Assembly (NCBI GenBank): GCA_963666345.1
Contig: OY762721.1
Location: forward strand, 3,744,001-3,808,000
Length of the DNA stretch: 64,000 nt
Origin: Desulfatiglandales bacterium
GTDB lineage: Bacteria; Desulfobacterota; DSM-4660; Desulfatiglandales; Desulfatiglandaceae
Direction: 5' to 3'
The notes under the pieces: model-generated
Told to the model about the DNA's origin: nothing
Seen by the model: the letters and a program-made list of their open reading frames with translations, nothing else
Database searches by the model: none
Position numbers and translations under genes: made by a program
Shown here: positions 1-64,000 of the stretch, piece after piece
Numbering within the stretch: position 1 is the stretch's first letter
Layout: the number at the start of each line of letters is the position of its first letter

Positions 1-2
1 TG

Positions 3-980
3 CCATGGTCTGTAATGGTGCATTTGAGGGCCCCCGATTTCTGGAATTATTTTTTCTGGACCGAACACATACATCGTTTTTTTTCCTCCGGCGCACAGCA
101 TGCGTCCCCTTTCTGGTATTTCATACCGGTAATCCTGGCAGGGGCCCTGCCATGGATCTTTCTGCTGCCGTCCGCCCTTGCAGGAGTGAAGAAAAGGGGA
201 ACCGATCCGATTATGCGTTTTGCCCTTTGCTGGCTTCTGCTTCCATTTATTTTTTTCTCGGCTTCAAGCGGAAAACTCGGCACCTATATATTGCCCTGTT
301 ATCCGCCCCTTGCCATTGTTATGGCAATGGGATTGATTTCATACCTTGAAGATCCCGGAGGAAAACTCTTCAGGGGCTCTATCGCAATTTTCATCCTCAT
401 GCTCGGTATTGCAGCGGCAGGCCTTGGAGTAATGGAGATGCCGGGCCTGTTTGACCGGCCCCCATATAACGAGGCTGAAACATGGAAGTGGATTTTATTG
501 ATTATGGGGTTGTTTTTGTGGATTACATTCCTTCTTCTGGTCCTAAAGACCTCGAAAACTGGAAAAAAAATCGTCCTGTTCAGTGCGGCCCCTCTGATTT
601 TTATGGCAATCGCACAAGTGAGCCTGCCCGGTAGCTACGAAGAAAAAAAGGCCCCCGGCAGATTCCTTCTTGAGCACGCAGACAGGATAGGCCCTGATAC
701 CCTTATTGTGACCAATGATATTGAAAGGGCCGTGTGCTGGTATTACAAACGAAATGATGTCTACGTGCTAGGAGGGGCGGGGGAGCTGACCTATGGCATG
801 AAAAAATCAGGATCAAGGCTTCTGGATATGGAGGGCCTGGCGGATCTTATCTCCGAGTCCGGACCGAAAAGGCATGTGGCCCTTATTATCAAAAGCGACC
901 TGTACAAGATATGCAGGCAAAAGCTCCCGAAACCTATGTTTGAAGATATTCAAGCGCGTTTTGCATTTGCACAGTTCTGA
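3..980 (+). CDS. arnT: ArnT/PMT-family lipid A 4-amino-4-deoxy-L-arabinose transferase-like glycosyltransferase, 5'-truncated by window edge
   Basis: Frame open from base 3 (PWSVMVHLRAPDFWNYFFWTEHIHRF...PFWYFIP...SGKLGTYILP); multi-TM; C-terminal GELTYG resembles ArnT_C. Confidence 0.75.
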   Translation, partial: PWSVMVHLRAPDFWNYFFWTEHIHRFFSSGAQHASPFWYFIPVILAGALPWIFLLPSALAGVKKRGTDPIMRFALCWLLLPFIFFSASSGKLGTYILPCYPPLAIVMAMGLISYLEDPGGKLFRGSIAIFILMLGIAAAGLGVMEMPGLFDRPPYNEAETWKWILLIMGLFLWITFLLLVLKTSKTGKKIVLFSAAPLIFMAIAQVSLPGSYEEKKAPGRFLLEHADRIGPDTLIVTNDIERAVCWYYKRNDVYVLGGAGELTYGMKKSGSRLLDMEGLADLISESGPKRHVALIIKSDLYKICRQKLPKPMFEDIQARFAFAQF

Positions 981-1001
981 TAACATATTTCCAGAGATTC
1001 T

Positions 1002-2042
1002 GTGATGAGCCTGTTTTCCGGAAAACTCAAGGTCCTTTTCGGTATCTGCCTGGGGGCCGCCTTTCTTTTAATTGCCTTTTACGGCCTGGACTGGGTGCAA
1101 TTAAGACATGCCTTCGGGCGTGTCCACTGGCGGATGTTTGTCGCTGCAGTGGCAGTGGTATTTTTGAGCCATCTGATTCGTGCCCTTCGCTGGAAATATC
1201 TTCTCAATGCCGTTAAGCCCATTCCTCTGAATCAACTGTTCTCAGCCCTTCTTATAGGTTATTTCGTCAACGGCCTTCTGCCCGCGCATCTGGGGGAAAT
1301 AGCCAGGGCGGGGGTTGCGGCAGGAAAGGGGGGCGTCAGGACCTCCACGGTGCTTGGAACGATCCTGCTTGAACGAATTATCGACGCTCTCTCACTCTTC
1401 GGTCTGATCGTGACGGCCATGCTGCTCAGTCCTTTACCCGACTGGGTCGAGAAAAGCGGTTATGTCATATTCATTAGCGGGATCTGCATGCTGGTCAGTC
1501 TCGTAGTAATAAAGTCCTTTCCTTTGCTCCGCGGAAAAATTTTGGCGTTGCTTCTCAAACCTCTTCCCGGTTCTTTTTCAGCCCGGACAGAACATGCGAT
1601 ATCAGGTTTTTGCCTTGGTATCCGCAACCTGAAGAGGAGAAGAGACTGGCTTATTGTACTGCTCCAGACTTGCCTCATATGGATCTGTTATTGGGCGGTG
1701 ATGCTTATCGGCTTCCATACGCTTGAAATGGACCGCCTTTTCACCCTGGGCGGAGTGGCCGCCTTGGTTTGCCTGGTAACTTCCACTATAGGCGTGGCAG
1801 TGCCGTCAAGCCCCGGATATGTGGGCACCTACCATCTGCTGTGTCAGATTTCGCTTATTTATTTCGGAGTTCCAAGGGAGGAAGGTCTGGCCTACGGCAT
1901 TGTGGTTCACGCGATAAATTTCTTGCCAGTAACGGCAGTCGGCTTTATGTTGACGCTTAAAGAAGGTCTGTGGCGATTCACCAAGAAGACCGGCTACGGC
2001 TCAAAATCGATGATCGTAGGGACGCAGTATAAAGATGATTAA
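1002..2042 (+). CDS. Lysylphosphatidylglycerol synthase TM-region / flippase-like membrane protein (UPF0104)
   Basis: IRALRWKYLL, LPAHLGEIARA, ERIID, PSSPGYVGTYH motifs; about 8 TM segments. Confidence 0.8.
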   Translation: MMSLFSGKLKVLFGICLGAAFLLIAFYGLDWVQLRHAFGRVHWRMFVAAVAVVFLSHLIRALRWKYLLNAVKPIPLNQLFSALLIGYFVNGLLPAHLGEIARAGVAAGKGGVRTSTVLGTILLERIIDALSLFGLIVTAMLLSPLPDWVEKSGYVIFISGICMLVSLVVIKSFPLLRGKILALLLKPLPGSFSARTEHAISGFCLGIRNLKRRRDWLIVLLQTCLIWICYWAVMLIGFHTLEMDRLFTLGGVAALVCLVTSTIGVAVPSSPGYVGTYHLLCQISLIYFGVPREEGLAYGIVVHAINFLPVTAVGFMLTLKEGLWRFTKKTGYGSKSMIVGTQYKDD

Positions 2043-2048
2043 AGGACG

Positions 2049-3497
2049 TTACTTTCGCCAGTATTCAGGGGTCATAAGGACTATTACCGTGTAGATCTCG
2101 AGCCTGCCTAAAAGCATGCAGAACAGGAGCACCCACTTGCCGATAAAGGGTATGGACTGGTAGTTTTTGACAGGGCCCACGATTCCAAGGCCGGGGCCTA
2201 TGTTTCCGATTGAGGCTGCAACCGAGGATATGGCCGAGACAAGGTCGAGACCCAGCGCCGCCATTATAATGGCGGCGGCAATGAACAGCCCCATATAGAG
2301 TATGAAAAATCCCCAGATACTGCTCATGACGTCCTGCGGGACCGCCTTTCCACCCAGTTTTACCGGTGTCACCGCGTGCGGGTGAACGATCCTGAATATC
2401 TCCCTGAACCCATGTTTCAGGAGCAGCATAACGCGCATAGTCTTTATGCCCCCTCCGGTGGATCCTGCCATGGCCCCGAGGAACATGCACATGAGAAGAA
2501 TGAATTTGGAAAAAGAGGGCCAGACATCATAGTCGGCCGTCACAAAACCGGTGGTGGTTATTATGGAACTGACCTGAAAAGCGGCATATCGAAAGGCCTT
2601 TCCCAGGGAATCATAGACCGGTCCGTAGATGTCGAAGGTGATGACAAGGACAAACAGGGCTACTATAACAAAGAAGACCTTTAATTCCGCGTCCCTGCCG
2701 AATTTCCTGAAATCTCCCTTAAGAAGCCTGTAATGGAGTGAAAAATTGATTCCCGCGGCAAGCATGAAAAGGATTACCACCCAATCATAGTATTGATTGT
2801 TGAACTGGGCCATGCTGGCGTTTTTTGTAGAGAAACCGCCGGTAGGCAGCGTGCAGAAGCTGTGGCATATGGAATCAAAGACGCTCATCCCCCCGAATTT
2901 CAGCAGCAGTATCTCAAGGACCGTGATTAAGACGTAGACCTTCCAGAGGCTTTTGGCGGTCTCGGATATCCTCGGTTTGAGCTTGTCGACAACAGGGCTG
3001 GGGATCTCCGCCTTGTAAAGCTGCATGCCGCCCACTCCCAGGTATGGGAGGATCGCTATGGACAGTACGATTATACCCATGCCACCAAGCCACTGGGTCT
3101 GGCTTCGCCAGAACAGGATACCTTCAGGAAGCCTTTCTATGTCGTTTAATATGGAGGCCCCTGTGGTGGTAAAGCCTGATACCGATTCAAAATAGGCATT
3201 GGTGAAATCAGGAATCGAGCCGGATAACAGGTAGGGGAGGGTGCCGAACAGGGCAGCCATGACCCAGCCCAGGGTCACGATAGCCACACCGTCTCGGTGA
3301 TTCATCTGGGTGCTGTTTTTTCCCCATGAGCAGATAAAGAGCATAAGGCCGAAAAGGGTCGTTACGGTCAATGACCATAGAACGGGAAAGGTGCTTCCAT
3401 CCCTGTAGATTACGCTGACCAGCAGTGGGGCCGCCATGGAGATGCCGAGAAATATGAGCAGGATTGCTGTAAATCGGGCAATAACCTTGTAGTGCAT
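2049..3497 (-). CDS. trkH: Trk potassium uptake membrane subunit TrkH
   Basis: FESVSGFTTTGASI, QWLGGMGII, TTTGF, GSTGGGIK, MLLGRLEI motifs. Confidence 0.95.
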   Translation of the reverse strand: MHYKVIARFTAILLIFLGISMAAPLLVSVIYRDGSTFPVLWSLTVTTLFGLMLFICSWGKNSTQMNHRDGVAIVTLGWVMAALFGTLPYLLSGSIPDFTNAYFESVSGFTTTGASILNDIERLPEGILFWRSQTQWLGGMGIIVLSIAILPYLGVGGMQLYKAEIPSPVVDKLKPRISETAKSLWKVYVLITVLEILLLKFGGMSVFDSICHSFCTLPTGGFSTKNASMAQFNNQYYDWVVILFMLAAGINFSLHYRLLKGDFRKFGRDAELKVFFVIVALFVLVITFDIYGPVYDSLGKAFRYAAFQVSSIITTTGFVTADYDVWPSFSKFILLMCMFLGAMAGSTGGGIKTMRVMLLLKHGFREIFRIVHPHAVTPVKLGGKAVPQDVMSSIWGFFILYMGLFIAAAIIMAALGLDLVSAISSVAASIGNIGPGLGIVGPVKNYQSIPFIGKWVLLFCMLLGRLEIYTVIVLMTPEYWRK

Positions 3498-4855
3498 TAA
3501 AAATACTCCAGCTTTACCGTGAGCAGCTTCTCCAGCCTCGGCAGCACCTTTCTGGCGGCAAATATTATAAGCCTGTCATTCGGCCTTACTATACTGTCGC
3601 CCTTCGGGATGATTATTTCATCCCCCCGGACGATCGCCCCGAGGATCGCACCTTTGGGAAATTTTACCTTGTGGAGCGGTATATTTACAATGTCTGACGT
3701 CTCAAGGGCTTCGGCCTCTATAGCCTCTGCGTACTCTCCTTTCAGAGGCGCCACCGAGATGACCTTTCCCTTTCTTATATACTGAAGGATGGCCCTTATG
3801 GCGGAGAGCCTGGGACTCAGAACGGTGTCTATGCCGATAGTTGAGAGAAACGGGATATAGCTGAGTTTGCTTACGCGGGTTATGGTCCTTTTTACCCCCA
3901 GCCCCTTTCCGAGAAGTGAGATCAGGATGTTGCTTTCCTCGTCTCCCGTCACGACGACAAGAAAATCCGTCCCCTGGATGTTTTCCTCCTGGAGCAGTTC
4001 CTTGTCGGTTCCGTCTCCCTCAATCACAACCACCCGTTCCAGTGTCTCGGCAAGCTTTGAGCAGTTGTCGGTGTCCTTATCGATTATTTTCGCATTTATC
4101 CTGGTCTTGTCCAGGGCTGCGGCGAGTGCCGAGCCGGTCTGTCCCGCGCCGATTATTATGACCCTTCTCAGTGTCTCTTCATGCGGGCAGAAGATCTTTG
4201 TCACCTGGTCAAGCCCGTCACTTCTTACCACCACATAGACCAGATCGTCGGTCTGAATCGTGTCCTCACCGCTGGGGATTATTACCTGGCCTTCCCTGAC
4301 GATAGCCCCTATGAGAGGCTTCTCCTCAAGTTCTTTCAGGGAGAGGAGGTCACTTCCGGCAAAAGGGGAGTCCTTGCAGATATTAAACCCTATGAGTTTT
4401 ACCCTGCCGTCGGCGAAATTTATAACCTCGCTTGCCCCAGGCACCTCCATGAGATCCAATACCAGATCGACCATTTCCGACTGGGGATTTATGATGTGGT
4501 CAACGCCAAGGAGTTCCTTGTCAAAGAGGTCTTTTTCCGCCAGGTATTCCCAGTTTCTTATACGCGCGACCTTGATCATGTAATGGTTGAGATGGCGGGC
4601 CAGCAGGCAGGCGATAAGATTCACCTCGTCGCTGTCTGTGGCGGCAACCAGCATGTCCGCCTCTTTTATGCCTGAGTCCTTTAAAACATTGGGACTGGTG
4701 CCCGATCCCAGAAATGCCTGCACATCCAGGTGATCATTGATGCGCCTTATCTTTTGAGGATCCTTGTCGATAAGGACGACATCCTGATTTTCCTCGGATA
4801 ACCTTTGAGCGATGTGAAAACCGACCTCACCGGCGCCGACTATTATTATTTTCAC
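3497..4855 (-). CDS. trkA: Trk potassium uptake NAD-binding subunit TrkA
   Basis: Two RCK Rossmann motifs (IIVGAGEVG, IIGAGQTG); overlaps trkH start. Confidence 0.95.
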   Translation of the reverse strand: MKIIIVGAGEVGFHIAQRLSEENQDVVLIDKDPQKIRRINDHLDVQAFLGSGTSPNVLKDSGIKEADMLVAATDSDEVNLIACLLARHLNHYMIKVARIRNWEYLAEKDLFDKELLGVDHIINPQSEMVDLVLDLMEVPGASEVINFADGRVKLIGFNICKDSPFAGSDLLSLKELEEKPLIGAIVREGQVIIPSGEDTIQTDDLVYVVVRSDGLDQVTKIFCPHEETLRRVIIIGAGQTGSALAAALDKTRINAKIIDKDTDNCSKLAETLERVVVIEGDGTDKELLQEENIQGTDFLVVVTGDEESNILISLLGKGLGVKRTITRVSKLSYIPFLSTIGIDTVLSPRLSAIRAILQYIRKGKVISVAPLKGEYAEAIEAEALETSDIVNIPLHKVKFPKGAILGAIVRGDEIIIPKGDSIVRPNDRLIIFAARKVLPRLEKLLTVKLEYF

Positions 4856-5198
4856 GGGCCTTCTCCTTAAAATGAGCTTTTCGGTTGGAATATTTAATGG
4901 AGGTAGAGAAAAAAGTCAATGTTTATGCTTTCCATGGGGACGATGAGACGGATGCGAAACCGTTTTCAAATAGATATTTCAAGATGGGGGTATCATGGGC
5001 TTTGGCCCAAATACAGCGTCTATTTAGATATCTGAATGAAAATCAGTGGATTTGGGATAATTGCCTGTATATCAAGCGCCCTAGTTACCTGTGGACAATG
5101 CATCCCCACGATGCTATAAAATCACGTTTAAACATCTTAGTTACAACTGCAGGTGCTTCAATAAAATATCCGGATATAAAAGGAAAAACCGACGATAT

Positions 5199-6221
5199 AT
5201 GGCAGATACAATAAATGAACAAGATGAGAAGACCCTATTCAAAGAATATGTGGACCGATTTCCTGAAGCAGGCGTCCTTGTCGTAGGCGATATCATAGTG
5301 GACGAATATGTGTGGGGAGACGTATCAAGGATTTCTCCTGAGGCGCCCGTTCCCGTCGTGGATGTCCGCCGTGAGACAAGGATGTGCGGAGGCGCGGCAA
5401 ACGTCATCTACAATCTGGCAAGTATGGGGGCAAGTCCTGTCCTGTGCGGGGTTGTGGGAGAAGACGCGGACGGTAATTATCTCCTTAACAAGATAAGGGA
5501 ACTGGGCCTTACCACAAAGGGGATAATATGCGAAAAAGGAAGGCCCACGAGCATAAAGACAAGGATCGTGGCGCATAATCAGCAGGTGGTCAGGTTTGAC
5601 AGGGAAAGCAGAAACAGGATAGCCCCTGAAACCACCGAAGGCATCCTTTCGGTCATCAGGGACCGGCTTGATCATATTGATGCGATAATAGTGTCCGACT
5701 ATGGCAAAGGGGTTATTTCAACCCCGCTGATGAGAGGGCTGAGAGAACTTATGAAAGAGGCATCTGATCTGCCTGTCATAATAACGGTTGATCCCAAGAC
5801 CGGTAATTTCGAACATTATAAGGGTGTCGATGCCATTACCCCGAATCATCATGAAGCAGGGAAATACTGCGGTTTTGAGATCGTGGATCATGAAAGCCTC
5901 GTGCGGGCGGGCAATCAGATGCTTGAGGAACTGGAATGCCGCTCCGTGCTGATAACTCAGGGAAGTGAAGGTATGACGCTTTTTGAAAGAGGCATGGACC
6001 CTGTGCATATCCCCACCATGGCAAAAAAGGTGTTTGACGTGACCGGCGCGGGTGATACCGTGATAGGGACTCTTTCTCTGGGGCTTGCATCCGGGCTTGA
6101 TCTCAAGTCTTCGGCAATCCTTGCAAACCTTGCCGCCGGGATAGTGGTGGGAGAAGTGGGAACATCCGTTGTCAGGGCGGATCAGCTCAAAACGGCGGTA
6201 AACGGGACCAGGGTTCCATGA
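5199..6221 (+). CDS. rfaE1: D-glycero-beta-D-manno-heptose-7-phosphate kinase (RfaE domain I / HldA)
   Basis: VSRISPEAPVPVV, GGAANV, SDYGKG, DVTGAGDT; start placed at ATG 5199. Confidence 0.92.
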   Translation: MADTINEQDEKTLFKEYVDRFPEAGVLVVGDIIVDEYVWGDVSRISPEAPVPVVDVRRETRMCGGAANVIYNLASMGASPVLCGVVGEDADGNYLLNKIRELGLTTKGIICEKGRPTSIKTRIVAHNQQVVRFDRESRNRIAPETTEGILSVIRDRLDHIDAIIVSDYGKGVISTPLMRGLRELMKEASDLPVIITVDPKTGNFEHYKGVDAITPNHHEAGKYCGFEIVDHESLVRAGNQMLEELECRSVLITQGSEGMTLFERGMDPVHIPTMAKKVFDVTGAGDTVIGTLSLGLASGLDLKSSAILANLAAGIVVGEVGTSVVRADQLKTAVNGTRVP

Positions 6222-6255
6222 TCGAGTGCCAACCTGAAAAGAAGAGGAAGGATAC

Positions 6256-6825
6256 ATGAGCCGACCAGACGAACCGGTCCCCGTCAAGCTTGTATCGAGT
6301 ATTTTCGGACCTGAGGCATCATTGGTCGACAAGGTCTGCCGGCGGCTTTCAGAGGTCTTTTCGCCTGTGGAAAGCAAGAGCGAGATGCTCTTTTTTGACA
6401 GGACAAGGTACTATGAGAGGGAAATGGGGTGGCCGCTTTACAGGCGATTCGTTTCATTCCGTGACCTTGTCCCCCCTGAAAGGCTTGTCGATATAAAGCT
6501 TGAGACCAACAGCCTGGAAAAACGATACATGGAAAAGGGAAGCCGCGGCGTCAATATAGACCCGGGATATATATCGGCTGAAAGGCTTATCCTTGCCACA
6601 GGCAAAAACTATATCCACAGGGTCTATCTTTCAAAAGGGATTTTCGCGGATCTGACCCTGATCTTTCAAAAGGGCAGCTTTGTGCCTCTGAAATGGACCT
6701 ATCCTGATTATGCTGATAAGGAAATTATTGCGTTTTTTAACGATATCAGGGACAGGTACATGAATCAGGTTCGTGAACTGCGCATGGTAACCGACCTGGA
6801 TGAGGCGATCGGACCTGCCGGGTGA
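6256..6825 (+). CDS. DUF4416 family protein
   Basis: YYEREMG, VNIDPGY, LILATGKNYIHRVYL, WTYPDY motifs. Confidence 0.8.
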   Translation: MSRPDEPVPVKLVSSIFGPEASLVDKVCRRLSEVFSPVESKSEMLFFDRTRYYEREMGWPLYRRFVSFRDLVPPERLVDIKLETNSLEKRYMEKGSRGVNIDPGYISAERLILATGKNYIHRVYLSKGIFADLTLIFQKGSFVPLKWTYPDYADKEIIAFFNDIRDRYMNQVRELRMVTDLDEAIGPAG

Positions 6826-6900
6826 ATGAGCGGCATTTTAGGTTGCAAGGCAATCTGTTGTTTGTTGATATGTGAGTTTACCCTGCTGATGGATAATATA

Positions 6901-6940
6901 AAGGATTCAAGGGTTGAAGGGGTCGAGGATCCAGGTGTTG
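6901..6940. repeat. Degenerate 8-bp tandem repeat (AAGGATTC-like x5)
   Basis: aaggattc aagggttg aaggggtc gaggatcc aggtgttg; related arrays near 30417 and 56010. Confidence 0.6.
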
Positions 6941-6946
6941 GAGCCG

Positions 6947-7465
6947 TTTTCCTCTTTTCTCGCGTTTCATGTCTTTCTGGCCGATGCATAAGGCCTCCGG
7001 CACCGTCACTCTTTTTCCGGCCTTCTCTATCCCTTACGGAAAAGTGACCTCATCCCCTGGCTTTTGCGAGTGTCGCCTTAGCTGATAGGGCATCCGGGAA
7101 GAAAAGCCCGGTCTGCGGTCACTGGAAACGCCTGTGGTATTTTTTTGTGAGATAAGGCCGGAAAAAAAGCCCCGGCACCTGCGCTCGTTCGTAAGGCAAG
7201 CAGGAATATGGGAAGACGGTCAAAGGCCTTTTCCTCTTTTCTCGCGTTTCATGTCTTTCTGGCCGATGCATAAGGCCTCCGGCACCGTCACTCTTTTTCC
7301 GTCCTTCTCTATCTCTAACGGAAAAGTGACCTCAGCCCCGGGCTTTTGCGAGTGTCGCCTTAGCTGATAGGGCATCCGGGAAGAAAAGCCCGGTCTGCGG
7401 CCACTGGAAACGCCTGTGGTATTTTTTTGTGAGATAAGGCCGGAAAAAGAGCCTCTGCACCTGCG
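6947..7465. repeat. Tandem duplication (282-bp period) of a structured intergenic repeat
   Basis: Copy 1 starts 6947, copy 2 starts 7229, near-identical; internal inverted repeats CTTTTTCCGGCCTT / AAGGCCGGAAAAA. Confidence 0.9.
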
Positions 7466-7542
7466 TCTGTGCGCCGGCAAACAGGGGTATAAGAATCGGC
7501 AGGGGGTATAACAGACTGCCTGATGAAGGGAGATATGATAAT

Positions 7543-8424
7543 TTGATCAAAAGCATGACCGCCTACGGAAGGGCTGAGCTGAAACATGGAGACAATCTGT
7601 ATGTGGCCGAAATAAAAGGGGTAAACAACAGGTACTGTGATGTGGTATTGAGGATCCCGCGCAAGTTTCAACAGCTGGAAAAGGACCTGAAAGGCCTTAT
7701 TTCTTCCCGCATCAGAAGGGGCCGTATCGAAACGACCATTCAGACGGCAAACGGAAGCGGCGAGGCCCCATACAGCCTGGAGCTCAACCTGCCGCTCGCC
7801 GATGCCTATTTAAAGATATTCAGGCAGCTGGCCGATCATTTCGGGATCGATGAAAAGATCAATATTGACACACTGCTGCAGCTCAAGGACCTGCTTCTGT
7901 TCAAACCTGAAGAAGTGGATCTGGAAGAAGAAAGGCCCTGTCTCATGGAGGTCCTTGACAAGGCACTCGATTCATTCGAAGAGATGAGGGCACTGGAGGG
8001 TGCTGAAATAGAAAAGGATTTCATAAGAAGACTGGGGCTTGTTGAGCAGTATCTCGGGGAGATCCATAAACGGGCGCCTCAGGTCGTGGAGGAATACTCC
8101 ATAAGACTTAAGGAAAATATTAATAAAATGACTCAAGATATAGAAATAAATGAAGAAAAAATATATCAAGAAGTGGCTTTTTTTGCCGAGAGATCCGATA
8201 TAACCGAGGAGATCGTACGAATAAGAAGTCATCTCAAACAGTTCGGTTCTTTTCTCCAGGTAGATGACGCGATGGGAAGGAGGCTCGATTTTCTTCTCCA
8301 GGAGTTCAACAGGGAAGTCAATACGATCGGTTCAAAGGGCTCCGACGCCCTGATCTCCAAGTATGTGGTGGAGATGAAGGCGGAGCTGGAAAAAATCAGG
8401 GAACAGGTACAGAATGTGGAATGA
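7543..8424 (+). CDS. yicC: YicC/YloC family endoribonuclease
   Basis: SMTAYGR N-terminus, DITEEIVR, GRRLDFLLQEFNREVNTIGSK, REQVQNVE. Confidence 0.95.
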   Translation: MIKSMTAYGRAELKHGDNLYVAEIKGVNNRYCDVVLRIPRKFQQLEKDLKGLISSRIRRGRIETTIQTANGSGEAPYSLELNLPLADAYLKIFRQLADHFGIDEKINIDTLLQLKDLLLFKPEEVDLEEERPCLMEVLDKALDSFEEMRALEGAEIEKDFIRRLGLVEQYLGEIHKRAPQVVEEYSIRLKENINKMTQDIEINEEKIYQEVAFFAERSDITEEIVRIRSHLKQFGSFLQVDDAMGRRLDFLLQEFNREVNTIGSKGSDALISKYVVEMKAELEKIREQVQNVE

Positions 8425-8437
8425 AAGGAGATATTAA

Positions 8438-8710
8438 ATGAGTCCAAGTCTTGTAAGCATCGGCTTCGGCAACTCGATCGTGTCCAAGCGTGTCATAGCC
8501 ATTATTTCACCAAATGCAGCTCCCATAAGGAGACTCCGGGACGAGGCCAGGGAAGAAAAGCGGCTGATAGACGCAACTCAGGGAAGGCGCACCCGGTCCG
8601 TCATAATAACCGACAGCAATCATGTCATACTTTCAGCCATTCAATCCGAGACCATTGCCCAGAGGTTCAGTCCTAACTGCACTATTACAAAGGAAGATCT
8701 GGAACTGTAG
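8438..8710 (+). CDS. remA: DUF370 / RemA-NGN family regulatory protein
   Basis: [33 protein letters not shown]; conserved yicC-remA-gmk order. Confidence 0.88.
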
Positions 8711-8712
8711 AT

Positions 8713-9321
8713 ATGAAAGGCAGGCTTTTTGTGATTTCGGCTCCTTCCGGAGCCGGAAAATCAACGGTAATAGGGGCCTTAAGAAAGCGGGCCTTAAATC
8801 TGGGCTATTCGGTATCCCATACAAGCAGGAGGCCGAGGGGGTCGGAGTCTGAAGGGAAGGAGTACCATTTCGTGGATCGGGAGACCTTTGAGCGGATGGC
8901 CTCTCAAGGTGAATTCGTGGAATGGGCAAGGGTCTATGACGATCTGTACGGCACTTCCTTTTCAGCCCTTGACGAACAGATGGAAAGCGGGGTTGATATG
9001 CTGCTGGATATCGATCCTCAGGGGGCGAAAAACATAAAGAGTAATTACGTGGATAGTGTCCTCATATTCCTTCTGCCTCCATCCCTTGAAATCCTGGAAA
9101 GGCGTCTCAAAGGAAGGGGTACGGATGCGGAAGAGGTAATCGAGAGAAGAATGAAAAAGGCCTCGGATTCCATAAGGGATTGTCTCTGGTACGATTATCT
9201 CGTCATCAATGATGAGCTTGAAAAGGCGGTAAAGGAAATCAGCTCCATCATAATCTCCGAAAGATGCAGATCCGGCCATAGACGCGACAAAATAAAAAGG
9301 CTTTTTCCTCTCCTGTTTTAA
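8713..9321 (+). CDS. gmk: Guanylate kinase
   Basis: SAPSGAGKST P-loop, SHTSRRPR, YGTS, IFLLPPS. Confidence 0.96.
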   Translation: MKGRLFVISAPSGAGKSTVIGALRKRALNLGYSVSHTSRRPRGSESEGKEYHFVDRETFERMASQGEFVEWARVYDDLYGTSFSALDEQMESGVDMLLDIDPQGAKNIKSNYVDSVLIFLLPPSLEILERRLKGRGTDAEEVIERRMKKASDSIRDCLWYDYLVINDELEKAVKEISSIIISERCRSGHRRDKIKRLFPLLF

Positions 9322-9352
9322 CCTGAAAACATCCTTTCCGGGAGGTCTTAAA

Positions 9353-10102
9353 ATCGAAAGATCAGATGATCAGGTCGTACCCGGTTTTCACGGGGTCATC
9401 GAGTGCTTGGATAAGATCCCTTCAAGGGTCAGGGAGATCTGGATCGCCCGGGACAAGAGATCTGAAAGGGCGGGCCGGCTGGTTCGGCTGTGCAAGGAAA
9501 GAGACGTCTCCGTCAGGTTCAGGAGTAGCGCCGAGATAAAGAGGCTGTTCCCTGACATATCTCATCAGGGCTACATCGCCCTTGTGGACAGTTTCAGGTA
9601 CAGGGAGCTGGATGAGATCGCTCAGGCAGGGATTCAGGAAGGCAATGCTCTTATAATAGCGCTTGACCATATCACCGACGAAGGCAATCTGGCTTCGATC
9701 ATACGCACGGCTGCCTTTTTCGGGGCTCAGGGTCTGGTAATTCCGAAAGACCGTTCCGCAGGTGTCAGTCCAAGAGTGGCAAAACGCTCCGCCGGCGCTT
9801 CGGTATGGCTCCCCATCGCCAGGGTTGTGAATCTCGGAAGGGCACTGGATATATTGGATAAGAGAGATTTCTGGATAGTCGGAACCGGAGGCGAGAGCCC
9901 TGAAACCATACATGGGTTTGACTGGCGTCGAAATCTGGTGCTGGTACTTGGAAATGAAGAAAAGGGGCTTACAAAGGGGATCAGAAAGCGCTGTCATAAG
10001 GTCCTGTCCATTCCGGGCCGGGGAGGTCTTGATTCCTTAAATGTGGGTGTTGCCGCCGGTGTGGTCCTTTCCGAGATAGCGAGACAGAGAAAACCGGCAT
10101 GA
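9353..10102 (+). CDS. rlmB: 23S rRNA (guanosine-2'-O)-methyltransferase RlmB (TrmH/SPOUT family); start uncertain
   Basis: HQG, LDHITDEGNLASIIRTA, GNEEKGL, DSLNVGVAAG; frame extends upstream of TTG 9407 to ATC 9353 behind GGAGGT. Confidence 0.85.
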   Translation: MERSDDQVVPGFHGVIECLDKIPSRVREIWIARDKRSERAGRLVRLCKERDVSVRFRSSAEIKRLFPDISHQGYIALVDSFRYRELDEIAQAGIQEGNALIIALDHITDEGNLASIIRTAAFFGAQGLVIPKDRSAGVSPRVAKRSAGASVWLPIARVVNLGRALDILDKRDFWIVGTGGESPETIHGFDWRRNLVLVLGNEEKGLTKGIRKRCHKVLSIPGRGGLDSLNVGVAAGVVLSEIARQRKPA

Positions 10103-10155
10103 CCCGTTAATGCCGGGGCAGGGATGAGATTGAGCCGTGGTTATAAAGAAATGAT

Positions 10156-10770
10156 TCAGGACAGCGGGAATTTTTCAAGGGCACCAGATGTGAGCAGCGC
10201 CTTGATAAGCGCGCAGAGCGGCAGGCCCACCACGTTCGTGTACGATCCTGAGATCCCCTCTACCATAAATGAGCCGAGTCCCTGTATGGCGTAGCTGCCC
10301 GCCTTGCCGAAAGGCTCGCCCGATCTTATATACAGGTCTATCTCATCTGTTTCAAGCTCCTTTAGGCGTACCATTGTCGTGACGGTTTCTGAGTGACAAA
10401 CAGCTCCTTCGGGGTCAAGAAGACAGAAACCGGTTATCACCCTGTGCTCCCTGCCGCTCAGCGATTCGAGCATCAGGCGGGCATCCCGACTGCCGGCAGG
10501 CTTTCCCAGGATTTGGCCGTCGATGACAACGACCGTATCAGCCCCAAGTGTCCAGGCTCCCGAGGTTCGGGCAAATACGTCCGATGCCTTGCCGCGGGCC
10601 AGGATGAGGCTCAGATCCTCCGGAGTGCCGCAACCGTTTTCTTTCTCATCTATGCTGCTGACTACCGTCTTGAAAGGTATGTGCACCTGCGAAAGCAGGC
10701 TCTTGCGCCTGTCCGACGCAGAGGCCAGAATCAGCGGGGTGTTTTTTGTTATTGTCTTTGAACTCTTAAT
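10156..10770 (-). CDS. maf: Maf/YhdE nucleotide pyrophosphatase; probable ATT start
   Basis: LILASASDRR lies upstream of the ORF-track start; GADTVV, GKP, GKAGSYAIQG, SYTNVVGLP. Confidence 0.9.
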   Translation of the reverse strand: MKSSKTITKNTPLILASASDRRKSLLSQVHIPFKTVVSSIDEKENGCGTPEDLSLILARGKASDVFARTSGAWTLGADTVVVIDGQILGKPAGSRDARLMLESLSGREHRVITGFCLLDPEGAVCHSETVTTMVRLKELETDEIDLYIRSGEPFGKAGSYAIQGLGSFMVEGISGSYTNVVGLPLCALIKALLTSGALEKFPLS

Positions 10771-10782
10771 ATGCGGACCTCC

Positions 10783-11559
10783 CTAAAGGACTTGATCAAG
10801 CCTGAAAAGCCTCCTGGTATTCTCCGAGGTCTCGGCGCAGAGCAGCTCGTAGTCAATCCCCCTGAGCCTGGCGATTTCCCCGGCAGTATGAGTTACATAC
10901 AACGGTTCGTTCCTTTTGCCCCTTTTGGGCACGGGCGCCAGAAACGGGGCATCGGTTTCCACAAGCATATGCTCCAGCGGGATCCCTGACGCGACCTCCT
11001 TGATGGTGGCGGCATTCTTGAATGTCACGGTGCCGGGTATGGAGATAAGATAGCCCAGATCCATAAATATGCGGGCCAGCTCAGGATCGCCTGAGAAACA
11101 GTGTATGACCCCGAGATTTTCACCCTTTCCATATCTTTTCAGCATGGACAGTGTATCATCATGGGCATCCCTGTTGTGAATTATAACCGGTAAGCCCACA
11201 TCCCTTGCCCTTGCCAGCTGCCGGTCGAATGCCCTTATCTGGTCCTGCCTGGGTGAGCGGTTTCTGAAATAGTCGAGGCCTATTTCACCCCATGCGACTA
11301 CCTTGCGCCTTGACGCCAGCTCCGCCAGTTTATCCAGGACCTCTTTGCCGCATGATTTGCTCTCGTGCGGGTGAACCCCGACCGTTGCGAAGACGGATCG
11401 GTTTTCCTCGGCAAGTTCAATCGCCTTTACAGAGCTTTCAAGATCGGTCCCCACTGTTACGATGTGCGTAAGACCGCCCTCAAGAGCCCTTTCGATTACC
11501 TCTGAACGGTCTTCGTCAAAATCTTCCATGTCAAGATGTGCGTGACTGTCTATGATCAT
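10783..11559 (-). CDS. tatD: TatD family hydrolase/DNase
   Basis: IDSHAHL, GVHPH, GEIGLDY, IHCFSG, ETDAPFLAP. Confidence 0.95.
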   Translation of the reverse strand: MIIDSHAHLDMEDFDEDRSEVIERALEGGLTHIVTVGTDLESSVKAIELAEENRSVFATVGVHPHESKSCGKEVLDKLAELASRRKVVAWGEIGLDYFRNRSPRQDQIRAFDRQLARARDVGLPVIIHNRDAHDDTLSMLKRYGKGENLGVIHCFSGDPELARIFMDLGYLISIPGTVTFKNAATIKEVASGIPLEHMLVETDAPFLAPVPKRGKRNEPLYVTHTAGEIARLRGIDYELLCAETSENTRRLFRLDQVL

Positions 11560-11640
11560 TATTATATTACCTCTGTTTCATTATAAGACCCGGTTTTTTT
11601 GGCCGGGCTCGATAAAACAGCTCTTTCCTGATGGACCGGG

Positions 11641-11721
11641 AAAGTTACTAGAGTTACTAGAGTTACTAGAGTGACTAAAGTGACTAAAGTGACTAAAGTG
11701 ACTAGAGTGACTAAAGTTAAG
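11641..11721. repeat. 9-bp tandem repeat A(A/G)AGT(G/T)ACT, 8 units plus a partial
   Basis: aaagttact agagttact agagttact agagtgact aaagtgact x3 agagtgact aaagttaag. Confidence 0.95.
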
Positions 11722-11989
11722 AGTGCCGTAAAATTACGGAACCGCTGCTCCTTTTTTAAAGGTGGCACAGGAGCCCTTTGGTCCAGGCATCCTGGCTCCC
11801 TGCATAGCGCCCCGTCCTCTTTCAGGGGGGAGCCAATGGCCGGGATTTGATCTTTCAGGCTACGGTGAAGATCCGAGATATAGTGTAAGTATAATGGTTT
11901 GGCAAATAAATATGTTGCATATTCTGTATTTTTTTTTACAATTGGATGCGATATCATACTTTATCGGCCTCTATTAAAAGGTAATTATT

Positions 11990-14308
11990 ATGGCTGTATC
12001 TCTCAAAAAAACAGATGATTTAGATTCAAACGACAAGCCTATCGAGCAGCAACTCGAGTATCAGAAGAGGCTTAACAATATCACTCATCGAATCCATGCT
12101 GCCACTGATACGAATGATATCCTCCTTAACCTGCAGGAAGAGATCCTGAGCTTCTTTGATGCCGACAGGATAACCGTTTATGTAGTGGACGGCATAAGAA
12201 GGCAGATCGTTTCAAAGTTCAAGACTGGTAACGAGGTGAGCGAGATCCGCGTGAATATCTCAAACGATAGCATCGCCGGTTTTTGCGCATCAACCGGAAA
12301 GGTAATAAACATAGGTGATGTAAACGATGTCGAAGAACTTCGGAACATAAGCATCCCCATGAAGTTTGACCGCAGCTGGGATGAAAAGACCGGGTACAAG
12401 ACCCGGCAGATGCTTGCGGCCCCAATTATGTACGACAGGTACCTCCTGGGTGTTATCCAGCTGATAAACAAGAGGAGCGGGGAGCGGTTCACGGGCGATG
12501 ATGAAAATGCCGTCCAGGATATCGGTAAGGTCCTGGGGATCGCCTTTTTCAAAAACCAGAAGGCGACCAAGAAAAGCAAGCCCACCAAGTTCGACTTCCT
12601 TATTTCGAACAATATCGTAAGCGGCAAGGACCTGTCCGAGGCCATGATCCGGGCCAGGAAGGGGAAAAGGACGGTGGAGTCCGTCCTGATAAGTGATTTC
12701 AAGGTATCCAAGCAGGACATAGGCAAATCGGTTTCCACTTTTTACAACACCAGGTTCATCCCGTATGACGACAAGATGGTAATACCCGGCGAACTCCTTA
12801 AAGGCCTCAGGGTAAGCTATCTGAAAAGCAATGTCTTTGTTCCTGTCTCCGAGTCGGACAACAGGGTTACTGTTGTACTTGAAAATCCCAATTACCTGCC
12901 GGCCCGTGATGCGGTAAAAAGGATGATGCCCGACAAGAAATTTGAGTATTGTGTCTCTCTCAAAGAGGATATCTTCAAGATTATCGATCTCTTTTTCGAC
13001 GTCAAGAGAACGGATCTGCTGAAGGATTCGGGCAGTATCGAGGACATACTGGGGCAGCTGGAAACCGGGGAAGACGAGTACGACGAAGAAATCGAAGGCA
13101 TGAATGAAGAGGACAGCGCCATTGTCCAGCTGGTCAACAAGATGATCGTGGATGCGGCCAACCGGGGGGCATCGGACATTCATATAGAACCGAGGCAGGG
13201 AAAGGCAAATGCGGTAATAAGGATAAGGATCGACGGGGCCTGTCAGGTGTATCAGACCCTGCCCTATACGTTCAAGCGGGCGATCGTTTCAAGGATCAAG
13301 ATCATGTCGGATCTGGATATCGCGGAAAGAAGGATACCGCAGGATGGGAAGATAAAATTCAGGAGGTTCGCTCCCCTTGATATTGAGCTGCGTGTGGCCA
13401 CCATCCCCACCGCCGGCCAGAACGAGGATATAGTCATGCGGCTGCTGGCTGCAGGCGATCCCATCCCGCTTGACAGGATGGGTATGAGCAGCAAGACCTA
13501 TGATTCCCTTGTGGAAATGATTACAAAACCCTACGGTATCGTGCTTGTGGTCGGCCCTACAGGCAGCGGTAAAACCACCACCCTGCATGCGGCACTGGCC
13601 CACATAAACAAGCCTGAAACAAAGATCTGGACGGCCGAGGACCCTGTAGAGATAACCCAGGAAGGCTTGCGCCAGGTCCAGGTCGTACCCAAGATAGGGT
13701 TTGATTTTGCCACCGCCATGAGGGCCTTTTTGAGGGCTGACCCGGATGTGATAATGGTCGGAGAGATGAGGGATCAGGAGACCGTTTCAACCGGTATCGA
13801 GGCCTCTCTCACCGGCCACATGGTTTTCAGCACCCTGCACACGAACAGCGCGCCTGAGACGATCACCAGGCTCCTGGACATGGGTATGGACCCTTTTAAT
13901 TTCGCCGACGCCCTTCTGGGGGTCCTGGCTCAGAGGCTGGTAAGGACCCTTTGTAAAGACTGCAGGGAAAAATATCACCCGGACAGGGGGGAGTACGACA
14001 ATCTTGTCAGGGCCTATGCAGGTGATTTCGAGGCCCTCGGATTTGAATATAACGATGATTTCGTCCTCTACCGGCCCAAGGGATGCGACAAATGCGGAAA
14101 TACCGGTTACCGGGGCAGAACCGGACTGCATGAACTGCTTGTGGGCACCGACGAGATGAAGGCGGCCATCCAGAACAGGGCCAAGATGGAGGACCTGAGG
14201 GCGCAGGCCATTAAGGATGGAATGGCCACGCTCCTGCAGGACGGTGTAAGAAAGGTCTGTCTCGGCATAACCGATCTGATTCAGGTAAGAAAGGTCTGCA
14301 TCAAGTAG
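11990..14308 (+). CDS. GspE/PilB-family secretion ATPase with N-terminal GAF domain
   Basis: GAF region (FDRSWDEKTGYKTRQMLAAPI, GVIQLINK); ASDIHIEP, GPTGSGKTTT, LRADPDVIMVGEMRD, two CxxC. Confidence 0.9.
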   Translation: MAVSLKKTDDLDSNDKPIEQQLEYQKRLNNITHRIHAATDTNDILLNLQEEILSFFDADRITVYVVDGIRRQIVSKFKTGNEVSEIRVNISNDSIAGFCASTGKVINIGDVNDVEELRNISIPMKFDRSWDEKTGYKTRQMLAAPIMYDRYLLGVIQLINKRSGERFTGDDENAVQDIGKVLGIAFFKNQKATKKSKPTKFDFLISNNIVSGKDLSEAMIRARKGKRTVESVLISDFKVSKQDIGKSVSTFYNTRFIPYDDKMVIPGELLKGLRVSYLKSNVFVPVSESDNRVTVVLENPNYLPARDAVKRMMPDKKFEYCVSLKEDIFKIIDLFFDVKRTDLLKDSGSIEDILGQLETGEDEYDEEIEGMNEEDSAIVQLVNKMIVDAANRGASDIHIEPRQGKANAVIRIRIDGACQVYQTLPYTFKRAIVSRIKIMSDLDIAERRIPQDGKIKFRRFAPLDIELRVATIPTAGQNEDIVMRLLAAGDPIPLDRMGMSSKTYDSLVEMITKPYGIVLVVGPTGSGKTTTLHAALAHINKPETKIWTAEDPVEITQEGLRQVQVVPKIGFDFATAMRAFLRADPDVIMVGEMRDQETVSTGIEASLTGHMVFSTLHTNSAPETITRLLDMGMDPFNFADALLGVLAQRLVRTLCKDCREKYHPDRGEYDNLVRAYAGDFEALGFEYNDDFVLYRPKGCDKCGNTGYRGRTGLHELLVGTDEMKAAIQNRAKMEDLRAQAIKDGMATLLQDGVRKVCLGITDLIQVRKVCIK

Positions 14309-14327
14309 CAAGACCGTCCCCCCGGCA

Positions 14328-15389
14328 TCAGGGGTAGATCCCGGGATGAAGCAGCCCCGCGGTCTCATCCAGGCCGAAGAGGAGGTTCATGTTCTGAACC
14401 GCGCTTCCAGCCTGCCCCTTTACGAGATTGTCTATCAGACTTACCACGACGAGAGTTCCGGTCCTTTCATCAATATTGAGCGAAAGATTGCAGAAATTGC
14501 TGCCTCTGACGTTTACGCTCGCCTGGGGCTTGTCAGGGCCGTATACCCTTATGAACCTGTCTTTTTCGTAAAAGGAGTCGTAGGCCTCTATTACGCCGTT
14601 TATATCAATCCCCTGATCCAGCCTGGCGTAAATGGTGGTAAGAATTCCGCGGCAGAGCGGTACTACATGGGGCGTGAAGGTTATGGTTATATCCTCGTCC
14701 GCCAGTAGTCCGAGTTCTCTTTCCACTTCATATACATGCTGGTGACCCGAGATCTTATAGGCGTTCATGGTGTCATATCTGGCCGGGTAGTGAAATGTCG
14801 GGCTCGGCTTCTTCCCCGCCCCCGATACCCCCGTCTTTGCGTCGCATATTATGCTTTTCCTGTCTATCAACCGGTCCCTGACGGCGGGCGCGATTCCCAG
14901 GATACAGCTGACCGCGAAGCATCCGGGGTTCCCGATAAGATCCGATCCTTCGATATCCTTTCTGTGAAGCTCCGCAAGTCCGTAAACCGAACGGGGCAGA
15001 AGCGAGGGGGCCGAGTGTTCACCGGAACGCCCGATCCTTTCCGCATAGCCTCTGTATGTATCGGGATCATTGAATCTGAAGTCCCCGCTGTAATCAATGA
15101 CCCTGGCGCCCTTTTCAAGCCATGCGGACGCCTCTTTCTGCCCGACACCGTCAGGGGTGGCAAAAAATACGACATCAAAATCATCCGGTCTGTTTTTATC
15201 TTCAGGGGCCGTGATCGGAAGGTCGCAGAAACCTGTCAGGTGAGGATACAATTCACTTATTGGCCTGCCCACATCCTGCATGTCGATCAAGGCCGCTATC
15301 TCCGCATGAGGATGGGCCTGAAGCAGTTCAACGGCCCCGCAGCCTCCGTATCCTCCCGCACCTATTATTCCAACCCTTATCTTTTTCAT
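14328..15389 (-). CDS. argC: N-acetyl-gamma-glutamyl-phosphate reductase
   Basis: GNPGCF, GVSGAG, HQH, IDNLVKGQAGSAVQNMN. Confidence 0.95.
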   Translation of the reverse strand: MKKIRVGIIGAGGYGGCGAVELLQAHPHAEIAALIDMQDVGRPISELYPHLTGFCDLPITAPEDKNRPDDFDVVFFATPDGVGQKEASAWLEKGARVIDYSGDFRFNDPDTYRGYAERIGRSGEHSAPSLLPRSVYGLAELHRKDIEGSDLIGNPGCFAVSCILGIAPAVRDRLIDRKSIICDAKTGVSGAGKKPSPTFHYPARYDTMNAYKISGHQHVYEVERELGLLADEDITITFTPHVVPLCRGILTTIYARLDQGIDINGVIEAYDSFYEKDRFIRVYGPDKPQASVNVRGSNFCNLSLNIDERTGTLVVVSLIDNLVKGQAGSAVQNMNLLFGLDETAGLLHPGIYP

Positions 15390-15473
15390 GCCTGCTTTAC
15401 CTCTCTTGATCTATTTGAAAAAAGTCAAATTCAGACGATATCGGAGAAAGTTTCTCCCGCCTGTGCGGGACCG

Positions 15474-16517
15474 TCATACGTTGAATCTGAAATTAATTAT
15501 ATCGCCGTCTTTTACGATGTATTCCTTCCCCTCCAGACGGGCCAGCCCCGCCTTTTTTGCCTCCTGCATGCCGCCGCATTGCCTGAGGTCATCAAATGAG
15601 ACTACCTCGGCCCTTATAAACCCCTTTTTTATGTCGGAGTGGATTTCTCCGGCCGCATCAAGGGCCGCTGTGCCCTCTGCTATAGGCCATGCCTTTACTT
15701 CGTCACTGCCTACGGTAAAAAATGATATCCGGTTAAGCAGCCTGAAAGAACTGCTTATCACCCTGTCCAGGACGGTTTCCCGGATATTATACGCCTCCTT
15801 GAATTCTTCCGCCTCCTCCTGCTCCATGGAAGAGATATCCATCTCAAGACGCCCCCGCACTACAAGCATTTCAACCCCTTCAGGCATCTTTTTCCATTCC
15901 GGAGGGGCCTCGTCTTCATCGTCATTATTACAGATTATGAGCAGGGGTTTTGCCGAAAGAAAAGTGAATCCCCTGAGCAGCGGGGCCTTGGCCAGTTCCG
16001 GCCGGAGGCGAAGAGGGCGCCCTTTTTCAAGGACCTCAATACATCTTTTCAGGAGGTCTTCTTCATCGCCCTCCGGCGTTCTGCCCCTCTTGCGGTCGGC
16101 GTCGAGCCTTTCGATGCGTTTTTCAGCAACAAGCAGATCGCTGACTATCATTTCATCCTCTACACGCCGGAAATCATCTTCCGAGGCAGGCATTTCACCA
16201 CCCATGTTCACGAAATTGCGTACCACATGAAATAACGCATCAGCAGTCCTGAGCTGATTCCATACGCCGCTTTCAGACTTGGACGCAGAAGCGCCTGAAA
16301 TCTCGGAGGGCAGGAAATATTCTATCTTGGCACGGGTCGTCTTTTTCGGTTTGAACATCCGGCTCAGAAAATCCACCCTCTCATCCATAACCGTAACCGT
16401 GGCAACACGGGTGTCGGATCGTCCCGCGGCAGAGTCCAGCTCTCCCCTTGCGCCTGTCAGGGCGGTAAATATAGTCGATTTTCCGGTCTGCAGAAGCCCT
16501 GCAATTCCGAGTTTCAT
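15474..16517 (-). CDS. YchF-like (DUF933) OBG-family NTPase, divergent
   Basis: GLLQTGKST P-loop; LSAKP; FFTVGSDEVKAW, IHSDIKKGFIRAEV, EGKEYIVKDGD TGS-like C-terminus. Confidence 0.85.
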   Translation of the reverse strand: MKLGIAGLLQTGKSTIFTALTGARGELDSAAGRSDTRVATVTVMDERVDFLSRMFKPKKTTRAKIEYFLPSEISGASASKSESGVWNQLRTADALFHVVRNFVNMGGEMPASEDDFRRVEDEMIVSDLLVAEKRIERLDADRKRGRTPEGDEEDLLKRCIEVLEKGRPLRLRPELAKAPLLRGFTFLSAKPLLIICNNDDEDEAPPEWKKMPEGVEMLVVRGRLEMDISSMEQEEAEEFKEAYNIRETVLDRVISSSFRLLNRISFFTVGSDEVKAWPIAEGTAALDAAGEIHSDIKKGFIRAEVVSFDDLRQCGGMQEAKKAGLARLEGKEYIVKDGDIINFRFNV

Positions 16518-16569
16518 GTCACTTATGACCTCTCTTTCATCTAAAAATAACCTGTATGATCAGACAACT

Positions 16570-17286
16570 CTAAAACTTGATGCCTTTCCTTCGCCTCAGC
16601 AGTATATAGATCGCGCCTGTGCCTCCATCATAGGGTCTGGCAGTTGAAAAGGCCAGTACGATTTTTTTCGCGGGACCTTTTCTCAACCAGCCGGGGAGCC
16701 TCTCTTTTAAGACAGGGATGTTGTTCTCCGAATTGAGCCCCCTTCCATGAACAACAAGGACGCATCTCAGGCCCCTTCTATGGCTGTTTACCAGAAAATC
16801 CCTTATCTTGACTTCAGCCTCCCGCTTATTAAGACCGTGCAGATCCGTATGGTCCTGAATCGGAAAGCGGCCCCTCTTGAGCCTCTGCATAAGTTTTAGG
16901 CTGAAACCCTGCACGGATCCCTCTATATATTCATCACTGAATGTGATATCCAGCTCAGCGCTTCCTGTGACAAGGTCGGATAGATGGGCCATGACCTCCA
17001 TGTCTTCGTCCTTCAGGCCGTGAGAGGGCCTCAGGTTGGGATCAGGTTCCCTGGTCACCAGCTTTTTCCCGCCCGAGATCGGCTTGACACCGCTCATGGC
17101 CTCGACAAAAAAGCGGGAATCCTCTTCTTCCGCATCTATGTCCTTTTGGGCCTTTTTCCGAGGCCTCTCAGGGGCGGTCCGCCTTTCAGGTCTGAGACCG
17201 TCGGATCGGCTCAGCGCTGGATTAAAGATTCCAGGTGACTTTTTTTTCGCCTTTTTGAGGCCTTTTTTCTTTTTTCCGCGGGCCAT
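16570..17286 (-). CDS. Smr/MutS2-domain protein
   Basis: DLHGL, VVHGRGLNS, DGGTGAIYILL. Confidence 0.9.
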   Translation of the reverse strand: MARGKKKKGLKKAKKKSPGIFNPALSRSDGLRPERRTAPERPRKKAQKDIDAEEEDSRFFVEAMSGVKPISGGKKLVTREPDPNLRPSHGLKDEDMEVMAHLSDLVTGSAELDITFSDEYIEGSVQGFSLKLMQRLKRGRFPIQDHTDLHGLNKREAEVKIRDFLVNSHRRGLRCVLVVHGRGLNSENNIPVLKERLPGWLRKGPAKKIVLAFSTARPYDGGTGAIYILLRRRKGIKF

Positions 17287-17409
17287 TAAACAATTCTTTG
17301 TTCTAATGAAATTAATAAGTTATAGAATGAACTTGAAATATATAACAGATAAAATATTATGTGTCATCTCCAAAAAAGCACTCGCCGGGATCTTGCGGCC
17401 TGTTTGAAG

Positions 17410-17563
17410 GGATATGGAATATCCTGTCCATACTGAAAGGCGGGACAAAATCCGCCCTGCCTGAAAAAGCGGGGTAAATGCCGTAATGAGAGAAACTCAA
17501 AGGATACCTGAAACTGTGGAGTCAACCGGCTTCACGCCCGGTCATACATGGCCGGGATTCTTT
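17410..17563 (+). promoter_or_regulatory. Possible structured 5' leader ending in a terminator-like hairpin
   Basis: Several potential stems, then CCCGGTCA-taca-TGGCCGGG followed by ATTCTTT just upstream of the DUF3786-purE-tsaC genes. Confidence 0.3.
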
Positions 17564-17579
17564 ACAAAAGGGATAAAAC

Positions 17580-18212
17580 ATGGCAAGAATAGATGATTAT
17601 AAAAACGCGTTAAAACTGGGGAAGATGGAACTGAAGGGACTTGATCCGGCTCAAATTGCCGAGTTCAGCGGTTCTGACTTCAAGGCGAATCCGGAAGGAA
17701 ACGGTGTCCTGGGTCTTGATTTTCTGAACAGGCGGGTTGACCTCTCTTTTCCTGAAATGAACTTTTCCCATGCCGATTCAGGTGAGGAGGTACCGCTCCA
17801 GGAACAGGTGCTGATACTTCACTATCTGAAAGGGGCGAAAGGGTCACAGCCGTCAGGGAAATGGGTCTCCTATCAGGATATCCCTGACGGAAGGTTTTAT
17901 CTCGACGCCTTTCTGAGAAGGGCGAAGATCCCTCTGGTGCAGGTTTTCGGACGGAATCCCGATCTGCTTGAAAGGCTTGCCGCCGAGCGATACGGCGCAA
18001 GGCCTTTTGAACATGGGGATGTCTCATCGTGCCTTGATGCATTTGCAAAGGTCCCTGTAGCCCTTATCATATGGAGAGGGGATGACGAATTTCCGCCCGA
18101 AGGAAATATCCTTTTTGACAGCAGTATCTCCGGTATCCTCTCTGCCGAGGATATCGCGTGGCTGGCCGGGATGATCGTTTATCCCCTTATAGGAATGTCA
18201 AAGAATATGTAA
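17580..18212 (+). CDS. DUF3786 domain protein
   Basis: LILHYL, WVSYQDIPDGRFY, WRGDDEFPPEGNILFD, LSAEDI. Confidence 0.85.
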   Translation: MARIDDYKNALKLGKMELKGLDPAQIAEFSGSDFKANPEGNGVLGLDFLNRRVDLSFPEMNFSHADSGEEVPLQEQVLILHYLKGAKGSQPSGKWVSYQDIPDGRFYLDAFLRRAKIPLVQVFGRNPDLLERLAAERYGARPFEHGDVSSCLDAFAKVPVALIIWRGDDEFPPEGNILFDSSISGILSAEDIAWLAGMIVYPLIGMSKNM

Positions 18213-18279
18213 TGATTGCTGCTTAGCTATGTGTTTGCTCCTTATTCAGGCGCAAAGATCATGAACAGGAGAAGGATTT

Positions 18280-18780
18280 ATGAATGACGGTAATGTACTG
18301 GTAGGGGTCATTATGGGGAGCACCTCGGATTCTGAAATGATGAAGGGGTGCATGGATGTACTCAATGAACTTCAGGTGGCACACGAGGTCAAGGTGCTTT
18401 CGGCACATCGTACGCCTGATCTTACAAGAGAGTACGCCTCAACTGCGGCAAAAAGAGGTGTAGAGGTAATCATAGCCGGTGCCGGGTGGGCCGCGCATCT
18501 GGCAGGGGCCATAGCGTCCAATACACTGCTCCCGGTCATAGGGGTTCCTATCGATTCCTCTCCCTTAAAGGGTTTTGATGCCCTGCTTTCAACGGTGCAG
18601 ATGCCTCCCGGAATACCGGTCGCTACCGTATCGGTTGGAAGCGGGGGAGCCGGAAATGCGGCCGTGCTTGCCGCGCAGATCCTCGCGCTCAAGCATCCTT
18701 CCATCTCCGAAAGGCTCAAGGCATACCGGCAGGGTATAACCGATAAGGCGGCCCAAAAAGTGAACTCTCTTGACGGGTAA
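18280..18780 (+). CDS. purE: N5-CAIR mutase PurE
   Basis: [38 protein letters not shown]. Confidence 0.96.
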
Positions 18781-18785
18781 AAAAG

Positions 18786-19415
18786 ATGGGCCGAGTGATT
18801 AATATCGGCTCCTCAGCCGATTTCACAGGGGCGATCGAACGTGCCGGGGATGTACTTCGTAAAGGCGGGCTTGTGGCATACCCTACTGAGTCGTTTTACG
18901 GGCTGGCAGCCGATGCAACAAATTCAGAGGCAGTAGAAAGGCTCTTCGCAGTCAAAAAAAGGGGAACCGACCGGCCTGTCCTGATCCTTATACCTTCCGC
19001 TGATCTGCTTGAAAGATACGTAACCGATATCCCCGACGTGGCGGCCGGATTGATCGAGAGATTCTGGCCCGGAGGTCTGACCCTGGTCTTTTCGGCCGGA
19101 AGAGAAGTCCTGCAGGTTCTTACGGCAGGGACCGGCAGGATAGGGATAAGGCTTTCAAGCCATCCTGTGGCAACGGCCCTTGCCGGCAGCCTGGGGGCGC
19201 CTATCACGGGCACCAGTGCCAATATATCCGGTTCACCTTCATGCAGCAGCGCGGAGGAGGTTGCCCTGTGTCTTGAGGATAAGGTGGATCTGATCCTGGA
19301 CGGAGGAAAGACCGAAGGAAAGACGGGATCGACCGTCCTTGATGTGACCGTGAGTCCTCCCCTGATACTTCGAGAGGGAATGGTGATGCGTGAACATCTG
19401 GAGGATTTTTTGTAA
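18786..19415 (+). CDS. tsaC: L-threonylcarbamoyladenylate synthase (YrdC/Sua5)
   Basis: PTESFYGL, KKR, FWPGGLT, TSANISG, STVLD, LREG. Confidence 0.92.
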   Translation: MGRVINIGSSADFTGAIERAGDVLRKGGLVAYPTESFYGLAADATNSEAVERLFAVKKRGTDRPVLILIPSADLLERYVTDIPDVAAGLIERFWPGGLTLVFSAGREVLQVLTAGTGRIGIRLSSHPVATALAGSLGAPITGTSANISGSPSCSSAEEVALCLEDKVDLILDGGKTEGKTGSTVLDVTVSPPLILREGMVMREHLEDFL

Positions 19416-19558
19416 TCGGATTTCCCCTGCCGCTGAGATCCTGGTTTCAGAGATGCCTCGGCTCATCCTCAGCGGCACCTGTATCCCCTGATCTCCTGTC
19501 GGGGCAGGTCCGGGGTTCCGATGTTTAGATTTTTCAAGTTGAATTCAAAGAGGTAGCG

Positions 19559-22500
19559 ATGTCATATAAGTATTTTTTGAGATACTGTTTTGTCCTTTTT
19601 TTTCTTTTTTTATGTGTTCCCGCCCCCTGTCGGGCAGAGAGCGCTTCAGAGGATTTCAGGCTCGATGTAAAGGATTTTACACTTGATAACGGCATGCTTT
19701 TTTTGGTTGTGGAGCGCCACACCACCCCCCAGATCGGGTGCCGGGTAGCCATACGAGCGGGTTCGGCCCTGGAGGAATCGGGAAAGACCGGGATCGCGCA
19801 CCTTTTGGAGCATATGATGTTCAAGGGTACGAAAAATTTCGGCACCCTTGACCCTGAAAGGGATCAGGAGCTTCAGCGTGATATCGAGGCTGCATATCAG
19901 ACCATCCTGGCCGAAGAGACCAGGCGTGACCCTGACAGGAATCTTATCGGGAAAAAGCTTGATGAAATGGCCCGGCTCCGCAAGGAGGTGCAGGAGATAT
20001 ATGTTCCCCAGGCCTTTTCCTCCCATCTTGAAAGAAACGGCGCCTTCGGGGTCAATGCCTTTACAAGCAAGGATCAGACTCAATTCACCATGTCTGTCCC
20101 CTCCGACATGATAGAGCAGTGGTTTTCAAGCGTGAGCGAACAGCTCTTCGAGCCCTCCTGGAGGGAATTCTATGTGGAAAAGGAGGTGGTTCAAAGGGAG
20201 TGGGCCTTCAGGTATATCAACAACCCGGCGGGTGCCGCATGGCTTGACCTGAGCGCGACCGCATACAGGGCTCATCCTTATCGTAATCCGACCATAGGGT
20301 GGAGATCCGATATGGCCGGGTACAATACCACCGATGCGGCCGGATTTCATTCCAGATATTACAATCCGGCCAACGCGGTCTGTGTCCTGGTAGGCGACCT
20401 TACCGTGGATCAGGCAAGGCCCCTGGCGGAGATCTATTTCGGCAGATATCCGCACGGCAGAAGGGCGCCAGAGAAAGTTACGGCCGAACCCGCGCAGGAG
20501 GGGGTCAGAAGGAGCATAAGGTATCTGAAGGGTGCTCGCACCCCTGAGGTGAGGATAGGTTTCCATGCGGCCGGCATGGGGACAAAGGACTTCTACGCCC
20601 TGGACGCCTTGACCATGGTCCTGAGCCAGGGCCGCAGTTCAAGGATCGAGAGCGGTATCCTGAACAAGGGGCTTGCCTCCTCGGCCTGGGCCTACAACCC
20701 GGACAACCGTTATGGGGGGATGTTCATACTGGGAGGCTCGCCCAACGAACCTGAGGCGCTGAAAAAACAGGGGCTCAATGAACAAGAAAAGAAAACGGCC
20801 TATGTCAGGGCCTGTGAGGAATTTGAAGAGATCCTTCTGAACGTTGCAAAAGATATCAGGGATAATCCTGTTACCGATCGGGAACTTTCAAGGATTAAAA
20901 AACTCAATGAGCTTGATTTTATTGAAAACATGCGAAGCAACGAGACATTGGCCGGAATACTGGCCACCCTTGAGGTTCAGGCAGGGTGGCGATACCTGAA
21001 CGGATATCTTGAAGAGATGAAAAAGATTACTCCCCGTGACATAGGGAGGGCCGCGGAAAAGTATATCCGCAGAGATAATATGACGGTGGTCTATGTCATC
21101 CCGGGGGGCAGACCGGAAAAAGCCCCTGAAAAATATGAAGAGATCAGGACCGCAACAGGTTCTGCCGCAAAAAGGCTTTCAAGGCCTGAAAACTTCGAGA
21201 ACAGGTCAATCTATCCTACGCCGTCAGGCTGGAGACACCCCCTTTCTTTTGAGAGAAGACCTGACAAAATAGAATACCCAAAGGCGGATTCATTTGATAT
21301 TTCGGGCGCCAGGATTTTTTATCTGCCGGACAAGGAACTCCCCCTGGTGGACATGACATTCCTGATAAAGGCGGGAAGTGTGGATGTCAAGGAGGCCAAA
21401 ACCGGCCTGACCGGACTGCTTGAGCAGTGTATGATCAGGGGGGGAACAGAGGATTACAGCCCCGGTGAGTTTGCAGCTGCCCTTGATGCGCACGCGGTGG
21501 ACCTTTCCTTTACGGTAGATGAAGAGGTAACGACCCTGCGGTTCACGGCGCTCAAAAAGGAGTGGAAAAAAGGGCTTGAACTCCTGGGAGGCCTGATTTC
21601 AAGACCTGCCTTTGACGCGGATCTGCTCGATGTCGTAAAATCTCAGGCCGTAATGAGTCTCAAGAGACAGGGCGGAGATGCGGAGGCCGTGTCGGCGCGA
21701 GAGAGGGATTCCTGGCATTTCAGGGGACACCCGTACGGCAGGGATCCCCTGGACGGCATAGAAAGCATCCCCGATATTACCAGGGCGGATCTCAAAGGGT
21801 TCCACGAAAGATACTTCGTGCCTTCAAACATGGTCATCGCCGTATCGGGCGACATCGACAAGGCGGATTTGAGCAAAGAGCTTGAAGGATTATTGTCGGG
21901 CCTTCCGAAAAGACGGGCACCCTTGAGAAAACTGGATGAACCGGAGGATACTCCTCCCGTGCTTGCATTCATAGATAAGCCGGGGCAGGTTCAGTCACAG
22001 GTCAGGTTTGTCCTTCCGAGTGTCAAAAGGACTGATCCCGATTACTGGAAAATAAATCTCCTGGCCGATATATTCGGCGGAAGCGATTCTCTCCTTTATA
22101 CCAGGCTGCGCGATGATCTGGGCCTGGTCTATTCCTCATGGTTTTATCAGACCTATAAGTGGAAGGCGGGAATCCTGGCAGGTTATATGGGCTGTAAGGG
22201 AGACAAGACCTCACAGGCCATAGAGGAGACGGTTCGGATAATGAGGTCTCTGAGAAAAGAGGTCCCCGCGGACGCGGTTGAACAGAAGCGGCTCGACGCG
22301 TTAAACAGCTTTGTCTTTAATGTGGACAGTCCTGAAAGGCTTGTGGAGGCCTATGCAAAGTATCATATGAGAAAGGAGCCGCTTGATACGCTCGGGAGGA
22401 TTCAGGATTCCTTTTTAAGTGCCGAGCCTGAAGAGCTGAAGGAGCTGGCGCAACGTTTTCTGAATCCGGATCGACTTCAGATCTTTATCGTGGCGGATGG

Positions 22501-22609
22501 AAATATCCCGATCAAAAGGCAGGCGCATGAAAAGACAACCCTCAGACAGGATCTTGTCGCCCTTTCAAGTGAGCTGGGCCTGCCTTTTAGGGAACTGGCG
22601 CTGAGATAA
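19559..22609 (+). CDS. M16 (insulinase/pitrilysin) zinc peptidase, exported, fused two-lobe form
   Basis: Signal peptide; GIAHLLEHMMFKGT (HXXEH); NAFTS; second inactive M16 half. Confidence 0.9.
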   Translation: MSYKYFLRYCFVLFFLFLCVPAPCRAESASEDFRLDVKDFTLDNGMLFLVVERHTTPQIGCRVAIRAGSALEESGKTGIAHLLEHMMFKGTKNFGTLDPERDQELQRDIEAAYQTILAEETRRDPDRNLIGKKLDEMARLRKEVQEIYVPQAFSSHLERNGAFGVNAFTSKDQTQFTMSVPSDMIEQWFSSVSEQLFEPSWREFYVEKEVVQREWAFRYINNPAGAAWLDLSATAYRAHPYRNPTIGWRSDMAGYNTTDAAGFHSRYYNPANAVCVLVGDLTVDQARPLAEIYFGRYPHGRRAPEKVTAEPAQEGVRRSIRYLKGARTPEVRIGFHAAGMGTKDFYALDALTMVLSQGRSSRIESGILNKGLASSAWAYNPDNRYGGMFILGGSPNEPEALKKQGLNEQEKKTAYVRACEEFEEILLNVAKDIRDNPVTDRELSRIKKLNELDFIENMRSNETLAGILATLEVQAGWRYLNGYLEEMKKITPRDIGRAAEKYIRRDNMTVVYVIPGGRPEKAPEKYEEIRTATGSAAKRLSRPENFENRSIYPTPSGWRHPLSFERRPDKIEYPKADSFDISGARIFYLPDKELPLVDMTFLIKAGSVDVKEAKTGLTGLLEQCMIRGGTEDYSPGEFAAALDAHAVDLSFTVDEEVTTLRFTALKKEWKKGLELLGGLISRPAFDADLLDVVKSQAVMSLKRQGGDAEAVSARERDSWHFRGHPYGRDPLDGIESIPDITRADLKGFHERYFVPSNMVIAVSGDIDKADLSKELEGLLSGLPKRRAPLRKLDEPEDTPPVLAFIDKPGQVQSQVRFVLPSVKRTDPDYWKINLLADIFGGSDSLLYTRLRDDLGLVYSSWFYQTYKWKAGILAGYMGCKGDKTSQAIEETVRIMRSLRKEVPADAVEQKRLDALNSFVFNVDSPERLVEAYAKYHMRKEPLDTLGRIQDSFLSAEPEELKELAQRFLNPDRLQIFIVADGNIPIKRQAHEKTTLRQDLVALSSELGLPFRELALR

Positions 22610-22660
22610 TACACCCTTAGAGGAACAGGTCGAAGGAGCGGATTCAAGGGCAGCAGGGGT

Positions 22661-23470
22661 ATGCAGGAAAAAAAGGTGAACCGGAAAGTTGCGGAACGAA
22701 ACCGAATGCTCGGGACAAAAGCGGTTATTTTTATTCTCTTCATCTTTTCTCTGATGAGTGCGTCCGGGTGCGGCAAAAAGGCCTATGTGCGGCTCCCGCC
22801 CCCTGAAAGACATGTAACGGCGGTTTCAAGGACAGGTTATTCGATCCAGGCGGGGGCCTTTTCAGATCTGCAGAACGCGGTCAGGCTTGTGATGTCTCTC
22901 AAGGAAAAGGGCATAGACGCCTACTATTTCATGCATGGCTCGGGACTCTATAAGGTAAGATTCGGGGATTTCGCGGGAAGGGAAAAGGCCTTGAAAAAGG
23001 CTGCCGATCTTAAGGACATGGGTGTCATATCAGCCTTCTTCATCGTGTCGCCGAACGATTACGCGGCCTCCGAAACAAAGGGGTTCAGCGAAGGCCGCCT
23101 CAGGCGGGAGCTGGTCAGGACGGCGGAAAGCTTTATCGGCATCCCATACAGGTGGGGAGGTTCATCCATGTCCGGAGGGTTTGACTGCAGCGGGCTTACA
23201 TCGGCGGTATATCACCTCAACGGGCTTTCCCTTCCCAGGACGAGCCGCGAGCAGTACGGCAGGGGGGCGGCGATAAAAAGGAGGGAACTGAAAAAGGGGG
23301 ATCTTGTATTCTTTGCGACCGGATCGGGTAAAAAGGTGTCTCATGTGGGCATATATACCGGAAAAGACAGCTTCATACATGCGCCGGGCAGGAACAAGGA
23401 TATAAGGCAGGACCGGATCTCCAGCGCCTATTTCAGTAAAAGGTATGTGGGGGCAAGGAGATACATTTAG
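22661..23470 (+). CDS. SPOR + NlpC/P60 peptidoglycan endopeptidase, probable lipoprotein
   Basis: Lipobox-like ASGC; YSIQAGAF SPOR; YRWGG, FDCSG, LPRTS, SHVGIY, FIHA. Confidence 0.9.
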   Translation: MQEKKVNRKVAERNRMLGTKAVIFILFIFSLMSASGCGKKAYVRLPPPERHVTAVSRTGYSIQAGAFSDLQNAVRLVMSLKEKGIDAYYFMHGSGLYKVRFGDFAGREKALKKAADLKDMGVISAFFIVSPNDYAASETKGFSEGRLRRELVRTAESFIGIPYRWGGSSMSGGFDCSGLTSAVYHLNGLSLPRTSREQYGRGAAIKRRELKKGDLVFFATGSGKKVSHVGIYTGKDSFIHAPGRNKDIRQDRISSAYFSKRYVGARRYI

Positions 23471-23618
23471 ACGGGTGCTGCGGGAAAAGTGCCTGTAAAT
23501 CGGAGCGGATAGAGCTACCGGAATTAAAGGCGCGTGAATGTACGGGGTCGCAATCCGTCCCCGTTAAGGGGAAAACGAACGCCCCGCCCTTACAGGGCCG
23601 GGATCTTTTGCTTTCGGG

Positions 23619-24587
23619 GTGAGTTCCATGATTGAACAGGTAAGAGCGGCTGTCGAAAGACTCAAGGGTAAGGCCCATGTAACCCCTGTTATGACGTCAA
23701 AGACGCTTGACATGATGACCGGGTGCGAGGTGTTCCTCAAGTGCGAGAACTATCAGAGGATGGGCGCCTTTAAATTCCGCGGGGCCTACAATGCCATGAG
23801 CAGGCTTTCGGAAAAGGAAAGGGGCAGGGGGGTGATTACCCACTCATCAGGCAACCATGCCCAGGCGGTGGCCCTGGTGGGAAAGATACTCGGCATAAAG
23901 ACCACGGTGGTCATGCCTGTGGACGCGCCTTTGATAAAACGCTCGGCAACAGAGGGTTACGGGGCAGCAGTCGTCGAATATGACCCTGAAAAGGCCACAC
24001 GCGAGGAGATATCGGAGAGCCTTGGAAAAGAAAAGGGTCTCACCCTGATTCCCCCATATGATCACATAGACGTGGTAGCGGGACAGGGCACCTCGTCTTT
24101 TGAACTGTGGGAAGAGGTTAAAAGGCTCGATACTCTCCTTGTCCCCTGCGGAGGGGGAGGCCTTCTGAGCGGTTGTGCCATAGCCTCAAAGGCCTTTGAT
24201 CCTTCATGCCGGGTAATGGGAATAGAGCCTGAATGCGCAAACGACGCGACCCTCTCATTCCGCTCCGGCGTGCTTCACACAGTCAAAAACCCACCCACCA
24301 TAGCAGACGGGACCAGAACCCCTTCCCTCGGCAAGCTGACATTTCCCCTTGTGATGGAGTATGTGGACGCGATGGAGACGGTCTCTGAGCAGTCCATTAT
24401 GGAGGCGGTGAGGTTTCTTTTCTTCAGGATGAAGATGGTTGTGGAGCCCTCGGGCGCGCTCGGTGTGGCAGCTCTTCTGAGCGGCCGGGTAAAAGAGGCC
24501 GGGAGAGCGGGCGTGATAATAAGCGGAGGCAATATCGACGGGCCGACCATGACAAGGATACTTAAAGGCGATGGCGCGCAAGGTTGA
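23619..24587 (+). CDS. PLP-dependent serine/threonine dehydratase family (threo-3-hydroxyaspartate ammonia-lyase-like)
   Basis: GAFKFRGA, SSGNHAQA, PCGGGGL, VEPSGA, SGGN. Confidence 0.88.
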   Translation: MSSMIEQVRAAVERLKGKAHVTPVMTSKTLDMMTGCEVFLKCENYQRMGAFKFRGAYNAMSRLSEKERGRGVITHSSGNHAQAVALVGKILGIKTTVVMPVDAPLIKRSATEGYGAAVVEYDPEKATREEISESLGKEKGLTLIPPYDHIDVVAGQGTSSFELWEEVKRLDTLLVPCGGGGLLSGCAIASKAFDPSCRVMGIEPECANDATLSFRSGVLHTVKNPPTIADGTRTPSLGKLTFPLVMEYVDAMETVSEQSIMEAVRFLFFRMKMVVEPSGALGVAALLSGRVKEAGRAGVIISGGNIDGPTMTRILKGDGAQG

Positions 24588-25224
24588 AAACATAATAAAA
24601 CTGCCCAAAGACAGGGTCAGGATACTGTTCGAAGACGGCCTTTCCCTGACGGTTAGAGAGGAGGCGGCATCGGGGATCATAAAGGGTGATGAGTTGAGCA
24701 GGGAAACAGGGGAGGTCCTGAGAATTGAGCAGGAACTGCTGGATGCGTGGGACAGGGCCCTCGGGTTTATAAAATTCAGGCCGAGGAGCAGCCGTGAGGT
24801 CGTTAATTATCTGAGGGGCAGGAAATACCCGGAACATGTGATCGATCAAACGGTTGAAAGACTGTCAAACGATAAAATCCTGGATGATGAGGCCTTTGCC
24901 CGTTACTGGGTCAATAACAGGGAGCTTTTCAAACCAAGGGGTATCCACGGCCTCAGGTGGGAACTTAAACAGAAGGGTATACCGGATGCTTTTATAGAAG
25001 GGGCCCTTTCCCTGGTCGATGAAGAGGCCTCAGCCTGGTCGGCGGTTGAGTCCCGCCTGAAGGTGTGGAAAAGACTTGAAAAGATGGTTTTCAAGAAAAA
25101 GATGGTCTCCTTTCTCATGCGCAGGGGGTTCAGCTATGAGATCTCGGCTGCGACCTTCAACAGGGCGTGGACCTCCGTAAACGACCGGCCGGAGTCGGGC
25201 ATTGATCCTCCGGCATTTGATTGA
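24571..25224 (+). CDS. recX: Regulatory protein RecX
   Basis: RPRSSREV, LDDEAFA, ELKQKGI, FLMRRGF. Confidence 0.88.
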   Translation: MARKVENIIKLPKDRVRILFEDGLSLTVREEAASGIIKGDELSRETGEVLRIEQELLDAWDRALGFIKFRPRSSREVVNYLRGRKYPEHVIDQTVERLSNDKILDDEAFARYWVNNRELFKPRGIHGLRWELKQKGIPDAFIEGALSLVDEEASAWSAVESRLKVWKRLEKMVFKKKMVSFLMRRGFSYEISAATFNRAWTSVNDRPESGIDPPAFD

Positions 25225-25237
25225 TTATGAATTTGTC

Positions 25238-25852
25238 ATGAACAGAGCCTTCAAAATATCCCTGCTTGTTTTTGCTGTTCTGTTTGCAGCCTTAATGCTT
25301 CGGCCCTCATCTCCTTCCATAAGAAACAGTGAGCCTGAAGGCGAAAACATCATATGCTTCGGAGACAGCCTTACATCCGGCACAGGCGCGTCTGACGGGA
25401 TGGATTATCCGTCCCAGCTTTCCCGGATGCTATCAATTCCGGTCATAAACGCGGGGGCTGCAGGGGATACCACGGGAAAGGCGTTATTAAGGCTTGAAAG
25501 GGATGTGCTTTCACGTTCCCCTAAGATAGTGCTTATTACCCTTGGGGGAAATGATCTCAAAAACAGGGTGCCGAAACAGGAGGCCTTTGAAAACCTCGGA
25601 AAAATCATTGAATCGATTCAGGAAAAAGGGGCGCTCGTTGTGGTGGGGGGGCTGGATTTCAAGATGTACGGCAGGGGATTCGGCGAGCAGTACCGGAAGG
25701 TGGCAGAAGAGACAGGTTCGGTGCTGATAGAAAACGTATTTGAGGGGATAATGGGTGAAAAGGCCTTAATGAGCGATCCGATACATCCCAATGATAAGGG
25801 ATACACCGTAATGGCGGAAAGATTTAAAGAGGCGATTGAGCCGTATATCTGA
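25238..25852 (+). CDS. SGNH/GDSL arylesterase
   Basis: FGDSLT, NAG, GGND, DPIHPN blocks; N-terminal hydrophobic segment. Confidence 0.9.
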   Translation: MNRAFKISLLVFAVLFAALMLRPSSPSIRNSEPEGENIICFGDSLTSGTGASDGMDYPSQLSRMLSIPVINAGAAGDTTGKALLRLERDVLSRSPKIVLITLGGNDLKNRVPKQEAFENLGKIIESIQEKGALVVVGGLDFKMYGRGFGEQYRKVAEETGSVLIENVFEGIMGEKALMSDPIHPNDKGYTVMAERFKEAIEPYI

Positions 25853-25911
25853 GCCGTTACAGCCTGATAAATACATTATTTTTTACATTCAGACAGAGAA
25901 GGCGGAAAGAT

Positions 25912-26841
25912 ATGATAGTACAGGTATACGAAATACAGAAACCGGAAGAGGCTGAGCAGTGTATCGAAATCGGTGTTGATCATGTGGGCTCGGTTCTCCT
26001 GCATCAGGACGAATGGCGCCTGCCCGAGATAAGGGACCTGGTTAAGCTGTCATCAGGAACAGATGTTAAAAACAGCCTGATCCCCCTTTTCAGGCATGCC
26101 GACACCCTTTACAGATGCATTGACTATTACCGGCCCGATTATATCCATTTCTGCGAGAGCCTCACCGACGAAAAAGGGGGCAAACAGGACCTTGCGCCCT
26201 GGATCGACTATCAGCGGGAAATGAAAAAAAGGTTCCCTGAAGTCGGTATCATCCGTTCCATACCGATTCCTGAAAGCGGGGCAGGGGATGAATTTCCGAC
26301 CCTGGAGATAGCCGGGGCGCTTGAACATGTAAGCGATATCTTCCTTACCGATACCTGGCTTGGAAAAGAGCCTGTGGAGGGCTACATCGGGATCACAGGG
26401 AAGACATGCAATATTGACATGGCAAGGGAACTTGTGCGTGCAAGCGGCATCCCGGTAATCCTTGCAGGCGGGCTGGGTCCTGAAAATGTGTTTGACGCGG
26501 TCAGTGATGTGAAAAGCGCGGGCGCGGACAGCTGCACCGGGACGAATCTGCATGATGAAAAGGAGGGTTCACTCAGATTCAGAAAAGATTTTTCCAGGGT
26601 AAGGGAGTTTGTAGCCGAGATCAGGCGCGCCTCAGAGGCACTGGCTCAAGAAGAGAAAAGGCTTGCAAATGAACTCGGCCGGTTGAAGGATGAGCTGGAT
26701 GAAAGGGAAAGGGCGCTTCCTCCACACTCAGTTAAGCCTTACCAGTTGATCGCCATTGAAGAGCTTGAAGAAGAGGTGGATCTCAAGGAAAAGGAGTTGC
26801 TGAAACTCAAATGGGCAACGGGGAAATTTGAGCGCAGCTGA
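25912..26841 (+). CDS. TrpF (phosphoribosylanthranilate isomerase)-like TIM barrel with C-terminal coiled-coil extension
   Basis: GITGKT, ILAGGLGPENV, GADSCTG; about 65-aa acidic helical tail. Confidence 0.6.
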   Translation: MIVQVYEIQKPEEAEQCIEIGVDHVGSVLLHQDEWRLPEIRDLVKLSSGTDVKNSLIPLFRHADTLYRCIDYYRPDYIHFCESLTDEKGGKQDLAPWIDYQREMKKRFPEVGIIRSIPIPESGAGDEFPTLEIAGALEHVSDIFLTDTWLGKEPVEGYIGITGKTCNIDMARELVRASGIPVILAGGLGPENVFDAVSDVKSAGADSCTGTNLHDEKEGSLRFRKDFSRVREFVAEIRRASEALAQEEKRLANELGRLKDELDERERALPPHSVKPYQLIAIEELEEEVDLKEKELLKLKWATGKFERS

Positions 26842-26928
26842 TATGTAAGGAATCGCCCCTCTTTCATGCCGGGCAATCAAATGGACGAGGCCTTTAAAGG
26901 AACCTGAGTTTACGGGAGAAGATGATAT

Positions 26929-27606
26929 ATGAAACTTTCCGGAAAGCTGTGGCATGCCAACCGCGACATTGCCGAGGCATGTCTGGCTCACCCCTTTATA
27001 AGGGGGCTGGCCGCGGGAGACCTTCCGCGTAGCTGTTTTTCCTATTATGTAAGCCAGGATTCCTTTTTCCTTAAGGCATTTGCCAGGGCCTATACCATTG
27101 CAGGCGCCAAATCGCCCGACTGGGAAGGCTTTTGCTCGCTGCACGGCCTGGCTGAAGGCGTGCTGGAAGAGCTCAGACTGCACGCCTCATACGCGGCCAG
27201 GTGGGGGGTGGAGATAGAGGATGTGGAACCTGAGGCCGCAACCAGGCGGTATACCGATTTTATCATGGCTGTTGCGTGGGGACACGACACGGGTATTACG
27301 GTAGCCGCTCTTAGTCCCTGCATGAGACTCTACTCCTTTCTGGGCCAACAGCTGGCAAAGGAAAATCCGCCTGAACATTCCTATTCCGACTGGATAAAGA
27401 CCTACAGCAGCCAGGACATAGAAGATCTTGCGGTCAGGCTTGAGGAGCTGACTGACCGTTACGCATCCGATACCCCTCTGCTGAGATCCACCTACAGATA
27501 CGCCATGGAATGTGAGCACGATTTTTTTCAGGCTGCCTGTGATATACCTGAAAACAAGGGCGGTGCCATAGAAAAATCCGGATCACCTCCAAAAGAGTTG
27601 ATCTAG
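26929..27606 (+). CDS. tenA: TenA/THI-4 family (thiaminase II-like) protein
   Basis: HPF, YVSQD, PCMRLY, WIKTY, E-x-x-FF. Confidence 0.85.
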   Translation: MKLSGKLWHANRDIAEACLAHPFIRGLAAGDLPRSCFSYYVSQDSFFLKAFARAYTIAGAKSPDWEGFCSLHGLAEGVLEELRLHASYAARWGVEIEDVEPEAATRRYTDFIMAVAWGHDTGITVAALSPCMRLYSFLGQQLAKENPPEHSYSDWIKTYSSQDIEDLAVRLEELTDRYASDTPLLRSTYRYAMECEHDFFQAACDIPENKGGAIEKSGSPPKELI

Positions 27607-27708
27607 ATGAAGGATTGGAGGGGGTGCAGGCTGGGAGGGTATCCGCACTTTGCGAATTTTCCGTATAACCGGTAATGAATAACACTGTACGACCAAATAG
27701 CTGTCGCT

Positions 27709-27995
27709 CCGGTGCCGGCACTCTTTCCCCGGCCTTCTCTATACCTTACGGAAAAGTGACCGTATCCCAGGGCTTTTACGGGCGCTACCTTGGCTGATAT
27801 GGCACCGTGGAACAAAGCCCGGTCTTGCGGCCACTGCTGCTGCCTGTGGTATTTTTTGTGAGATAAGACCGGGGGGAAAGGGCCCCGGCACCTCCGCTCG
27901 TTCGTAAGGCAACCAGAGATATTGGAAAACGGTCGGTTGCGTTTTCACGCGTTTTTCGCCAATTAAGCGGAGCAAAGAAACCGGGAACCCTTGGA
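27709..27995. repeat. Third, diverged copy of the 6947-7465 intergenic repeat
   Basis: Shares ccttctctat..ttacggaaaagtgacc, gcctgtggtattttttgtgagataag, cgctcgttcgtaaggcaa. Confidence 0.88.
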
Positions 27996-28107
27996 GCCTT
28001 TCTCCCAATTAATCGGGAGAAGAATCAAAAACAGTAAACGCCGTTCAAGGCCGGTTTGCCCATAGCGGCGATTTTGAGATGAGGCGGGAAAACGGGGGTT
28101 TTGATCA

Positions 28108-29121
28108 ATGCAAATGGAAGGCGGATCCGGGATCGATTCCTTTTTTTTCAGGGGGCTTCATCCTCTTATATCCATCGGAACTGCCAGTGACAGGTATGCC
28201 GGGTGGCTGGGACAGATATATTCAGAGGGGCGTTATGAAGGACGAATCAGCAGCAGAAAAAAGAAGTTCGGATCGGCTTATTATACCGAGAAGGTGCTTC
28301 CCGTTGAAAGCGTTGAAGAATATTTCGAGCATTTCAAGGTCCTGGAACTTGATTTCACCTTTTACTCCCCTTTACTCGACATGGATGGGAACCCCACCAG
28401 GACCTGGCATGTCTTAAACAGCTACGCCGGTCATATGAGGGAGGGGAACAGGGTAATCCTGAAGGTACCTCAAGCGGTGTTTGCAAGGAGCTTCAGGCGG
28501 GGAAAAGGGCAGGTCGAAAACGAACATTACCTTGACTCCGAGATGTTCATAAGACAGTTCTATGAACCTGCCTGCCTGCTTTTTGACCGGCGGATCGAGG
28601 CGTTTGTCTTTGAGCAGGAATATCAGCGTGCTTCACTCAGGCCTCTTCCGGAGGCCTTTGCGCGGGAGCTGGGCCGGTTTTTTGAAAAAATCCCTCAAGA
28701 CAACAGGTATCATGTGGAAATCCGGACTCAGGCACTCTTGTCAGCCCCGGTTGTCAAGACACTGAAGGATCATGGTATCGGTTATGTCCTGTCTCACTGG
28801 ACATGGCTTCCCTCTCTTAAAAGCCAGTACAGGCTCATGGGGGACGTCCTTTTTAACAGGTCCGGCAGCTCCGTCATGCGTCTGATGACGCCCAGAGGCA
28901 TGCGTTATGAAGACGCCTACAAAAAGGCTCATCCGTTTGACCGGCTTGTCCACGGGATGCTAAGCAGTGAGATGATAAATGAGACCGTTGATATAATGAA
29001 AGACGCCTTTGAAAATAATGCCGGGATAAATGTCGTAATAAACAACCGTTCAGGAGGAAACGCCCCGCTGATAGCCCGCGAGATAGCCTCAAGGTTCCTT
29101 GATATTACGGGGGCCGCATAA
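28108..29121 (+). CDS. DUF72 (YecE) family protein
   Basis: IGTAS, WLGQIY, LELDFTFY, LKVPQ, VEIRT, NNRSGGNAP. Confidence 0.85.
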   Translation: MQMEGGSGIDSFFFRGLHPLISIGTASDRYAGWLGQIYSEGRYEGRISSRKKKFGSAYYTEKVLPVESVEEYFEHFKVLELDFTFYSPLLDMDGNPTRTWHVLNSYAGHMREGNRVILKVPQAVFARSFRRGKGQVENEHYLDSEMFIRQFYEPACLLFDRRIEAFVFEQEYQRASLRPLPEAFARELGRFFEKIPQDNRYHVEIRTQALLSAPVVKTLKDHGIGYVLSHWTWLPSLKSQYRLMGDVLFNRSGSSVMRLMTPRGMRYEDAYKKAHPFDRLVHGMLSSEMINETVDIMKDAFENNAGINVVINNRSGGNAPLIAREIASRFLDITGAA

Positions 29122-29135
29122 CACCCCGAATCAAA

Positions 29136-30188
29136 TCATGCCGTAGCCTCTATCTTTTCCTGCTGCCGCTTTTCCGCAAGGGCTGAGCTGAGAGGGTCAA
29201 TGGTCCATCGCAGCAGGGTGGCGGCCCAGGTAAGCCCCGCACCGAAGCTTACAAGCAGGACGTTGTCACCCTTCTTCACAAGGCCCTCCCTGTAGGCCTC
29301 GTCAAGGGCGAGAGGTATGGTGGCCGAGGATGTGTTTCCATACTTGTGAATGTTCGTGTACACACGATCCATTGGGATTTTGAGACTTTTGGCAAGCGCG
29401 TGAATTATCCTTATGTTGGCCTGATGGGGCACTACAAGGCTTATGTCGTCACTTGAAAGCCTGTTTTTATCAAGGGCCTCCTCGGAAATGGAGGCCATAT
29501 ACTCGACCGCCCTCTTAAAGAGCCTGTTGCCTTCCATTTTGAGGTGATACGGCTTTAGATCGATATCCTCCAGCGCCTCAGGGACAAATGTGTTGCCGTC
29601 CGAGGAATAGAGCAGTTCCCAGTGCGTGCCGTCCGATCTGATATGTGTTGAAAGTATACCTTTATCACTTTCAACGGAATCGATTACCACCGCGCCCGCG
29701 CCGTCGGCAAGAAGAACGCATGTGCCTCTGTCATGCCAGTTCACTATACCTGAGAGGCGTTCAACACCTATGACGAGCGCCTTTCGGCAGTTGCCGGTCT
29801 GAACCGCGTTGTCTACCGTGGAAAGGGCGTACAGGAAGCCGGAGCATCCGGCGGAAATATCAAAGGCCGCGGCCTTGCAGGCTTTCAATTCCTTCTGCAC
29901 CATGCAGGCGGTTGAAGGAAACTGACGTTCGGGAGTTACGGTCCCTACCACTATCATGTCCAGCTCTTGAGGCGATACCCCGGACATGGCAAGGGCCTTT
30001 ACGGATGCCTGGGTAGCCAGGTCGGTTGCGTTTTCATCTTTTTCGTTTGATGATATGCGTCTTTCCTTTATTCCGCTTCTTCTGGTAATCCATTCGTCCG
30101 TGGTCTCAACGATTCCTTCCAGGTCCTTATTTGACAATATTCTTTCAGGGGTTGATGATCCGGTGCCGATTATATGGGCATGAGGCAT
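29136..30188 (-). CDS. fabH: Beta-ketoacyl-ACP synthase III
   Basis: AGCSGF (catalytic Cys), PHQANIRI, YGNTSSA, FGAGLTW. Confidence 0.95.
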   Translation of the reverse strand: MPHAHIIGTGSSTPERILSNKDLEGIVETTDEWITRRSGIKERRISSNEKDENATDLATQASVKALAMSGVSPQELDMIVVGTVTPERQFPSTACMVQKELKACKAAAFDISAGCSGFLYALSTVDNAVQTGNCRKALVIGVERLSGIVNWHDRGTCVLLADGAGAVVIDSVESDKGILSTHIRSDGTHWELLYSSDGNTFVPEALEDIDLKPYHLKMEGNRLFKRAVEYMASISEEALDKNRLSSDDISLVVPHQANIRIIHALAKSLKIPMDRVYTNIHKYGNTSSATIPLALDEAYREGLVKKGDNVLLVSFGAGLTWAATLLRWTIDPLSSALAEKRQQEKIEATA

Positions 30189-30416
30189 ATTTGCTTTGCT
30201 CCTTCGATTTGCGCATTTTTGTAACGAAATAATATAAGAAGAAAGCTTCTCTCTGTCAAATTAAATGAGCCCCCAGCATAAGGGGCTCTGTTCAAGAACC
30301 GCGATTTGCAGCCTTTCTTCCGGGCCTCTCCGAAGAGTTCCTCCGGTTGAGGCTGCCGGGTAAATGGGCCGTGGTTGTAACCTGTTGGAATTAGAAGTTT
30401 ATGTAAAAAATGCAAT

Positions 30417-30625
30417 AGGATTCAAGGATTCGAGGATTCGAGGGGGCAGGGTCCGGGTGGGGAGAGGGGCTTTCTGCGTCTTTTGCCTTTCATGTCTTTC
30501 CCGCCGATTCATAAGAGCTCCAGAAAAGTCAAGGTGCCTGCGCTCGTTCGCAGAGCAATCAGGGATATGGAAAACGTCCGGTTGCCTTTTCCCGCGTTTC
30601 TTGCCTTTCACGTCTTTCTCGCCAT
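30417..30625. repeat. Octamer array plus fragments of the intergenic repeat family
   Basis: aggattcaaggattcgaggattcgag, then tttcatgtctttc..ccgat..cataag and cctgcgctcgttcg blocks shared with 6947-7465. Confidence 0.7.
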
Positions 30626-30889
30626 AAATGGTAATAATTGACAAAAAGCAATAAAAGTATGAGTATATCAAGCGCCCACTTATTTATGCTTGCCTGCATT
30701 AAATAGATATAGCCGGAGGCACCCATGAAATAATCAGACCCCGTTTCTCAAAAAAGAGAGGTGGGGTTTTGTTGTCTGTGATGTGGATTTTGACTGAGAA
30801 AGCTATCATGGAACATCTCCAAAAGAGTCGATCTGAATGCAATATGTTTTGTGCAAAGGCTTGTTCCAAAGAGGTGCGGAAGGGCTCAA

Positions 30890-30926
30890 TAAACGGGAAA
30901 TAATTCTCACTACTCACTAGTTGGCC
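30890..30926 (+). other. Putative attI-like / first core site of the cassette array (G^TTGGCC)
   Basis: GTTGGCC at 30920-30926 is the exact complement of GGCCAAC (31730-31736) at the far end of the next gene; no attC hairpin seen upstream. Confidence 0.55.
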
Positions 30927-30937
30927 GAGGAAGAAAC

Positions 30938-31777
30938 ATGTCATTTGCTGAAGAAATTAAAACATGCTCTGATAGGATTAAGTCTCGTTTTTCCTTATCA
31001 AACACACCGGCTATTGAAGTTGTGCGTAATGATCTTCAGGTAGGCGAAGATGGGTGGAGTTGCGAAATCGAATTTAAAGATGGTTCCGTTGAACCCCCAA
31101 GCCAATACTGCCATGACGCCTTCTATGATGTCCATGGCGACTCAATCAATCCGATAGAACAACTACGCATTGAGTATCCGCAGTTGTTTTTTGATTCTGA
31201 TAAAAATCGCGGTTTTGAAACACATATAACTGAAGTTCGGGTAACACTTGGTGAAGTGTCAACCTCGGCTGGGTTTAATTGGACAATATTTGGAACAACG
31301 CATGAAACAAGTGAAAAATATTGTGCTATTATATATGTTCACACAAGGCCTTTATTCCAGAGGTGCCATATCGCAACGCTCTTAAAAATAGAGGAACTAA
31401 ATTTTTCAAAAAATTCTGGTTGTAGATATATTCAAACTTGGCATGAAAGAGATAATCCAGATTTCTTCGGAGCAATTTCCCCAAGCTTAAAAAACGATTT
31501 TTTTCTTTTTCATGGTACCAACGCAGGTGGCGAACAATACGAGGAAGCAAAATTTATTCATCTCCGCAAGTATTTAGACGGAAGCCCCTATTATTCAAAA
31601 GTCACGATTAATGACAAAAAAAGGTGGCTGGTTAGTCCCCGTGATAACGAAATAATTCTTAAGGCTTTAAAAGAAAGCAGGAAGAAATATTGCGGAAGGA
31701 TAATAAAAAAAATATCTGAACCGATGATCGGCCAACAAGAGCATTCAGCGGATCGCAAAAAAGCGCGCGCCCGCTGA
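30938..31777 (+). CDS. Hypothetical cassette protein with degenerate GNAT acetyltransferase motifs
   Basis: IIYVHTRPLFQRCHIATLLK (motif A-like), GCRYIQTWHERDN (motif B-like); stop lies within attC. Confidence 0.5.
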   Translation: MSFAEEIKTCSDRIKSRFSLSNTPAIEVVRNDLQVGEDGWSCEIEFKDGSVEPPSQYCHDAFYDVHGDSINPIEQLRIEYPQLFFDSDKNRGFETHITEVRVTLGEVSTSAGFNWTIFGTTHETSEKYCAIIYVHTRPLFQRCHIATLLKIEELNFSKNSGCRYIQTWHERDNPDFFGAISPSLKNDFFLFHGTNAGGEQYEEAKFIHLRKYLDGSPYYSKVTINDKKRWLVSPRDNEIILKALKESRKKYCGRIIKKISEPMIGQQEHSADRKKARAR

Positions 31778-31788
31778 TGCCCGGCGTT
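31730..31788 (+). other. attC site 1 (core site split by IS1182)
   Basis: GGCCAAC, stem TCAGCGG/CCGCTGA, GTT 31786-31788; original core continues as GTTCGGC at 33713. Confidence 0.8.
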
Positions 31789-33712
31789 GAGACTGTCGAA
31801 AAAGTAATTTCGCATATTTATATGTCAACCCAACCCCATAAAACACTAACTTATGATAATTTAAATACTTTGATAGGTTTAATGTTAGATGATGTTATTA
31901 GGCAATAAATATAAGCATTTACATGCAATCAATTATATAGTATAGTCTTCGTCATCCTCTAAAAAGTAAAGACAGTGATTTTTCTTCTAATGGAGATGAA
32001 GATGGCACGCTATAAGCATTATGACTACGAACAGTTAATGATGGTGCCGGTATCACTGGAAGAGCAGCTTATACCAGGCACCTTGGAATATGCGATTCAT
32101 CATGTTGCAGAAGAAAGACTTGACCTGAGTATCTTTGACAACCGCTATTGCAACGATGAGACGGGCCGCAAGGCGATAGACCCCAAGGTTCTGATAAAGA
32201 TTGTGCTCTTTGGTTATTCACGAGGTTTGATTTCATCACGATCATTGGAGCGGGCCTGCAAGGAAAACATTACGTTTATGGCTCTTTGCTGTGGCCAGAA
32301 ACCGGATCACAGTACGATTGCAGCCTTTGTAACATCCTTAGATAAAGAAATAGAGCCGTTATTCACGAAAGTGCTGCTGATTTGCGATGAAGAGGATTTG
32401 TTGAGTGGAACTCATTTCAGTTTGGATGGATTGAAACTTTCTTCGAATGCAGCAAAGGAATGGAGTGGTAAATTCGAGGATTTGAAGAAAAAACAGAAAG
32501 CCCTTAAGCGTAAAGTAAAGGAAGCAGTTAGAGAACATCGTGCAGAGGATAAAAGAGAAGGCAAAAGGAATGGTACAGATAGTGCCAGGAGGAAAAAGCG
32601 GATAAAGAGACTGAAACAAAAAGCGGATCGCATTGAGAAGTTTCTTTCTGAGAACGAACCGAAGATCGGTTCCAGGGGCAAGGAGATCCAGAGTAACGTC
32701 ACGGACAATGAATCAGCCAAGATGGCCACTTCACACGGTGTATTGCAGGGCTATAATGCCAACGCAGTAGTGGATGAGAAACATCAGATAGTGGTGCATG
32801 GTGAGGCTTTTGGAAAAGGTGAGGACGGCACAAACATGGAGCCGTTGCTGGAAGGAGCGAAAGAGAAACTGGAAGCTATTGGCTGGAAGGATCCTCTGAA
32901 AGATAAAAGGTCAGTGCAGACACGGGCTATTACAGCGTGAAGAATCTGGAGGCATGTAAGGATTATGAGATTGATGCTTATGTGCCGGACCGTCAGTTTA
33001 GAAAACGAGACATCCGTTTTGCAGGTGCAGGTCGTCACCGCCGTTCGGTGGACAAACGCCATGAAAGATACAAATCGAAGAAGCGCTGGTTCAGCGTAGA
33101 AGACTTTAAGCTTGATGACCGCACCGGCAAACTTATCTGTCCTGCGGGCCACGGGCTATATATAAAGAATCGGAATTTTCAGACGGCCGAAGGATACAAG
33201 GCCATTGCATATCAGGCACCGAAGACGGCCTGCCGTGATTGCCGATTACGTTCCAAATGCTTGCATAAACCCAACACGGTATCACGACAGGTTCATGTTT
33301 TTTATGGAAAACGTCCCGGCAGCCTTACAGATAAAATGAAGCGGAAGATGGACGCCGCATTTATAGTAAAAGGATGGGCATAGTAGAACCGGTGTTTGGG
33401 AATATTGGCACGTGCAAGAGAATGGACAGGTTTACCTTACGGGGGCATGTCAAAGTAAATATTCAATGGATGTTATACTGCCTTGTTCACAACATTGAAA
33501 AGATCTCCAATTTTGGAAAAAGCTATGCCATTGCTTAATGATGATAGGAGATATATCTTACACAAAAGCCCTATTCGCTATGATAGAAGCACTTATTTTC
33601 GCAACCGGCATGTAATTAGAGCAATAGCATCTTCGTGAATATTCCAAGTTCCATTAACATTTTACTCTGCTGTCACGAAAATCGTATCGCAAACTGGTTT
33701 TTCGACAGCCTC
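31789..33712 (+). mobile_element. IS1182-family insertion sequence
   Basis: IRs GAGACTGTCGAAAAA / TTTTTCGACAGCCTC; GTT duplicated on both sides. Confidence 0.88.
32002..33538 (+). pseudogene. IS1182 transposase, frameshifted near 32908 and 33350
   Basis: PDHSTIAAF, LDGLKL, TDNESAKM, QGYN; SADTGY and VEPVFGNI motifs fall in different frames. Confidence 0.85.
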
Positions 33713-33761
33713 GTTCGGCTAAATAATGGATCTGGCCCTGTACAGCAAGTTTGCATATAAG

Positions 33762-34387
33762 ATTTAACAACCACCCCTAAAAGGGGTGGACTAAAAGGTG
33801 ACCCTAAAAGGGTAACATTTACATCCTTATACTAGGCAATTACATGCGCTTATCTTTTTCCAACTGCCATTTGACATACTTTCTGATCTTCTCCTCATCC
33901 AGTCCTATGGTACTGACACAGTATCCCTTCGCCCAAAAATGCCTTCCCCAGTACCGCCTTTTCAACTCCAGATGCCTATCAAAGATCTTTATGGCGCATT
34001 TGCCTTTCAAAAAACCTGTTACTTCCGAAACCGATAACTTCGGTGGTATTGATATCACAAGATGCACATGGTCTTTCTGGACATTCATTTCCAGAATTTC
34101 AAGCTTCTTCCATTCGCACAGCTGCTTTATAATTTCACAGACTGATTTTCTTACTGCACCTTTCAGAATCCTGAATCGATATTTCGGGCACCAAACTATG
34201 TGGTATTTGCAATCCCAGATCGCATGTGCTAATTTTCTAAAATCATTCATTGAATACCTCCTTTTATCTTCAGGGTCACCTACCCCGATATTATGGAGGT
34301 ATTCTTTTTTTGTCACCACCACGCTACCCGCTTAGCATAGCTGGGACCCACCAGTAAAACTGGTGGATTAAGGGGTTATTTAACAAC
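33762..34387 (-). mobile_element. IS200/IS605-family element (tnpA only) in the RT cassette leader; ends approximate
   Basis: Subterminal hairpins CCACCCCTAAAAGGGGTGG, GTGACCCTAAAAGGGTAAC and CCACCAGTAAAACTGGTGG flank tnpA. Confidence 0.85.
33840..34250 (-). CDS. tnpA: Y1 HUH transposase TnpA
   Basis: CKYHIVWCPKYR, DHVHL (HUH), LKGK, FWAKGY, IRKYV; AGGAGG RBS before ATG 34250. Confidence 0.92.
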   Translation of the reverse strand: MNDFRKLAHAIWDCKYHIVWCPKYRFRILKGAVRKSVCEIIKQLCEWKKLEILEMNVQKDHVHLVISIPPKLSVSEVTGFLKGKCAIKIFDRHLELKRRYWGRHFWAKGYCVSTIGLDEEKIRKYVKWQLEKDKRM

Positions 34388-34443
34388 TTACTCCGGTACG
34401 CAACCACAGCACAAATAGACTAAATGACATTCAAGAGGGCCTA

Positions 34444-36021
34444 ATGCCACTTCAACTTTTTGACCTACTGAGCAAGGGTTACTTCCCGAAAGAATTACCG
34501 CCGCCATTCACAACAGAAACCTACGCTCAGGCTCTAGCTGGTCCACAGGCTACCCCGCCTCCTGGCAGTTTTTCTTCTCGCCCGTGGTTCTCTATGTCAT
34601 GTACCCATAATCTTGTTAGAACAGGAGGACTTCGCAGGAACCTCAGCATTCCGAACCCAAAGCATTACTTCCGTTTGGCTGAACACATAGTCGCGAATTG
34701 GGCCAATATGACAACGCTTACGAATGCAACGCCCTTTTCGTTCAGCAAACCTGTTGATATCCATCTTGGCAGATCTATATCTCCTGAACATCGTTTAGCC
34801 GAGAGAGCTGCCTCACGAGTCCATCTTAGATCAACGGGTCGTATTCTTTTAAAGGCAGATATAACAAGATTCTTCCCATCTGTTTACACTCATGCGATTC
34901 CATGGGCCATTATGGGAAAGACCGCGGCAAAAAATGCTCATGCGGCTGGAACGTTGAAAGGTTCTTGGGAAGATAGGGTGGACCTCTTGTCCCGGTCATT
35001 GAATAGTAATCAAACAGTAGGCATTCCTATTGGCCCTGACACATCACTACTCATCGCAGAGGTACTACTCGCACGAATTGATTTAGAACTCAGCCAGAAA
35101 TTTCCCAATCTCAAGTGTTTAAGATATATCGATGACTACGAGTTTGTCTTTACAACAAGATCAGAGGCAGAGGAAGTACTTGGATACTTACAATTTCTGC
35201 TTAATAACTTCGAATTTGCGATTAATCCTAATAAAACTTTTATCATTGAATTGCCTGGGCCTCTAGAGAGTATATGGACTACTAATCTAAGATATTTCAT
35301 CTTCCGCGATGCTGGAGTAACAGGGCAACAGAACGATTTAGTGGCATTTTTCGACACAGCCTTTGAATTGTTCAAAAGGTATCGGGAAGAAGGTCTCATG
35401 AAATATGCAGTTGCTTGCCTGAGGGGGTTAAATGTCCAAGAAGAGAACTGGGAACTTCTTGAAGGTCTCTTGATGCATTGCATATCGATTGAGCCTGCTT
35501 GCCTCCCACAAGTATGCGATCAGGTTGTTTACTACCTTTCTTTGGGTTACCCGGTGAAGACAGACCTTTGGTCTGTTTGTCTAAATAATATTGTAATAGA
35601 AAAGACTCCATTGGGGCAAGCTAGTGAAGTCGCGTGGGCTATGTGGCTCATGAAAATTCTTGATATAAATCTTCAGGATAAATGTTCACAGGCGGTAGGT
35701 GATAGCGAAGACTCTGTCGTTGGGCTAATGGCACTTGGTCTGGCTACAGCTGGATTAGCAAGCATGGCAAATCTGGCCGGGCTTCATCGTTACTCTCAGC
35801 ATAATTTTCTGTTTGAGTCCCAATGGCTTCTTTGCTACCAAGGCAATCTAATGACGTGCCTTGGTCCTGGAGGTGGTCCAGTTAATCTCCAAACCGACTC
35901 GGCCTTCTCATACATGGAGGCTCAGGGAGTTTCATTTTTTGATATCAACGTTCCTGTGCCACCAGCAATTCGGTACGCGGTTCCTCCCGCCTATGGTGGA
36001 GGTGGCGGCGGTGGTTATTAA
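34444..36021 (+). CDS. UG/Abi-class (defence-associated) reverse transcriptase with helical C-terminal domain and Tyr-Gly7-Tyr tail
   Basis: RNLSIPNP, KADITRFFPSVYTHAIPWA, GIPIGPDTSLLIAE, RYIDD, INPNKT; lacks retron VTG and intron maturase features. Confidence 0.85.
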   Translation: MPLQLFDLLSKGYFPKELPPPFTTETYAQALAGPQATPPPGSFSSRPWFSMSCTHNLVRTGGLRRNLSIPNPKHYFRLAEHIVANWANMTTLTNATPFSFSKPVDIHLGRSISPEHRLAERAASRVHLRSTGRILLKADITRFFPSVYTHAIPWAIMGKTAAKNAHAAGTLKGSWEDRVDLLSRSLNSNQTVGIPIGPDTSLLIAEVLLARIDLELSQKFPNLKCLRYIDDYEFVFTTRSEAEEVLGYLQFLLNNFEFAINPNKTFIIELPGPLESIWTTNLRYFIFRDAGVTGQQNDLVAFFDTAFELFKRYREEGLMKYAVACLRGLNVQEENWELLEGLLMHCISIEPACLPQVCDQVVYYLSLGYPVKTDLWSVCLNNIVIEKTPLGQASEVAWAMWLMKILDINLQDKCSQAVGDSEDSVVGLMALGLATAGLASMANLAGLHRYSQHNFLFESQWLLCYQGNLMTCLGPGGGPVNLQTDSAFSYMEAQGVSFFDINVPVPPAIRYAVPPAYGGGGGGGY

Positions 36022-36107
36022 GACGGTCTAATGATGTCTCCAATAGATAAAGGGAGATTCTGTCCGTGATTTACATTCTACCCTCTGAAATGTTTATCAG
36101 CGAAATC

Positions 36108-36168
36108 GTCGAACCAGCGGATCATGATCGGCTCGCTAATCGCTCGCGACTTATCCGGATCGTTAGCT
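36108..36168 (+). other. attC site 2
   Basis: GTCGAAC (pairs with cassette start GTTCGGC, 1 mismatch), CGGAT/ATCCG arms, GTTAGCT. Confidence 0.7.
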
Positions 36169-36271
36169 ATGACCTATGTTGAACAGTTACTGAAAGGCGA
36201 AAGATGACAACTGGATGCCGGAAAGTGTAGTATTGTGGATAGATTTTCTTTGAATTGTAAAGTGGGGCGAA

Positions 36272-38059
36272 ATGTACAGTAGCAATTCGGCAACTGCGCA
36301 GACTATCTATGGGCATATGGACGTAGCGGCATTCCTTCGTGCCTATCAGATGCGTACGAGCAGCGTTATGTGGCTTCTAGGCGCTGGCGCCTCCCGTTCC
36401 GGCGGCATCAAGACTGCCGGTGACATGATCTGGGACTTCAAACAGAACCTCTACCGCTCGCACAAGAAGCTCCCGCCCAATGCGATTACCGACCTGGGTG
36501 ACCCGGCCGTTCAGCGCAAGCTTCAGCGGTATTTCGATGAGCTTCCGGAATTTCCAGCAGGCGGAGCACCTGACGAGTACGCGCAGTACTTCGAGGCCAC
36601 TTATCCGCATGCCAATGACCGGCGGGCGTATCTCGACAAGCTCATCAGGCTCGGTAAGCCGTCCTACGGGCATTTATCGCTCGCCTTGTTGATGCGCGAA
36701 GGGTGTTGTCGCATAGTCTGGACGACCAATTTCGACCGAACAGTGGAGGATGCGGCCGCCAAGATCTACGGGACAACGAACGACCTCGTGGTGGCGGACC
36801 TTGGTGAGCCGAAAAAGGTCGCCGATGCGCTCAATGCCAAGCGCTTTCCGATCTATGGCAAACTGCACGGCGACTATCATTCCGTCGCCCTCAAAAACAC
36901 GGACGAAGAGCTCAGAGAGCAAGACGCCGAGATGTGCCGCGCGTTTTTTCAAGCGTGCAAGACGAATGGGCTGGCAGTGGTTGGCTACAGCGGTCGGGAT
37001 GCCTCCGTCATGGAAACCCTGAGGGAGGCGTTGGACGATGGGCGGGGATTCCCGAATGGGCTGTTCTGGTTTAAGCGGTCCGGTGAAGAGCCCTTCGAGG
37101 CAGTGACGGAGTTGATCACAGAGGCGCGTCGCCTGCGGGTGGACGCCCATCTTATCGACAACGAGACTTTTGACGAGCTTCTGTCTGACCTTGTTCGGTT
37201 TTTGCCTGAAACCTCTGGCAAGCTCGGGGATATTGAAGGGGCCAAGCCACCGCGCCTTGGTAGTGCACCGCTGAAGGCACCAGGTGCAACGACCCCCTCA
37301 ATCCGGACCAATGCGTTGCCGATCATCTCGCACCCTGTTATGTGTCAGCTGATCGACTGCGACATCGGGGGTTGGGCGGAGATACAGGGAGCAATCGAGA
37401 CGGCTGGCGTTGATATCGTTGCCAGGCGGATTAAGGACGGCGTTATCGCTTTCGGGCGAGATCCGGATATCCGGGCAGCCTTTAATGCATTCGGCATTAA
37501 AAGGTTCGAGACACGTTCCATTCCCGATAAGAACCTCTCCTACGAGAGCGAGGAACGCCGCCTCATCCGGGATGCGCTTGTGCGTGCCCTGAGCAGTCGG
37601 CCGGGCATCGAGATCATACGCCGTGGGTGGCATGTTCTCGCGCTTCCAAACATGCAAACCGTGAAGCCGGGCCACTTTCAGTTTAATACCATCAAGCCCG
37701 TTGATAGTCTCACCGGCACGGTAGGGAAAACAGGCATTCGCTGGACTGAGTGCTGCGAACTACGTCTTGACTACAAGCTTGACCGGTTATGGCTCCTTAT
37801 GGAACCGCGCATCCACCGCGATATTCCGGTAGAGGCCACCTCAGCGCAGATCGACGAGTCCAAGGAATTTGTGCGTTCGAGGTTGGCGGGTCGCTTTAAC
37901 CCAAAGGCCAACGCCATGCTGAGCGGGTGGGCTAGCCTTCTTCTCGGGACAGACCGAAACGTCCGATCCGTCACGCTACGTAGCTTCGGCATATCCGACG
38001 GCATTGATGCGACCTTCGAGGTGTCGTCGATCACAGGATTTAGCGGGGTGAGCCGATGA
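36272..38059 (+). CDS. SIR2-APAZ NADase effector of a short prokaryotic Argonaute (SPARSA) system
   Basis: WLLGAGASRSGG, WTTNFD, KLHGDY, VGYSGRD SIR2 motifs; APAZ-like C-terminal half (RTNALPI, LWLLMEP); start may be ATG 36317. Confidence 0.9.
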   Translation: MYSSNSATAQTIYGHMDVAAFLRAYQMRTSSVMWLLGAGASRSGGIKTAGDMIWDFKQNLYRSHKKLPPNAITDLGDPAVQRKLQRYFDELPEFPAGGAPDEYAQYFEATYPHANDRRAYLDKLIRLGKPSYGHLSLALLMREGCCRIVWTTNFDRTVEDAAAKIYGTTNDLVVADLGEPKKVADALNAKRFPIYGKLHGDYHSVALKNTDEELREQDAEMCRAFFQACKTNGLAVVGYSGRDASVMETLREALDDGRGFPNGLFWFKRSGEEPFEAVTELITEARRLRVDAHLIDNETFDELLSDLVRFLPETSGKLGDIEGAKPPRLGSAPLKAPGATTPSIRTNALPIISHPVMCQLIDCDIGGWAEIQGAIETAGVDIVARRIKDGVIAFGRDPDIRAAFNAFGIKRFETRSIPDKNLSYESEERRLIRDALVRALSSRPGIEIIRRGWHVLALPNMQTVKPGHFQFNTIKPVDSLTGTVGKTGIRWTECCELRLDYKLDRLWLLMEPRIHRDIPVEATSAQIDESKEFVRSRLAGRFNPKANAMLSGWASLLLGTDRNVRSVTLRSFGISDGIDATFEVSSITGFSGVSR

Positions 38060-39486
38060 CAGCATCCCCTCAGCCATTTCAACTGCCCGGCTATTCTGTC
38101 CTGACGGAACAGGAGCTACGCTTTGGAGCGGCGGACCCAAAGGCCGTGGATGCGCATCCGCTGCGAGGGTTGCTTCGGTTTGGCCCGTATTCCCGCGATA
38201 AGCTTGCGGCGATCGCCGATCCAATCCGAGTCGCCATCATCGCGCCTGCCGGACAGCTTGAACGGGTCAACGGCCTCTTGCGGGAACTTCAGCAATACCA
38301 TCAGCCGCGTGAGCGACGCCAGTACCTGCCGGGCTTTCCGGGCTTCTCAAAGGTTTTTTACGTGAACATGGGGGCCGCAGGCCCGCACGCGAACGTTGAG
38401 CTGCCAGTGGACCTGACAGAGCAGATGAAGCGGGTCGAGAAGCCCCATCTCAAGCTGGCCGAGGCGCTTCAGCATGCGCTCCACGCCCTCCACCATCAGA
38501 GAGATGCCTTCGATGTCGTCTACATCCTACTGGATAAGGCGTGGGAGGCCGGCTTCTTCGGCGGGGAGGGGGATGACTTCAACCTTCATGACTATGTGAA
38601 GGCCATTGCCGCCTTCGAAGGCATCCCTACCCAGTTCCTTAATGAAGATCGTGCGTTGGTGTATCGCTGCCGTGCCAGTGTGATGTGGCGTTTGGGCATC
38701 GCCCTCTATACCAAGGCTGGCGGCGTGCCGTGGGTCTTGGCCAATATCGATCCGGGAACGGCGTATATTGGAATCGACTATGCCCTCCGACCAAATACGG
38801 ACGTGGATTCGCGGTTTGCGATCTGTTGCAGCCAGGTTTTCGACGCTGAAGGCTCGGGCCTGGAGTTTGTCGCCTACGAGGCCAGTGGTGTCCGGATGTT
38901 TGGGAAGAACCCCTTCCTCCACCGGGATCAGATGATGAAGGTGATGTCCCGCAGCCTGGCTGTGTATCAGCGCAAACACGCAGGCGCTGTGCCCTCACGC
39001 ATCGTGGTGCACAAGAACACTGAATTTAAGCCCTACGAGATCGACGGAGTTTTCGACGCCTTCCCGAATACGGAGAACATCGAACTCGTCCACGTACAGC
39101 AGAATAGCGGATGGCGCGGTGTTTACATCACTAAGCCTCAGCAGCCGAATGGCTATCCGTGTTTGCGGGGCAGCACGTTCCAACTTGGCCAGCATACCTC
39201 CTTGCTCTGGACGCAGGGTGACCTGCCGGTCGTGGCTGACGGGAGTTCCTACTTCAAGGAAGGCAAAGGGACGCCTGAGCCTCTTATACTGAACCGACAC
39301 GCCGGCCGTGGTGCGATGGACGACTTGTGCAAAGAGACTCTTGCGCTCACGAAAATGGACTGGAACAACGACAGCCCCTATGACCGCATGCCGGTCACGC
39401 TCAACTTCGCCGGAACGCTTGCCGCTGTGGTCAAGCAGATGCCCAAACTGGAGCCTCGCTCGTACCCAGTGCGCCTGTTTATGTAA
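38056..39486 (+). CDS. Short prokaryotic Argonaute (MID-PIWI, catalytically inactive)
   Basis: LHDYVKA...PTQF...YTKAGGVPW MID motif, YIGIDY, VVHK instead of RDG, LTKMDWN, PVTL; ATGA overlap with SIR2-APAZ. Confidence 0.92.
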   Translation: MTASPQPFQLPGYSVLTEQELRFGAADPKAVDAHPLRGLLRFGPYSRDKLAAIADPIRVAIIAPAGQLERVNGLLRELQQYHQPRERRQYLPGFPGFSKVFYVNMGAAGPHANVELPVDLTEQMKRVEKPHLKLAEALQHALHALHHQRDAFDVVYILLDKAWEAGFFGGEGDDFNLHDYVKAIAAFEGIPTQFLNEDRALVYRCRASVMWRLGIALYTKAGGVPWVLANIDPGTAYIGIDYALRPNTDVDSRFAICCSQVFDAEGSGLEFVAYEASGVRMFGKNPFLHRDQMMKVMSRSLAVYQRKHAGAVPSRIVVHKNTEFKPYEIDGVFDAFPNTENIELVHVQQNSGWRGVYITKPQQPNGYPCLRGSTFQLGQHTSLLWTQGDLPVVADGSSYFKEGKGTPEPLILNRHAGRGAMDDLCKETLALTKMDWNNDSPYDRMPVTLNFAGTLAAVVKQMPKLEPRSYPVRLFM

Positions 39487-39537
39487 GAGCATATAGAACC
39501 GCGCCAACTCCTATAACACCAGATTAGGTAGCATAGC

Positions 39538-39552
39538 CGCTAACAAATCGGC
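39538..39552 (+). other. Truncated attC (left half) closing the SPARSA cassette
   Basis: CGCTAAC-AAATC-GGC; GCTAAC complements GTTAGC at 36162; right arm missing. Confidence 0.55.
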
Positions 39553-39580
39553 GGAGATACAGAAATTTGTCTGATGGATT

Positions 39581-39908
39581 GGGGGACGGGCCACGATAAT
39601 ATTACGAAATAACTTAGAAAGAAGTCTGAAAAAGAGCAAAGATAGGGCCTATATTGCGATTTTTGATACCGAAAAGGGCATTATAGGTTCTGCGTGATGG
39701 CAAGAGCAAAAAGGCATTTATTGAAAAATTACTTCTGCCTGGAACCGCAATCGACAGAAAGGTAAGACAATCCGGAAATGGCTATGAGTTTGAGGAGCGG
39801 TGAGTCCCTGCATCGTCTGTTTTGGGACGAAAACCGGTGATACAGGCCTCAGAAGGTGCTTTTGGGATGATTATCATGTATAACCAATAAGTTATCATGG
39901 GCTACCCC
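39581..39908 (+). mobile_element. Internally deleted REP/RAYT-like (Y1 transposase) remnant A
   Basis: GGGGGACGGGCC ... GGGCTACCCC ends; residual MARAKRH start at 39697; 29-bp block identical to remnant B. Confidence 0.5.
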
Positions 39909-39987
39909 AGGCGACAAGCTCCAGGGGATCCAAAGGACCATACCATGATCAAGAAGAAGGCCGGTAAAAAACAGGCGCGCTCATCTA

Positions 39988-41208
39988 GTACCATGTAACA
40001 GTTAAGATTGCGTATTTATGTTTTTATGATATACTAGCGACAACCTTATAGAGGAGGTCGCTATGGCACCAAGATATCGAGTAACGCTGCGCAAACAAGA
40101 GCGCCAAGAGCTTGAAACGATGACGCGCAAGGGGAAAATCGAAGCGAGACGATTCAAAAATGCTCGTGCGTTGCTGCTCTGCGATGCTGGGCCGGAGGGC
40201 CCTGGCTGGAAAGTTGCTGATGTGGCGTCAGCCCTTGGGATGAGCAGACGATCGATCGAGAATCTAAAGAAACGGTTTGTGGAAAAGGGGCTGGAGGCCG
40301 CCCTTGCTCGTAAGAAGCGTGAAAGACCTCCCCGAGAGATCAAGTTCGATGGGGCGTTCGAAGCGAGATTAATCGCGTTGGCCTGTTCGAAAATCCCAGA
40401 TGGATACCGACGCTGGACGGTAAGGCTTTTGGCCGAAAAGGCGGTTGAGCTGAAGTTTGCAGAATCCGTATCGCATATGTCAATACAACGGGTGTTAAAA
40501 AAAACGAACTTCAGCCTCACCGAAGCAAATACTGGAAAATCCCACCGAAAGGCAGCGCCGCGTTCGTAGCGTGCATGGAGGATGTTCTTTGCCTCTATCA
40601 CCTGCCGTACGATCCGGACTACCCAGTGGTATGCATGGATGAGTCCTGCAAACAGATGGTGGGCCAAGTGCGTGAGCCGATTCCGTGTAAGCCGGGGCGC
40701 CCTTTGCGTATGGACGACGAGTATGTCAGAAAAGGTGTGGCGCAAATTTTTATGGAAGTAGAGCCTCTTGCAGGTAGAAGGCATGTGGCGATTGCCGAAC
40801 ATCGCAGGAGGAAGGATTGGGCTGTGCAGATCAAGGCAATGCTTGATGAACGATATCCCAATGCGATCAAGGTGCGTCTGGTTATGGACAATCTCAATAC
40901 CCACAATACCGCCTCACTGTACGAGATGTTTGAAGCCGATGAAGCTAGGCGTTTGGCGCAACGACTGGAGATCCATTATACGCCGAAACACGGCAGTTGG
41001 TTGAACATGGCCGAGATTGAACTCAGTGTTTTGAAAGGCCAATGTCTTAATGACCGGATCCCCGACATGGCGACCATGGAGCGCCAAGTGGTCGCATGGA
41101 AAAAATCCGAAACAACCACGCAAGGAAAATTTTTTGGCAATTTACAACTCCTGATGCGAGGATTAGACTGAAACAGCTCTATCCGCAATTATAAATGTTA
41201 CATAGTAC
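39988..41208 (+). mobile_element. IS630-family insertion sequence
   Basis: IRs GTACCATGTAACA / TGTTACATAGTAC; TA duplication at 39986-39987 and 41209-41210. Confidence 0.92.
40063..41194 (+). pseudogene. IS630 transposase: orfA/orfB with A-run frameshift site near 40497-40504 and an extra frameshift near 41100
   Basis: HTH orfA; VCMDE, VMDNLNTH, YTPKHGSWLNMAEIE; WQFTTPDARIRLKQLYP C-terminus is out of frame. Confidence 0.8.
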
Positions 41209-41580
41209 TAGTCGCGTTTCAGACTGCGGGTCGTCGTCGGATTTGCCAAGCCGCTACCCGGAGGTATTTGAATACGTTAAGGATCGCATTCGTGCCGCTC
41301 AGATCAGAGCTTCACTGTCGGTCAATCGGGAACTTATCTCCCTGTACTGGGACATCGGCAAGGCGATCGTCCGGCGACAGGAGATAGAGGGCTGGGGCCG
41401 ATCTGTCGTTGAACGGCTTTCCACAGATATTCAGAAGGAGTTTCCCGGCATTCGTGGGTTCTCGCCGCAAAATCTTTGGCACATGCGATCGCTGTTCCTC
41501 GCTTGGACAAGCGAAGCGGAAAATCTCCAACAAGCTGTTGGAGGAATGGATGGCGATAATTTCCCACAGGCTGTTGGATT

Positions 41581-41684
41581 GGGTCGGGCCGCGATGACAA
41601 TATGAAATAACAAAGAAAGAAGGCCGAAAGGGGTGCTTTTGGGATGATTATCATGTATAATCAGCAAGTTGACTTGGAGACCCC
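41581..41684 (+). mobile_element. REP/RAYT-like remnant B (104 bp, ends only)
   Basis: GGGTCGGGCC ... GGAGACCCC; shares ggtgcttttgggatgattatcatgtataa with remnant A. Confidence 0.55.
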
Positions 41685-41699
41685 AAGTGACAACTTTAT

Positions 41700-41760
41700 G
41701 GTTAACATTATGCTGCGATGGACGCACAAAGACCTCACGCGCCTGAGCAGCAGGTTATGC
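41700..41760 (+). other. attC site (degenerate)
   Basis: GGTTAAC ... TGCT/AGCA arms ... GTTATGC; the core complements GCATAA at the end of the following TA cassette. Confidence 0.55.
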
Positions 41761-41835
41761 CTTTTAAATAAGCACTTGATTGCACCAAAAATTGTATGTT
41801 ATTGTGTACAAAATTAAGACCAAAAGAGGTGCAAA

Positions 41836-42116
41836 ATGCAAAAGCTGAAAATTGATCAGGACATCAGGCCACTGTCAGAAGTGAGAAATGCCATGGCTTC
41901 CTACATCAAGCAGGTCATGATACTAAGCGTCCGGTAATAATTACGCAGTACGGTAAAGGCGTTGCTGTACTGTTGGGCGCAAATGAATTTGAAGCCATGC
42001 AGGAAAAAATAGAGCTTTTATCAGACGTCCAAACCTCTCTCAACCAACTGGCAAAAGGAGAAGGTATATCCCACCAAAAGGCCAAGGAAAGATTATTGAA
42101 GAGAGTTCCTGAATGA
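41836..42116 (+). pseudogene. Phd/YefM antitoxin, frameshifted near 41915
   Basis: MQKLKIDQDIRPLSEVR then stop at 41935; alternative frame continues HDTKRPVIITQYGKGVAVLL...; ATGA overlap with toxin. Confidence 0.85.
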
Positions 42117-42409
42117 AAATAGTATGGTCTCCCCATGCTGTTGAAAGGGCATCGGAAATAGTCGATTACATCGCTCAAGATAAACCTTTGGCAGCTGATA
42201 AATGGATTCATACGGTATTTTCAAAAGTTGACCGGCTTCGATCTAATCCGGAAATTGGGCGGATTGTCCCTGAAATCAATGAGCATCAATTCAGGGAGCT
42301 GATTTACGGAAATTATCGAATCATCTATCATATCGAAAAAAAACAAATATCCATACTAACTATCCGACACGGCAAACAGATATTGCCGATAGATGAAATC
42401 AAGGCATAA
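42113..42409 (+). CDS. RelE/ParE family toxin
   Basis: MKIVWSPHA, PEIGRIVPE, RELIYGNYRIIY, ILTIRHGKQ. Confidence 0.9.
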   Translation: MKIVWSPHAVERASEIVDYIAQDKPLAADKWIHTVFSKVDRLRSNPEIGRIVPEINEHQFRELIYGNYRIIYHIEKKQISILTIRHGKQILPIDEIKA

Positions 42410-42455
42410 AGATTCACTTACCGTACCGCTCGCCTGATGAATTCAGCCGTTATAT
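42404..42455 (+). other. attC site (degenerate)
   Basis: GCATAAA (GCATAAC expected), ATTCA/TGAAT arms, GTTATAT. Confidence 0.5.
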
Positions 42456-42629
42456 GGCACAACATAGATTGGATGAGGTGTGTTTGTATTTGACATCCCC
42501 TTTAATGGGCGTCAAGTGACATCGGTTAAGGCCGGCGTTGGCGTACCCATATAATGCCGTGAGGTTTTTTTAAAGGTTGCCTTGAAGTCTTGTTGGTGGT
42601 GCTTATAAAGGTACGCAAGGAGGTACTAT

Positions 42630-42911
42630 ATGGGAAAATTATCAAATATTATTCCGGTGAGCGATTTAAGGCAAAATGCTGCAAATTTATTGAAACAATT
42701 ACAGAACAGCAAAGAGCCTTTGATAATTACACAAAGAGGACGGGCAACAGCGGTAATAATCGGTGTTGATGCCTATGAGAAATCTGAGCGGGAGAAAGAG
42801 CAGTTGCGCCTTTTGGCTAAGGGAGACAGGGAAACCGAAACGGGTCAAGGGTATGATCTGGATACAATTTTTGGTGAAGCCGACGCCCTTTTGGCTAAGG
42901 AGCCTTTGTGA
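42630..42911 (+). CDS. Phd/YefM antitoxin
   Basis: IIPVSDLRQNA, EPLIITQRGRATAVII. Confidence 0.88.
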   Translation: MGKLSNIIPVSDLRQNAANLLKQLQNSKEPLIITQRGRATAVIIGVDAYEKSEREKEQLRLLAKGDRETETGQGYDLDTIFGEADALLAKEPL

Positions 42912-43160
42912 AGGTCAAATTTGCACCCTCTGCAAGGACTCAATTTCTTTCCGCGCTATCTATTCGAAAGGATAAGTCTTCGGCGGCCCTTGACTTTCGT
43001 AATAAAGCTGAAAAAATTCTGCGAGGACTTGAGGATTTTCCTGAATCCGGAAAAATCATACCAGAGTTTCCGGAACTCCCCTATCGAGAAATGATCATAT
43101 CGCCGTATCGATTTTTCTATAAAATCAAAGACGATACCGCCTGGATTGTTGCTGTGTGGC
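42908..43160 (+). pseudogene. RelE/ParE toxin, C-terminus lost at a deletion junction
   Basis: FPESGKIIPEFPELPYRE..PYRFFY..WIVAVW, then runs into unrelated REP/intron sequence. Confidence 0.75.
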
Positions 43161-43565
43161 GTGACCCGACCCCAAATGAACAAATGAAACAATTAAACGT
43201 TATTGGTCAGCTACCGGACGTAAACGTCGGTTCGCCGTTTGTGCCAAAATGGCCTCAGTCAAAATCACCATTTATGAGGTCCTAAGGTGGCATGCCATTG
43301 GTATCAAAAGATACATCAAGATAAAGGCCGATTCAAACCCTTACTTGCCGGAGTATGCAGGATATTTCTGGTACAGACGGAATAAGAAGGGCAGCAAACT
43401 GTTAGCGGCACTGTCTGCTCGTGAGTCTCGGGCCATGCAGGCCGTTTAGGAGGTTAACAGCCGGGCAACTCCCTAAGGGCTGCCTTTTGAGAGGCTTGAG
43501 CCGTATGATGGGAAACTATCACGTACGGTTCTTAGGCTTACTATTACCCATAAGTCTAGACGATT

Positions 43566-43877
43566 TTATCGCCGAGTTTCTTCCTTAAAAGCCTCAATAT
43601 TTGCCTCAACAAGTTGCTCGATCAGTTTCCTTAGTCGGGCATAATTGGCGATCATCTTTCGCATTCTGGTTAACTGGTCTCTTTTAACATAAACGCTACG
43701 TGTTTTTTGTTGGCTATCCTTATAGGTCAGCCGATATGCCATCCGGGATGACTTTTTTGAGCATATGCATCTCGCTCTGTTGCATGTGGAACAAACGCTT
43801 GTAATCGACCCGCGAACAAATTCAGGGAATTGGGCTAATTTTTTTAAAAGATCATTTCGTTTTTTGACAGGATTCAT
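43566..43877 (-). CDS. Small basic Cys-rich IS-associated protein (DUF6788-like)
   Basis: RGSITSVCSTCNRARCIC...KTRSVYV; GGAGG RBS; inside the IS, divergent from the transposase. Confidence 0.65.
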   Translation of the reverse strand: MNPVKKRNDLLKKLAQFPEFVRGSITSVCSTCNRARCICSKKSSRMAYRLTYKDSQQKTRSVYVKRDQLTRMRKMIANYARLRKLIEQLVEANIEAFKEETRR

Positions 43878-43958
43878 CCTTGACACCTCCCTATCGTAAT
43901 AGTAGACGTATATAATACGTCTACTATACAAATGTCAACTTTTAATGGGAGGCGTTCA

Positions 43959-45404
43959 ATGAACCCAAAAAATAGATCAAGTTGGGCGGCGGAAGAGTTT
44001 GCAGAGGTCAAGCTCGGAGATAAAAGACTCGATGCAAGGCTGATTAAGCTGTGTGATAGATTTTCGGATGCTCCAGAGAGCCCCATCAACCAAGCATGCG
44101 TGGATTGGGCAGAGACCAAAGCTGCTTATCGTTTTTTTCAAAACAACAAAGTTGAGGTTGGTAAGATGTTGGCGGCCCACCGATGTAAAACAGCTCAGCG
44201 TACTAAGGAACACAAAACGGTTCTTGCACTCCAAGATACCAGTTATTTTGTCTATACTGACCATCCGAAGACCGAAGGACTCGGGAAGATGTCTTTAAAG
44301 AAGGGTAAAAACGTGAAAAATATCTATTCCAACGGCCTGATAATGCATACATGTCTGGCTGTAACAACTAAAGGCCTCCCACTCGGACTGTTGGATCAAA
44401 AAATATTTTCACGGAAACTCCGGAAAAAGGATAACAAAAAAGCAAAACCTCACGCCAATCTCCCGATAGAGGAAAAGGAAAGCTATAGATGGCTTGAGGC
44501 ATTAGAAAACACTAAGGAATTAACAGGTTGTACCCGAATCGTCACAGTCTGCGATCGAGAAGCCGATCTATACGATTTCTTTATGCGTAGCCATCAAATC
44601 AATGCCCCTGTCCTCGTTCGAGCAAACGTAGATAGGATTATAAATCGTAAATCCCGTTATGCAGAAAAGAATGTCGAAAAACTTTGGGAGAATATGCGAA
44701 AACAGCCTGATTCAGGTTCTTACGTGGTAGAAATCGCGAAAAGGTCTAAGTCGAAGCATGCCAAAGAAAGGGAAGCACGCACCGCGATGGTCTCTGTACG
44801 TTTCGGCTCTTTTACCCTCAATCCTCCCCGCAATAGTATCAGGCACAGCACTGAGAAACTTCCAGACATTGAGATGCACGCAGTCTATGTTATAGAAACA
44901 AATCCGCCTGATAGCGAGGAAGCTATCGAGTGGATGCTCCTGACCAATCTTCCAGTCATGTCGTATGAAGATGCTTATGAAAAAGTTTTGTGGTACTGCT
45001 TACGCTGGCGAATTGAAATGTACTTCAAGGTCTTAAAGTCCGGTTTTAGGGTCGAATCATGTCGGCTAGGGCATGCCGATCGGCTGGCAAAATACCTCAC
45101 AGTTATGAGCATTGTAGCTTGGAGGATCTTCATGATTACCTTGATCGCTCGTACCGATCCGACAACACCCTGCTCAACTTTCCTTACCGATCAGGAGTGG
45201 AAAGCCCTTTTCCTGCATGCAAATATAAACAAACCTATACCGAAAAAGCCACCAACCATTGGTATTGTAGTCATCTGGATTGCAAAACTAGGAGGTCACC
45301 TAGCCCGAAAAAACGATGGGCCTCCTGGTACTATCACATTATGGAGAGGATGGAAGCGTCTTGCAGATCTGAGTGAAGGCTTGAAACTGGCGGATCAGCT
45401 ATGA
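43959..45404 (+). CDS. IS4-family DDE transposase
   Basis: LGDKRLDARL, KAAYRFF, LQDTS, EKESYRW, VCDREAD, WMLLTN, YCLRWRIEMYFKVLKSG, LGGHL, PPG. Confidence 0.94.
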   Translation: MNPKNRSSWAAEEFAEVKLGDKRLDARLIKLCDRFSDAPESPINQACVDWAETKAAYRFFQNNKVEVGKMLAAHRCKTAQRTKEHKTVLALQDTSYFVYTDHPKTEGLGKMSLKKGKNVKNIYSNGLIMHTCLAVTTKGLPLGLLDQKIFSRKLRKKDNKKAKPHANLPIEEKESYRWLEALENTKELTGCTRIVTVCDREADLYDFFMRSHQINAPVLVRANVDRIINRKSRYAEKNVEKLWENMRKQPDSGSYVVEIAKRSKSKHAKEREARTAMVSVRFGSFTLNPPRNSIRHSTEKLPDIEMHAVYVIETNPPDSEEAIEWMLLTNLPVMSYEDAYEKVLWYCLRWRIEMYFKVLKSGFRVESCRLGHADRLAKYLTVMSIVAWRIFMITLIARTDPTTPCSTFLTDQEWKALFLHANINKPIPKKPPTIGIVVIWIAKLGGHLARKNDGPPGTITLWRGWKRLADLSEGLKLADQL

Positions 45405-45470
45405 TACTTATGGGTAATAGTAAGGTTCTTAGGGGGGGAGACACCCCTGACCTACCCGGTATGACTACAT

Positions 45471-46367
45471 TTGAGGAGCGTCTTTGATTTACCGAAAGGA
45501 TTGATCATGATGAATATCGCACAACAATTCATGGAAAGCGAAAATACTTTACAAAGAGTTCTTGTAATATTGTTCCTGGCACTTGGATCTCATGGCTTCG
45601 TCTTGATGGTCAAAGCACTATGGAAGCATCTAAAGGGAATCGCCTCTTCCAAGCCTCAATCGAAGTTCAAATCTATTGCAAGCCTGACACAGAGCTTTCT
45701 TATTTTTATACTTTATTTCGGAGCGTTCGGGCTTATTCTTCGCGAGCTGGGTGTCTCTTTAACCGCTTATTTAGCTAGCGCTTCTGTCCTCGGCTTGGCA
45801 ATCGGTTTTGGTTCCCAAGGACTGGTTCAAGACGTTGTAACGGGTTTGACATTGGTTCTGTCAGATTTGATTAAAATTGGGAATATGGTGGAAATCGGGG
45901 GCCAGACAGGAATAATTCGTTCCATTGGAATGCGTTTCATTGTTATCGAGAACGCCCTTGGCGCAGAGGTGTTTATTCCGAATCGAAGCATAATGAATGT
46001 AATTAGTTATTCTTGTGGCTACGTGAGATGTATTGTTGATGTGACACTATCAAATGAGCCTGGATCGAGAGATAAGATAAAGGGATTCATCGAAGAAACC
46101 ACCAACTCTTTTATAAAACAATTCCCGGGCATCCTCATAAAACCAGTCAGTATTGAAGGTGTTATTAAAACTGCTCCTGGAAAAGAAATTTTCCGTATCA
46201 AGTTCAGGATTTGGCCGGGGCGAGGTACCCCTATCGAAACCTCGTTCAGACAGGAATTGATTCAAAGATTAAAAATAGTTGATTCTTCTTATTCCGACTG
46301 GATGGTATCAGTAAATTACGAAGTAGAGAAAGCGCCTTCAAATAATAGCCTGTCATGCGGTAGTTAA
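45471..46367 (+). CDS. MscS-family mechanosensitive channel-like protein (cassette)
   Basis: GLAIGFGSQGLVQDVVTG, GNMVEIGGQTG, FIPN; start may be ATG 45507. Confidence 0.85.
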   Translation: MRSVFDLPKGLIMMNIAQQFMESENTLQRVLVILFLALGSHGFVLMVKALWKHLKGIASSKPQSKFKSIASLTQSFLIFILYFGAFGLILRELGVSLTAYLASASVLGLAIGFGSQGLVQDVVTGLTLVLSDLIKIGNMVEIGGQTGIIRSIGMRFIVIENALGAEVFIPNRSIMNVISYSCGYVRCIVDVTLSNEPGSRDKIKGFIEETTNSFIKQFPGILIKPVSIEGVIKTAPGKEIFRIKFRIWPGRGTPIETSFRQELIQRLKIVDSSYSDWMVSVNYEVEKAPSNNSLSCGS

Positions 46368-46422
46368 CAATCACTTCACCCGACGCCATAAAGCCTGGCG
46401 CTGGTGAGCTCAAACATTGACT
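46362..46422 (+). other. attC site (core mutated to ATTGACT)
   Basis: AGTTAAC overlapping the mscS stop; stem TCACC..CGCCA / TGGCG..GGTGA. Confidence 0.7.
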
Positions 46423-46449
46423 GGTTAAAATTAAAAGGATGAAAGTACT

Positions 46450-48324
46450 ATGGAAACTAATTTAAAAGTGCTTTTTGTTGATGCCGGAACATCGTTTTAT
46501 CGAATCAATCGTTATAAAGTGGGCAATTTTTTCGGACCAGTTGATTTAGGGCTGTATTTATCTGGCAAACACAACAGCTTAAATATCGGGACAGGACTTT
46601 TGGCAGGTTCCATTTTTCCAGGATCAAACCGATTAATCTTCTCCGGCTTTTCTCCCTGCTGGGGCGGATTTTTTATATCCTCGATGGGTGGTGCAGGTTT
46701 GGTTTTTGATAACCTGGGTATTAATATGCTTTCCATTGTGGGTAAGGCTGCCCCTCTCTCTGTTTTATACCTCAACCGAAAACATGGTGAAGAGATTCAA
46801 ATCGAAGTTCGTCCGATAGAAATCCAAAAAGTATGGAATGAAGGGCGAAGAGGGGTATATTCTTTGATGAATCATACTTTTAACCTGTTTGGAGATAGCT
46901 ATAGTAACGATCCCAGGATACTGGCAACAGGTCCGGCATCTCAGGCTACCGATTTCGGGGCAATATGTTCTGTTCCAATTAACAAGGGGGAATTAACCTT
47001 TGTCGATACATGGGCAGGCAGAGGTGGGTTTGGGACTAAACTTTTCAGAGACCATGGTATCGCAGCAATAATTTACGGCGGAACATTTATTGATGAAGAT
47101 TTTCGCGACCGCAAAGTCGCCGACCAATGGTTTATTGATAAATATCAGATGAAAATGTCGGCAAAAGACATGGAGGCTACTGCCAAATATCGTTTCGATC
47201 CCAAGTTTGAAACCGGAGGAACCTTTGGGGCAAATTATGCAAGTTTAGGCGGCAGCATGTTCTCTTTCAATTATAAAAGCGTTTATATGGACGAAAGTGA
47301 GCGATTGGCAATCCATGATAAATTTATCATGAATCACTATCTCAAACAATTTAACGAAGAAACAATTAAACCGAAAAAACAAAAAAATTGCGGCGAACCA
47401 TGTGTTGCGGTCTGCAAAAAAATGCACGGTGAGTTCAAAAAGGATTATGAACCCTATCAGGCAATGGGACCACTAGCAGGAATTTTTGATCAACGTGCCG
47501 CCGAAAAACTAAATCATCATGCTGACATGTATGGTTTTGATGCCATCTCTGCCGGAGGTGTACTTTCCTGGCTCATGGAGTGCTTGTCTGAAAGAAATAT
47601 AACACCCCTGGAATTAGGCATAAAAAATATCCCGGTATTTTCAATTAAAAATTTCGATGAAGTTTCTACTTCAATGTATAACTCAGATATTGGTGTTGCG
47701 CTCCTGGATTCGATTATCGAAAAGCGGGGCATTCTCGATCTTAGCGAAGGAGCACGCAAATTTGCCCGGCGCTTATCGAGACAAAAAGGAAAGAAAATTC
47801 TGGATTCTTTTGTTTATGCTGCCTATGGCCGCAAAGGATGGATGGTGCCGAATCAGTATTGGACGCCGGGGGTGCTTTCTCCTTTGGCTATTATGGGGAA
47901 ATACTACATGTATTATGGACAGGATTTCATTCCTCCCAGGGAATTGGGTAATAGAGGTGCAGCAAGGCTAAGAGGAGAATTAATAATGGATAATCTCGGA
48001 ATATGCCGCTTCCACCGAAACTGGGCAGAAGAAATCATGCCCGAAATAATTGATTCGCTGTATGGGTTAAAACAGCAATTTATAGAAAATAATCATATCA
48101 CAGCCAGCCGGATAAACAGCCGTAACTCATCCGTGTTTTGGGAACCTGACAGAAATATCGATATTGTTTATGCCTTTTTAAAAAGAAAACACATTCTGGA
48201 AAATAACAATGATACTGAACTTATTAAATGGATGAATTATTTTAAAAAAAACAAACATGAAGCTGCCCTGAGTTTCTGGTATGAAATGCACAAAGGGATT
48301 CAGGAATCTCTTAGAGAGTTTTAA
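46450..48324 (+). CDS. Aldehyde:ferredoxin oxidoreductase superfamily protein (GAPOR-like)
   Basis: SSMGG, AGRGGFG, GGTFG, NCGEPCVAVCKK, DYEPY, GFDAISAG, DNLGICRFHR. Confidence 0.8.
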   Translation: METNLKVLFVDAGTSFYRINRYKVGNFFGPVDLGLYLSGKHNSLNIGTGLLAGSIFPGSNRLIFSGFSPCWGGFFISSMGGAGLVFDNLGINMLSIVGKAAPLSVLYLNRKHGEEIQIEVRPIEIQKVWNEGRRGVYSLMNHTFNLFGDSYSNDPRILATGPASQATDFGAICSVPINKGELTFVDTWAGRGGFGTKLFRDHGIAAIIYGGTFIDEDFRDRKVADQWFIDKYQMKMSAKDMEATAKYRFDPKFETGGTFGANYASLGGSMFSFNYKSVYMDESERLAIHDKFIMNHYLKQFNEETIKPKKQKNCGEPCVAVCKKMHGEFKKDYEPYQAMGPLAGIFDQRAAEKLNHHADMYGFDAISAGGVLSWLMECLSERNITPLELGIKNIPVFSIKNFDEVSTSMYNSDIGVALLDSIIEKRGILDLSEGARKFARRLSRQKGKKILDSFVYAAYGRKGWMVPNQYWTPGVLSPLAIMGKYYMYYGQDFIPPRELGNRGAARLRGELIMDNLGICRFHRNWAEEIMPEIIDSLYGLKQQFIENNHITASRINSRNSSVFWEPDRNIDIVYAFLKRKHILENNNDTELIKWMNYFKKNKHEAALSFWYEMHKGIQESLREF

Positions 48325-48348
48325 TGAACAGAATGTACGAAATATTAG

Positions 48349-48414
48349 AACCACCTAATCGTTCCACCTGGCATTTTTCCGCTTCACTCCAAAATGCAGG
48401 TGAACTCAAATGTT
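48349..48414 (+). other. attC site with an IS1182 end inserted at GTT
   Basis: Stem TTC(C)ACCTG(G)CATTTT / AAAATGCAGGTGAA with extrahelical bases; GTT 48412-48414; inverse core degenerate. Confidence 0.7.
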
Positions 48415-48553
48415 GAGGCTGTCGAAAAAGTATTTTTGTATATTTTTATGCCAAAACAATCCTATAAACGCTAAATTATGATAATTAAAATATTTTTATA
48501 AATTTAATGTTATATAATTTTATTATGCAATACATTGCATTGAAAATTAATAT
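48415..48553 (+). mobile_element. IS1182 left-end remnant
   Basis: GAGGCTGTCGAAAAAGTA and the following ~130 AT-rich bp align by eye with 31789-31930. Confidence 0.8.
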
Positions 48554-48594
48554 CTTATGCTGGATGGGTGGCCCCAAAATGACAAATTTACAAA

Positions 48595-48644
48595 CCGGAT
48601 GGTGTGGGAGGAGGGGAGGTCGTGAGACCCATTCCTATCCCGAT
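48595..48644 (+). mobile_element. Group II (class C-like) intron 3' end remnant
   Basis: CCGGATGGTGTGGGAGG...GTCGTGAGAC...CCTATCCCGAT followed by TCGGCT. Confidence 0.75.
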
Positions 48645-48667
48645 TCGGCTAAAAGAGGAATTAGATA

Positions 48668-49597
48668 GTGAGCGTCGATACAACAATATTTCGGAAAGAT
48701 AGGGGACTGCTAAGCAAGTCAGGTACAATACATTTTGTGGGGCTGGTCGCCTGCCTGGTATTTTTAATTTCAGCCTTTGGATATTCACCGGCAGAAGCGG
48801 AATGGCCCCACATTGCCTTTTCAAAAGATGGTACACTAATCTCATATGAGATCTTCGGCGTAGGAGAACCGACTCTGGTATTTGTACATGGGTGGAGTTG
48901 CGATGCTCGCTACTGGCGCGCCCAGGTGCCAGTATTTTCTAAAAAACATCGTGTTGTCGTTATTGATCTTGCAGGCCACGGCCATTCAGGGATGTCCCGC
49001 GCAAAATATACCATGGGCTCCTTCGGAGAGGATGTTCGGGCAGCAACAGAATCAACGGGCAGTCATAGCGTTATTCTAATAGGTCATTCAATGGGCGGCT
49101 CAGTGATTGCCGAAGCGGCCCGCATAATGCCTGATCGTGTCATCGGATTAATCGGTATAGATACCCTTGAAAACATAGAGTATCCGATGACTCGCGAAGA
49201 ACTCAAAAAGATGATCGCTCCCCTGAAGGAAAATTTTCGAGATGGAAGCAGGCAGTTTGTGAGCGAGATGATAGGACCTAAGACCGATCCGCAGCTCCGC
49301 GAATGGATACTTTCAGATATGTCAGCTGCGCCGCCCAGCGTTGCCATTAGCGCTATGAATGAAATGATGACTCAATACATCACCGGTGAAGCGGCAAAGG
49401 TATTTAAACAAATCCGAATTCCAGTTATAACCGTAAATGGAGGCCTTTGGCCCATCAACTATGAAGCAAACCGTCGGCATATGTTTTCTTTCAATGCTAT
49501 TGTTCTTGAGGAAGCGGATCATTTCTTGATGATGGATCGTGCCATTGATTTCAACAAAGCATTGGAAAAAGCAATCCTTATGCTAACAGGAAAATGA
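48668..49597 (+). CDS. Alpha/beta hydrolase (RsbQ-like), probably exported (cassette)
   Basis: FVHGW, DLAGHG, GHSMG nucleophile elbow, HFLM; N-terminal hydrophobic segment. Confidence 0.88.
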   Translation: MSVDTTIFRKDRGLLSKSGTIHFVGLVACLVFLISAFGYSPAEAEWPHIAFSKDGTLISYEIFGVGEPTLVFVHGWSCDARYWRAQVPVFSKKHRVVVIDLAGHGHSGMSRAKYTMGSFGEDVRAATESTGSHSVILIGHSMGGSVIAEAARIMPDRVIGLIGIDTLENIEYPMTREELKKMIAPLKENFRDGSRQFVSEMIGPKTDPQLREWILSDMSAAPPSVAISAMNEMMTQYITGEAAKVFKQIRIPVITVNGGLWPINYEANRRHMFSFNAIVLEEADHFLMMDRAIDFNKALEKAILMLTGK

Positions 49598-49605
49598 TTG
49601 AAGAA

Positions 49606-49721
49606 ACCGAACCAGGGCGTTCAGTGGGTCACAAAAAGCATACGCCCACTGATTCCCAACGTGTATGCCGGGTGGTTTGAAAGAAGGGGAGTCTCGAGGC
49701 TCCTCCCTATCCCGATTAGAA
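49606..49721 (+). other. attC site whose core GT^TAGAA is split by a 54-bp group II intron remnant (49663-49716)
   Basis: ACCGAAC, perfect stem TCAGTGGG/CCCACTGA, GT, then GTATGCCGGGTGG...CCTATCCCGAT, then TAGAA. Confidence 0.75.
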
Positions 49722-49856
49722 GACTGAAATGGAAAGACGAGGGAAAAGGTCGGGCCTAAGAAAGTCGGCGGTACACTTCCTTGCGATGTCCAATTTTGAG
49801 AATAAGGATCAAAATGATAGGCGACCCCACATGAACCTTTTATTTCCGGATGTAAT

Positions 49857-50483
49857 CTAACTGGTGCTCAAGGCGTCATATATGTCCTTTATGATCTTTT
49901 CCGATGCGCCTTTCATGGCCTTACTCATGGCCTCGGCAAGCGCCCTGGGGGTTTTCTGCGAGCATTCCCGGGTCTCGCGATACACCTTGTCCAGGATCAC
50001 GCGCCTGCTTATGTCGGGCTCGTTCTGCTTTATAAGGGTGATGCCTATGCCGAGCGTGGCCTTCCAGCCGGTCGAGCTGTCCTGTTCATAGAACTCATCG
50101 ACCGAGCCTTCGATCAGATGGGAGGAGCGGGAAACGCTTCCGGGAGAGAGCACCGCGTTGAACAGGCCGGAACGTCTGATGTCGCGTCCTATGAAATAGG
50201 TAGCCAGATCGGCCGGATTCGCCCTCCAGCGGTGGTACGCGTAGTGCTCCCTTTCAAAGGATTTCTCCCTGTAGACTATCTGGTTGGTGTTGTAAAAGGG
50301 CGCCACACTGAATCTTTCAAGTTTCAGGACAAACGGAAGGGGCCTTTTTTCAGTAAAGGCGGGTTCGGCATACTCCAGGGTGTAAAAGGATATCTTGTTC
50401 CTAGGCTGCTTAAGATTGACACATGCACCGAGCATCAGTGATGCAACCAGGACGATTATCATCCCTACCCGTTTTACGTTCAT
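49857..50483 (-). CDS. ABC transport auxiliary lipoprotein (PqiC-like)
   Basis: Lipobox LGAC; IVYR, YHRW; last gene of the Mla/MCE operon. Confidence 0.8.
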   Translation of the reverse strand: MNVKRVGMIIVLVASLMLGACVNLKQPRNKISFYTLEYAEPAFTEKRPLPFVLKLERFSVAPFYNTNQIVYREKSFEREHYAYHRWRANPADLATYFIGRDIRRSGLFNAVLSPGSVSRSSHLIEGSVDEFYEQDSSTGWKATLGIGITLIKQNEPDISRRVILDKVYRETRECSQKTPRALAEAMSKAMKGASEKIIKDIYDALSTS

Positions 50484-50535
50484 GACCTGCTCTCCCTTTC
50501 CGATTAATCCCCATCCGGAAATTAAACGGTGAAAA

Positions 50536-51549
50536 TTAATTACCTTCATTTGATTCAACCTTCCTGGGCAGGGGAGGCTCCCCGAAAATAAGCTGAGACG
50601 GCTGATCCGCAAGCAGCTCAAACACCCTGTTGAGATTTTCACTCGCCCTTTCCATGTTCTGCCCCACCACCAGGAGTTGACGGGTAAGATTGGCAAGTGC
50701 GTCGTCGGATCCCTTTGCCAGGTCAGAGCCCTTTTCCAGGAACATATCGGCCTTTCCTACGGCGACCCGCAGGTCCTCTATGGCCTTTGCGATATTTTCC
50801 CTGTTTTCCCTTATAAGGCCTCCTGCCTGCTCAAGTGTGCTGTCTATCCTGCCCAGGCTTCCTCCGACCCTGCCAAGGAGTGCCCTGGCCGAGCCAAGCG
50901 TCTTTTCAGTTGAAGCCAGTATCTGCTCCCATCTGTCGCTGTCGATTATCCTGTCCACATTTTTGAGTGTGACCTTCAACTGCCCGGATACCCCCTGCGC
51001 GTCGGCATCTGAAAGGAAGGCCGATACATTGTCCAGGGTCGTCTTGATCTTTTGGGAAATACCCGCCAGGTCAACCAGGCGGACCTGGTTTATGATATCG
51101 TCAAGCCCGTGTATCAATTTGCTTATATCGGAAGGTTTTGAAGAGACAATGGGATTGTTGGAGGGAAAATCGATTCGGGGCGACAGGTCTGGTTGTCCCG
51201 GTTTTTTCCTGTCGATTTCAACAAACATGCTTCCGGTAATTCCTACCGTTTTGAGCTGGGCAACCATGCTGCTGTCGAGACTCTGATCGGTTTCCAGCTT
51301 GAGAATCACCTCAATCAGTTTTTCATCAGGTGCAACCCCTATCCTGTCCACCCTGCCTATGGGCACCCCCCTGTATTTCACGGGCGAGTCCTTGTCCAGT
51401 CCCTGAACCGATTCGTTGAAATAGGTGGCGTAGAATTTACCCTTCTGCAGGAACCTGGACATGCCCAGCCATATGAAAGAGGTAAGGGCGATGGTTATTC
51501 CAAACGCCACGAACAGCCCTACACTGAATTTAGCCCTCTTGGAGGCCAT
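50536..51549 (-). CDS. MlaD/MCE domain protein
   Basis: VGLFV TM; SVQGLDKDSPVKYRGVPIGRV; GITG; helical tail. Confidence 0.9.
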   Translation of the reverse strand: MASKRAKFSVGLFVAFGITIALTSFIWLGMSRFLQKGKFYATYFNESVQGLDKDSPVKYRGVPIGRVDRIGVAPDEKLIEVILKLETDQSLDSSMVAQLKTVGITGSMFVEIDRKKPGQPDLSPRIDFPSNNPIVSSKPSDISKLIHGLDDIINQVRLVDLAGISQKIKTTLDNVSAFLSDADAQGVSGQLKVTLKNVDRIIDSDRWEQILASTEKTLGSARALLGRVGGSLGRIDSTLEQAGGLIRENRENIAKAIEDLRVAVGKADMFLEKGSDLAKGSDDALANLTRQLLVVGQNMERASENLNRVFELLADQPSQLIFGEPPLPRKVESNEGN

Positions 51550-52331
51550 CAGGAAATATCCTCCCTGTTTTGTGAGTCATCTTCCGCAAGCCGGTTGAAA
51601 AACCTTTTAACAAACGGATTGCGGCTGTTTTTTTTCAGGTATTCGGGATCGCCTTCAGCCACTATTCCCTTGACTGTCTTGTCCAGCATGATAACCCTCT
51701 GGGCCACACTGAAGATGCTTTGAAGCTCATGGGTCACGATCACCATTGTCGTGCCGAGGCTCCTGTTGAGCCTTAAGATGAGGCTGTCCAGCTCAGCCGA
51801 CGTGACCGGGTCAAGGCCTGCGGACGGCTCGTCAAAAAAAAGGATCTTGGGGCTGAGGGCCATTGCGCGAGCAAGACCCGCCCTTTTTTTCATGCCCCCG
51901 CTTATCTCCGAAGGAAGGTGGTTTTCGTAGCCCCCGAGATTTACCAGGTCCAGTTTCATGCCCACTATTTTCCCTATCAGATCAACCGGCAGGTCGGTAT
52001 ATTCAAGTATGGGCATGGCAATGTTTTCAAACAGGGTCATGGATCCGAAAAGCGCCCCGCTCTGGTAGAGGACCCCTATCTTTCGAAATACCTGGTTGAG
52101 TTGCTCCTCATTGCCGTCCGATATGTCGATCCCGTCGATGGTTATCCTGCCTGACTGAGGCTGCATCAGCCCTATCAGGTGCTTCAGTAGGGTGCTTTTT
52201 CCGCACCCGCTTCCGCCAAGTATGACAAATACCTCGCCTTCATATACATCAAAGGATACGCGCTCAAGTATGGTGCTGTCCCCATAGCCGCCTGTAAGCT
52301 CTTTTACCTGAATCAGCCTGTCGCCTCTCAT
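51549..52331 (-). CDS. MlaF-like ABC ATPase
   Basis: GGSGCGKST, ISGGMKKRAGLARA, FFDEPSAGLDP, VTHE. Confidence 0.92.
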   Translation of the reverse strand: MRGDRLIQVKELTGGYGDSTILERVSFDVYEGEVFVILGGSGCGKSTLLKHLIGLMQPQSGRITIDGIDISDGNEEQLNQVFRKIGVLYQSGALFGSMTLFENIAMPILEYTDLPVDLIGKIVGMKLDLVNLGGYENHLPSEISGGMKKRAGLARAMALSPKILFFDEPSAGLDPVTSAELDSLILRLNRSLGTTMVIVTHELQSIFSVAQRVIMLDKTVKGIVAEGDPEYLKKNSRNPFVKRFFNRLAEDDSQNREDIS

Positions 52332-52339
52332 TAGCCGTC

Positions 52340-53485
52340 CTATCCCCAGTAGCGGAGAATAACCGCGAAAAGGGAATCGATCACGATTATCATGAATATG
52401 CTGCTTACCACGGCCGAGGTGGTCGCCCGGCCTACCGATGAGGGCCCTCCGATCACCTGAAAGCCCCTCAGACATCCTATAAAGGATATTATGAGGGCGA
52501 ATACGCCGCTTTTAAAGATACCCCAGTAGATATCAAAGAGGGTGAGCGTGTCGACCGTCTGATTTATGTAGGCGCTTGCGGTAAGATCCAGCATGGACAC
52601 ACCCACTACAAGGCCTCCCGCCATGGCGAAGATGTTTGAAAAAAGGGTCAGCAGGGGTACCACGATCACGGCCGCGATCATCCTGGGCGCGACAAGAAAC
52701 AGGACCGGATCAAAGCCCATGGTAAAGAGAGCATCGACCTCTTCCGACACCTTCATGGTGCCTATTTCCGCGGCAAAGGCGGACCCTGACCTGCCGGCCA
52801 CGATAATCGAGGTCATAATGGGCCCCAGCTCCCGGGTCATTGCAAGCCCTACAAGGGAGGCCACATATATGTTGGCTCCGAACTGCTGGAGCTGAACAGA
52901 TGACATGAAGGCCATTATGAGCCCGAGCAGGAAACTGATGAGTCCCACAATCGGAAGGGCCGCCACCCCTGTCTTGTGCATGAAAGACAGCGTGTCATCC
53001 AGCCTCAGCCCTCTGGGCCGCCTTGCTATTGAAAAAAATGAAAAGATCACCGAGCCCAGAAAAAAAATCATGTCTCTGGCGTTTGCCATATCACGGATGA
53101 TAGAGTTTCCCAGCCGGACCATGACCCCTTCATTCTGATTCTGGGGCAGGGAAAGGCCTTTTACCAGGGAGGGGAAATGGTGGAGAAATAATATCTCCTT
53201 TGCCTCTTTGCCCAGGTTTTTGAGCCTGTAGTCACCCGCGCCTTCAGAGGAAATCCTTTTAAGCTCGGATAGCAGAAGCACACCGAAATCATCCAGATAA
53301 TTCACCTTTTCCATGTCCACAGTTAGCGAACCGGGCGCGGATTTTCTGAGAATGGAAACAAGGCGCTTGATTATACCGGGTGATGAGGCGGCATCGAGAC
53401 TGCCCTTCAGGGCGATAGTGATACCGTCTTCACCATCCTCGGTTATTTCAAAGCCCGTATTTTCCGAATATCTTTCCGGTTTCAT
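52340..53485 (-). CDS. MlaE-like permease with N-terminal STAS domain
   Basis: STAS-like N-terminus; RELGP, AGRSGSAFAAEIGTMKVSEEVDAL, VGRATT. Confidence 0.92.
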   Translation of the reverse strand: MKPERYSENTGFEITEDGEDGITIALKGSLDAASSPGIIKRLVSILRKSAPGSLTVDMEKVNYLDDFGVLLLSELKRISSEGAGDYRLKNLGKEAKEILFLHHFPSLVKGLSLPQNQNEGVMVRLGNSIIRDMANARDMIFFLGSVIFSFFSIARRPRGLRLDDTLSFMHKTGVAALPIVGLISFLLGLIMAFMSSVQLQQFGANIYVASLVGLAMTRELGPIMTSIIVAGRSGSAFAAEIGTMKVSEEVDALFTMGFDPVLFLVAPRMIAAVIVVPLLTLFSNIFAMAGGLVVGVSMLDLTASAYINQTVDTLTLFDIYWGIFKSGVFALIISFIGCLRGFQVIGGPSSVGRATTSAVVSSIFMIIVIDSLFAVILRYWG

Positions 53486-53489
53486 ATTA

Positions 53490-54800
53490 TCAGGGTCCGC
53501 TTATCCTGAATGATTTTAACTGTTCTTCATCCATGTCGTAATTATTTTTGAGTACCTCCAGGTCCATCTGGAATACTATCCAGCCTGTGGGGCGATCTTT
53601 TTCCCGCAGTCTCATTGCCACTTCAACGCATTTTTTGCCCATCGGGTGGTCGCTGTCTCTTCTGTAGAGACAGAGCACCTTGTGAATCGATCTGTCGTCC
53701 CCCTCAAAGCAGATTCCCGTATAGCTGTTTCCTATCAATTGCTCAGGATCAATCGATTTATCAATGGAATAGGCGTCAAAGACCTTTTTGCCCCGCCCCA
53801 GCAGGACAAGCCCTGAGTATGGCGCGGTCTTTGCGGTCTGAACAGAGAAAAACTGCTTCATCAGGCGGGTGGTTTCCCGTCTGTTTCCGGCTGAAAAGGG
53901 TTTTTCAAGTAGTGATTTCAGGACAAGATAGTCCTTGGCCAGCTGGTTCCGGAGGTATTCCTTCTGAATATCTGAACTGAATGAGCCCTTTTTATAATAG
54001 GGGTACCCGTAAAAGACCGCGGCCGCCATGAGCAGGAGCAGTAAAATCGAAGGGATAAGCCAGTACCTGGCCATTTTGTATCTTCTTTCGATCTTTACCG
54101 TCTCAGTGACATCGCGGCCAAGGGAAAGAATGCCCTGGAAATTGTGGTGACCGTCGTACAGGACCGTAGTGGTGGTGGAGATGAAGCGAACACCCTTTTC
54201 AGGGTGCCTTATCTTGAAGACATCCTTATCCGGCCGGTTTCCCGCCTTGATCTTCTTGAGAAGGTCCCTGTAGGCCGCGGGGTCCTCATATATGTCGTCG
54301 GCGCGTTTTTCTTTTTTCGCGTCCCAGTCGGTGCCGTAAAGGTTCTGCGCCGCACTGTTCCAGGTAAGTATCTTGCCGTCCCTGTCGGTGATCAGGACCG
54401 CGTCCGGGAGTTGATCACAGAACTCCTTGAACCCGTATACCATCTGCCCTGTCTCATCCAGCCGCTGAGCCAGAAGGGTCGCTATCTGCCTTGTAATCTC
54501 GGGGGACTCATTGAGCAGCGTGGACAGGGCGTCTTTGGGAACACGCAGTGCCTCCACATCGCTTGAGGCCTTGACCGTCGCGGTCCTCCTTGCCCCGAGG
54601 AAAAAAGACATCTCACCGAAAAGGCTCCCCTCTTTGGTGATCTCCGATATCTTTTTCTGCCCCTTGAAGATATCCACACTGCCTGAGATAAGGAGGTAGA
54701 GGTCTTCTGAATTGTCTCCCTCAAGGAAGATTATCTGTCCGACATCATAATTCGTGACATACTTTTTCAGATCGGGTCTGTTTATGATGTCTTCCAGCAT
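53490..54800 (-). CDS. cNMP-binding + PAS + TM + extracytoplasmic domain protein
   Basis: FGEMSF...RTATV (cNMP); DAVLITDRDGKILTWN...GRDVTE (PAS/PAC); TM WLIPSILLLLLMAAAVFYGY. Confidence 0.8.
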   Translation of the reverse strand: MLEDIINRPDLKKYVTNYDVGQIIFLEGDNSEDLYLLISGSVDIFKGQKKISEITKEGSLFGEMSFFLGARRTATVKASSDVEALRVPKDALSTLLNESPEITRQIATLLAQRLDETGQMVYGFKEFCDQLPDAVLITDRDGKILTWNSAAQNLYGTDWDAKKEKRADDIYEDPAAYRDLLKKIKAGNRPDKDVFKIRHPEKGVRFISTTTTVLYDGHHNFQGILSLGRDVTETVKIERRYKMARYWLIPSILLLLLMAAAVFYGYPYYKKGSFSSDIQKEYLRNQLAKDYLVLKSLLEKPFSAGNRRETTRLMKQFFSVQTAKTAPYSGLVLLGRGKKVFDAYSIDKSIDPEQLIGNSYTGICFEGDDRSIHKVLCLYRRDSDHPMGKKCVEVAMRLREKDRPTGWIVFQMDLEVLKNNYDMDEEQLKSFRISGP

Positions 54801-55056
54801 GGGTATCCCATCGACTGCGCGGTTGAAGCCCGAGCGATCTTATAAAGATCAGGTTGAAAGGGGCGGCCTAAATGAAAAAAGGGCGGTAAACAATTTGAAG
54901 AGATTATACGAGAACGGCCCTTTTATCAATATCAAATCGAAAATCGCGCACGGTCTTGGAAAAAAGGACCCAAAATATTTGATTATTGACCTGAAGCGGT
55001 TTATGGTTAAAATCGTAAATGATCAAAATCGTGTAAAAAATTCGGAGGTCTTTGTC

Positions 55057-55992
55057 TTGAAAGGAAACATAGTATATGGCCCGGTCCCTTCCAGGAGGCT
55101 GGGACGTTCACTGGGTGTCGATCTTGTACCCTATAAGGTCTGTTCTTATGACTGCGTGTACTGTCAGTTGGGCTCCACAGGCCAAACCGTAATCGAGCGC
55201 AAACCCTACATCCCTCTTGACGCCATACTTTCTCAGCTTTCCAAAAAGCTCAAAAGCGGGGTAAAAGCGGATTTTATAACCCTTGCCGGTTCAGGCGAGC
55301 CCACGCTCAACAGCGAACTCGGCGATATCATAAAAGAGATAAGAAAGATTTCGGACCTGCCTCTTTCCCTTATCACAAACGGATCTCTGTTCTGGGATGA
55401 GCGGGTAAGAAAGGCGGCCGTTGGCGCGGATCTGGTACTGCCTTCACTTGATGCGTGGGATCAGAAGGGTTTTGAGACCATTAACCGGCCCAATTCCGGG
55501 ATCATGTTCAATGAAATGGCTGAAGGACTCGTGACATTCAGCAGGGAATACTCCGGCGCCATATGGCTTGAGATCTTCCTGCTTGAAGGGATAAATTCAA
55601 CGGAAGAGGACGCGGGGCGTTTCAGGGAGTGGATAAAAAGGATGGATCCTGAAAGGGTGCAGATAAACACGGCCGTTCGCCCGCCGGCCGAGCGCAAGGT
55701 GTCCGCGGTTGATATGCCGGGCCTGGATAATTTCTGCCGCCTGCTCGGGGAAAAGGCTGAGATTGTCGCATCCTTTAAAGACCATGATGCGCCGGGAAGC
55801 AAGCCTGGCCTTGAGGCGGATATCCTTGAACTCCTGGAAAGGCGGCCGTGTACGCTGGAAGATATCTCGTCCGGGCTGGGCGTGCACAGAAACGAGGTAA
55901 TAAAATATCTGGATTCGCTTCTTTCAACAGGTCAGGTGGAACAGGTTGAAAGAGAATCGGCCGGATATTACCGGGTCAGAAGGGATTCCTGA
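55057..55992 (+). CDS. Radical SAM protein with C-terminal HTH-like segment
   Basis: YGPVPSRRLGRSLG, CSYDCVYC, GSGEPTL, ITNGS; TTG start after GGAGG. Confidence 0.88.
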   Translation: MKGNIVYGPVPSRRLGRSLGVDLVPYKVCSYDCVYCQLGSTGQTVIERKPYIPLDAILSQLSKKLKSGVKADFITLAGSGEPTLNSELGDIIKEIRKISDLPLSLITNGSLFWDERVRKAAVGADLVLPSLDAWDQKGFETINRPNSGIMFNEMAEGLVTFSREYSGAIWLEIFLLEGINSTEEDAGRFREWIKRMDPERVQINTAVRPPAERKVSAVDMPGLDNFCRLLGEKAEIVASFKDHDAPGSKPGLEADILELLERRPCTLEDISSGLGVHRNEVIKYLDSLLSTGQVEQVERESAGYYRVRRDS

Positions 55993-56009
55993 TTCTGCAG
56001 GGTGATGCC

Positions 56010-56175
56010 GGGGCTCAAAGGTTTAAGGATTAAAGGGTCGAGGTGGGGGAGCCGTTTCCCGCTTTTCTCGCCAACTTATAAGACCGGGGAAACCGGGAAC
56101 CCGCTCCGAGGTTTCCGAGGGGTGGGACTGAGCGAAGCGGAGCGGAGCAAAGAAAAAGCCCCGGCGCCTCCGCTT
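56010..56175. repeat. Octamer array plus fragments of the intergenic repeat family
   Basis: ggggctc aaaggttt aaggatta aagggtcg aggtg then gagccgttt, gaaaccgggaaccc, gcggagcaaagaaa, gccccggc.cctccgct shared with other copies. Confidence 0.65.
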
Positions 56176-56223
56176 ACACTGATTGAGGCGGATATCGGGC
56201 AAAAGTACCATCCTTGATGGAAA

Positions 56224-57381
56224 CTAGATGACCGGTCCCACCATATATATATCCATGGATGCGGTGTAGCCGGAGATCTCAGCCTTTGTCAGCTTGCCTG
56301 AAGCGACCTCCAGGATCTCCGAAAAGAGCCTTTTGCCTGCCGCGTCCATAGACTCCGATCCCCCAAGGACGGAGCTTACGTCCATGTCCATATGATCGTT
56401 GAGCCTCTCCCATGTCGATTCATTGCCTGTTATCTTGATTACAGGTACAAATGGGAATCCCTGCGGGGCGCCCCGGCCGGTGGTGAAGCAGATCATGTTG
56501 CATCCAGCGGCGGCAAGGCCTGTAAGGATTTCAGGCTCCCTTCCGGGAGAGTCCATGACGGAGAGCCCCTTTACTTCGGGACGGACCCCGTATTCATAAA
56601 CCGCCTGGATAGGGGCGGTTCCGGCCTTGGCAATGGCGCCGAGAGACTTTTCCTCGATGGTGGTAAGCCCCCCTTTGATGTTTCCGCCCGTTGGCTGGCC
56701 CCCCCGTATGTCACAGCCCACCGACTTGGCCCTGTTCTCCATTCTTTCGACAAACTCCAAAATCCTGCCGGCTGTTTCTTCATCTTTGGCGTGTTTTGCA
56801 AGGAGATGCTCGGCCCCTATGAATTCGGTTACCTCTCCAAGTATGGATGTGCCCCCGTTTTCAATCAGGATATCCGAGGCCTTTCCAAGCACGGGATTGG
56901 AGGAAAGCCCGGAGGTCGTATCCGAACTTCCGCATTTAAGACCCAGTATAAGTTCGGATGCGTCACAGGGGACCCTTTTATTTTTTGATGCCTCCTGAAC
57001 CATCTTCTGCACCAGCAGTTCTCCGGCGGCTATCGAGCGGGCGGCCCCGCCTTCCTCCTGTATTACAATCTTCTCCACCCTTTTCCCGGTAAGCCTGATC
57101 GCATCCGCCACCTCTTCGACATCAACGCTCTCACAGCCGAGACTCACCAGCAGCACCGATGCAAGATTGGGATTTTTTCCGAGCCCGATCAGCGCGTCCG
57201 TCACCCTCTTAATGTCGACAGGGGTCTGACAGCACCCCTGATGATGTATGAAAAGGGAGCTTCCCGCCACCCTCTTGGAGATTGCCATTGCAACCTCATT
57301 TGCGCAGGTGACCGTTGTAAGAATCCCAACGTAGTTTCTCGTAGCCACTGCGTCCTGCCTTCTGTATCCCATGAATTCCAT
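56224..57381 (-). CDS. UxaA-family dehydratase/lyase large subunit (SuyB/GarD-like)
   Basis: HHQGC, SLGCE, GLKCGSSDTTSG, GNIKGGLTTIEEKSLGA, FTTGRG. Confidence 0.88.
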   Translation of the reverse strand: MEFMGYRRQDAVATRNYVGILTTVTCANEVAMAISKRVAGSSLFIHHQGCCQTPVDIKRVTDALIGLGKNPNLASVLLVSLGCESVDVEEVADAIRLTGKRVEKIVIQEEGGAARSIAAGELLVQKMVQEASKNKRVPCDASELILGLKCGSSDTTSGLSSNPVLGKASDILIENGGTSILGEVTEFIGAEHLLAKHAKDEETAGRILEFVERMENRAKSVGCDIRGGQPTGGNIKGGLTTIEEKSLGAIAKAGTAPIQAVYEYGVRPEVKGLSVMDSPGREPEILTGLAAAGCNMICFTTGRGAPQGFPFVPVIKITGNESTWERLNDHMDMDVSSVLGGSESMDAAGKRLFSEILEVASGKLTKAEISGYTASMDIYMVGPVI

Positions 57382-57418
57382 GAATTTGTTTCTCCTGCTT
57401 TTTTTCCGGTTGAAATGT

Positions 57419-57709
57419 CTACTTCCTGTCGCCCCTGCCTCTAAGGCTCTCAATGTTCTGAACATGCGCGTGAAACCCCGCCTGTATGTCCCGGGTGGCG
57501 GCCCCTATCACCTCTCCATACTTGAGGATCTCCTGGCCGGTCTTTATCCCCCGGATAGCGAATTTGTGGCCGTAAGGAATGTCTTCACGCACGGAAAACT
57601 CCCTTTTTTCTTCCCCCTGCGCAATCAGGATCTTTTCATCCGCGCTTATCTGTCTGAGGCTTGTGGCCACGTTATCCTTTTCATTCAGTCTGATCGCATC
57701 TATGTCCAT
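57419..57709 (-). CDS. UxaA-family SAF-domain small subunit (SuyA-like)
   Basis: DNVAT, IPYGHKFA, KYGEVIG, HAHVQN; start ATG 57709. Confidence 0.88.
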   Translation of the reverse strand: MDIDAIRLNEKDNVATSLRQISADEKILIAQGEEKREFSVREDIPYGHKFAIRGIKTGQEILKYGEVIGAATRDIQAGFHAHVQNIESLRGRGDRK

Positions 57710-57734
57710 GTCTGTCTCTCCTGATTCAAGTTTT

Positions 57735-57885
57735 GACGGCGTCGCAAAAAGTCCAACTGCTGCGTTATGCTTCATCTTTCGTCATTGCGACGTACTGTTA
57801 GTACGCCTCATTCCTCAAGATTCGCAAGCCTTGCATTTGAACTTTCTACTGTGCCGTCTGAATTTTGACTTTTTGCGAATGCATC
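57735..57885. mobile_element. 151-bp MITE
   Basis: Imperfect IRs GACGGCGTCGCAAAAAGTC / GACTTTTTGCGAATGCATC; AAGTTTT direct repeats at 57728-57734 and 57886-57892. Confidence 0.8.
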
Positions 57886-58101
57886 AAGTTTTGAGGTCCT
57901 GTTTCATTTTGGAAAAACCGGCTCTCAAAGCCGGGTCTGAAAACAATGGCGGCCCGCCGTTTGCGGCACGCAATGGACCTTAACATACCTTTATAAAGGT
58001 ATCAAAGTCTATCCTGATTTGCGTCTGTGCCCCCGTTCCCTTGTCCCCGTGTCTTCATGTCTGTCCATCCCTGCTTAAAACCGGATCGGGAGATGAATCG
58101 A

Positions 58102-58782
58102 TCAGAACAATCTATTTACCATGTTTGACACGTTATTTGACCACTGCGAGACTATGTCCGATTTTTCTTCAAAATTACTGCCCCGGGCTATTTTATTGTT
58201 CATTACATCGAAAAATGTCTTTTTCAGTTGTTCTTCGAATTCCCCCGATGCCTCGGAATATCTCTCAAAAACCACTTCGTGGCATCGCACCAGGTCGTGA
58301 ATCCGGTTAAGGGGCAGGGTGTCCCTTAGACCCGTGTCGTTCATGTTTTCATGTATACGGCAGAAGACTATGAACGTATCGGTTTCAAGCCTCAGAAGGT
58401 CCGACCGACGGGCCAGAAGGCGGGCTGCGGTCTTTGTGACCCCGCTGTTATAGGCCGCGGCCCCGGTTATGATCCTGGCGACCTTCCGGGCCTCCTGCGT
58501 TCCGTGATACAGCATGAGCGTGTCGGCAACCGCCTTCAGGGTATCGTAGTCCTTTGTCTTTTTTGCCGTCCATTTGAGGGCGGCCTCTACCTTTCCCTCA
58601 AGTTTAGATCCCCTGTAGATCGAAAGCACGTCCCTTATTTCAGGGACCTTTGACAGGAAGGGGACAGCCTTTTCATAACCCGACCTCCTATGCTTCGAAT
58701 AGGGATACAGGAAAAAATCATTGCCCGGATAATGCCTTGAAATCCTGCGTGACGACTTTGATATCATTTTCATCTTTTTCAA
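58102..58782 (-). CDS. Hypothetical protein downstream of vWA gene
   Basis: 226-aa ORF co-oriented with AAA-vWA; no recognised motif. Confidence 0.6.
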   Translation of the reverse strand: MKKMKMISKSSRRISRHYPGNDFFLYPYSKHRRSGYEKAVPFLSKVPEIRDVLSIYRGSKLEGKVEAALKWTAKKTKDYDTLKAVADTLMLYHGTQEARKVARIITGAAAYNSGVTKTAARLLARRSDLLRLETDTFIVFCRIHENMNDTGLRDTLPLNRIHDLVRCHEVVFERYSEASGEFEEQLKKTFFDVMNNKIARGSNFEEKSDIVSQWSNNVSNMVNRLF

Positions 58783-58853
58783 CTTCTGTTTTGAGATCCG
58801 GCAGGCCGTGGCCTTAACCGGTTGCGCCCTGTCCGATACGAAACCCGGCTGTA

Positions 58854-60836
58854 TCAGATCAGATGCTGGCTGAATATGTCCCTTGTCTTGTAGGGAAGAT
58901 CCGAAGGATCGGATACGATCTTCCTGTCCGTGGCATAGGCCGTAAGTTTTCCGAACCGGGATCTTTCATCACCGGTCAGATCCGTGCTGTTCCTGGTAAG
59001 CATGTAAAAGACCAGTATGCCGGTATCGGCGGCCTCCTTGATTGCCATCCCGGAATCATACAGGGCGTTTTCATAATTACTGTCCGAAGGCATTCCGTCC
59101 GCGAATATAAAGAGTATCCTGGTTTTCTTCGGTTCCATGAGCAGCCTTTCGGCTATGCTCCTTATGGCGGCCCCGTCCCTGTTCGCGTAATGAGAGTCAA
59201 GACCTGTGAGACAGGACACATCCTTTGCCTCATAAATGTCTGTTTCGTTTTTGGACTGGTACATGTAGAGCCTCTGGGTGAAGGAGCCCTTGAGCTCCAG
59301 GTCCTCAATGGCCGTGTAAATGGCGGCCGCTGCGATCTTTTCGATATCAAGCACCTTCATGTCTTTTTTGGGGTCCAGCAGGTCCGCCTGAAAAGGGACG
59401 ATATTGGCGGAGGTGGACCCTGAGGCATCGATCAGGTAATAGATCGCGTAATCTCTTCTGTTTCGGACGGACGCGTCATAATATCTCTGCTCCCTTGCGA
59501 ACTTGGGATCGATACTGGCATAGACCACCCCCACGGGATTGAAGGATTCAGGTATGCCCTGCATCCTTTTCACCTGGAGCCGGTTCAGCTTAAGCTCTTC
59601 AAACTGCTCGGTTATGCTGGATATCAAAGTGGGATAATACCTGCGGATCATGTGAACAAACCTGGGGTCTCCCTGCTCAAGCCGTTGATAATTGACCTTG
59701 AATGGAACGGACTGAAGCCCCCATTTGCCGTATCCGAACACGACCCCCCCCTCAGGCTCAGATTGCGAAAACCCGCCAGGTTCGCCTGCCTCCGTATAAT
59801 CGATGCACAGGTCGGAGGCGATCTTTTTTATCCCGGCCAGCACCTCATCTTCGATGGAAAGGAGGTGCTCCAGGGAATCCGGTTTTACCGGGCCCCGGTT
59901 GAAATCATGGGCCGCGCGCACGGAAGCGGCCGGCATGGTGTTATTTTCTTTGTCTGCCCATTGCGGAAACTGAAGCCTTAAAAGGGGATAAAAACGGCGC
60001 AGCATCCTTATGGAATCAACAATAGATCCGAGGGCAAGGCCTTTTACCTCTGAGTAGAGATGATTTGTCAATTCAAGGTAATTGCTTATTCCCTTTGCCT
60101 TCAGTTCCGGTACGGTCGGTTTGGCGAAAAAGTCCTGCTCTTTACCTGTCAGCTCATCAAGTGAGCCGTAGCTGCCGTTTATGGCGAGCCTTTTTGCCGG
60201 GTCCCGGGAGACAAGTTCGGCAAGGGTCTTCCCGCACATTATCTTCCTTTGAAGGGCGCAGATGAAGTCTTCCTGATCATCGCCCCTGTATTTCCCCTTA
60301 AGCCCGATCATGACCAGGTTCAGAAAGTCAAGACACAGGCCATAGTCCTTCCTGTGCATGAACCTGGCAATGAGGTTGGCCTCGACCCTGAAGTCCTCAA
60401 GGCAGCCTAAGATTCTCCGCGCAAGTTCGGCATTACCCAGTTCCTCGAAGATATCTTCAAGATTGAGCGGTAGGAAACTTCCTTCAAGTATATGGGCCGC
60501 CTCGTGAATCAGGAGCGCTTTGTATATGGTGATATTCCTGTTCCTGTTAGTTACGGCAGGCCCGTCAGCGGGGAAAAGATCAATTGAAGGGGAGAGCCTG
60601 ATCTCGAAAAGGTCCTTTCCCGCCCCCTCCCTCTGTTTTATTACAACGGTTTCGGCAAGCGAACTTCCCGGTCTTACAGGCACGTAATTGTTTAAAAGAG
60701 GAATGGTCACCCCGTGGAAATGGTCTGAAAAAAGGGGTGATAAGAGAAAATCGGTTAGAGAAACACCATCCGTGCAACCGCTTTCAAGGACGGCTCTGAT
60801 CTCCAGCAGGGTCTTCTTTTCAGCTTGATCAAGCAT
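58854..60836 (-). CDS. NorD/CobT/CbbO-like vWA protein with HExxH region
   Basis: IHEAAH, LEDFRVE, MIDAS LIDASGST, NRDGAAIR, FADGMPSD. Confidence 0.8.
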   Translation of the reverse strand: MLDQAEKKTLLEIRAVLESGCTDGVSLTDFLLSPLFSDHFHGVTIPLLNNYVPVRPGSSLAETVVIKQREGAGKDLFEIRLSPSIDLFPADGPAVTNRNRNITIYKALLIHEAAHILEGSFLPLNLEDIFEELGNAELARRILGCLEDFRVEANLIARFMHRKDYGLCLDFLNLVMIGLKGKYRGDDQEDFICALQRKIMCGKTLAELVSRDPAKRLAINGSYGSLDELTGKEQDFFAKPTVPELKAKGISNYLELTNHLYSEVKGLALGSIVDSIRMLRRFYPLLRLQFPQWADKENNTMPAASVRAAHDFNRGPVKPDSLEHLLSIEDEVLAGIKKIASDLCIDYTEAGEPGGFSQSEPEGGVVFGYGKWGLQSVPFKVNYQRLEQGDPRFVHMIRRYYPTLISSITEQFEELKLNRLQVKRMQGIPESFNPVGVVYASIDPKFAREQRYYDASVRNRRDYAIYYLIDASGSTSANIVPFQADLLDPKKDMKVLDIEKIAAAAIYTAIEDLELKGSFTQRLYMYQSKNETDIYEAKDVSCLTGLDSHYANRDGAAIRSIAERLLMEPKKTRILFIFADGMPSDSNYENALYDSGMAIKEAADTGILVFYMLTRNSTDLTGDERSRFGKLTAYATDRKIVSDPSDLPYKTRDIFSQHLI

Positions 60837-60838
60837 GT

Positions 60839-62035
60839 CTAAAGAGTTGTTCCGTCTTCCGGCCTGGGCAGAAGCCCCACTTCGGTCGCAATGATCCTGA
60901 GAAATGTATCCTGATTGCTGTTGTTGTTGAGCTCTCTTTCCTTTAAGGCACCGTGAAGCACCCTGTTCAGGGTGTCATAGGTAACGCCCATCCTTGCCGC
61001 CTTTTCACCGTAACGGGGCAGGTAATCCCTGTACGCCCTGAACCCGTCGGTTACGACCCTCTGGTCGGGGTATACGATCGAAAGTGTCTCGCTTTTCTCC
61101 CTTTCCTGCAGCAGACGGTTTGCCCTTTCGCCAAGCGAGTCATAGGAGAAGACATTTGGGTTTACCAGCCCCCTGAGTGCGGTAAGAAAAATCAGAAAGT
61201 CATAGAAAAAATCCCCCTTGCCCTTGAGCTCGCCTGTAAGCCTGTTTGAGACGTCCCTGTCTTCGATGATCGATCTGTCAAAGTAACGGTATGTCTCCTG
61301 GAGCCGCGTCTGCTCGGAGCTGAGAGCCTTTCCGTCACTGGTCGACCAGCGTCCTTCCCTGTTTTCCGTGAAGATGTAGGCGCCGTTTGAACCATCGCGC
61401 AGTATGCCCCTTTCAACCAGGGGTATGCTGAAATGCTCGCCCATCCTCTCAAAGGCGATATAAGCGGAAAGGATCGAATCAAGGTCCCTGAAATTGAAGG
61501 GATTGACCCTGCTTTTGTGCGAGAACTCGAAGTTGTCCCGTCCCGTGTTGCTCTTGGGCGGATTGAAAGTCTCGGTGTATATGAAATTTTCTATGTCCCA
61601 GCCTTCGTTGTCCCGCATGTAACCAAGGGATCTTTCGTTTCCCAGATCGTCAAGAATGACAAAGTCGAGGTAGTCGTCAGACAGAAGCGTGGAGAGGTAT
61701 TTCTGTATCTCGCGGGGCATCTCGCTTGTCTCCTCGTTGATCAGGATGCCTCCCTGCTTGAGCGCCGTCTTGAACTGCGTGATTGAGTACTCGGTCCTTC
61801 CGTTTACCAGCATCGGCCTTCCGAGGTAGTCGTAGGTCTGTTCATGGAGCTGGCAGTTCCTTGAAAAGACCGCCTTTTTCATGATAGAGGCCACATACCT
61901 TATGGCGCTTGATTTTCCATGTCCCGGATCGCCTGAAAGGGCTATGTTGTTCCTTCTTGAGATGGCGTGGACAAGCCACCTTATCTCGTCTATTTCAGGG
62001 ATGTCCCCCTGGTTTGCGATGTATATTCTTTCCAT
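60839..62035 (-). CDS. MoxR/NorQ/CbbQ-like AAA+ ATPase, divergent
   Basis: GDPGHGKSS Walker A, ILINEE Walker B variant, TFNP sensor 1; 2-bp gap to vWA gene. Confidence 0.78.
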   Translation of the reverse strand: MERIYIANQGDIPEIDEIRWLVHAISRRNNIALSGDPGHGKSSAIRYVASIMKKAVFSRNCQLHEQTYDYLGRPMLVNGRTEYSITQFKTALKQGGILINEETSEMPREIQKYLSTLLSDDYLDFVILDDLGNERSLGYMRDNEGWDIENFIYTETFNPPKSNTGRDNFEFSHKSRVNPFNFRDLDSILSAYIAFERMGEHFSIPLVERGILRDGSNGAYIFTENREGRWSTSDGKALSSEQTRLQETYRYFDRSIIEDRDVSNRLTGELKGKGDFFYDFLIFLTALRGLVNPNVFSYDSLGERANRLLQEREKSETLSIVYPDQRVVTDGFRAYRDYLPRYGEKAARMGVTYDTLNRVLHGALKERELNNNSNQDTFLRIIATEVGLLPRPEDGTTL

Positions 62036-62072
62036 TTTGGACGAGCCTTTATTTCATAATAAAAAATGTGTC

Positions 62073-62133
62073 AAAGTGCCTAAAGTGAACTAAAGTTGAA
62101 AGTGCCTAAAGTTGCGGAGTCGCTTTGCTCCGC
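62073..62133. repeat. AAAGTGCCT-like short repeats plus GCGGAG/CTCCGC hairpin (REP-like)
   Basis: aaagtgcct aaagtgaact aaagttg aaagtgcct aaagtt gcggag tcgctttg ctccgc. Confidence 0.7.
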
Positions 62134-62457
62134 TATTTAAAAGAGTGCCAGGTCCTTTGGGCCGGTGGTTGCGTGCAATCTACTGAGGCCGTTGTCTGTT
62201 TTTCCAGGTGCCTTACAGGGTTGTGAAACATATCAGATGTTCGGCAAAAAAATCAAGCAATTAAATGGGTTGCCGGTCTCAAGACAGGGCATTGGCGCAC
62301 GGGTAGCCGTGCACAGGGGGATTCTTGCGTATGATCAGGATACCGGATGGAAAATAAAAGCGTTCAGGCTTCATTATACATCAATTCGATGATTTACTCT
62401 GAAATATCGATCGGTCATGTTTGGATCGCACAGATAAAAAAGGAAATCCCTATTATT

Positions 62458-63999
62458 TCATCCTCTAATTTTAGCCAGTTCCTCTTTTACCGCAATCCCT
62501 ATCTTTTCTATGGTGTAAGGCTTCTTTACATGTTTTCCCGCACCCAATTTTTGTGCCTCTTTTACCCTCTGTGTCTCAGAAAAACCGCTTGCAATGATTG
62601 CCTTTTGTTTAGGGCATATTTCAAGTATCCGCCTGTATGTTTCAAGACCGTCTATCCCAGGATCCATGATCATATCTAAAACCAACAGATCAATTGAGGT
62701 GCTTCTTATATATTCAACCGCTTCTTCCCCGCCTGACACCGCAGCCACCCTGTAGCCCAATCTAGAGAAAATCATCACGGCTATTTCTCTTTGCTCTTTT
62801 ACATCATCCACAACCAGAATGGACTCTCCATTTCCCGAATACTCATCAATAGATAATTCGTATGCATTTTTTTGCAATTCTTTTCTGGTTACTGGAAAAT
62901 AGAGTGTAAAAGATGTCCCCTTTTTAGGTGCACTTTGAATGTCGATATATCCCTTATGGTCCTTAACCGTGCCCCATACAACGGCCATGCCCAGACCGGT
63001 TCCGCTTCTTCCCATGATCTTTTTGGTGTAGAAGGGCTCGAATATCTTTTCCTTATCCTCTGAAGAGATTCCAACGCCTGTATCTGAAATCGTAAGGGTG
63101 GCGTAATCACCCTCCTTTACCTCGTCATATCCTCTTACCGGTGTGTCAATGTATCTGTTTTCAGTGGATATGATAATCCTGCCCCCGCCGGGCATGGCTT
63201 CGGCGGCGTTGGATACCAGATTCATAACCGTTTTCGAGACATGCACGGGAGAGCCCATAATATTCAGAAGATCTTTTTCAAGATCGGTCTTCACCTCGAC
63301 TTCAGGATGAAATGATTTCAATTTCTCATATTCAGGGCTATCCAGATACTCGGTAATAATATTATTAAGATTCACGATTTCAGTTGCAGCGACGCCTCTC
63401 CTTGCCAAGGTCAACAGATCCTGGACGATTGCGGCGGATTTTATCCCGGTCTTTCTGATGGTTTCAACAGGCTTCCTTAGAGTGCTTTCTTCAGGCAGCT
63501 GCATCAGGAGCAGGTCAGGATAGCTTACGATTCCGCACAGGATATTATTCAAATCGTGAGCCACGCCTCCGGCAAGGGTTCCTATGGATTCCATCTTCTC
63601 AGCACGTCGCAACTGGGCCTGAAGCCTAATTCTTTCCTGTTCTGCTATATTATCGTCGGTGATGTCTTTACAAACGCCGCGGTAGCCGGTTAATTCACCG
63701 CTTTCATCCAGTACGGGGAAGCCGTTGGTCAGAAGGCAAACCCTTTTACCTTCTTTGGACAGGGCAAAATTTTTTAAATCAACAATCGGTTTTTTCGCCG
63801 AAACAAGTCGTTTAAAAGCGTTCACGGCCCATCTCGCTTCGTCTTCCGGCATCAGGTCAAAAAGGGTTTTCCCGATAAGTTCCTCGGGGTCATATCCGAT
63901 AATTTGCTTGGCCGTGTCTGATATGAAAGTGTATTTGCCTTTACTGTCGAGTTCCCAGATGCAGTCTGCCATGCTATATGAGATATCCCTGAAACGCTC
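62458..63999 (-). CDS. PAS-domain hybrid sensor histidine kinase/receiver, 5'-truncated by window edge
   Basis: PAS/PAC, AHDLNNIL H-box, N-box, DTGVGI, FEPFYT, GTGLG, receiver VVDD/LDMIM/KP. Confidence 0.93.
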   Translation of the reverse strand, partial: ERFRDISYSMADCIWELDSKGKYTFISDTAKQIIGYDPEELIGKTLFDLMPEDEARWAVNAFKRLVSAKKPIVDLKNFALSKEGKRVCLLTNGFPVLDESGELTGYRGVCKDITDDNIAEQERIRLQAQLRRAEKMESIGTLAGGVAHDLNNILCGIVSYPDLLLMQLPEESTLRKPVETIRKTGIKSAAIVQDLLTLARRGVAATEIVNLNNIITEYLDSPEYEKLKSFHPEVEVKTDLEKDLLNIMGSPVHVSKTVMNLVSNAAEAMPGGGRIIISTENRYIDTPVRGYDEVKEGDYATLTISDTGVGISSEDKEKIFEPFYTKKIMGRSGTGLGMAVVWGTVKDHKGYIDIQSAPKKGTSFTLYFPVTRKELQKNAYELSIDEYSGNGESILVVDDVKEQREIAVMIFSRLGYRVAAVSGGEEAVEYIRSTSIDLLVLDMIMDPGIDGLETYRRILEICPKQKAIIASGFSETQRVKEAQKLGAGKHVKKPYTIEKIGIAVKEELAKIRG

Positions 64000-64000
64000 T

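Follow-up and report, generated by a model that had tools for sequence, protein, structure and literature searches.

The locus analysed here raises the question of whether a single-gene antiviral reverse transcriptase (RT) starts DNA synthesis on the last residue of its own chain. The gene lies in a stretch of 64,000 nucleotides (the window), and its reading frame is intact over 525 aa according to both the ORF listing and the sequence. A preliminary description, made from the letters alone, had reported an intact 525-aa RT with YIDD, ADITRFFPSVYTH, and GIPIGPDTS, all of which are present in the ORF, as well as a helical C-terminal region, which AlphaFold2 bears out with helices at residues 291 to 493. 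In the following list, the lobe limits were set by analogy with DRT4 (residues 1 to 286; bioRxiv 10.64898/2026.10.27.754916) and mapped by hand from the PDB sequence alignment.

34444..36021, + strand: RT gene, assigned to class 1 UG/Abi, UG12/DRT6 group; 525 aa, ATG start, stop included.
34444..35301, + strand: RT fingers/palm lobe, aa 1-286; Pfam RVT_1 at aa 116-269; with R65, SVYTH (H150), D180, and GIPIGPDTS.
34789..34791, + strand: His116, without a hydroxyl, in the column of the DRT4 priming Tyr125 (PDB sequence alignment).
34891..34893, + strand: His150, equivalent by hand mapping to DRT4 RNase residue H160; invariant in 51 sequences.
34981..34983, + strand: Asp180, equivalent by hand mapping to DRT4 RNase residue D192; invariant in 51 sequences.
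35125..35136, + strand: YIDD polymerase catalytic motif, aa 228-231, read from the sequence.
35302..35943, + strand: alphaRep (alpha-helical repeat) lobe, aa 287-500; AlphaFold2 helices 291-493, aligned to 9wy8.
35944..35979, + strand: ordered Pro-rich segment INVPVPPAIRYA, aa 501-512, leaving the alphaRep lobe; pLDDT of block 501-510 is 92.
35980..36018, + strand: disordered tail VPPAYGGGGGGGY, aa 513-525, candidate protein primer; pLDDT <50 for 513-525.
35995..36015, + strand: oligo-Gly run, followed by the terminal Tyr525 at 36016..36018, from the sequence.

The protein ends in VPVPPAIRYAVPPAYGGGGGGGY and a stop codon, the last residues being ...AYGGGGGGGY. In an alignment of 51 sequences, I229, D230, and D231 of the YIDD motif are invariant, as are R65, H150, and D180; for K320 and Y321, conservation is 90% or higher. 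The AlphaFold2 model has a pLDDT of 91.9 and a pTM of 0.90, with pLDDT mostly >90 in the alphaRep helices. A conserved VSFFD anchor closes the alphaRep lobe, and the PPxPxR pattern of the Pro-rich segment behind it is kept in the tails of homologues.

The preliminary description had left the UG/DRT clade unassigned and suggested PADLOC for the purpose. Profile, PDB sequence, and Foldseek comparisons now agree in assigning the ORF to a characterised clade of class 1 UG/Abi RTs, UG12/DRT6, the sister of DRT4. The PADLOC model Drt6 (PDLC03748) matched aa 5-505 on profile positions 4-483 of 511 (E = 2.7e-146, 486.5 bits), a score that, on the sequence level, sets the ORF apart from a chance frame. 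The margin is modest, the runners-up being two Drt4 models (460.5 and 438 bits); AbiK scores 127.8 bits. In the PDB sequence search, DRT6 (9wy8) came first (E = 1.9e-64, 221.6 bits, residues 5-509), ahead of DRT4 (128 bits) and the distant AbiK (57 bits). Foldseek aligned the model to 9wy8_A over 510 columns (TM 0.87/0.92, rmsd 2.5), with lesser matches to DRT4/UG15 (TM about 0.80), AbiK (0.62-0.66), and DRT9 (0.31-0.34). Furthermore, three features by which DRT6 members are recognized are found: the best family profile, a helical-repeat lobe in place of the thumb, and a stand-alone gene. The hallmarks of DRT4 are found in part. The HD RNase pair is there (H150/D180), but the priming Tyr125 is replaced by His116, and the NCBIfam Drt4 equivalog model reaches 250.9 bits, under its cut-off of 450.

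The reference DRT6, the hexameric UG12 enzyme of a Sphingopyxis sp. (PDB 9wy8), in which two trimers stand back to back, is the best match by profile, PDB sequence, and structure. It shares the two-lobe architecture of RT plus alphaRep and the single-gene organisation with our RT at an identity of about 30%. The two differ in their ends: the reference carries about 63 residues, strongly acidic, beyond the aligned part, and our RT has a 25-residue Pro-rich and oligo-Gly tail ending in Tyr. Aligning P0227 to 9wy8 brought part of the reference tail into view; a motif search of the fetched proteins found no copy of the reference. The 9wy8 model contains only 495 residues of the chain, and therefore, the reference tail is probably unmodelled. 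DRT4 (UG15, E. coli, PDB 9vdo/21ou/9l9s) has the same class 1 UG/Abi fold, the same YIDD, and likewise a flexible C-terminal end. By hand mapping, its DNA contacts R75 and K336/Y337 correspond to R65 and K320/Y321 and its RNase pair H160/D192 (described in part of bioRxiv 10.64898/2026.10.21.760695) to H150/D180.

What such enzymes do is known in outline. For DRT6, the relevant part of PMC12783706 describes template-free DNA that is covalently attached to the protein, activation by T5 ORF55, and toxicity both with ORF55 and in sbcB knock-out cells. Since protein-linked, template-independent synthesis by DRT6 is thus already published, a protein-primed polymerase is family knowledge here and not a new idea. 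At the same time, no other single-gene class 1 defence RT is as poorly resolved as DRT6, and the parts of PMC13213688 and PMC13314766 that concern it describe its product chemistry and mechanism as not fully characterised. By analogy with DRT6 and DRT4, each protomer would make single-stranded DNA with neither a template nor a nucleic-acid primer, using a hydroxyl of its own chain as the starting point. This DNA would remain covalently bound to the RT and be kept short by a host 3'-5' exonuclease. A phage SSB-like protein (plus raised dNTPs in one DRT4 report) may then stabilise or bind the product, and this would switch the system to toxicity, probably via the conserved His150/Asp180 RNase site. 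We consider a DRT6-type enzyme with this general mechanism highly probable; the oligomer, the product, and the trigger are inferred, and so is a role of Tyr525 as the primer.

Does the gene act alone, or does it need an RNA from its surroundings? The leader of the gene is interrupted by an insertion sequence.

33762..34383, - strand: IS200/IS605-type insertion splitting the RT leader; tnpA at 33840-34322, Pfam Y1_Tnp 137.7 bits.
34384..34443, + strand: proximal leader, 60 nt from the IS200 end to the ATG; AGAGGG 6-11 nt before the start, no Rfam match.

With the IS200 taken out, the ATG is about 109-115 nt away from the IS that precedes it, counted from the right inverted repeat of that IS (33712), in agreement with the ~115 bp estimated from the letters alone. 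An Rfam scan of 30000-40000 gave a single match, a sub-threshold CRISPR-DR15 inside the IS200 end, and promoter and terminator counts in 33600-36400 were close to those of shuffles (7 versus 5.7 and 2 versus 2.4). The most widespread flank ORF was common to 4 of the 45 related loci in which the script located the RT ORF, out of 80 fetched. The preliminary description had pictured a stand-alone anti-phage RT whose leader leaves little space for an ncRNA of the retron or DRT2 type. This picture holds, and the RT has neither space nor need for an ncRNA: it is assigned to class 1, no more than 4 of 45 loci have a flank ORF in common, and no relevant Rfam match was found.

An ncRNA-templated RT of the retron, DRT2, or DRT9 type, or a cassette gene that depends on a flanking RNA or recombination site of an integron, is extremely improbable. 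The C-terminal tyrosines would be analogous to those of DRT9, and the preliminary description had called the gene cassette-borne. However, no DRT9, DRT2, or retron model is among the best 25 of 67 PADLOC families, the lowest rows being UG-group models at ~32-45 bits, and the ORF reaches 29.9 of the 235 bits that NCBIfam sets as the cut-off for its retron St85 RT model. The absent ncRNA match, the short, IS200-split native leader, and the low retron-model score led us to reject a retron- or DRT2-like system. DRT9 (UG28) itself is a class 2 RT that requires an ncRNA as scaffold and template and makes poly-dA from a poly-U template in its upstream ncRNA; the roughly 110-nt leader, the flanks without a relevant Rfam family, and the low TM do not match it. 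In its integron sense, the cassette label found no support. No attC-like repeat family occurs in 30000-45500, all 14 Phage_integrase matches of the genome fall outside the window (at the closest, ~63 kb past its end and ~184 kb before its start), no neighbour gene is conserved across the 45 loci, and the flanks of the gene are IS elements. An integron cassette, defined by attC sites and an IntI integrase, was thus rejected.

We then come to the tail itself, whose conservation among homologues had been proposed as a check. The homologue set comprised the best 120 of 799 matches, 114 of which carry a VSFFD-type anchor. Among these 114, Tyr is the terminal residue in 81 and lies within the last five residues in 25 more (106/114), and the proposed check thus comes out in favour of a conserved tail. 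In the 109 complete sequences, 101 have Tyr within the last five residues, 7 have Ser or Thr instead, and 1 has Tyr at -8; Phe, His, or Trp in place of the tail Tyr was seen in none of the 109. The Tyr-less ends with Ser or Thr are GGGGGGSP, GGGGGGSPPD, GGGGGSPD, GGGGGGGSM, GGGGGST, GGGSGDD, and GWTTTSV. On a FastTree-only tree of the 109 rows, which are related sequences, the tail state changes 7 times, and each loss of Tyr from the last five residues keeps a hydroxyl just behind the Gly run. That 7 of 8 Tyr-less tails keep Ser or Thr would have a chance of about 0.01 by a rough estimate from sequence composition (Ser plus Thr ~10% of the tail), which is suggestive but not decisive. Serine is a frequent residue of Gly-rich linkers. 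The Tyr is conserved down to about 40% identity. Both ...GGGY-COOH and ...GG[DE]YP[MIE] ends are found, and therefore, it is the Tyr that is conserved and not its free carboxylate.

The length of the tail is conserved as well. From the anchor to the hydroxyl, the median distance is 24 residues (IQR 23-25; mean 23.9 +/- 2.3), with a Gly block of 0 to 17; the variance of the total tether is 5.4 versus 27.5 for the summed parts, with a correlation of -0.80. In the broad family, 76 of 138 representatives (55%) have a Tyr among their final five residues; for five-residue control windows, the share is 20% elsewhere in the last 40 aa and 15% within the body. Judged by these sequence comparisons, the Gly-Tyr tail is a real feature of the clade. 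Neutral low-complexity sequence that arose by slippage or drift and serves no function would also be disordered and would also vary in Gly number between close homologues, as the block does. Yet the seven Gly codons (GGT GGA GGT GGC GGC GGT GGT, followed by TAT TAA) are mixed, as had already been pointed out, the Tyr gives way only to hydroxyl residues, the tether length is compensated, and the enrichment at the end is family-wide. A slippage artefact was rejected on these four grounds, and a functionless tail is very improbable.

In the broad family, the tails are hypervariable. Of the 138 representatives, 13 have an acidic tail with Phe as the last residue, and another group of 10 is without Tyr, Ser, or Thr in the last five residues. 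Because of these two groups, the tail is not a universal primer of UG12.

Which hydroxyl, then, serves as the primer? In DRT4, it is Tyr125 in the fingers-palm loop, reported in the relevant section of PMC12783706 to be absolutely conserved across 174 DRT4 systems. Here, the column holds His116. It varies both among 101 close sequences and among the 138 broad ones, 11% of which have Tyr. None of the columns 104-125 retains a Tyr or a hydroxyl in 35 near and 138 broad sequences. Membership in a known clade that primes on another residue had been named among the findings that would speak against tail priming; this objection does not take effect, as DRT4 is the nearest relative with a mapped primer and its Tyr125 falls on His116 in a variable column. 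Loop Tyr and tail Tyr do not exclude each other in the broad family, where tail Tyr occurs in 23 of 43 sequences with a loop Tyr and in 53 of 95 without, and the idea of mutual exclusion was dropped. From their conservation, the internal hydroxyls S96, S99, S/T101, and Y465 may serve as alternative primers.

A precedent for priming at the end of the chain, already invoked in the preliminary description, comes from DRT9, for which part of PMC12483538 implicates the tail tyrosines Y496 and Y498 as primers and reports that a C-terminal FLAG abolishes defence. The parallel goes as far as tail-Tyr priming and tag sensitivity; the DRT9 motif, ...SLNYDYE, lacks the Gly-rich character, and predictions place it docked near the active site. 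The class 1 relatives AbiK, Abi-P2, AbiA, and DRT7 (UG10) have an alphaRep lobe and make untemplated DNA from a protein primer. A mobile element at a family-dependent site carries this primer (bioRxiv 10.64898/2026.02.16.706125); the site is the fingers for AbiK, the RT-alphaRep linker for AbiA, and an alphaRep helix for UG10, and not the chain end. Indeed, the literature searched gave no precedent for a chain-end primer in class 1 UG/Abi and no relevant mention of an oligo-Gly/Tyr tail of DRT RTs. Among the papers searched, those that mention DRT6 and the UG10 preprint name no priming residue for the reference DRT6. Neither a primer nor a sequence of DRT6 is given in the supplements of PMC9226505 and PMC12783706. 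The UG12 passages of PMC9226505 are silent on the tail, and "glycine" has no occurrence in them.

Our best explanation is that the gene encodes a single-gene abortive-infection RT of the DRT6 type that primes on the tail Tyr525, and we put the probability of this reading as a whole at roughly 0.5. From the sequence evidence, Tyr525 as the priming hydroxyl is an even call. In our model, the Pro-rich segment 501-512 would exit the helical lobe and the oligo-Gly stretch 513-524 would enter the narrow product channel in single file. The hydroxyl of Tyr525 would thereby be presented to the YIDD site, and the growing DNA would then drive the tail back out. That the AlphaFold2 monomer leaves the tail outside the active site speaks neither for this model nor against it.

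The main rival is a tail that senses or docks. The tail of a DRT6-type enzyme may work like the C-terminal domain (CTD) of DRT4: it would recognise either an SSB-like trigger from the phage or a factor of the host (such as an exonuclease or an SSB partner) and license RNase activity or toxicity, with priming on an internal, possibly non-conserved hydroxyl. The part of bioRxiv 10.64898/2026.10.21.760695 on the DRT4 CTD (508-540) describes it as flexible, binding the phage SSB gp44, and needed for RNase activation, with DNA synthesis persisting without it. Those 33 residues form a small SSB-binding subdomain and not a Gly thread. In UG15, removal of 38 C-terminal residues abolishes immunity, according to a passage of PMC9226505, and the DRT9 data in part of PMC12483538 suggest that other hydroxyls prime at lower efficiency. 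Furthermore, variation in the broad family is greatest in the tails, which form distinct classes of short motifs, as would suit an interface shaped by an arms race; 13 of the 138 are similar to the C-terminal tip of SSB, and that of the reference DRT6 is acidic. For binding aromatics, Phe, His, and Trp are the usual substitutes. A Tyr that serves for binding should tolerate Phe, Trp, or His, but none was seen and 7 of 7 replacements were Ser or Thr. The unconserved free carboxylate argues against a pocket of the SSB C-terminal-tip type, oligo-Gly offers nearly no binding surface, and columns 104-125 hold no conserved loop hydroxyl that could prime instead. The strict tether length fits delivery within the enzyme better than it fits the binding of a partner from outside, although such binding is still conceivable. 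To us, a tail that senses or docks appears possible, at odds clearly below even.

The tail could also be an autoinhibitory plug, with the Gly thread and the Tyr lying in the channel or active site as an unextended pseudo-substrate. Polymerase or RNase would then stay inactive as long as no trigger has dislodged the plug. The constrained tether length and the near-terminal Tyr would agree with a plug, the disordered tail adjoins the helical lobe, which in DRT4 forms the lining of the channel, and a model that its authors call tentative places the acidic tail of phage gp44 in the DRT4 DNA channel (part of bioRxiv 10.64898/2026.10.21.760695), by which this channel could take in peptide tails. However, DNA synthesis by DRT4 and DRT6 is described in the relevant part of PMC12783706 as constitutive in vitro and curbed by exonuclease rather than by autoinhibition. 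A plug has no need for Tyr-to-Ser swaps that keep the hydroxyl, and in the AlphaFold2 monomer, the tail is predicted to be free, undocked, and outside the active site. We regard a plug as unlikely.

Priming on Tyr525 could be one case of a more general arrangement. It is imaginable that the C-terminus throughout the UG12/DRT6 family is an exchangeable primer tether, in which the chain end threads the product channel in single file and DNA starts on a hydroxyl somewhere in the last few residues. The flavours seen are oligo-Gly free of side chains (here), acidic and DNA-mimicking, and SSB-tip-like, and the flavour could tune how the adduct meets SSB-like triggers and the restraining exonuclease. 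We offer this generalisation tentatively, at odds well below even, as one of which the present clade, with Tyr525, would be the cleanest case. In any case, the clade provides a sharply defined candidate: a single residue at the very end of a Gly thread whose total length is fixed, and for which nature offers Tyr-to-Ser variants. Should the chain end prime, class 1 UG/Abi would gain a further primer site besides the fingers, the palm loop, the inter-domain linker, and the alphaRep helix, the absence of the DRT4 primer tyrosine would be explained, and a minimal, portable "primer tag" for protein-DNA conjugation could be conceived. If it does not, the tail may instead be a motif that recognises the trigger, much as the DRT4 CTD does.

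As a gene, the RT is nothing unusual: it belongs to a known defence family and is located in a defence island. In the plasmid collection, 346 records matched, all at <60% identity and 9 with at least 80% query coverage, and these are distant relatives only. The IS200/IS605 element in the RT leader is bounded by ATTTAACAAC at 33762 and 34378. No contig of run X1 joined across the site; contigs have loose ends at 33761/33762 and 34383/34384, which are the two borders of the element, and the contig depth at the IS200 is 71.6 compared to 12.3-14.7. The element is present in multiple copies in the genome. The island is riddled with IS elements, and the RT gene sits in it beside a SIR2-APAZ/short-pAgo system.

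The preliminary description had read an intact reverse transcriptase (RT) with YIDD, GIPIGPDTS, and a mixed-codon Gly run, and this reading is borne out by the ORF and its codons. The gene (34444..36021, plus strand) is intact and encodes 525 aa with the motifs YIDD (aa 228-231), ADITRFFPSVYTH, and GIPIGPDTS; the protein ends in VPVPPAIRYAVPPAYGGGGGGGY directly before the stop codon, with GGT GGA GGT GGC GGC GGT GGT as the Gly codons. AGAGGG precedes the start, which agrees with the N termini of homologues (consensus MPLxLxDLL). PADLOC ranked Drt6 first (486.5 bits, E 2.7e-146, aa 5-505), ahead of the Drt4 models (460.5 and 438 bits), UG30 (197.8), and AbiK (127.8); the NCBIfam Drt4 equivalog scored 250.9 bits, below its cut-off of 450, and Pfam returned RVT_1 only (37.2 bits). 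The best PDB sequence match was 9wy8, the MBP-fused hexameric DRT6 of Sphingopyxis (E 1.9e-64, 221.6 bits, aa 5-509), followed by DRT4/UG15 chains (E 4.5e-36, 128 bits, aa 16-335) and AbiK (E 1.3e-14). An AlphaFold2 model built from a 51-sequence alignment (mean pLDDT 91.9, pTM 0.90) matched 9wy8_A with TM 0.87/0.92 and an rmsd of 2.5; the TM values were about 0.80 for DRT4/UG15, 0.62-0.66 for AbiK, and 0.31-0.34 for DRT9. From the PADLOC, NCBIfam, PDB-sequence, and model-structure results, the RT is a UG12/DRT6 member of the class 1 UG/Abi RTs; it and the reference enzyme are about 30% identical. Placement in DRT4 was rejected for the low equivalog score and the missing primer Tyr; DRT9, a retron, and an integron cassette were rejected as well.

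A profile search for the family gave 7984 cluster representatives at E ≤ 0.001 (1833 at E ≤ 1e-30), and 406 further relatives were found in species-representative genomes of many phyla. In its own 4.16-Mb genome the gene is single-copy, and it was absent from the 30 related genomes searched, in which the lone match was a distant RT (19.7 bits). Flanking ORFs are barely shared: our script located the RT ORF in 45 of 80 fetched related loci, and each flanking ORF recurs in 4 of these at most. Rfam gave one match in 30000-40000, a sub-threshold CRISPR-repeat match within the IS200 end. These results are consistent with a class 1 system of a single gene and no ncRNA.

According to published reports, DRT4 makes template-free ssDNA of random sequence covalently on Tyr125 in the fingers-palm loop, a residue absolutely conserved across 174 DRT4 systems, and Sphingopyxis DRT6 is oligomeric and makes protein-linked DNA independently of a template, its toxicity being seen with T5 ORF55 and in sbcB-knockout cells (PMC12783706). 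Homology supports the family assignment and general mechanism well, and both very probably hold for the RT, which belongs to DRT6/UG12 and is expected to work like it: it would form hexamers that make ssDNA with protein priming and no template, a host exonuclease would hold it in check, phage SSB-like proteins would activate it, and it has a conserved RNase site.

A DRT6 priming residue was not found named in the portions of the literature searched. Class 1 primer residues are described on mobile elements of differing subdomains (bioRxiv 10.64898/2026.02.16.706125). We mapped DRT4 residues onto the RT by hand-counting on the PDB sequence-search alignment. The HD RNase site of DRT4, H160/D192 (bioRxiv 10.64898/2026.10.21.760695), corresponds to H150/D180; of the product contacts K24, R75, S333, K336, and Y337 (bioRxiv 10.64898/2026.10.27.754916), R75 corresponds to R65 and K336/Y337 to K320/Y321. 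Across the 51 sequences, H150, D180, R65, and D230/D231 do not vary, and conservation reaches at least 90% at K320 and Y321. The primer Y125 maps to His116, a variable column, and neither Tyr nor hydroxyl residues in general are retained at any of columns 104-125, whether in 35 near or in 138 broad sequences. The conserved hydroxyls near that loop are S96, S99, and S/T101; S99 also occurs in DRT4, which primes from another residue.

The C terminus of the RT carries a Pro-rich segment, oligo-Gly, and Tyr525. Of 799 homologues the best 120 were examined, and 114 of them had a complete C terminus as judged by the VSFFD-type anchor that closes the alpha-helical repeat (alphaRep) lobe; of the six without it, one is full-length with a divergent anchor, and the other five have a truncated or divergent C terminus. 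Tyr is terminal in 81 of the 114, lies within the last five residues in 25 more (mostly ...G[DE]YP[MIEL]), and is missing in 8. A FastTree tree of protein bodies without tails covered 109 rows, namely the RT and 108 homologues with a length of 440 aa or more. Of these rows, 101 carry Tyr within the last five residues, one has it at -8, and seven have Ser/Thr directly after the Gly run (GGGGGGSP, GGGGGGSPPD, GGGGGSPD, GGGGGGGSM, GGGGGST, GGGSGDD, and GWTTTSV). The tail state changes seven times on the tree, and none of the 109 rows has Phe, His, or Trp in place of the tail Tyr. The near-terminal Tyr after oligo-Gly sought in homologues is thus found in 106/114 (best 120 of 799) and 101/109.

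The length of the Gly-rich block ranges between 0 and 17 residues, and the distance from anchor to hydroxyl is 23.9 ± 2.3 residues (median 24, IQR 23-25, range 18-29); the parts of the tether compensate for each other (correlation -0.80; variance 5.4 in total versus 27.5 for the summed parts). Gly makes up 64% of the eight residues ahead of the hydroxyl. In the model, residues 501-510 are confident (pLDDT 92) and 513-525 disordered (pLDDT below 50). A conserved oligo-Gly/Tyr tether of fixed length marks a sub-clade. The genomes named among its matches (loci L001-L007, L011) are MAGs with Planctomycetes-, Verrucomicrobia-, and delta-proteobacteria-type labels; no description of such a tether was found in the parts of the literature searched.

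We give tail priming in this clade, with the chain-end Tyr as the best primer candidate, a probability of about 0.5. The Tyr is favored because the primer site of the sister family DRT4 is missing, conserved hydroxyls on other mobile parts are not apparent, Ser/Thr are its only replacements, the tether length is held, and the Tyr is conserved rather than its carboxylate. Furthermore, a near-terminal site would allow a side-chain-free thread to enter the channel in single file, and DRT9 (class 2) offers a precedent, with Y496/Y498 of its C-terminal tail implicated as primers and defence abolished by a C-terminal FLAG (PMC12483538). However, Ser is frequent in Gly linkers (Ser/Thr in 7/8 Tyr-less tails has a rough chance of about 0.01), and the compared sequences share kinship. 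That the tail serves as an autoinhibitory plug is improbable, and all remaining readings together would be very surprising. With this clade, the question of the DRT6 primer can be put to a single residue.

A role of the tail as a sensor or docking element is possible but the less likely reading. It would agree with DRT4, whose tail is a sensor and not a primer: residues 507-540 are disordered (PMC12783706), and phage SSB gp44 is bound by the flexible CTD (508-540), without which the RNase is not activated and ssDNA is still made (bioRxiv 10.64898/2026.10.21.760695). Nor can the tail be the primer throughout UG12: in 10/138 representatives the last five residues contain no hydroxyl, and Phe closes some tails. 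Homologues at 31-40% identity (P0121-P0267, loci L008-L080) have hypervariable tails made of short-motif modules: oligo-Gly with hydroxyl in 9 of the 138, other tails with Tyr in the last three in 53, acidic tails with terminal Phe resembling the SSB C-terminal tip in 13 (e.g., ...DTDIPF, ...DDDDKLPF), ...PxF[SY]x in 9, ...[VIF]SG in 4 (..DDDFDLxYLLGDVSG was also seen), other acidic tails in 6, and others in 44. The SSB-tip-like tails might recruit or mimic SSB partners, since reports describe ExoI as a restraint on DRT4/DRT6 and phage SSBs as their triggers. Tyr lies within the last five residues in 76/138 (the rate for other windows of five residues is 20% inside the final 40 aa and 15% in the body); for Tyr/Ser/Thr the figures are 128/138 versus 62% and 57%. 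Loop Tyr and tail Tyr showed no complementary distribution across the broad family. Past the alphaRep lobe, the reference DRT6 continues in a tail that is strongly acidic and about 63 residues long (seen via the alignment of homologue P0227), a class different from the oligo-Gly/Tyr tail; the 9wy8 model covers only 495 residues of the chain, so this tail was probably left out.

The RT neighborhood is an IS-riddled defence island with the following features.

31789-33712: degenerate IS upstream of the IS200/IS605 element; its imperfect inverted repeats, 22 nt each, lie at 31789 and 33691-33712; DUF772 and DDE_Tnp_1_6
33840-34322, minus strand: tnpA of an IS200/IS605 element directly upstream of the RT; Pfam Y1_Tnp, 137.7 bits
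36272-38059, plus strand: SIR2-APAZ gene, 595 aa; PADLOC Aga_SIR2-PNTD1-PNTD2, 572 bits
38056-39486, plus strand: short pAgo, 476 aa, overlapping SIR2-APAZ by 4 nt; PADLOC pAgo_I, 618 bits
Between direct repeats 39844-39900 and 41621-41677: DDE_3 (IS630-like) transposase and DUF1016/PDC-S02 fragment; repeats of 57 nt each, 81% alike, 1777 nt apart
42908-43285: ParE toxin ORF, beyond the DDE_3/DUF1016 segment
43537/45424: perfect 19-nt inverted repeats of a Tn5-like IS

The island is not an integron: the "cassette" of the preliminary description, taken in the integron sense, had to be dropped because no attC-like repeat family was found in 30000-45500 and none of the 14 tyrosine-recombinase matches in the genome lies within the window. 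Its estimate of the leader held, with about 109-115 nt from the degenerate IS to the ATG once IS200 is removed. The transposase of the degenerate IS has probably decayed; its coding sequence is divided over two or more overlapping frames (31975-32940, 32937-33383). The IS200/IS605 element (33762-34383) is multi-copy in the source organism: contigs have loose ends at 33761/33762 and 34383/34384 that lead into other contexts, and its depth in sequencing run X1 is 71.6 versus 12.3-14.7 in the flanks (about six-fold). ATTTAACAAC occurs at 33762 and 34378, and two matches were reached in 0/100 shuffles. The element lies 60 nt ahead of the RT start codon, so its insertion may have displaced the native promoter.

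Directly downstream, SIR2-APAZ and short pAgo constitute a SPARSA-type short-Argonaute defence system, which was probably acquired separately from the RT, given a GC content of 0.55 for the pair versus 0.44 for the RT gene. Base composition is mosaic and lowered at about 30-50 kb (GC 0.41-0.56 versus about 0.51-0.53 elsewhere). At the low-GC edge of the island lies a 279-aa ORF (30938-31777, plus strand, GC 0.41) that gave no match in Pfam or PADLOC. In the runs compared over 33400-36300, no contig spanned the IS200 site. Runs X3, X4, and X5, which are labelled marine sediment metagenome and stem from three studies, contained contig pieces that match parts of the RT gene exactly (no differing letters in the pieces listed); the strain itself or a very close one therefore occurs there.
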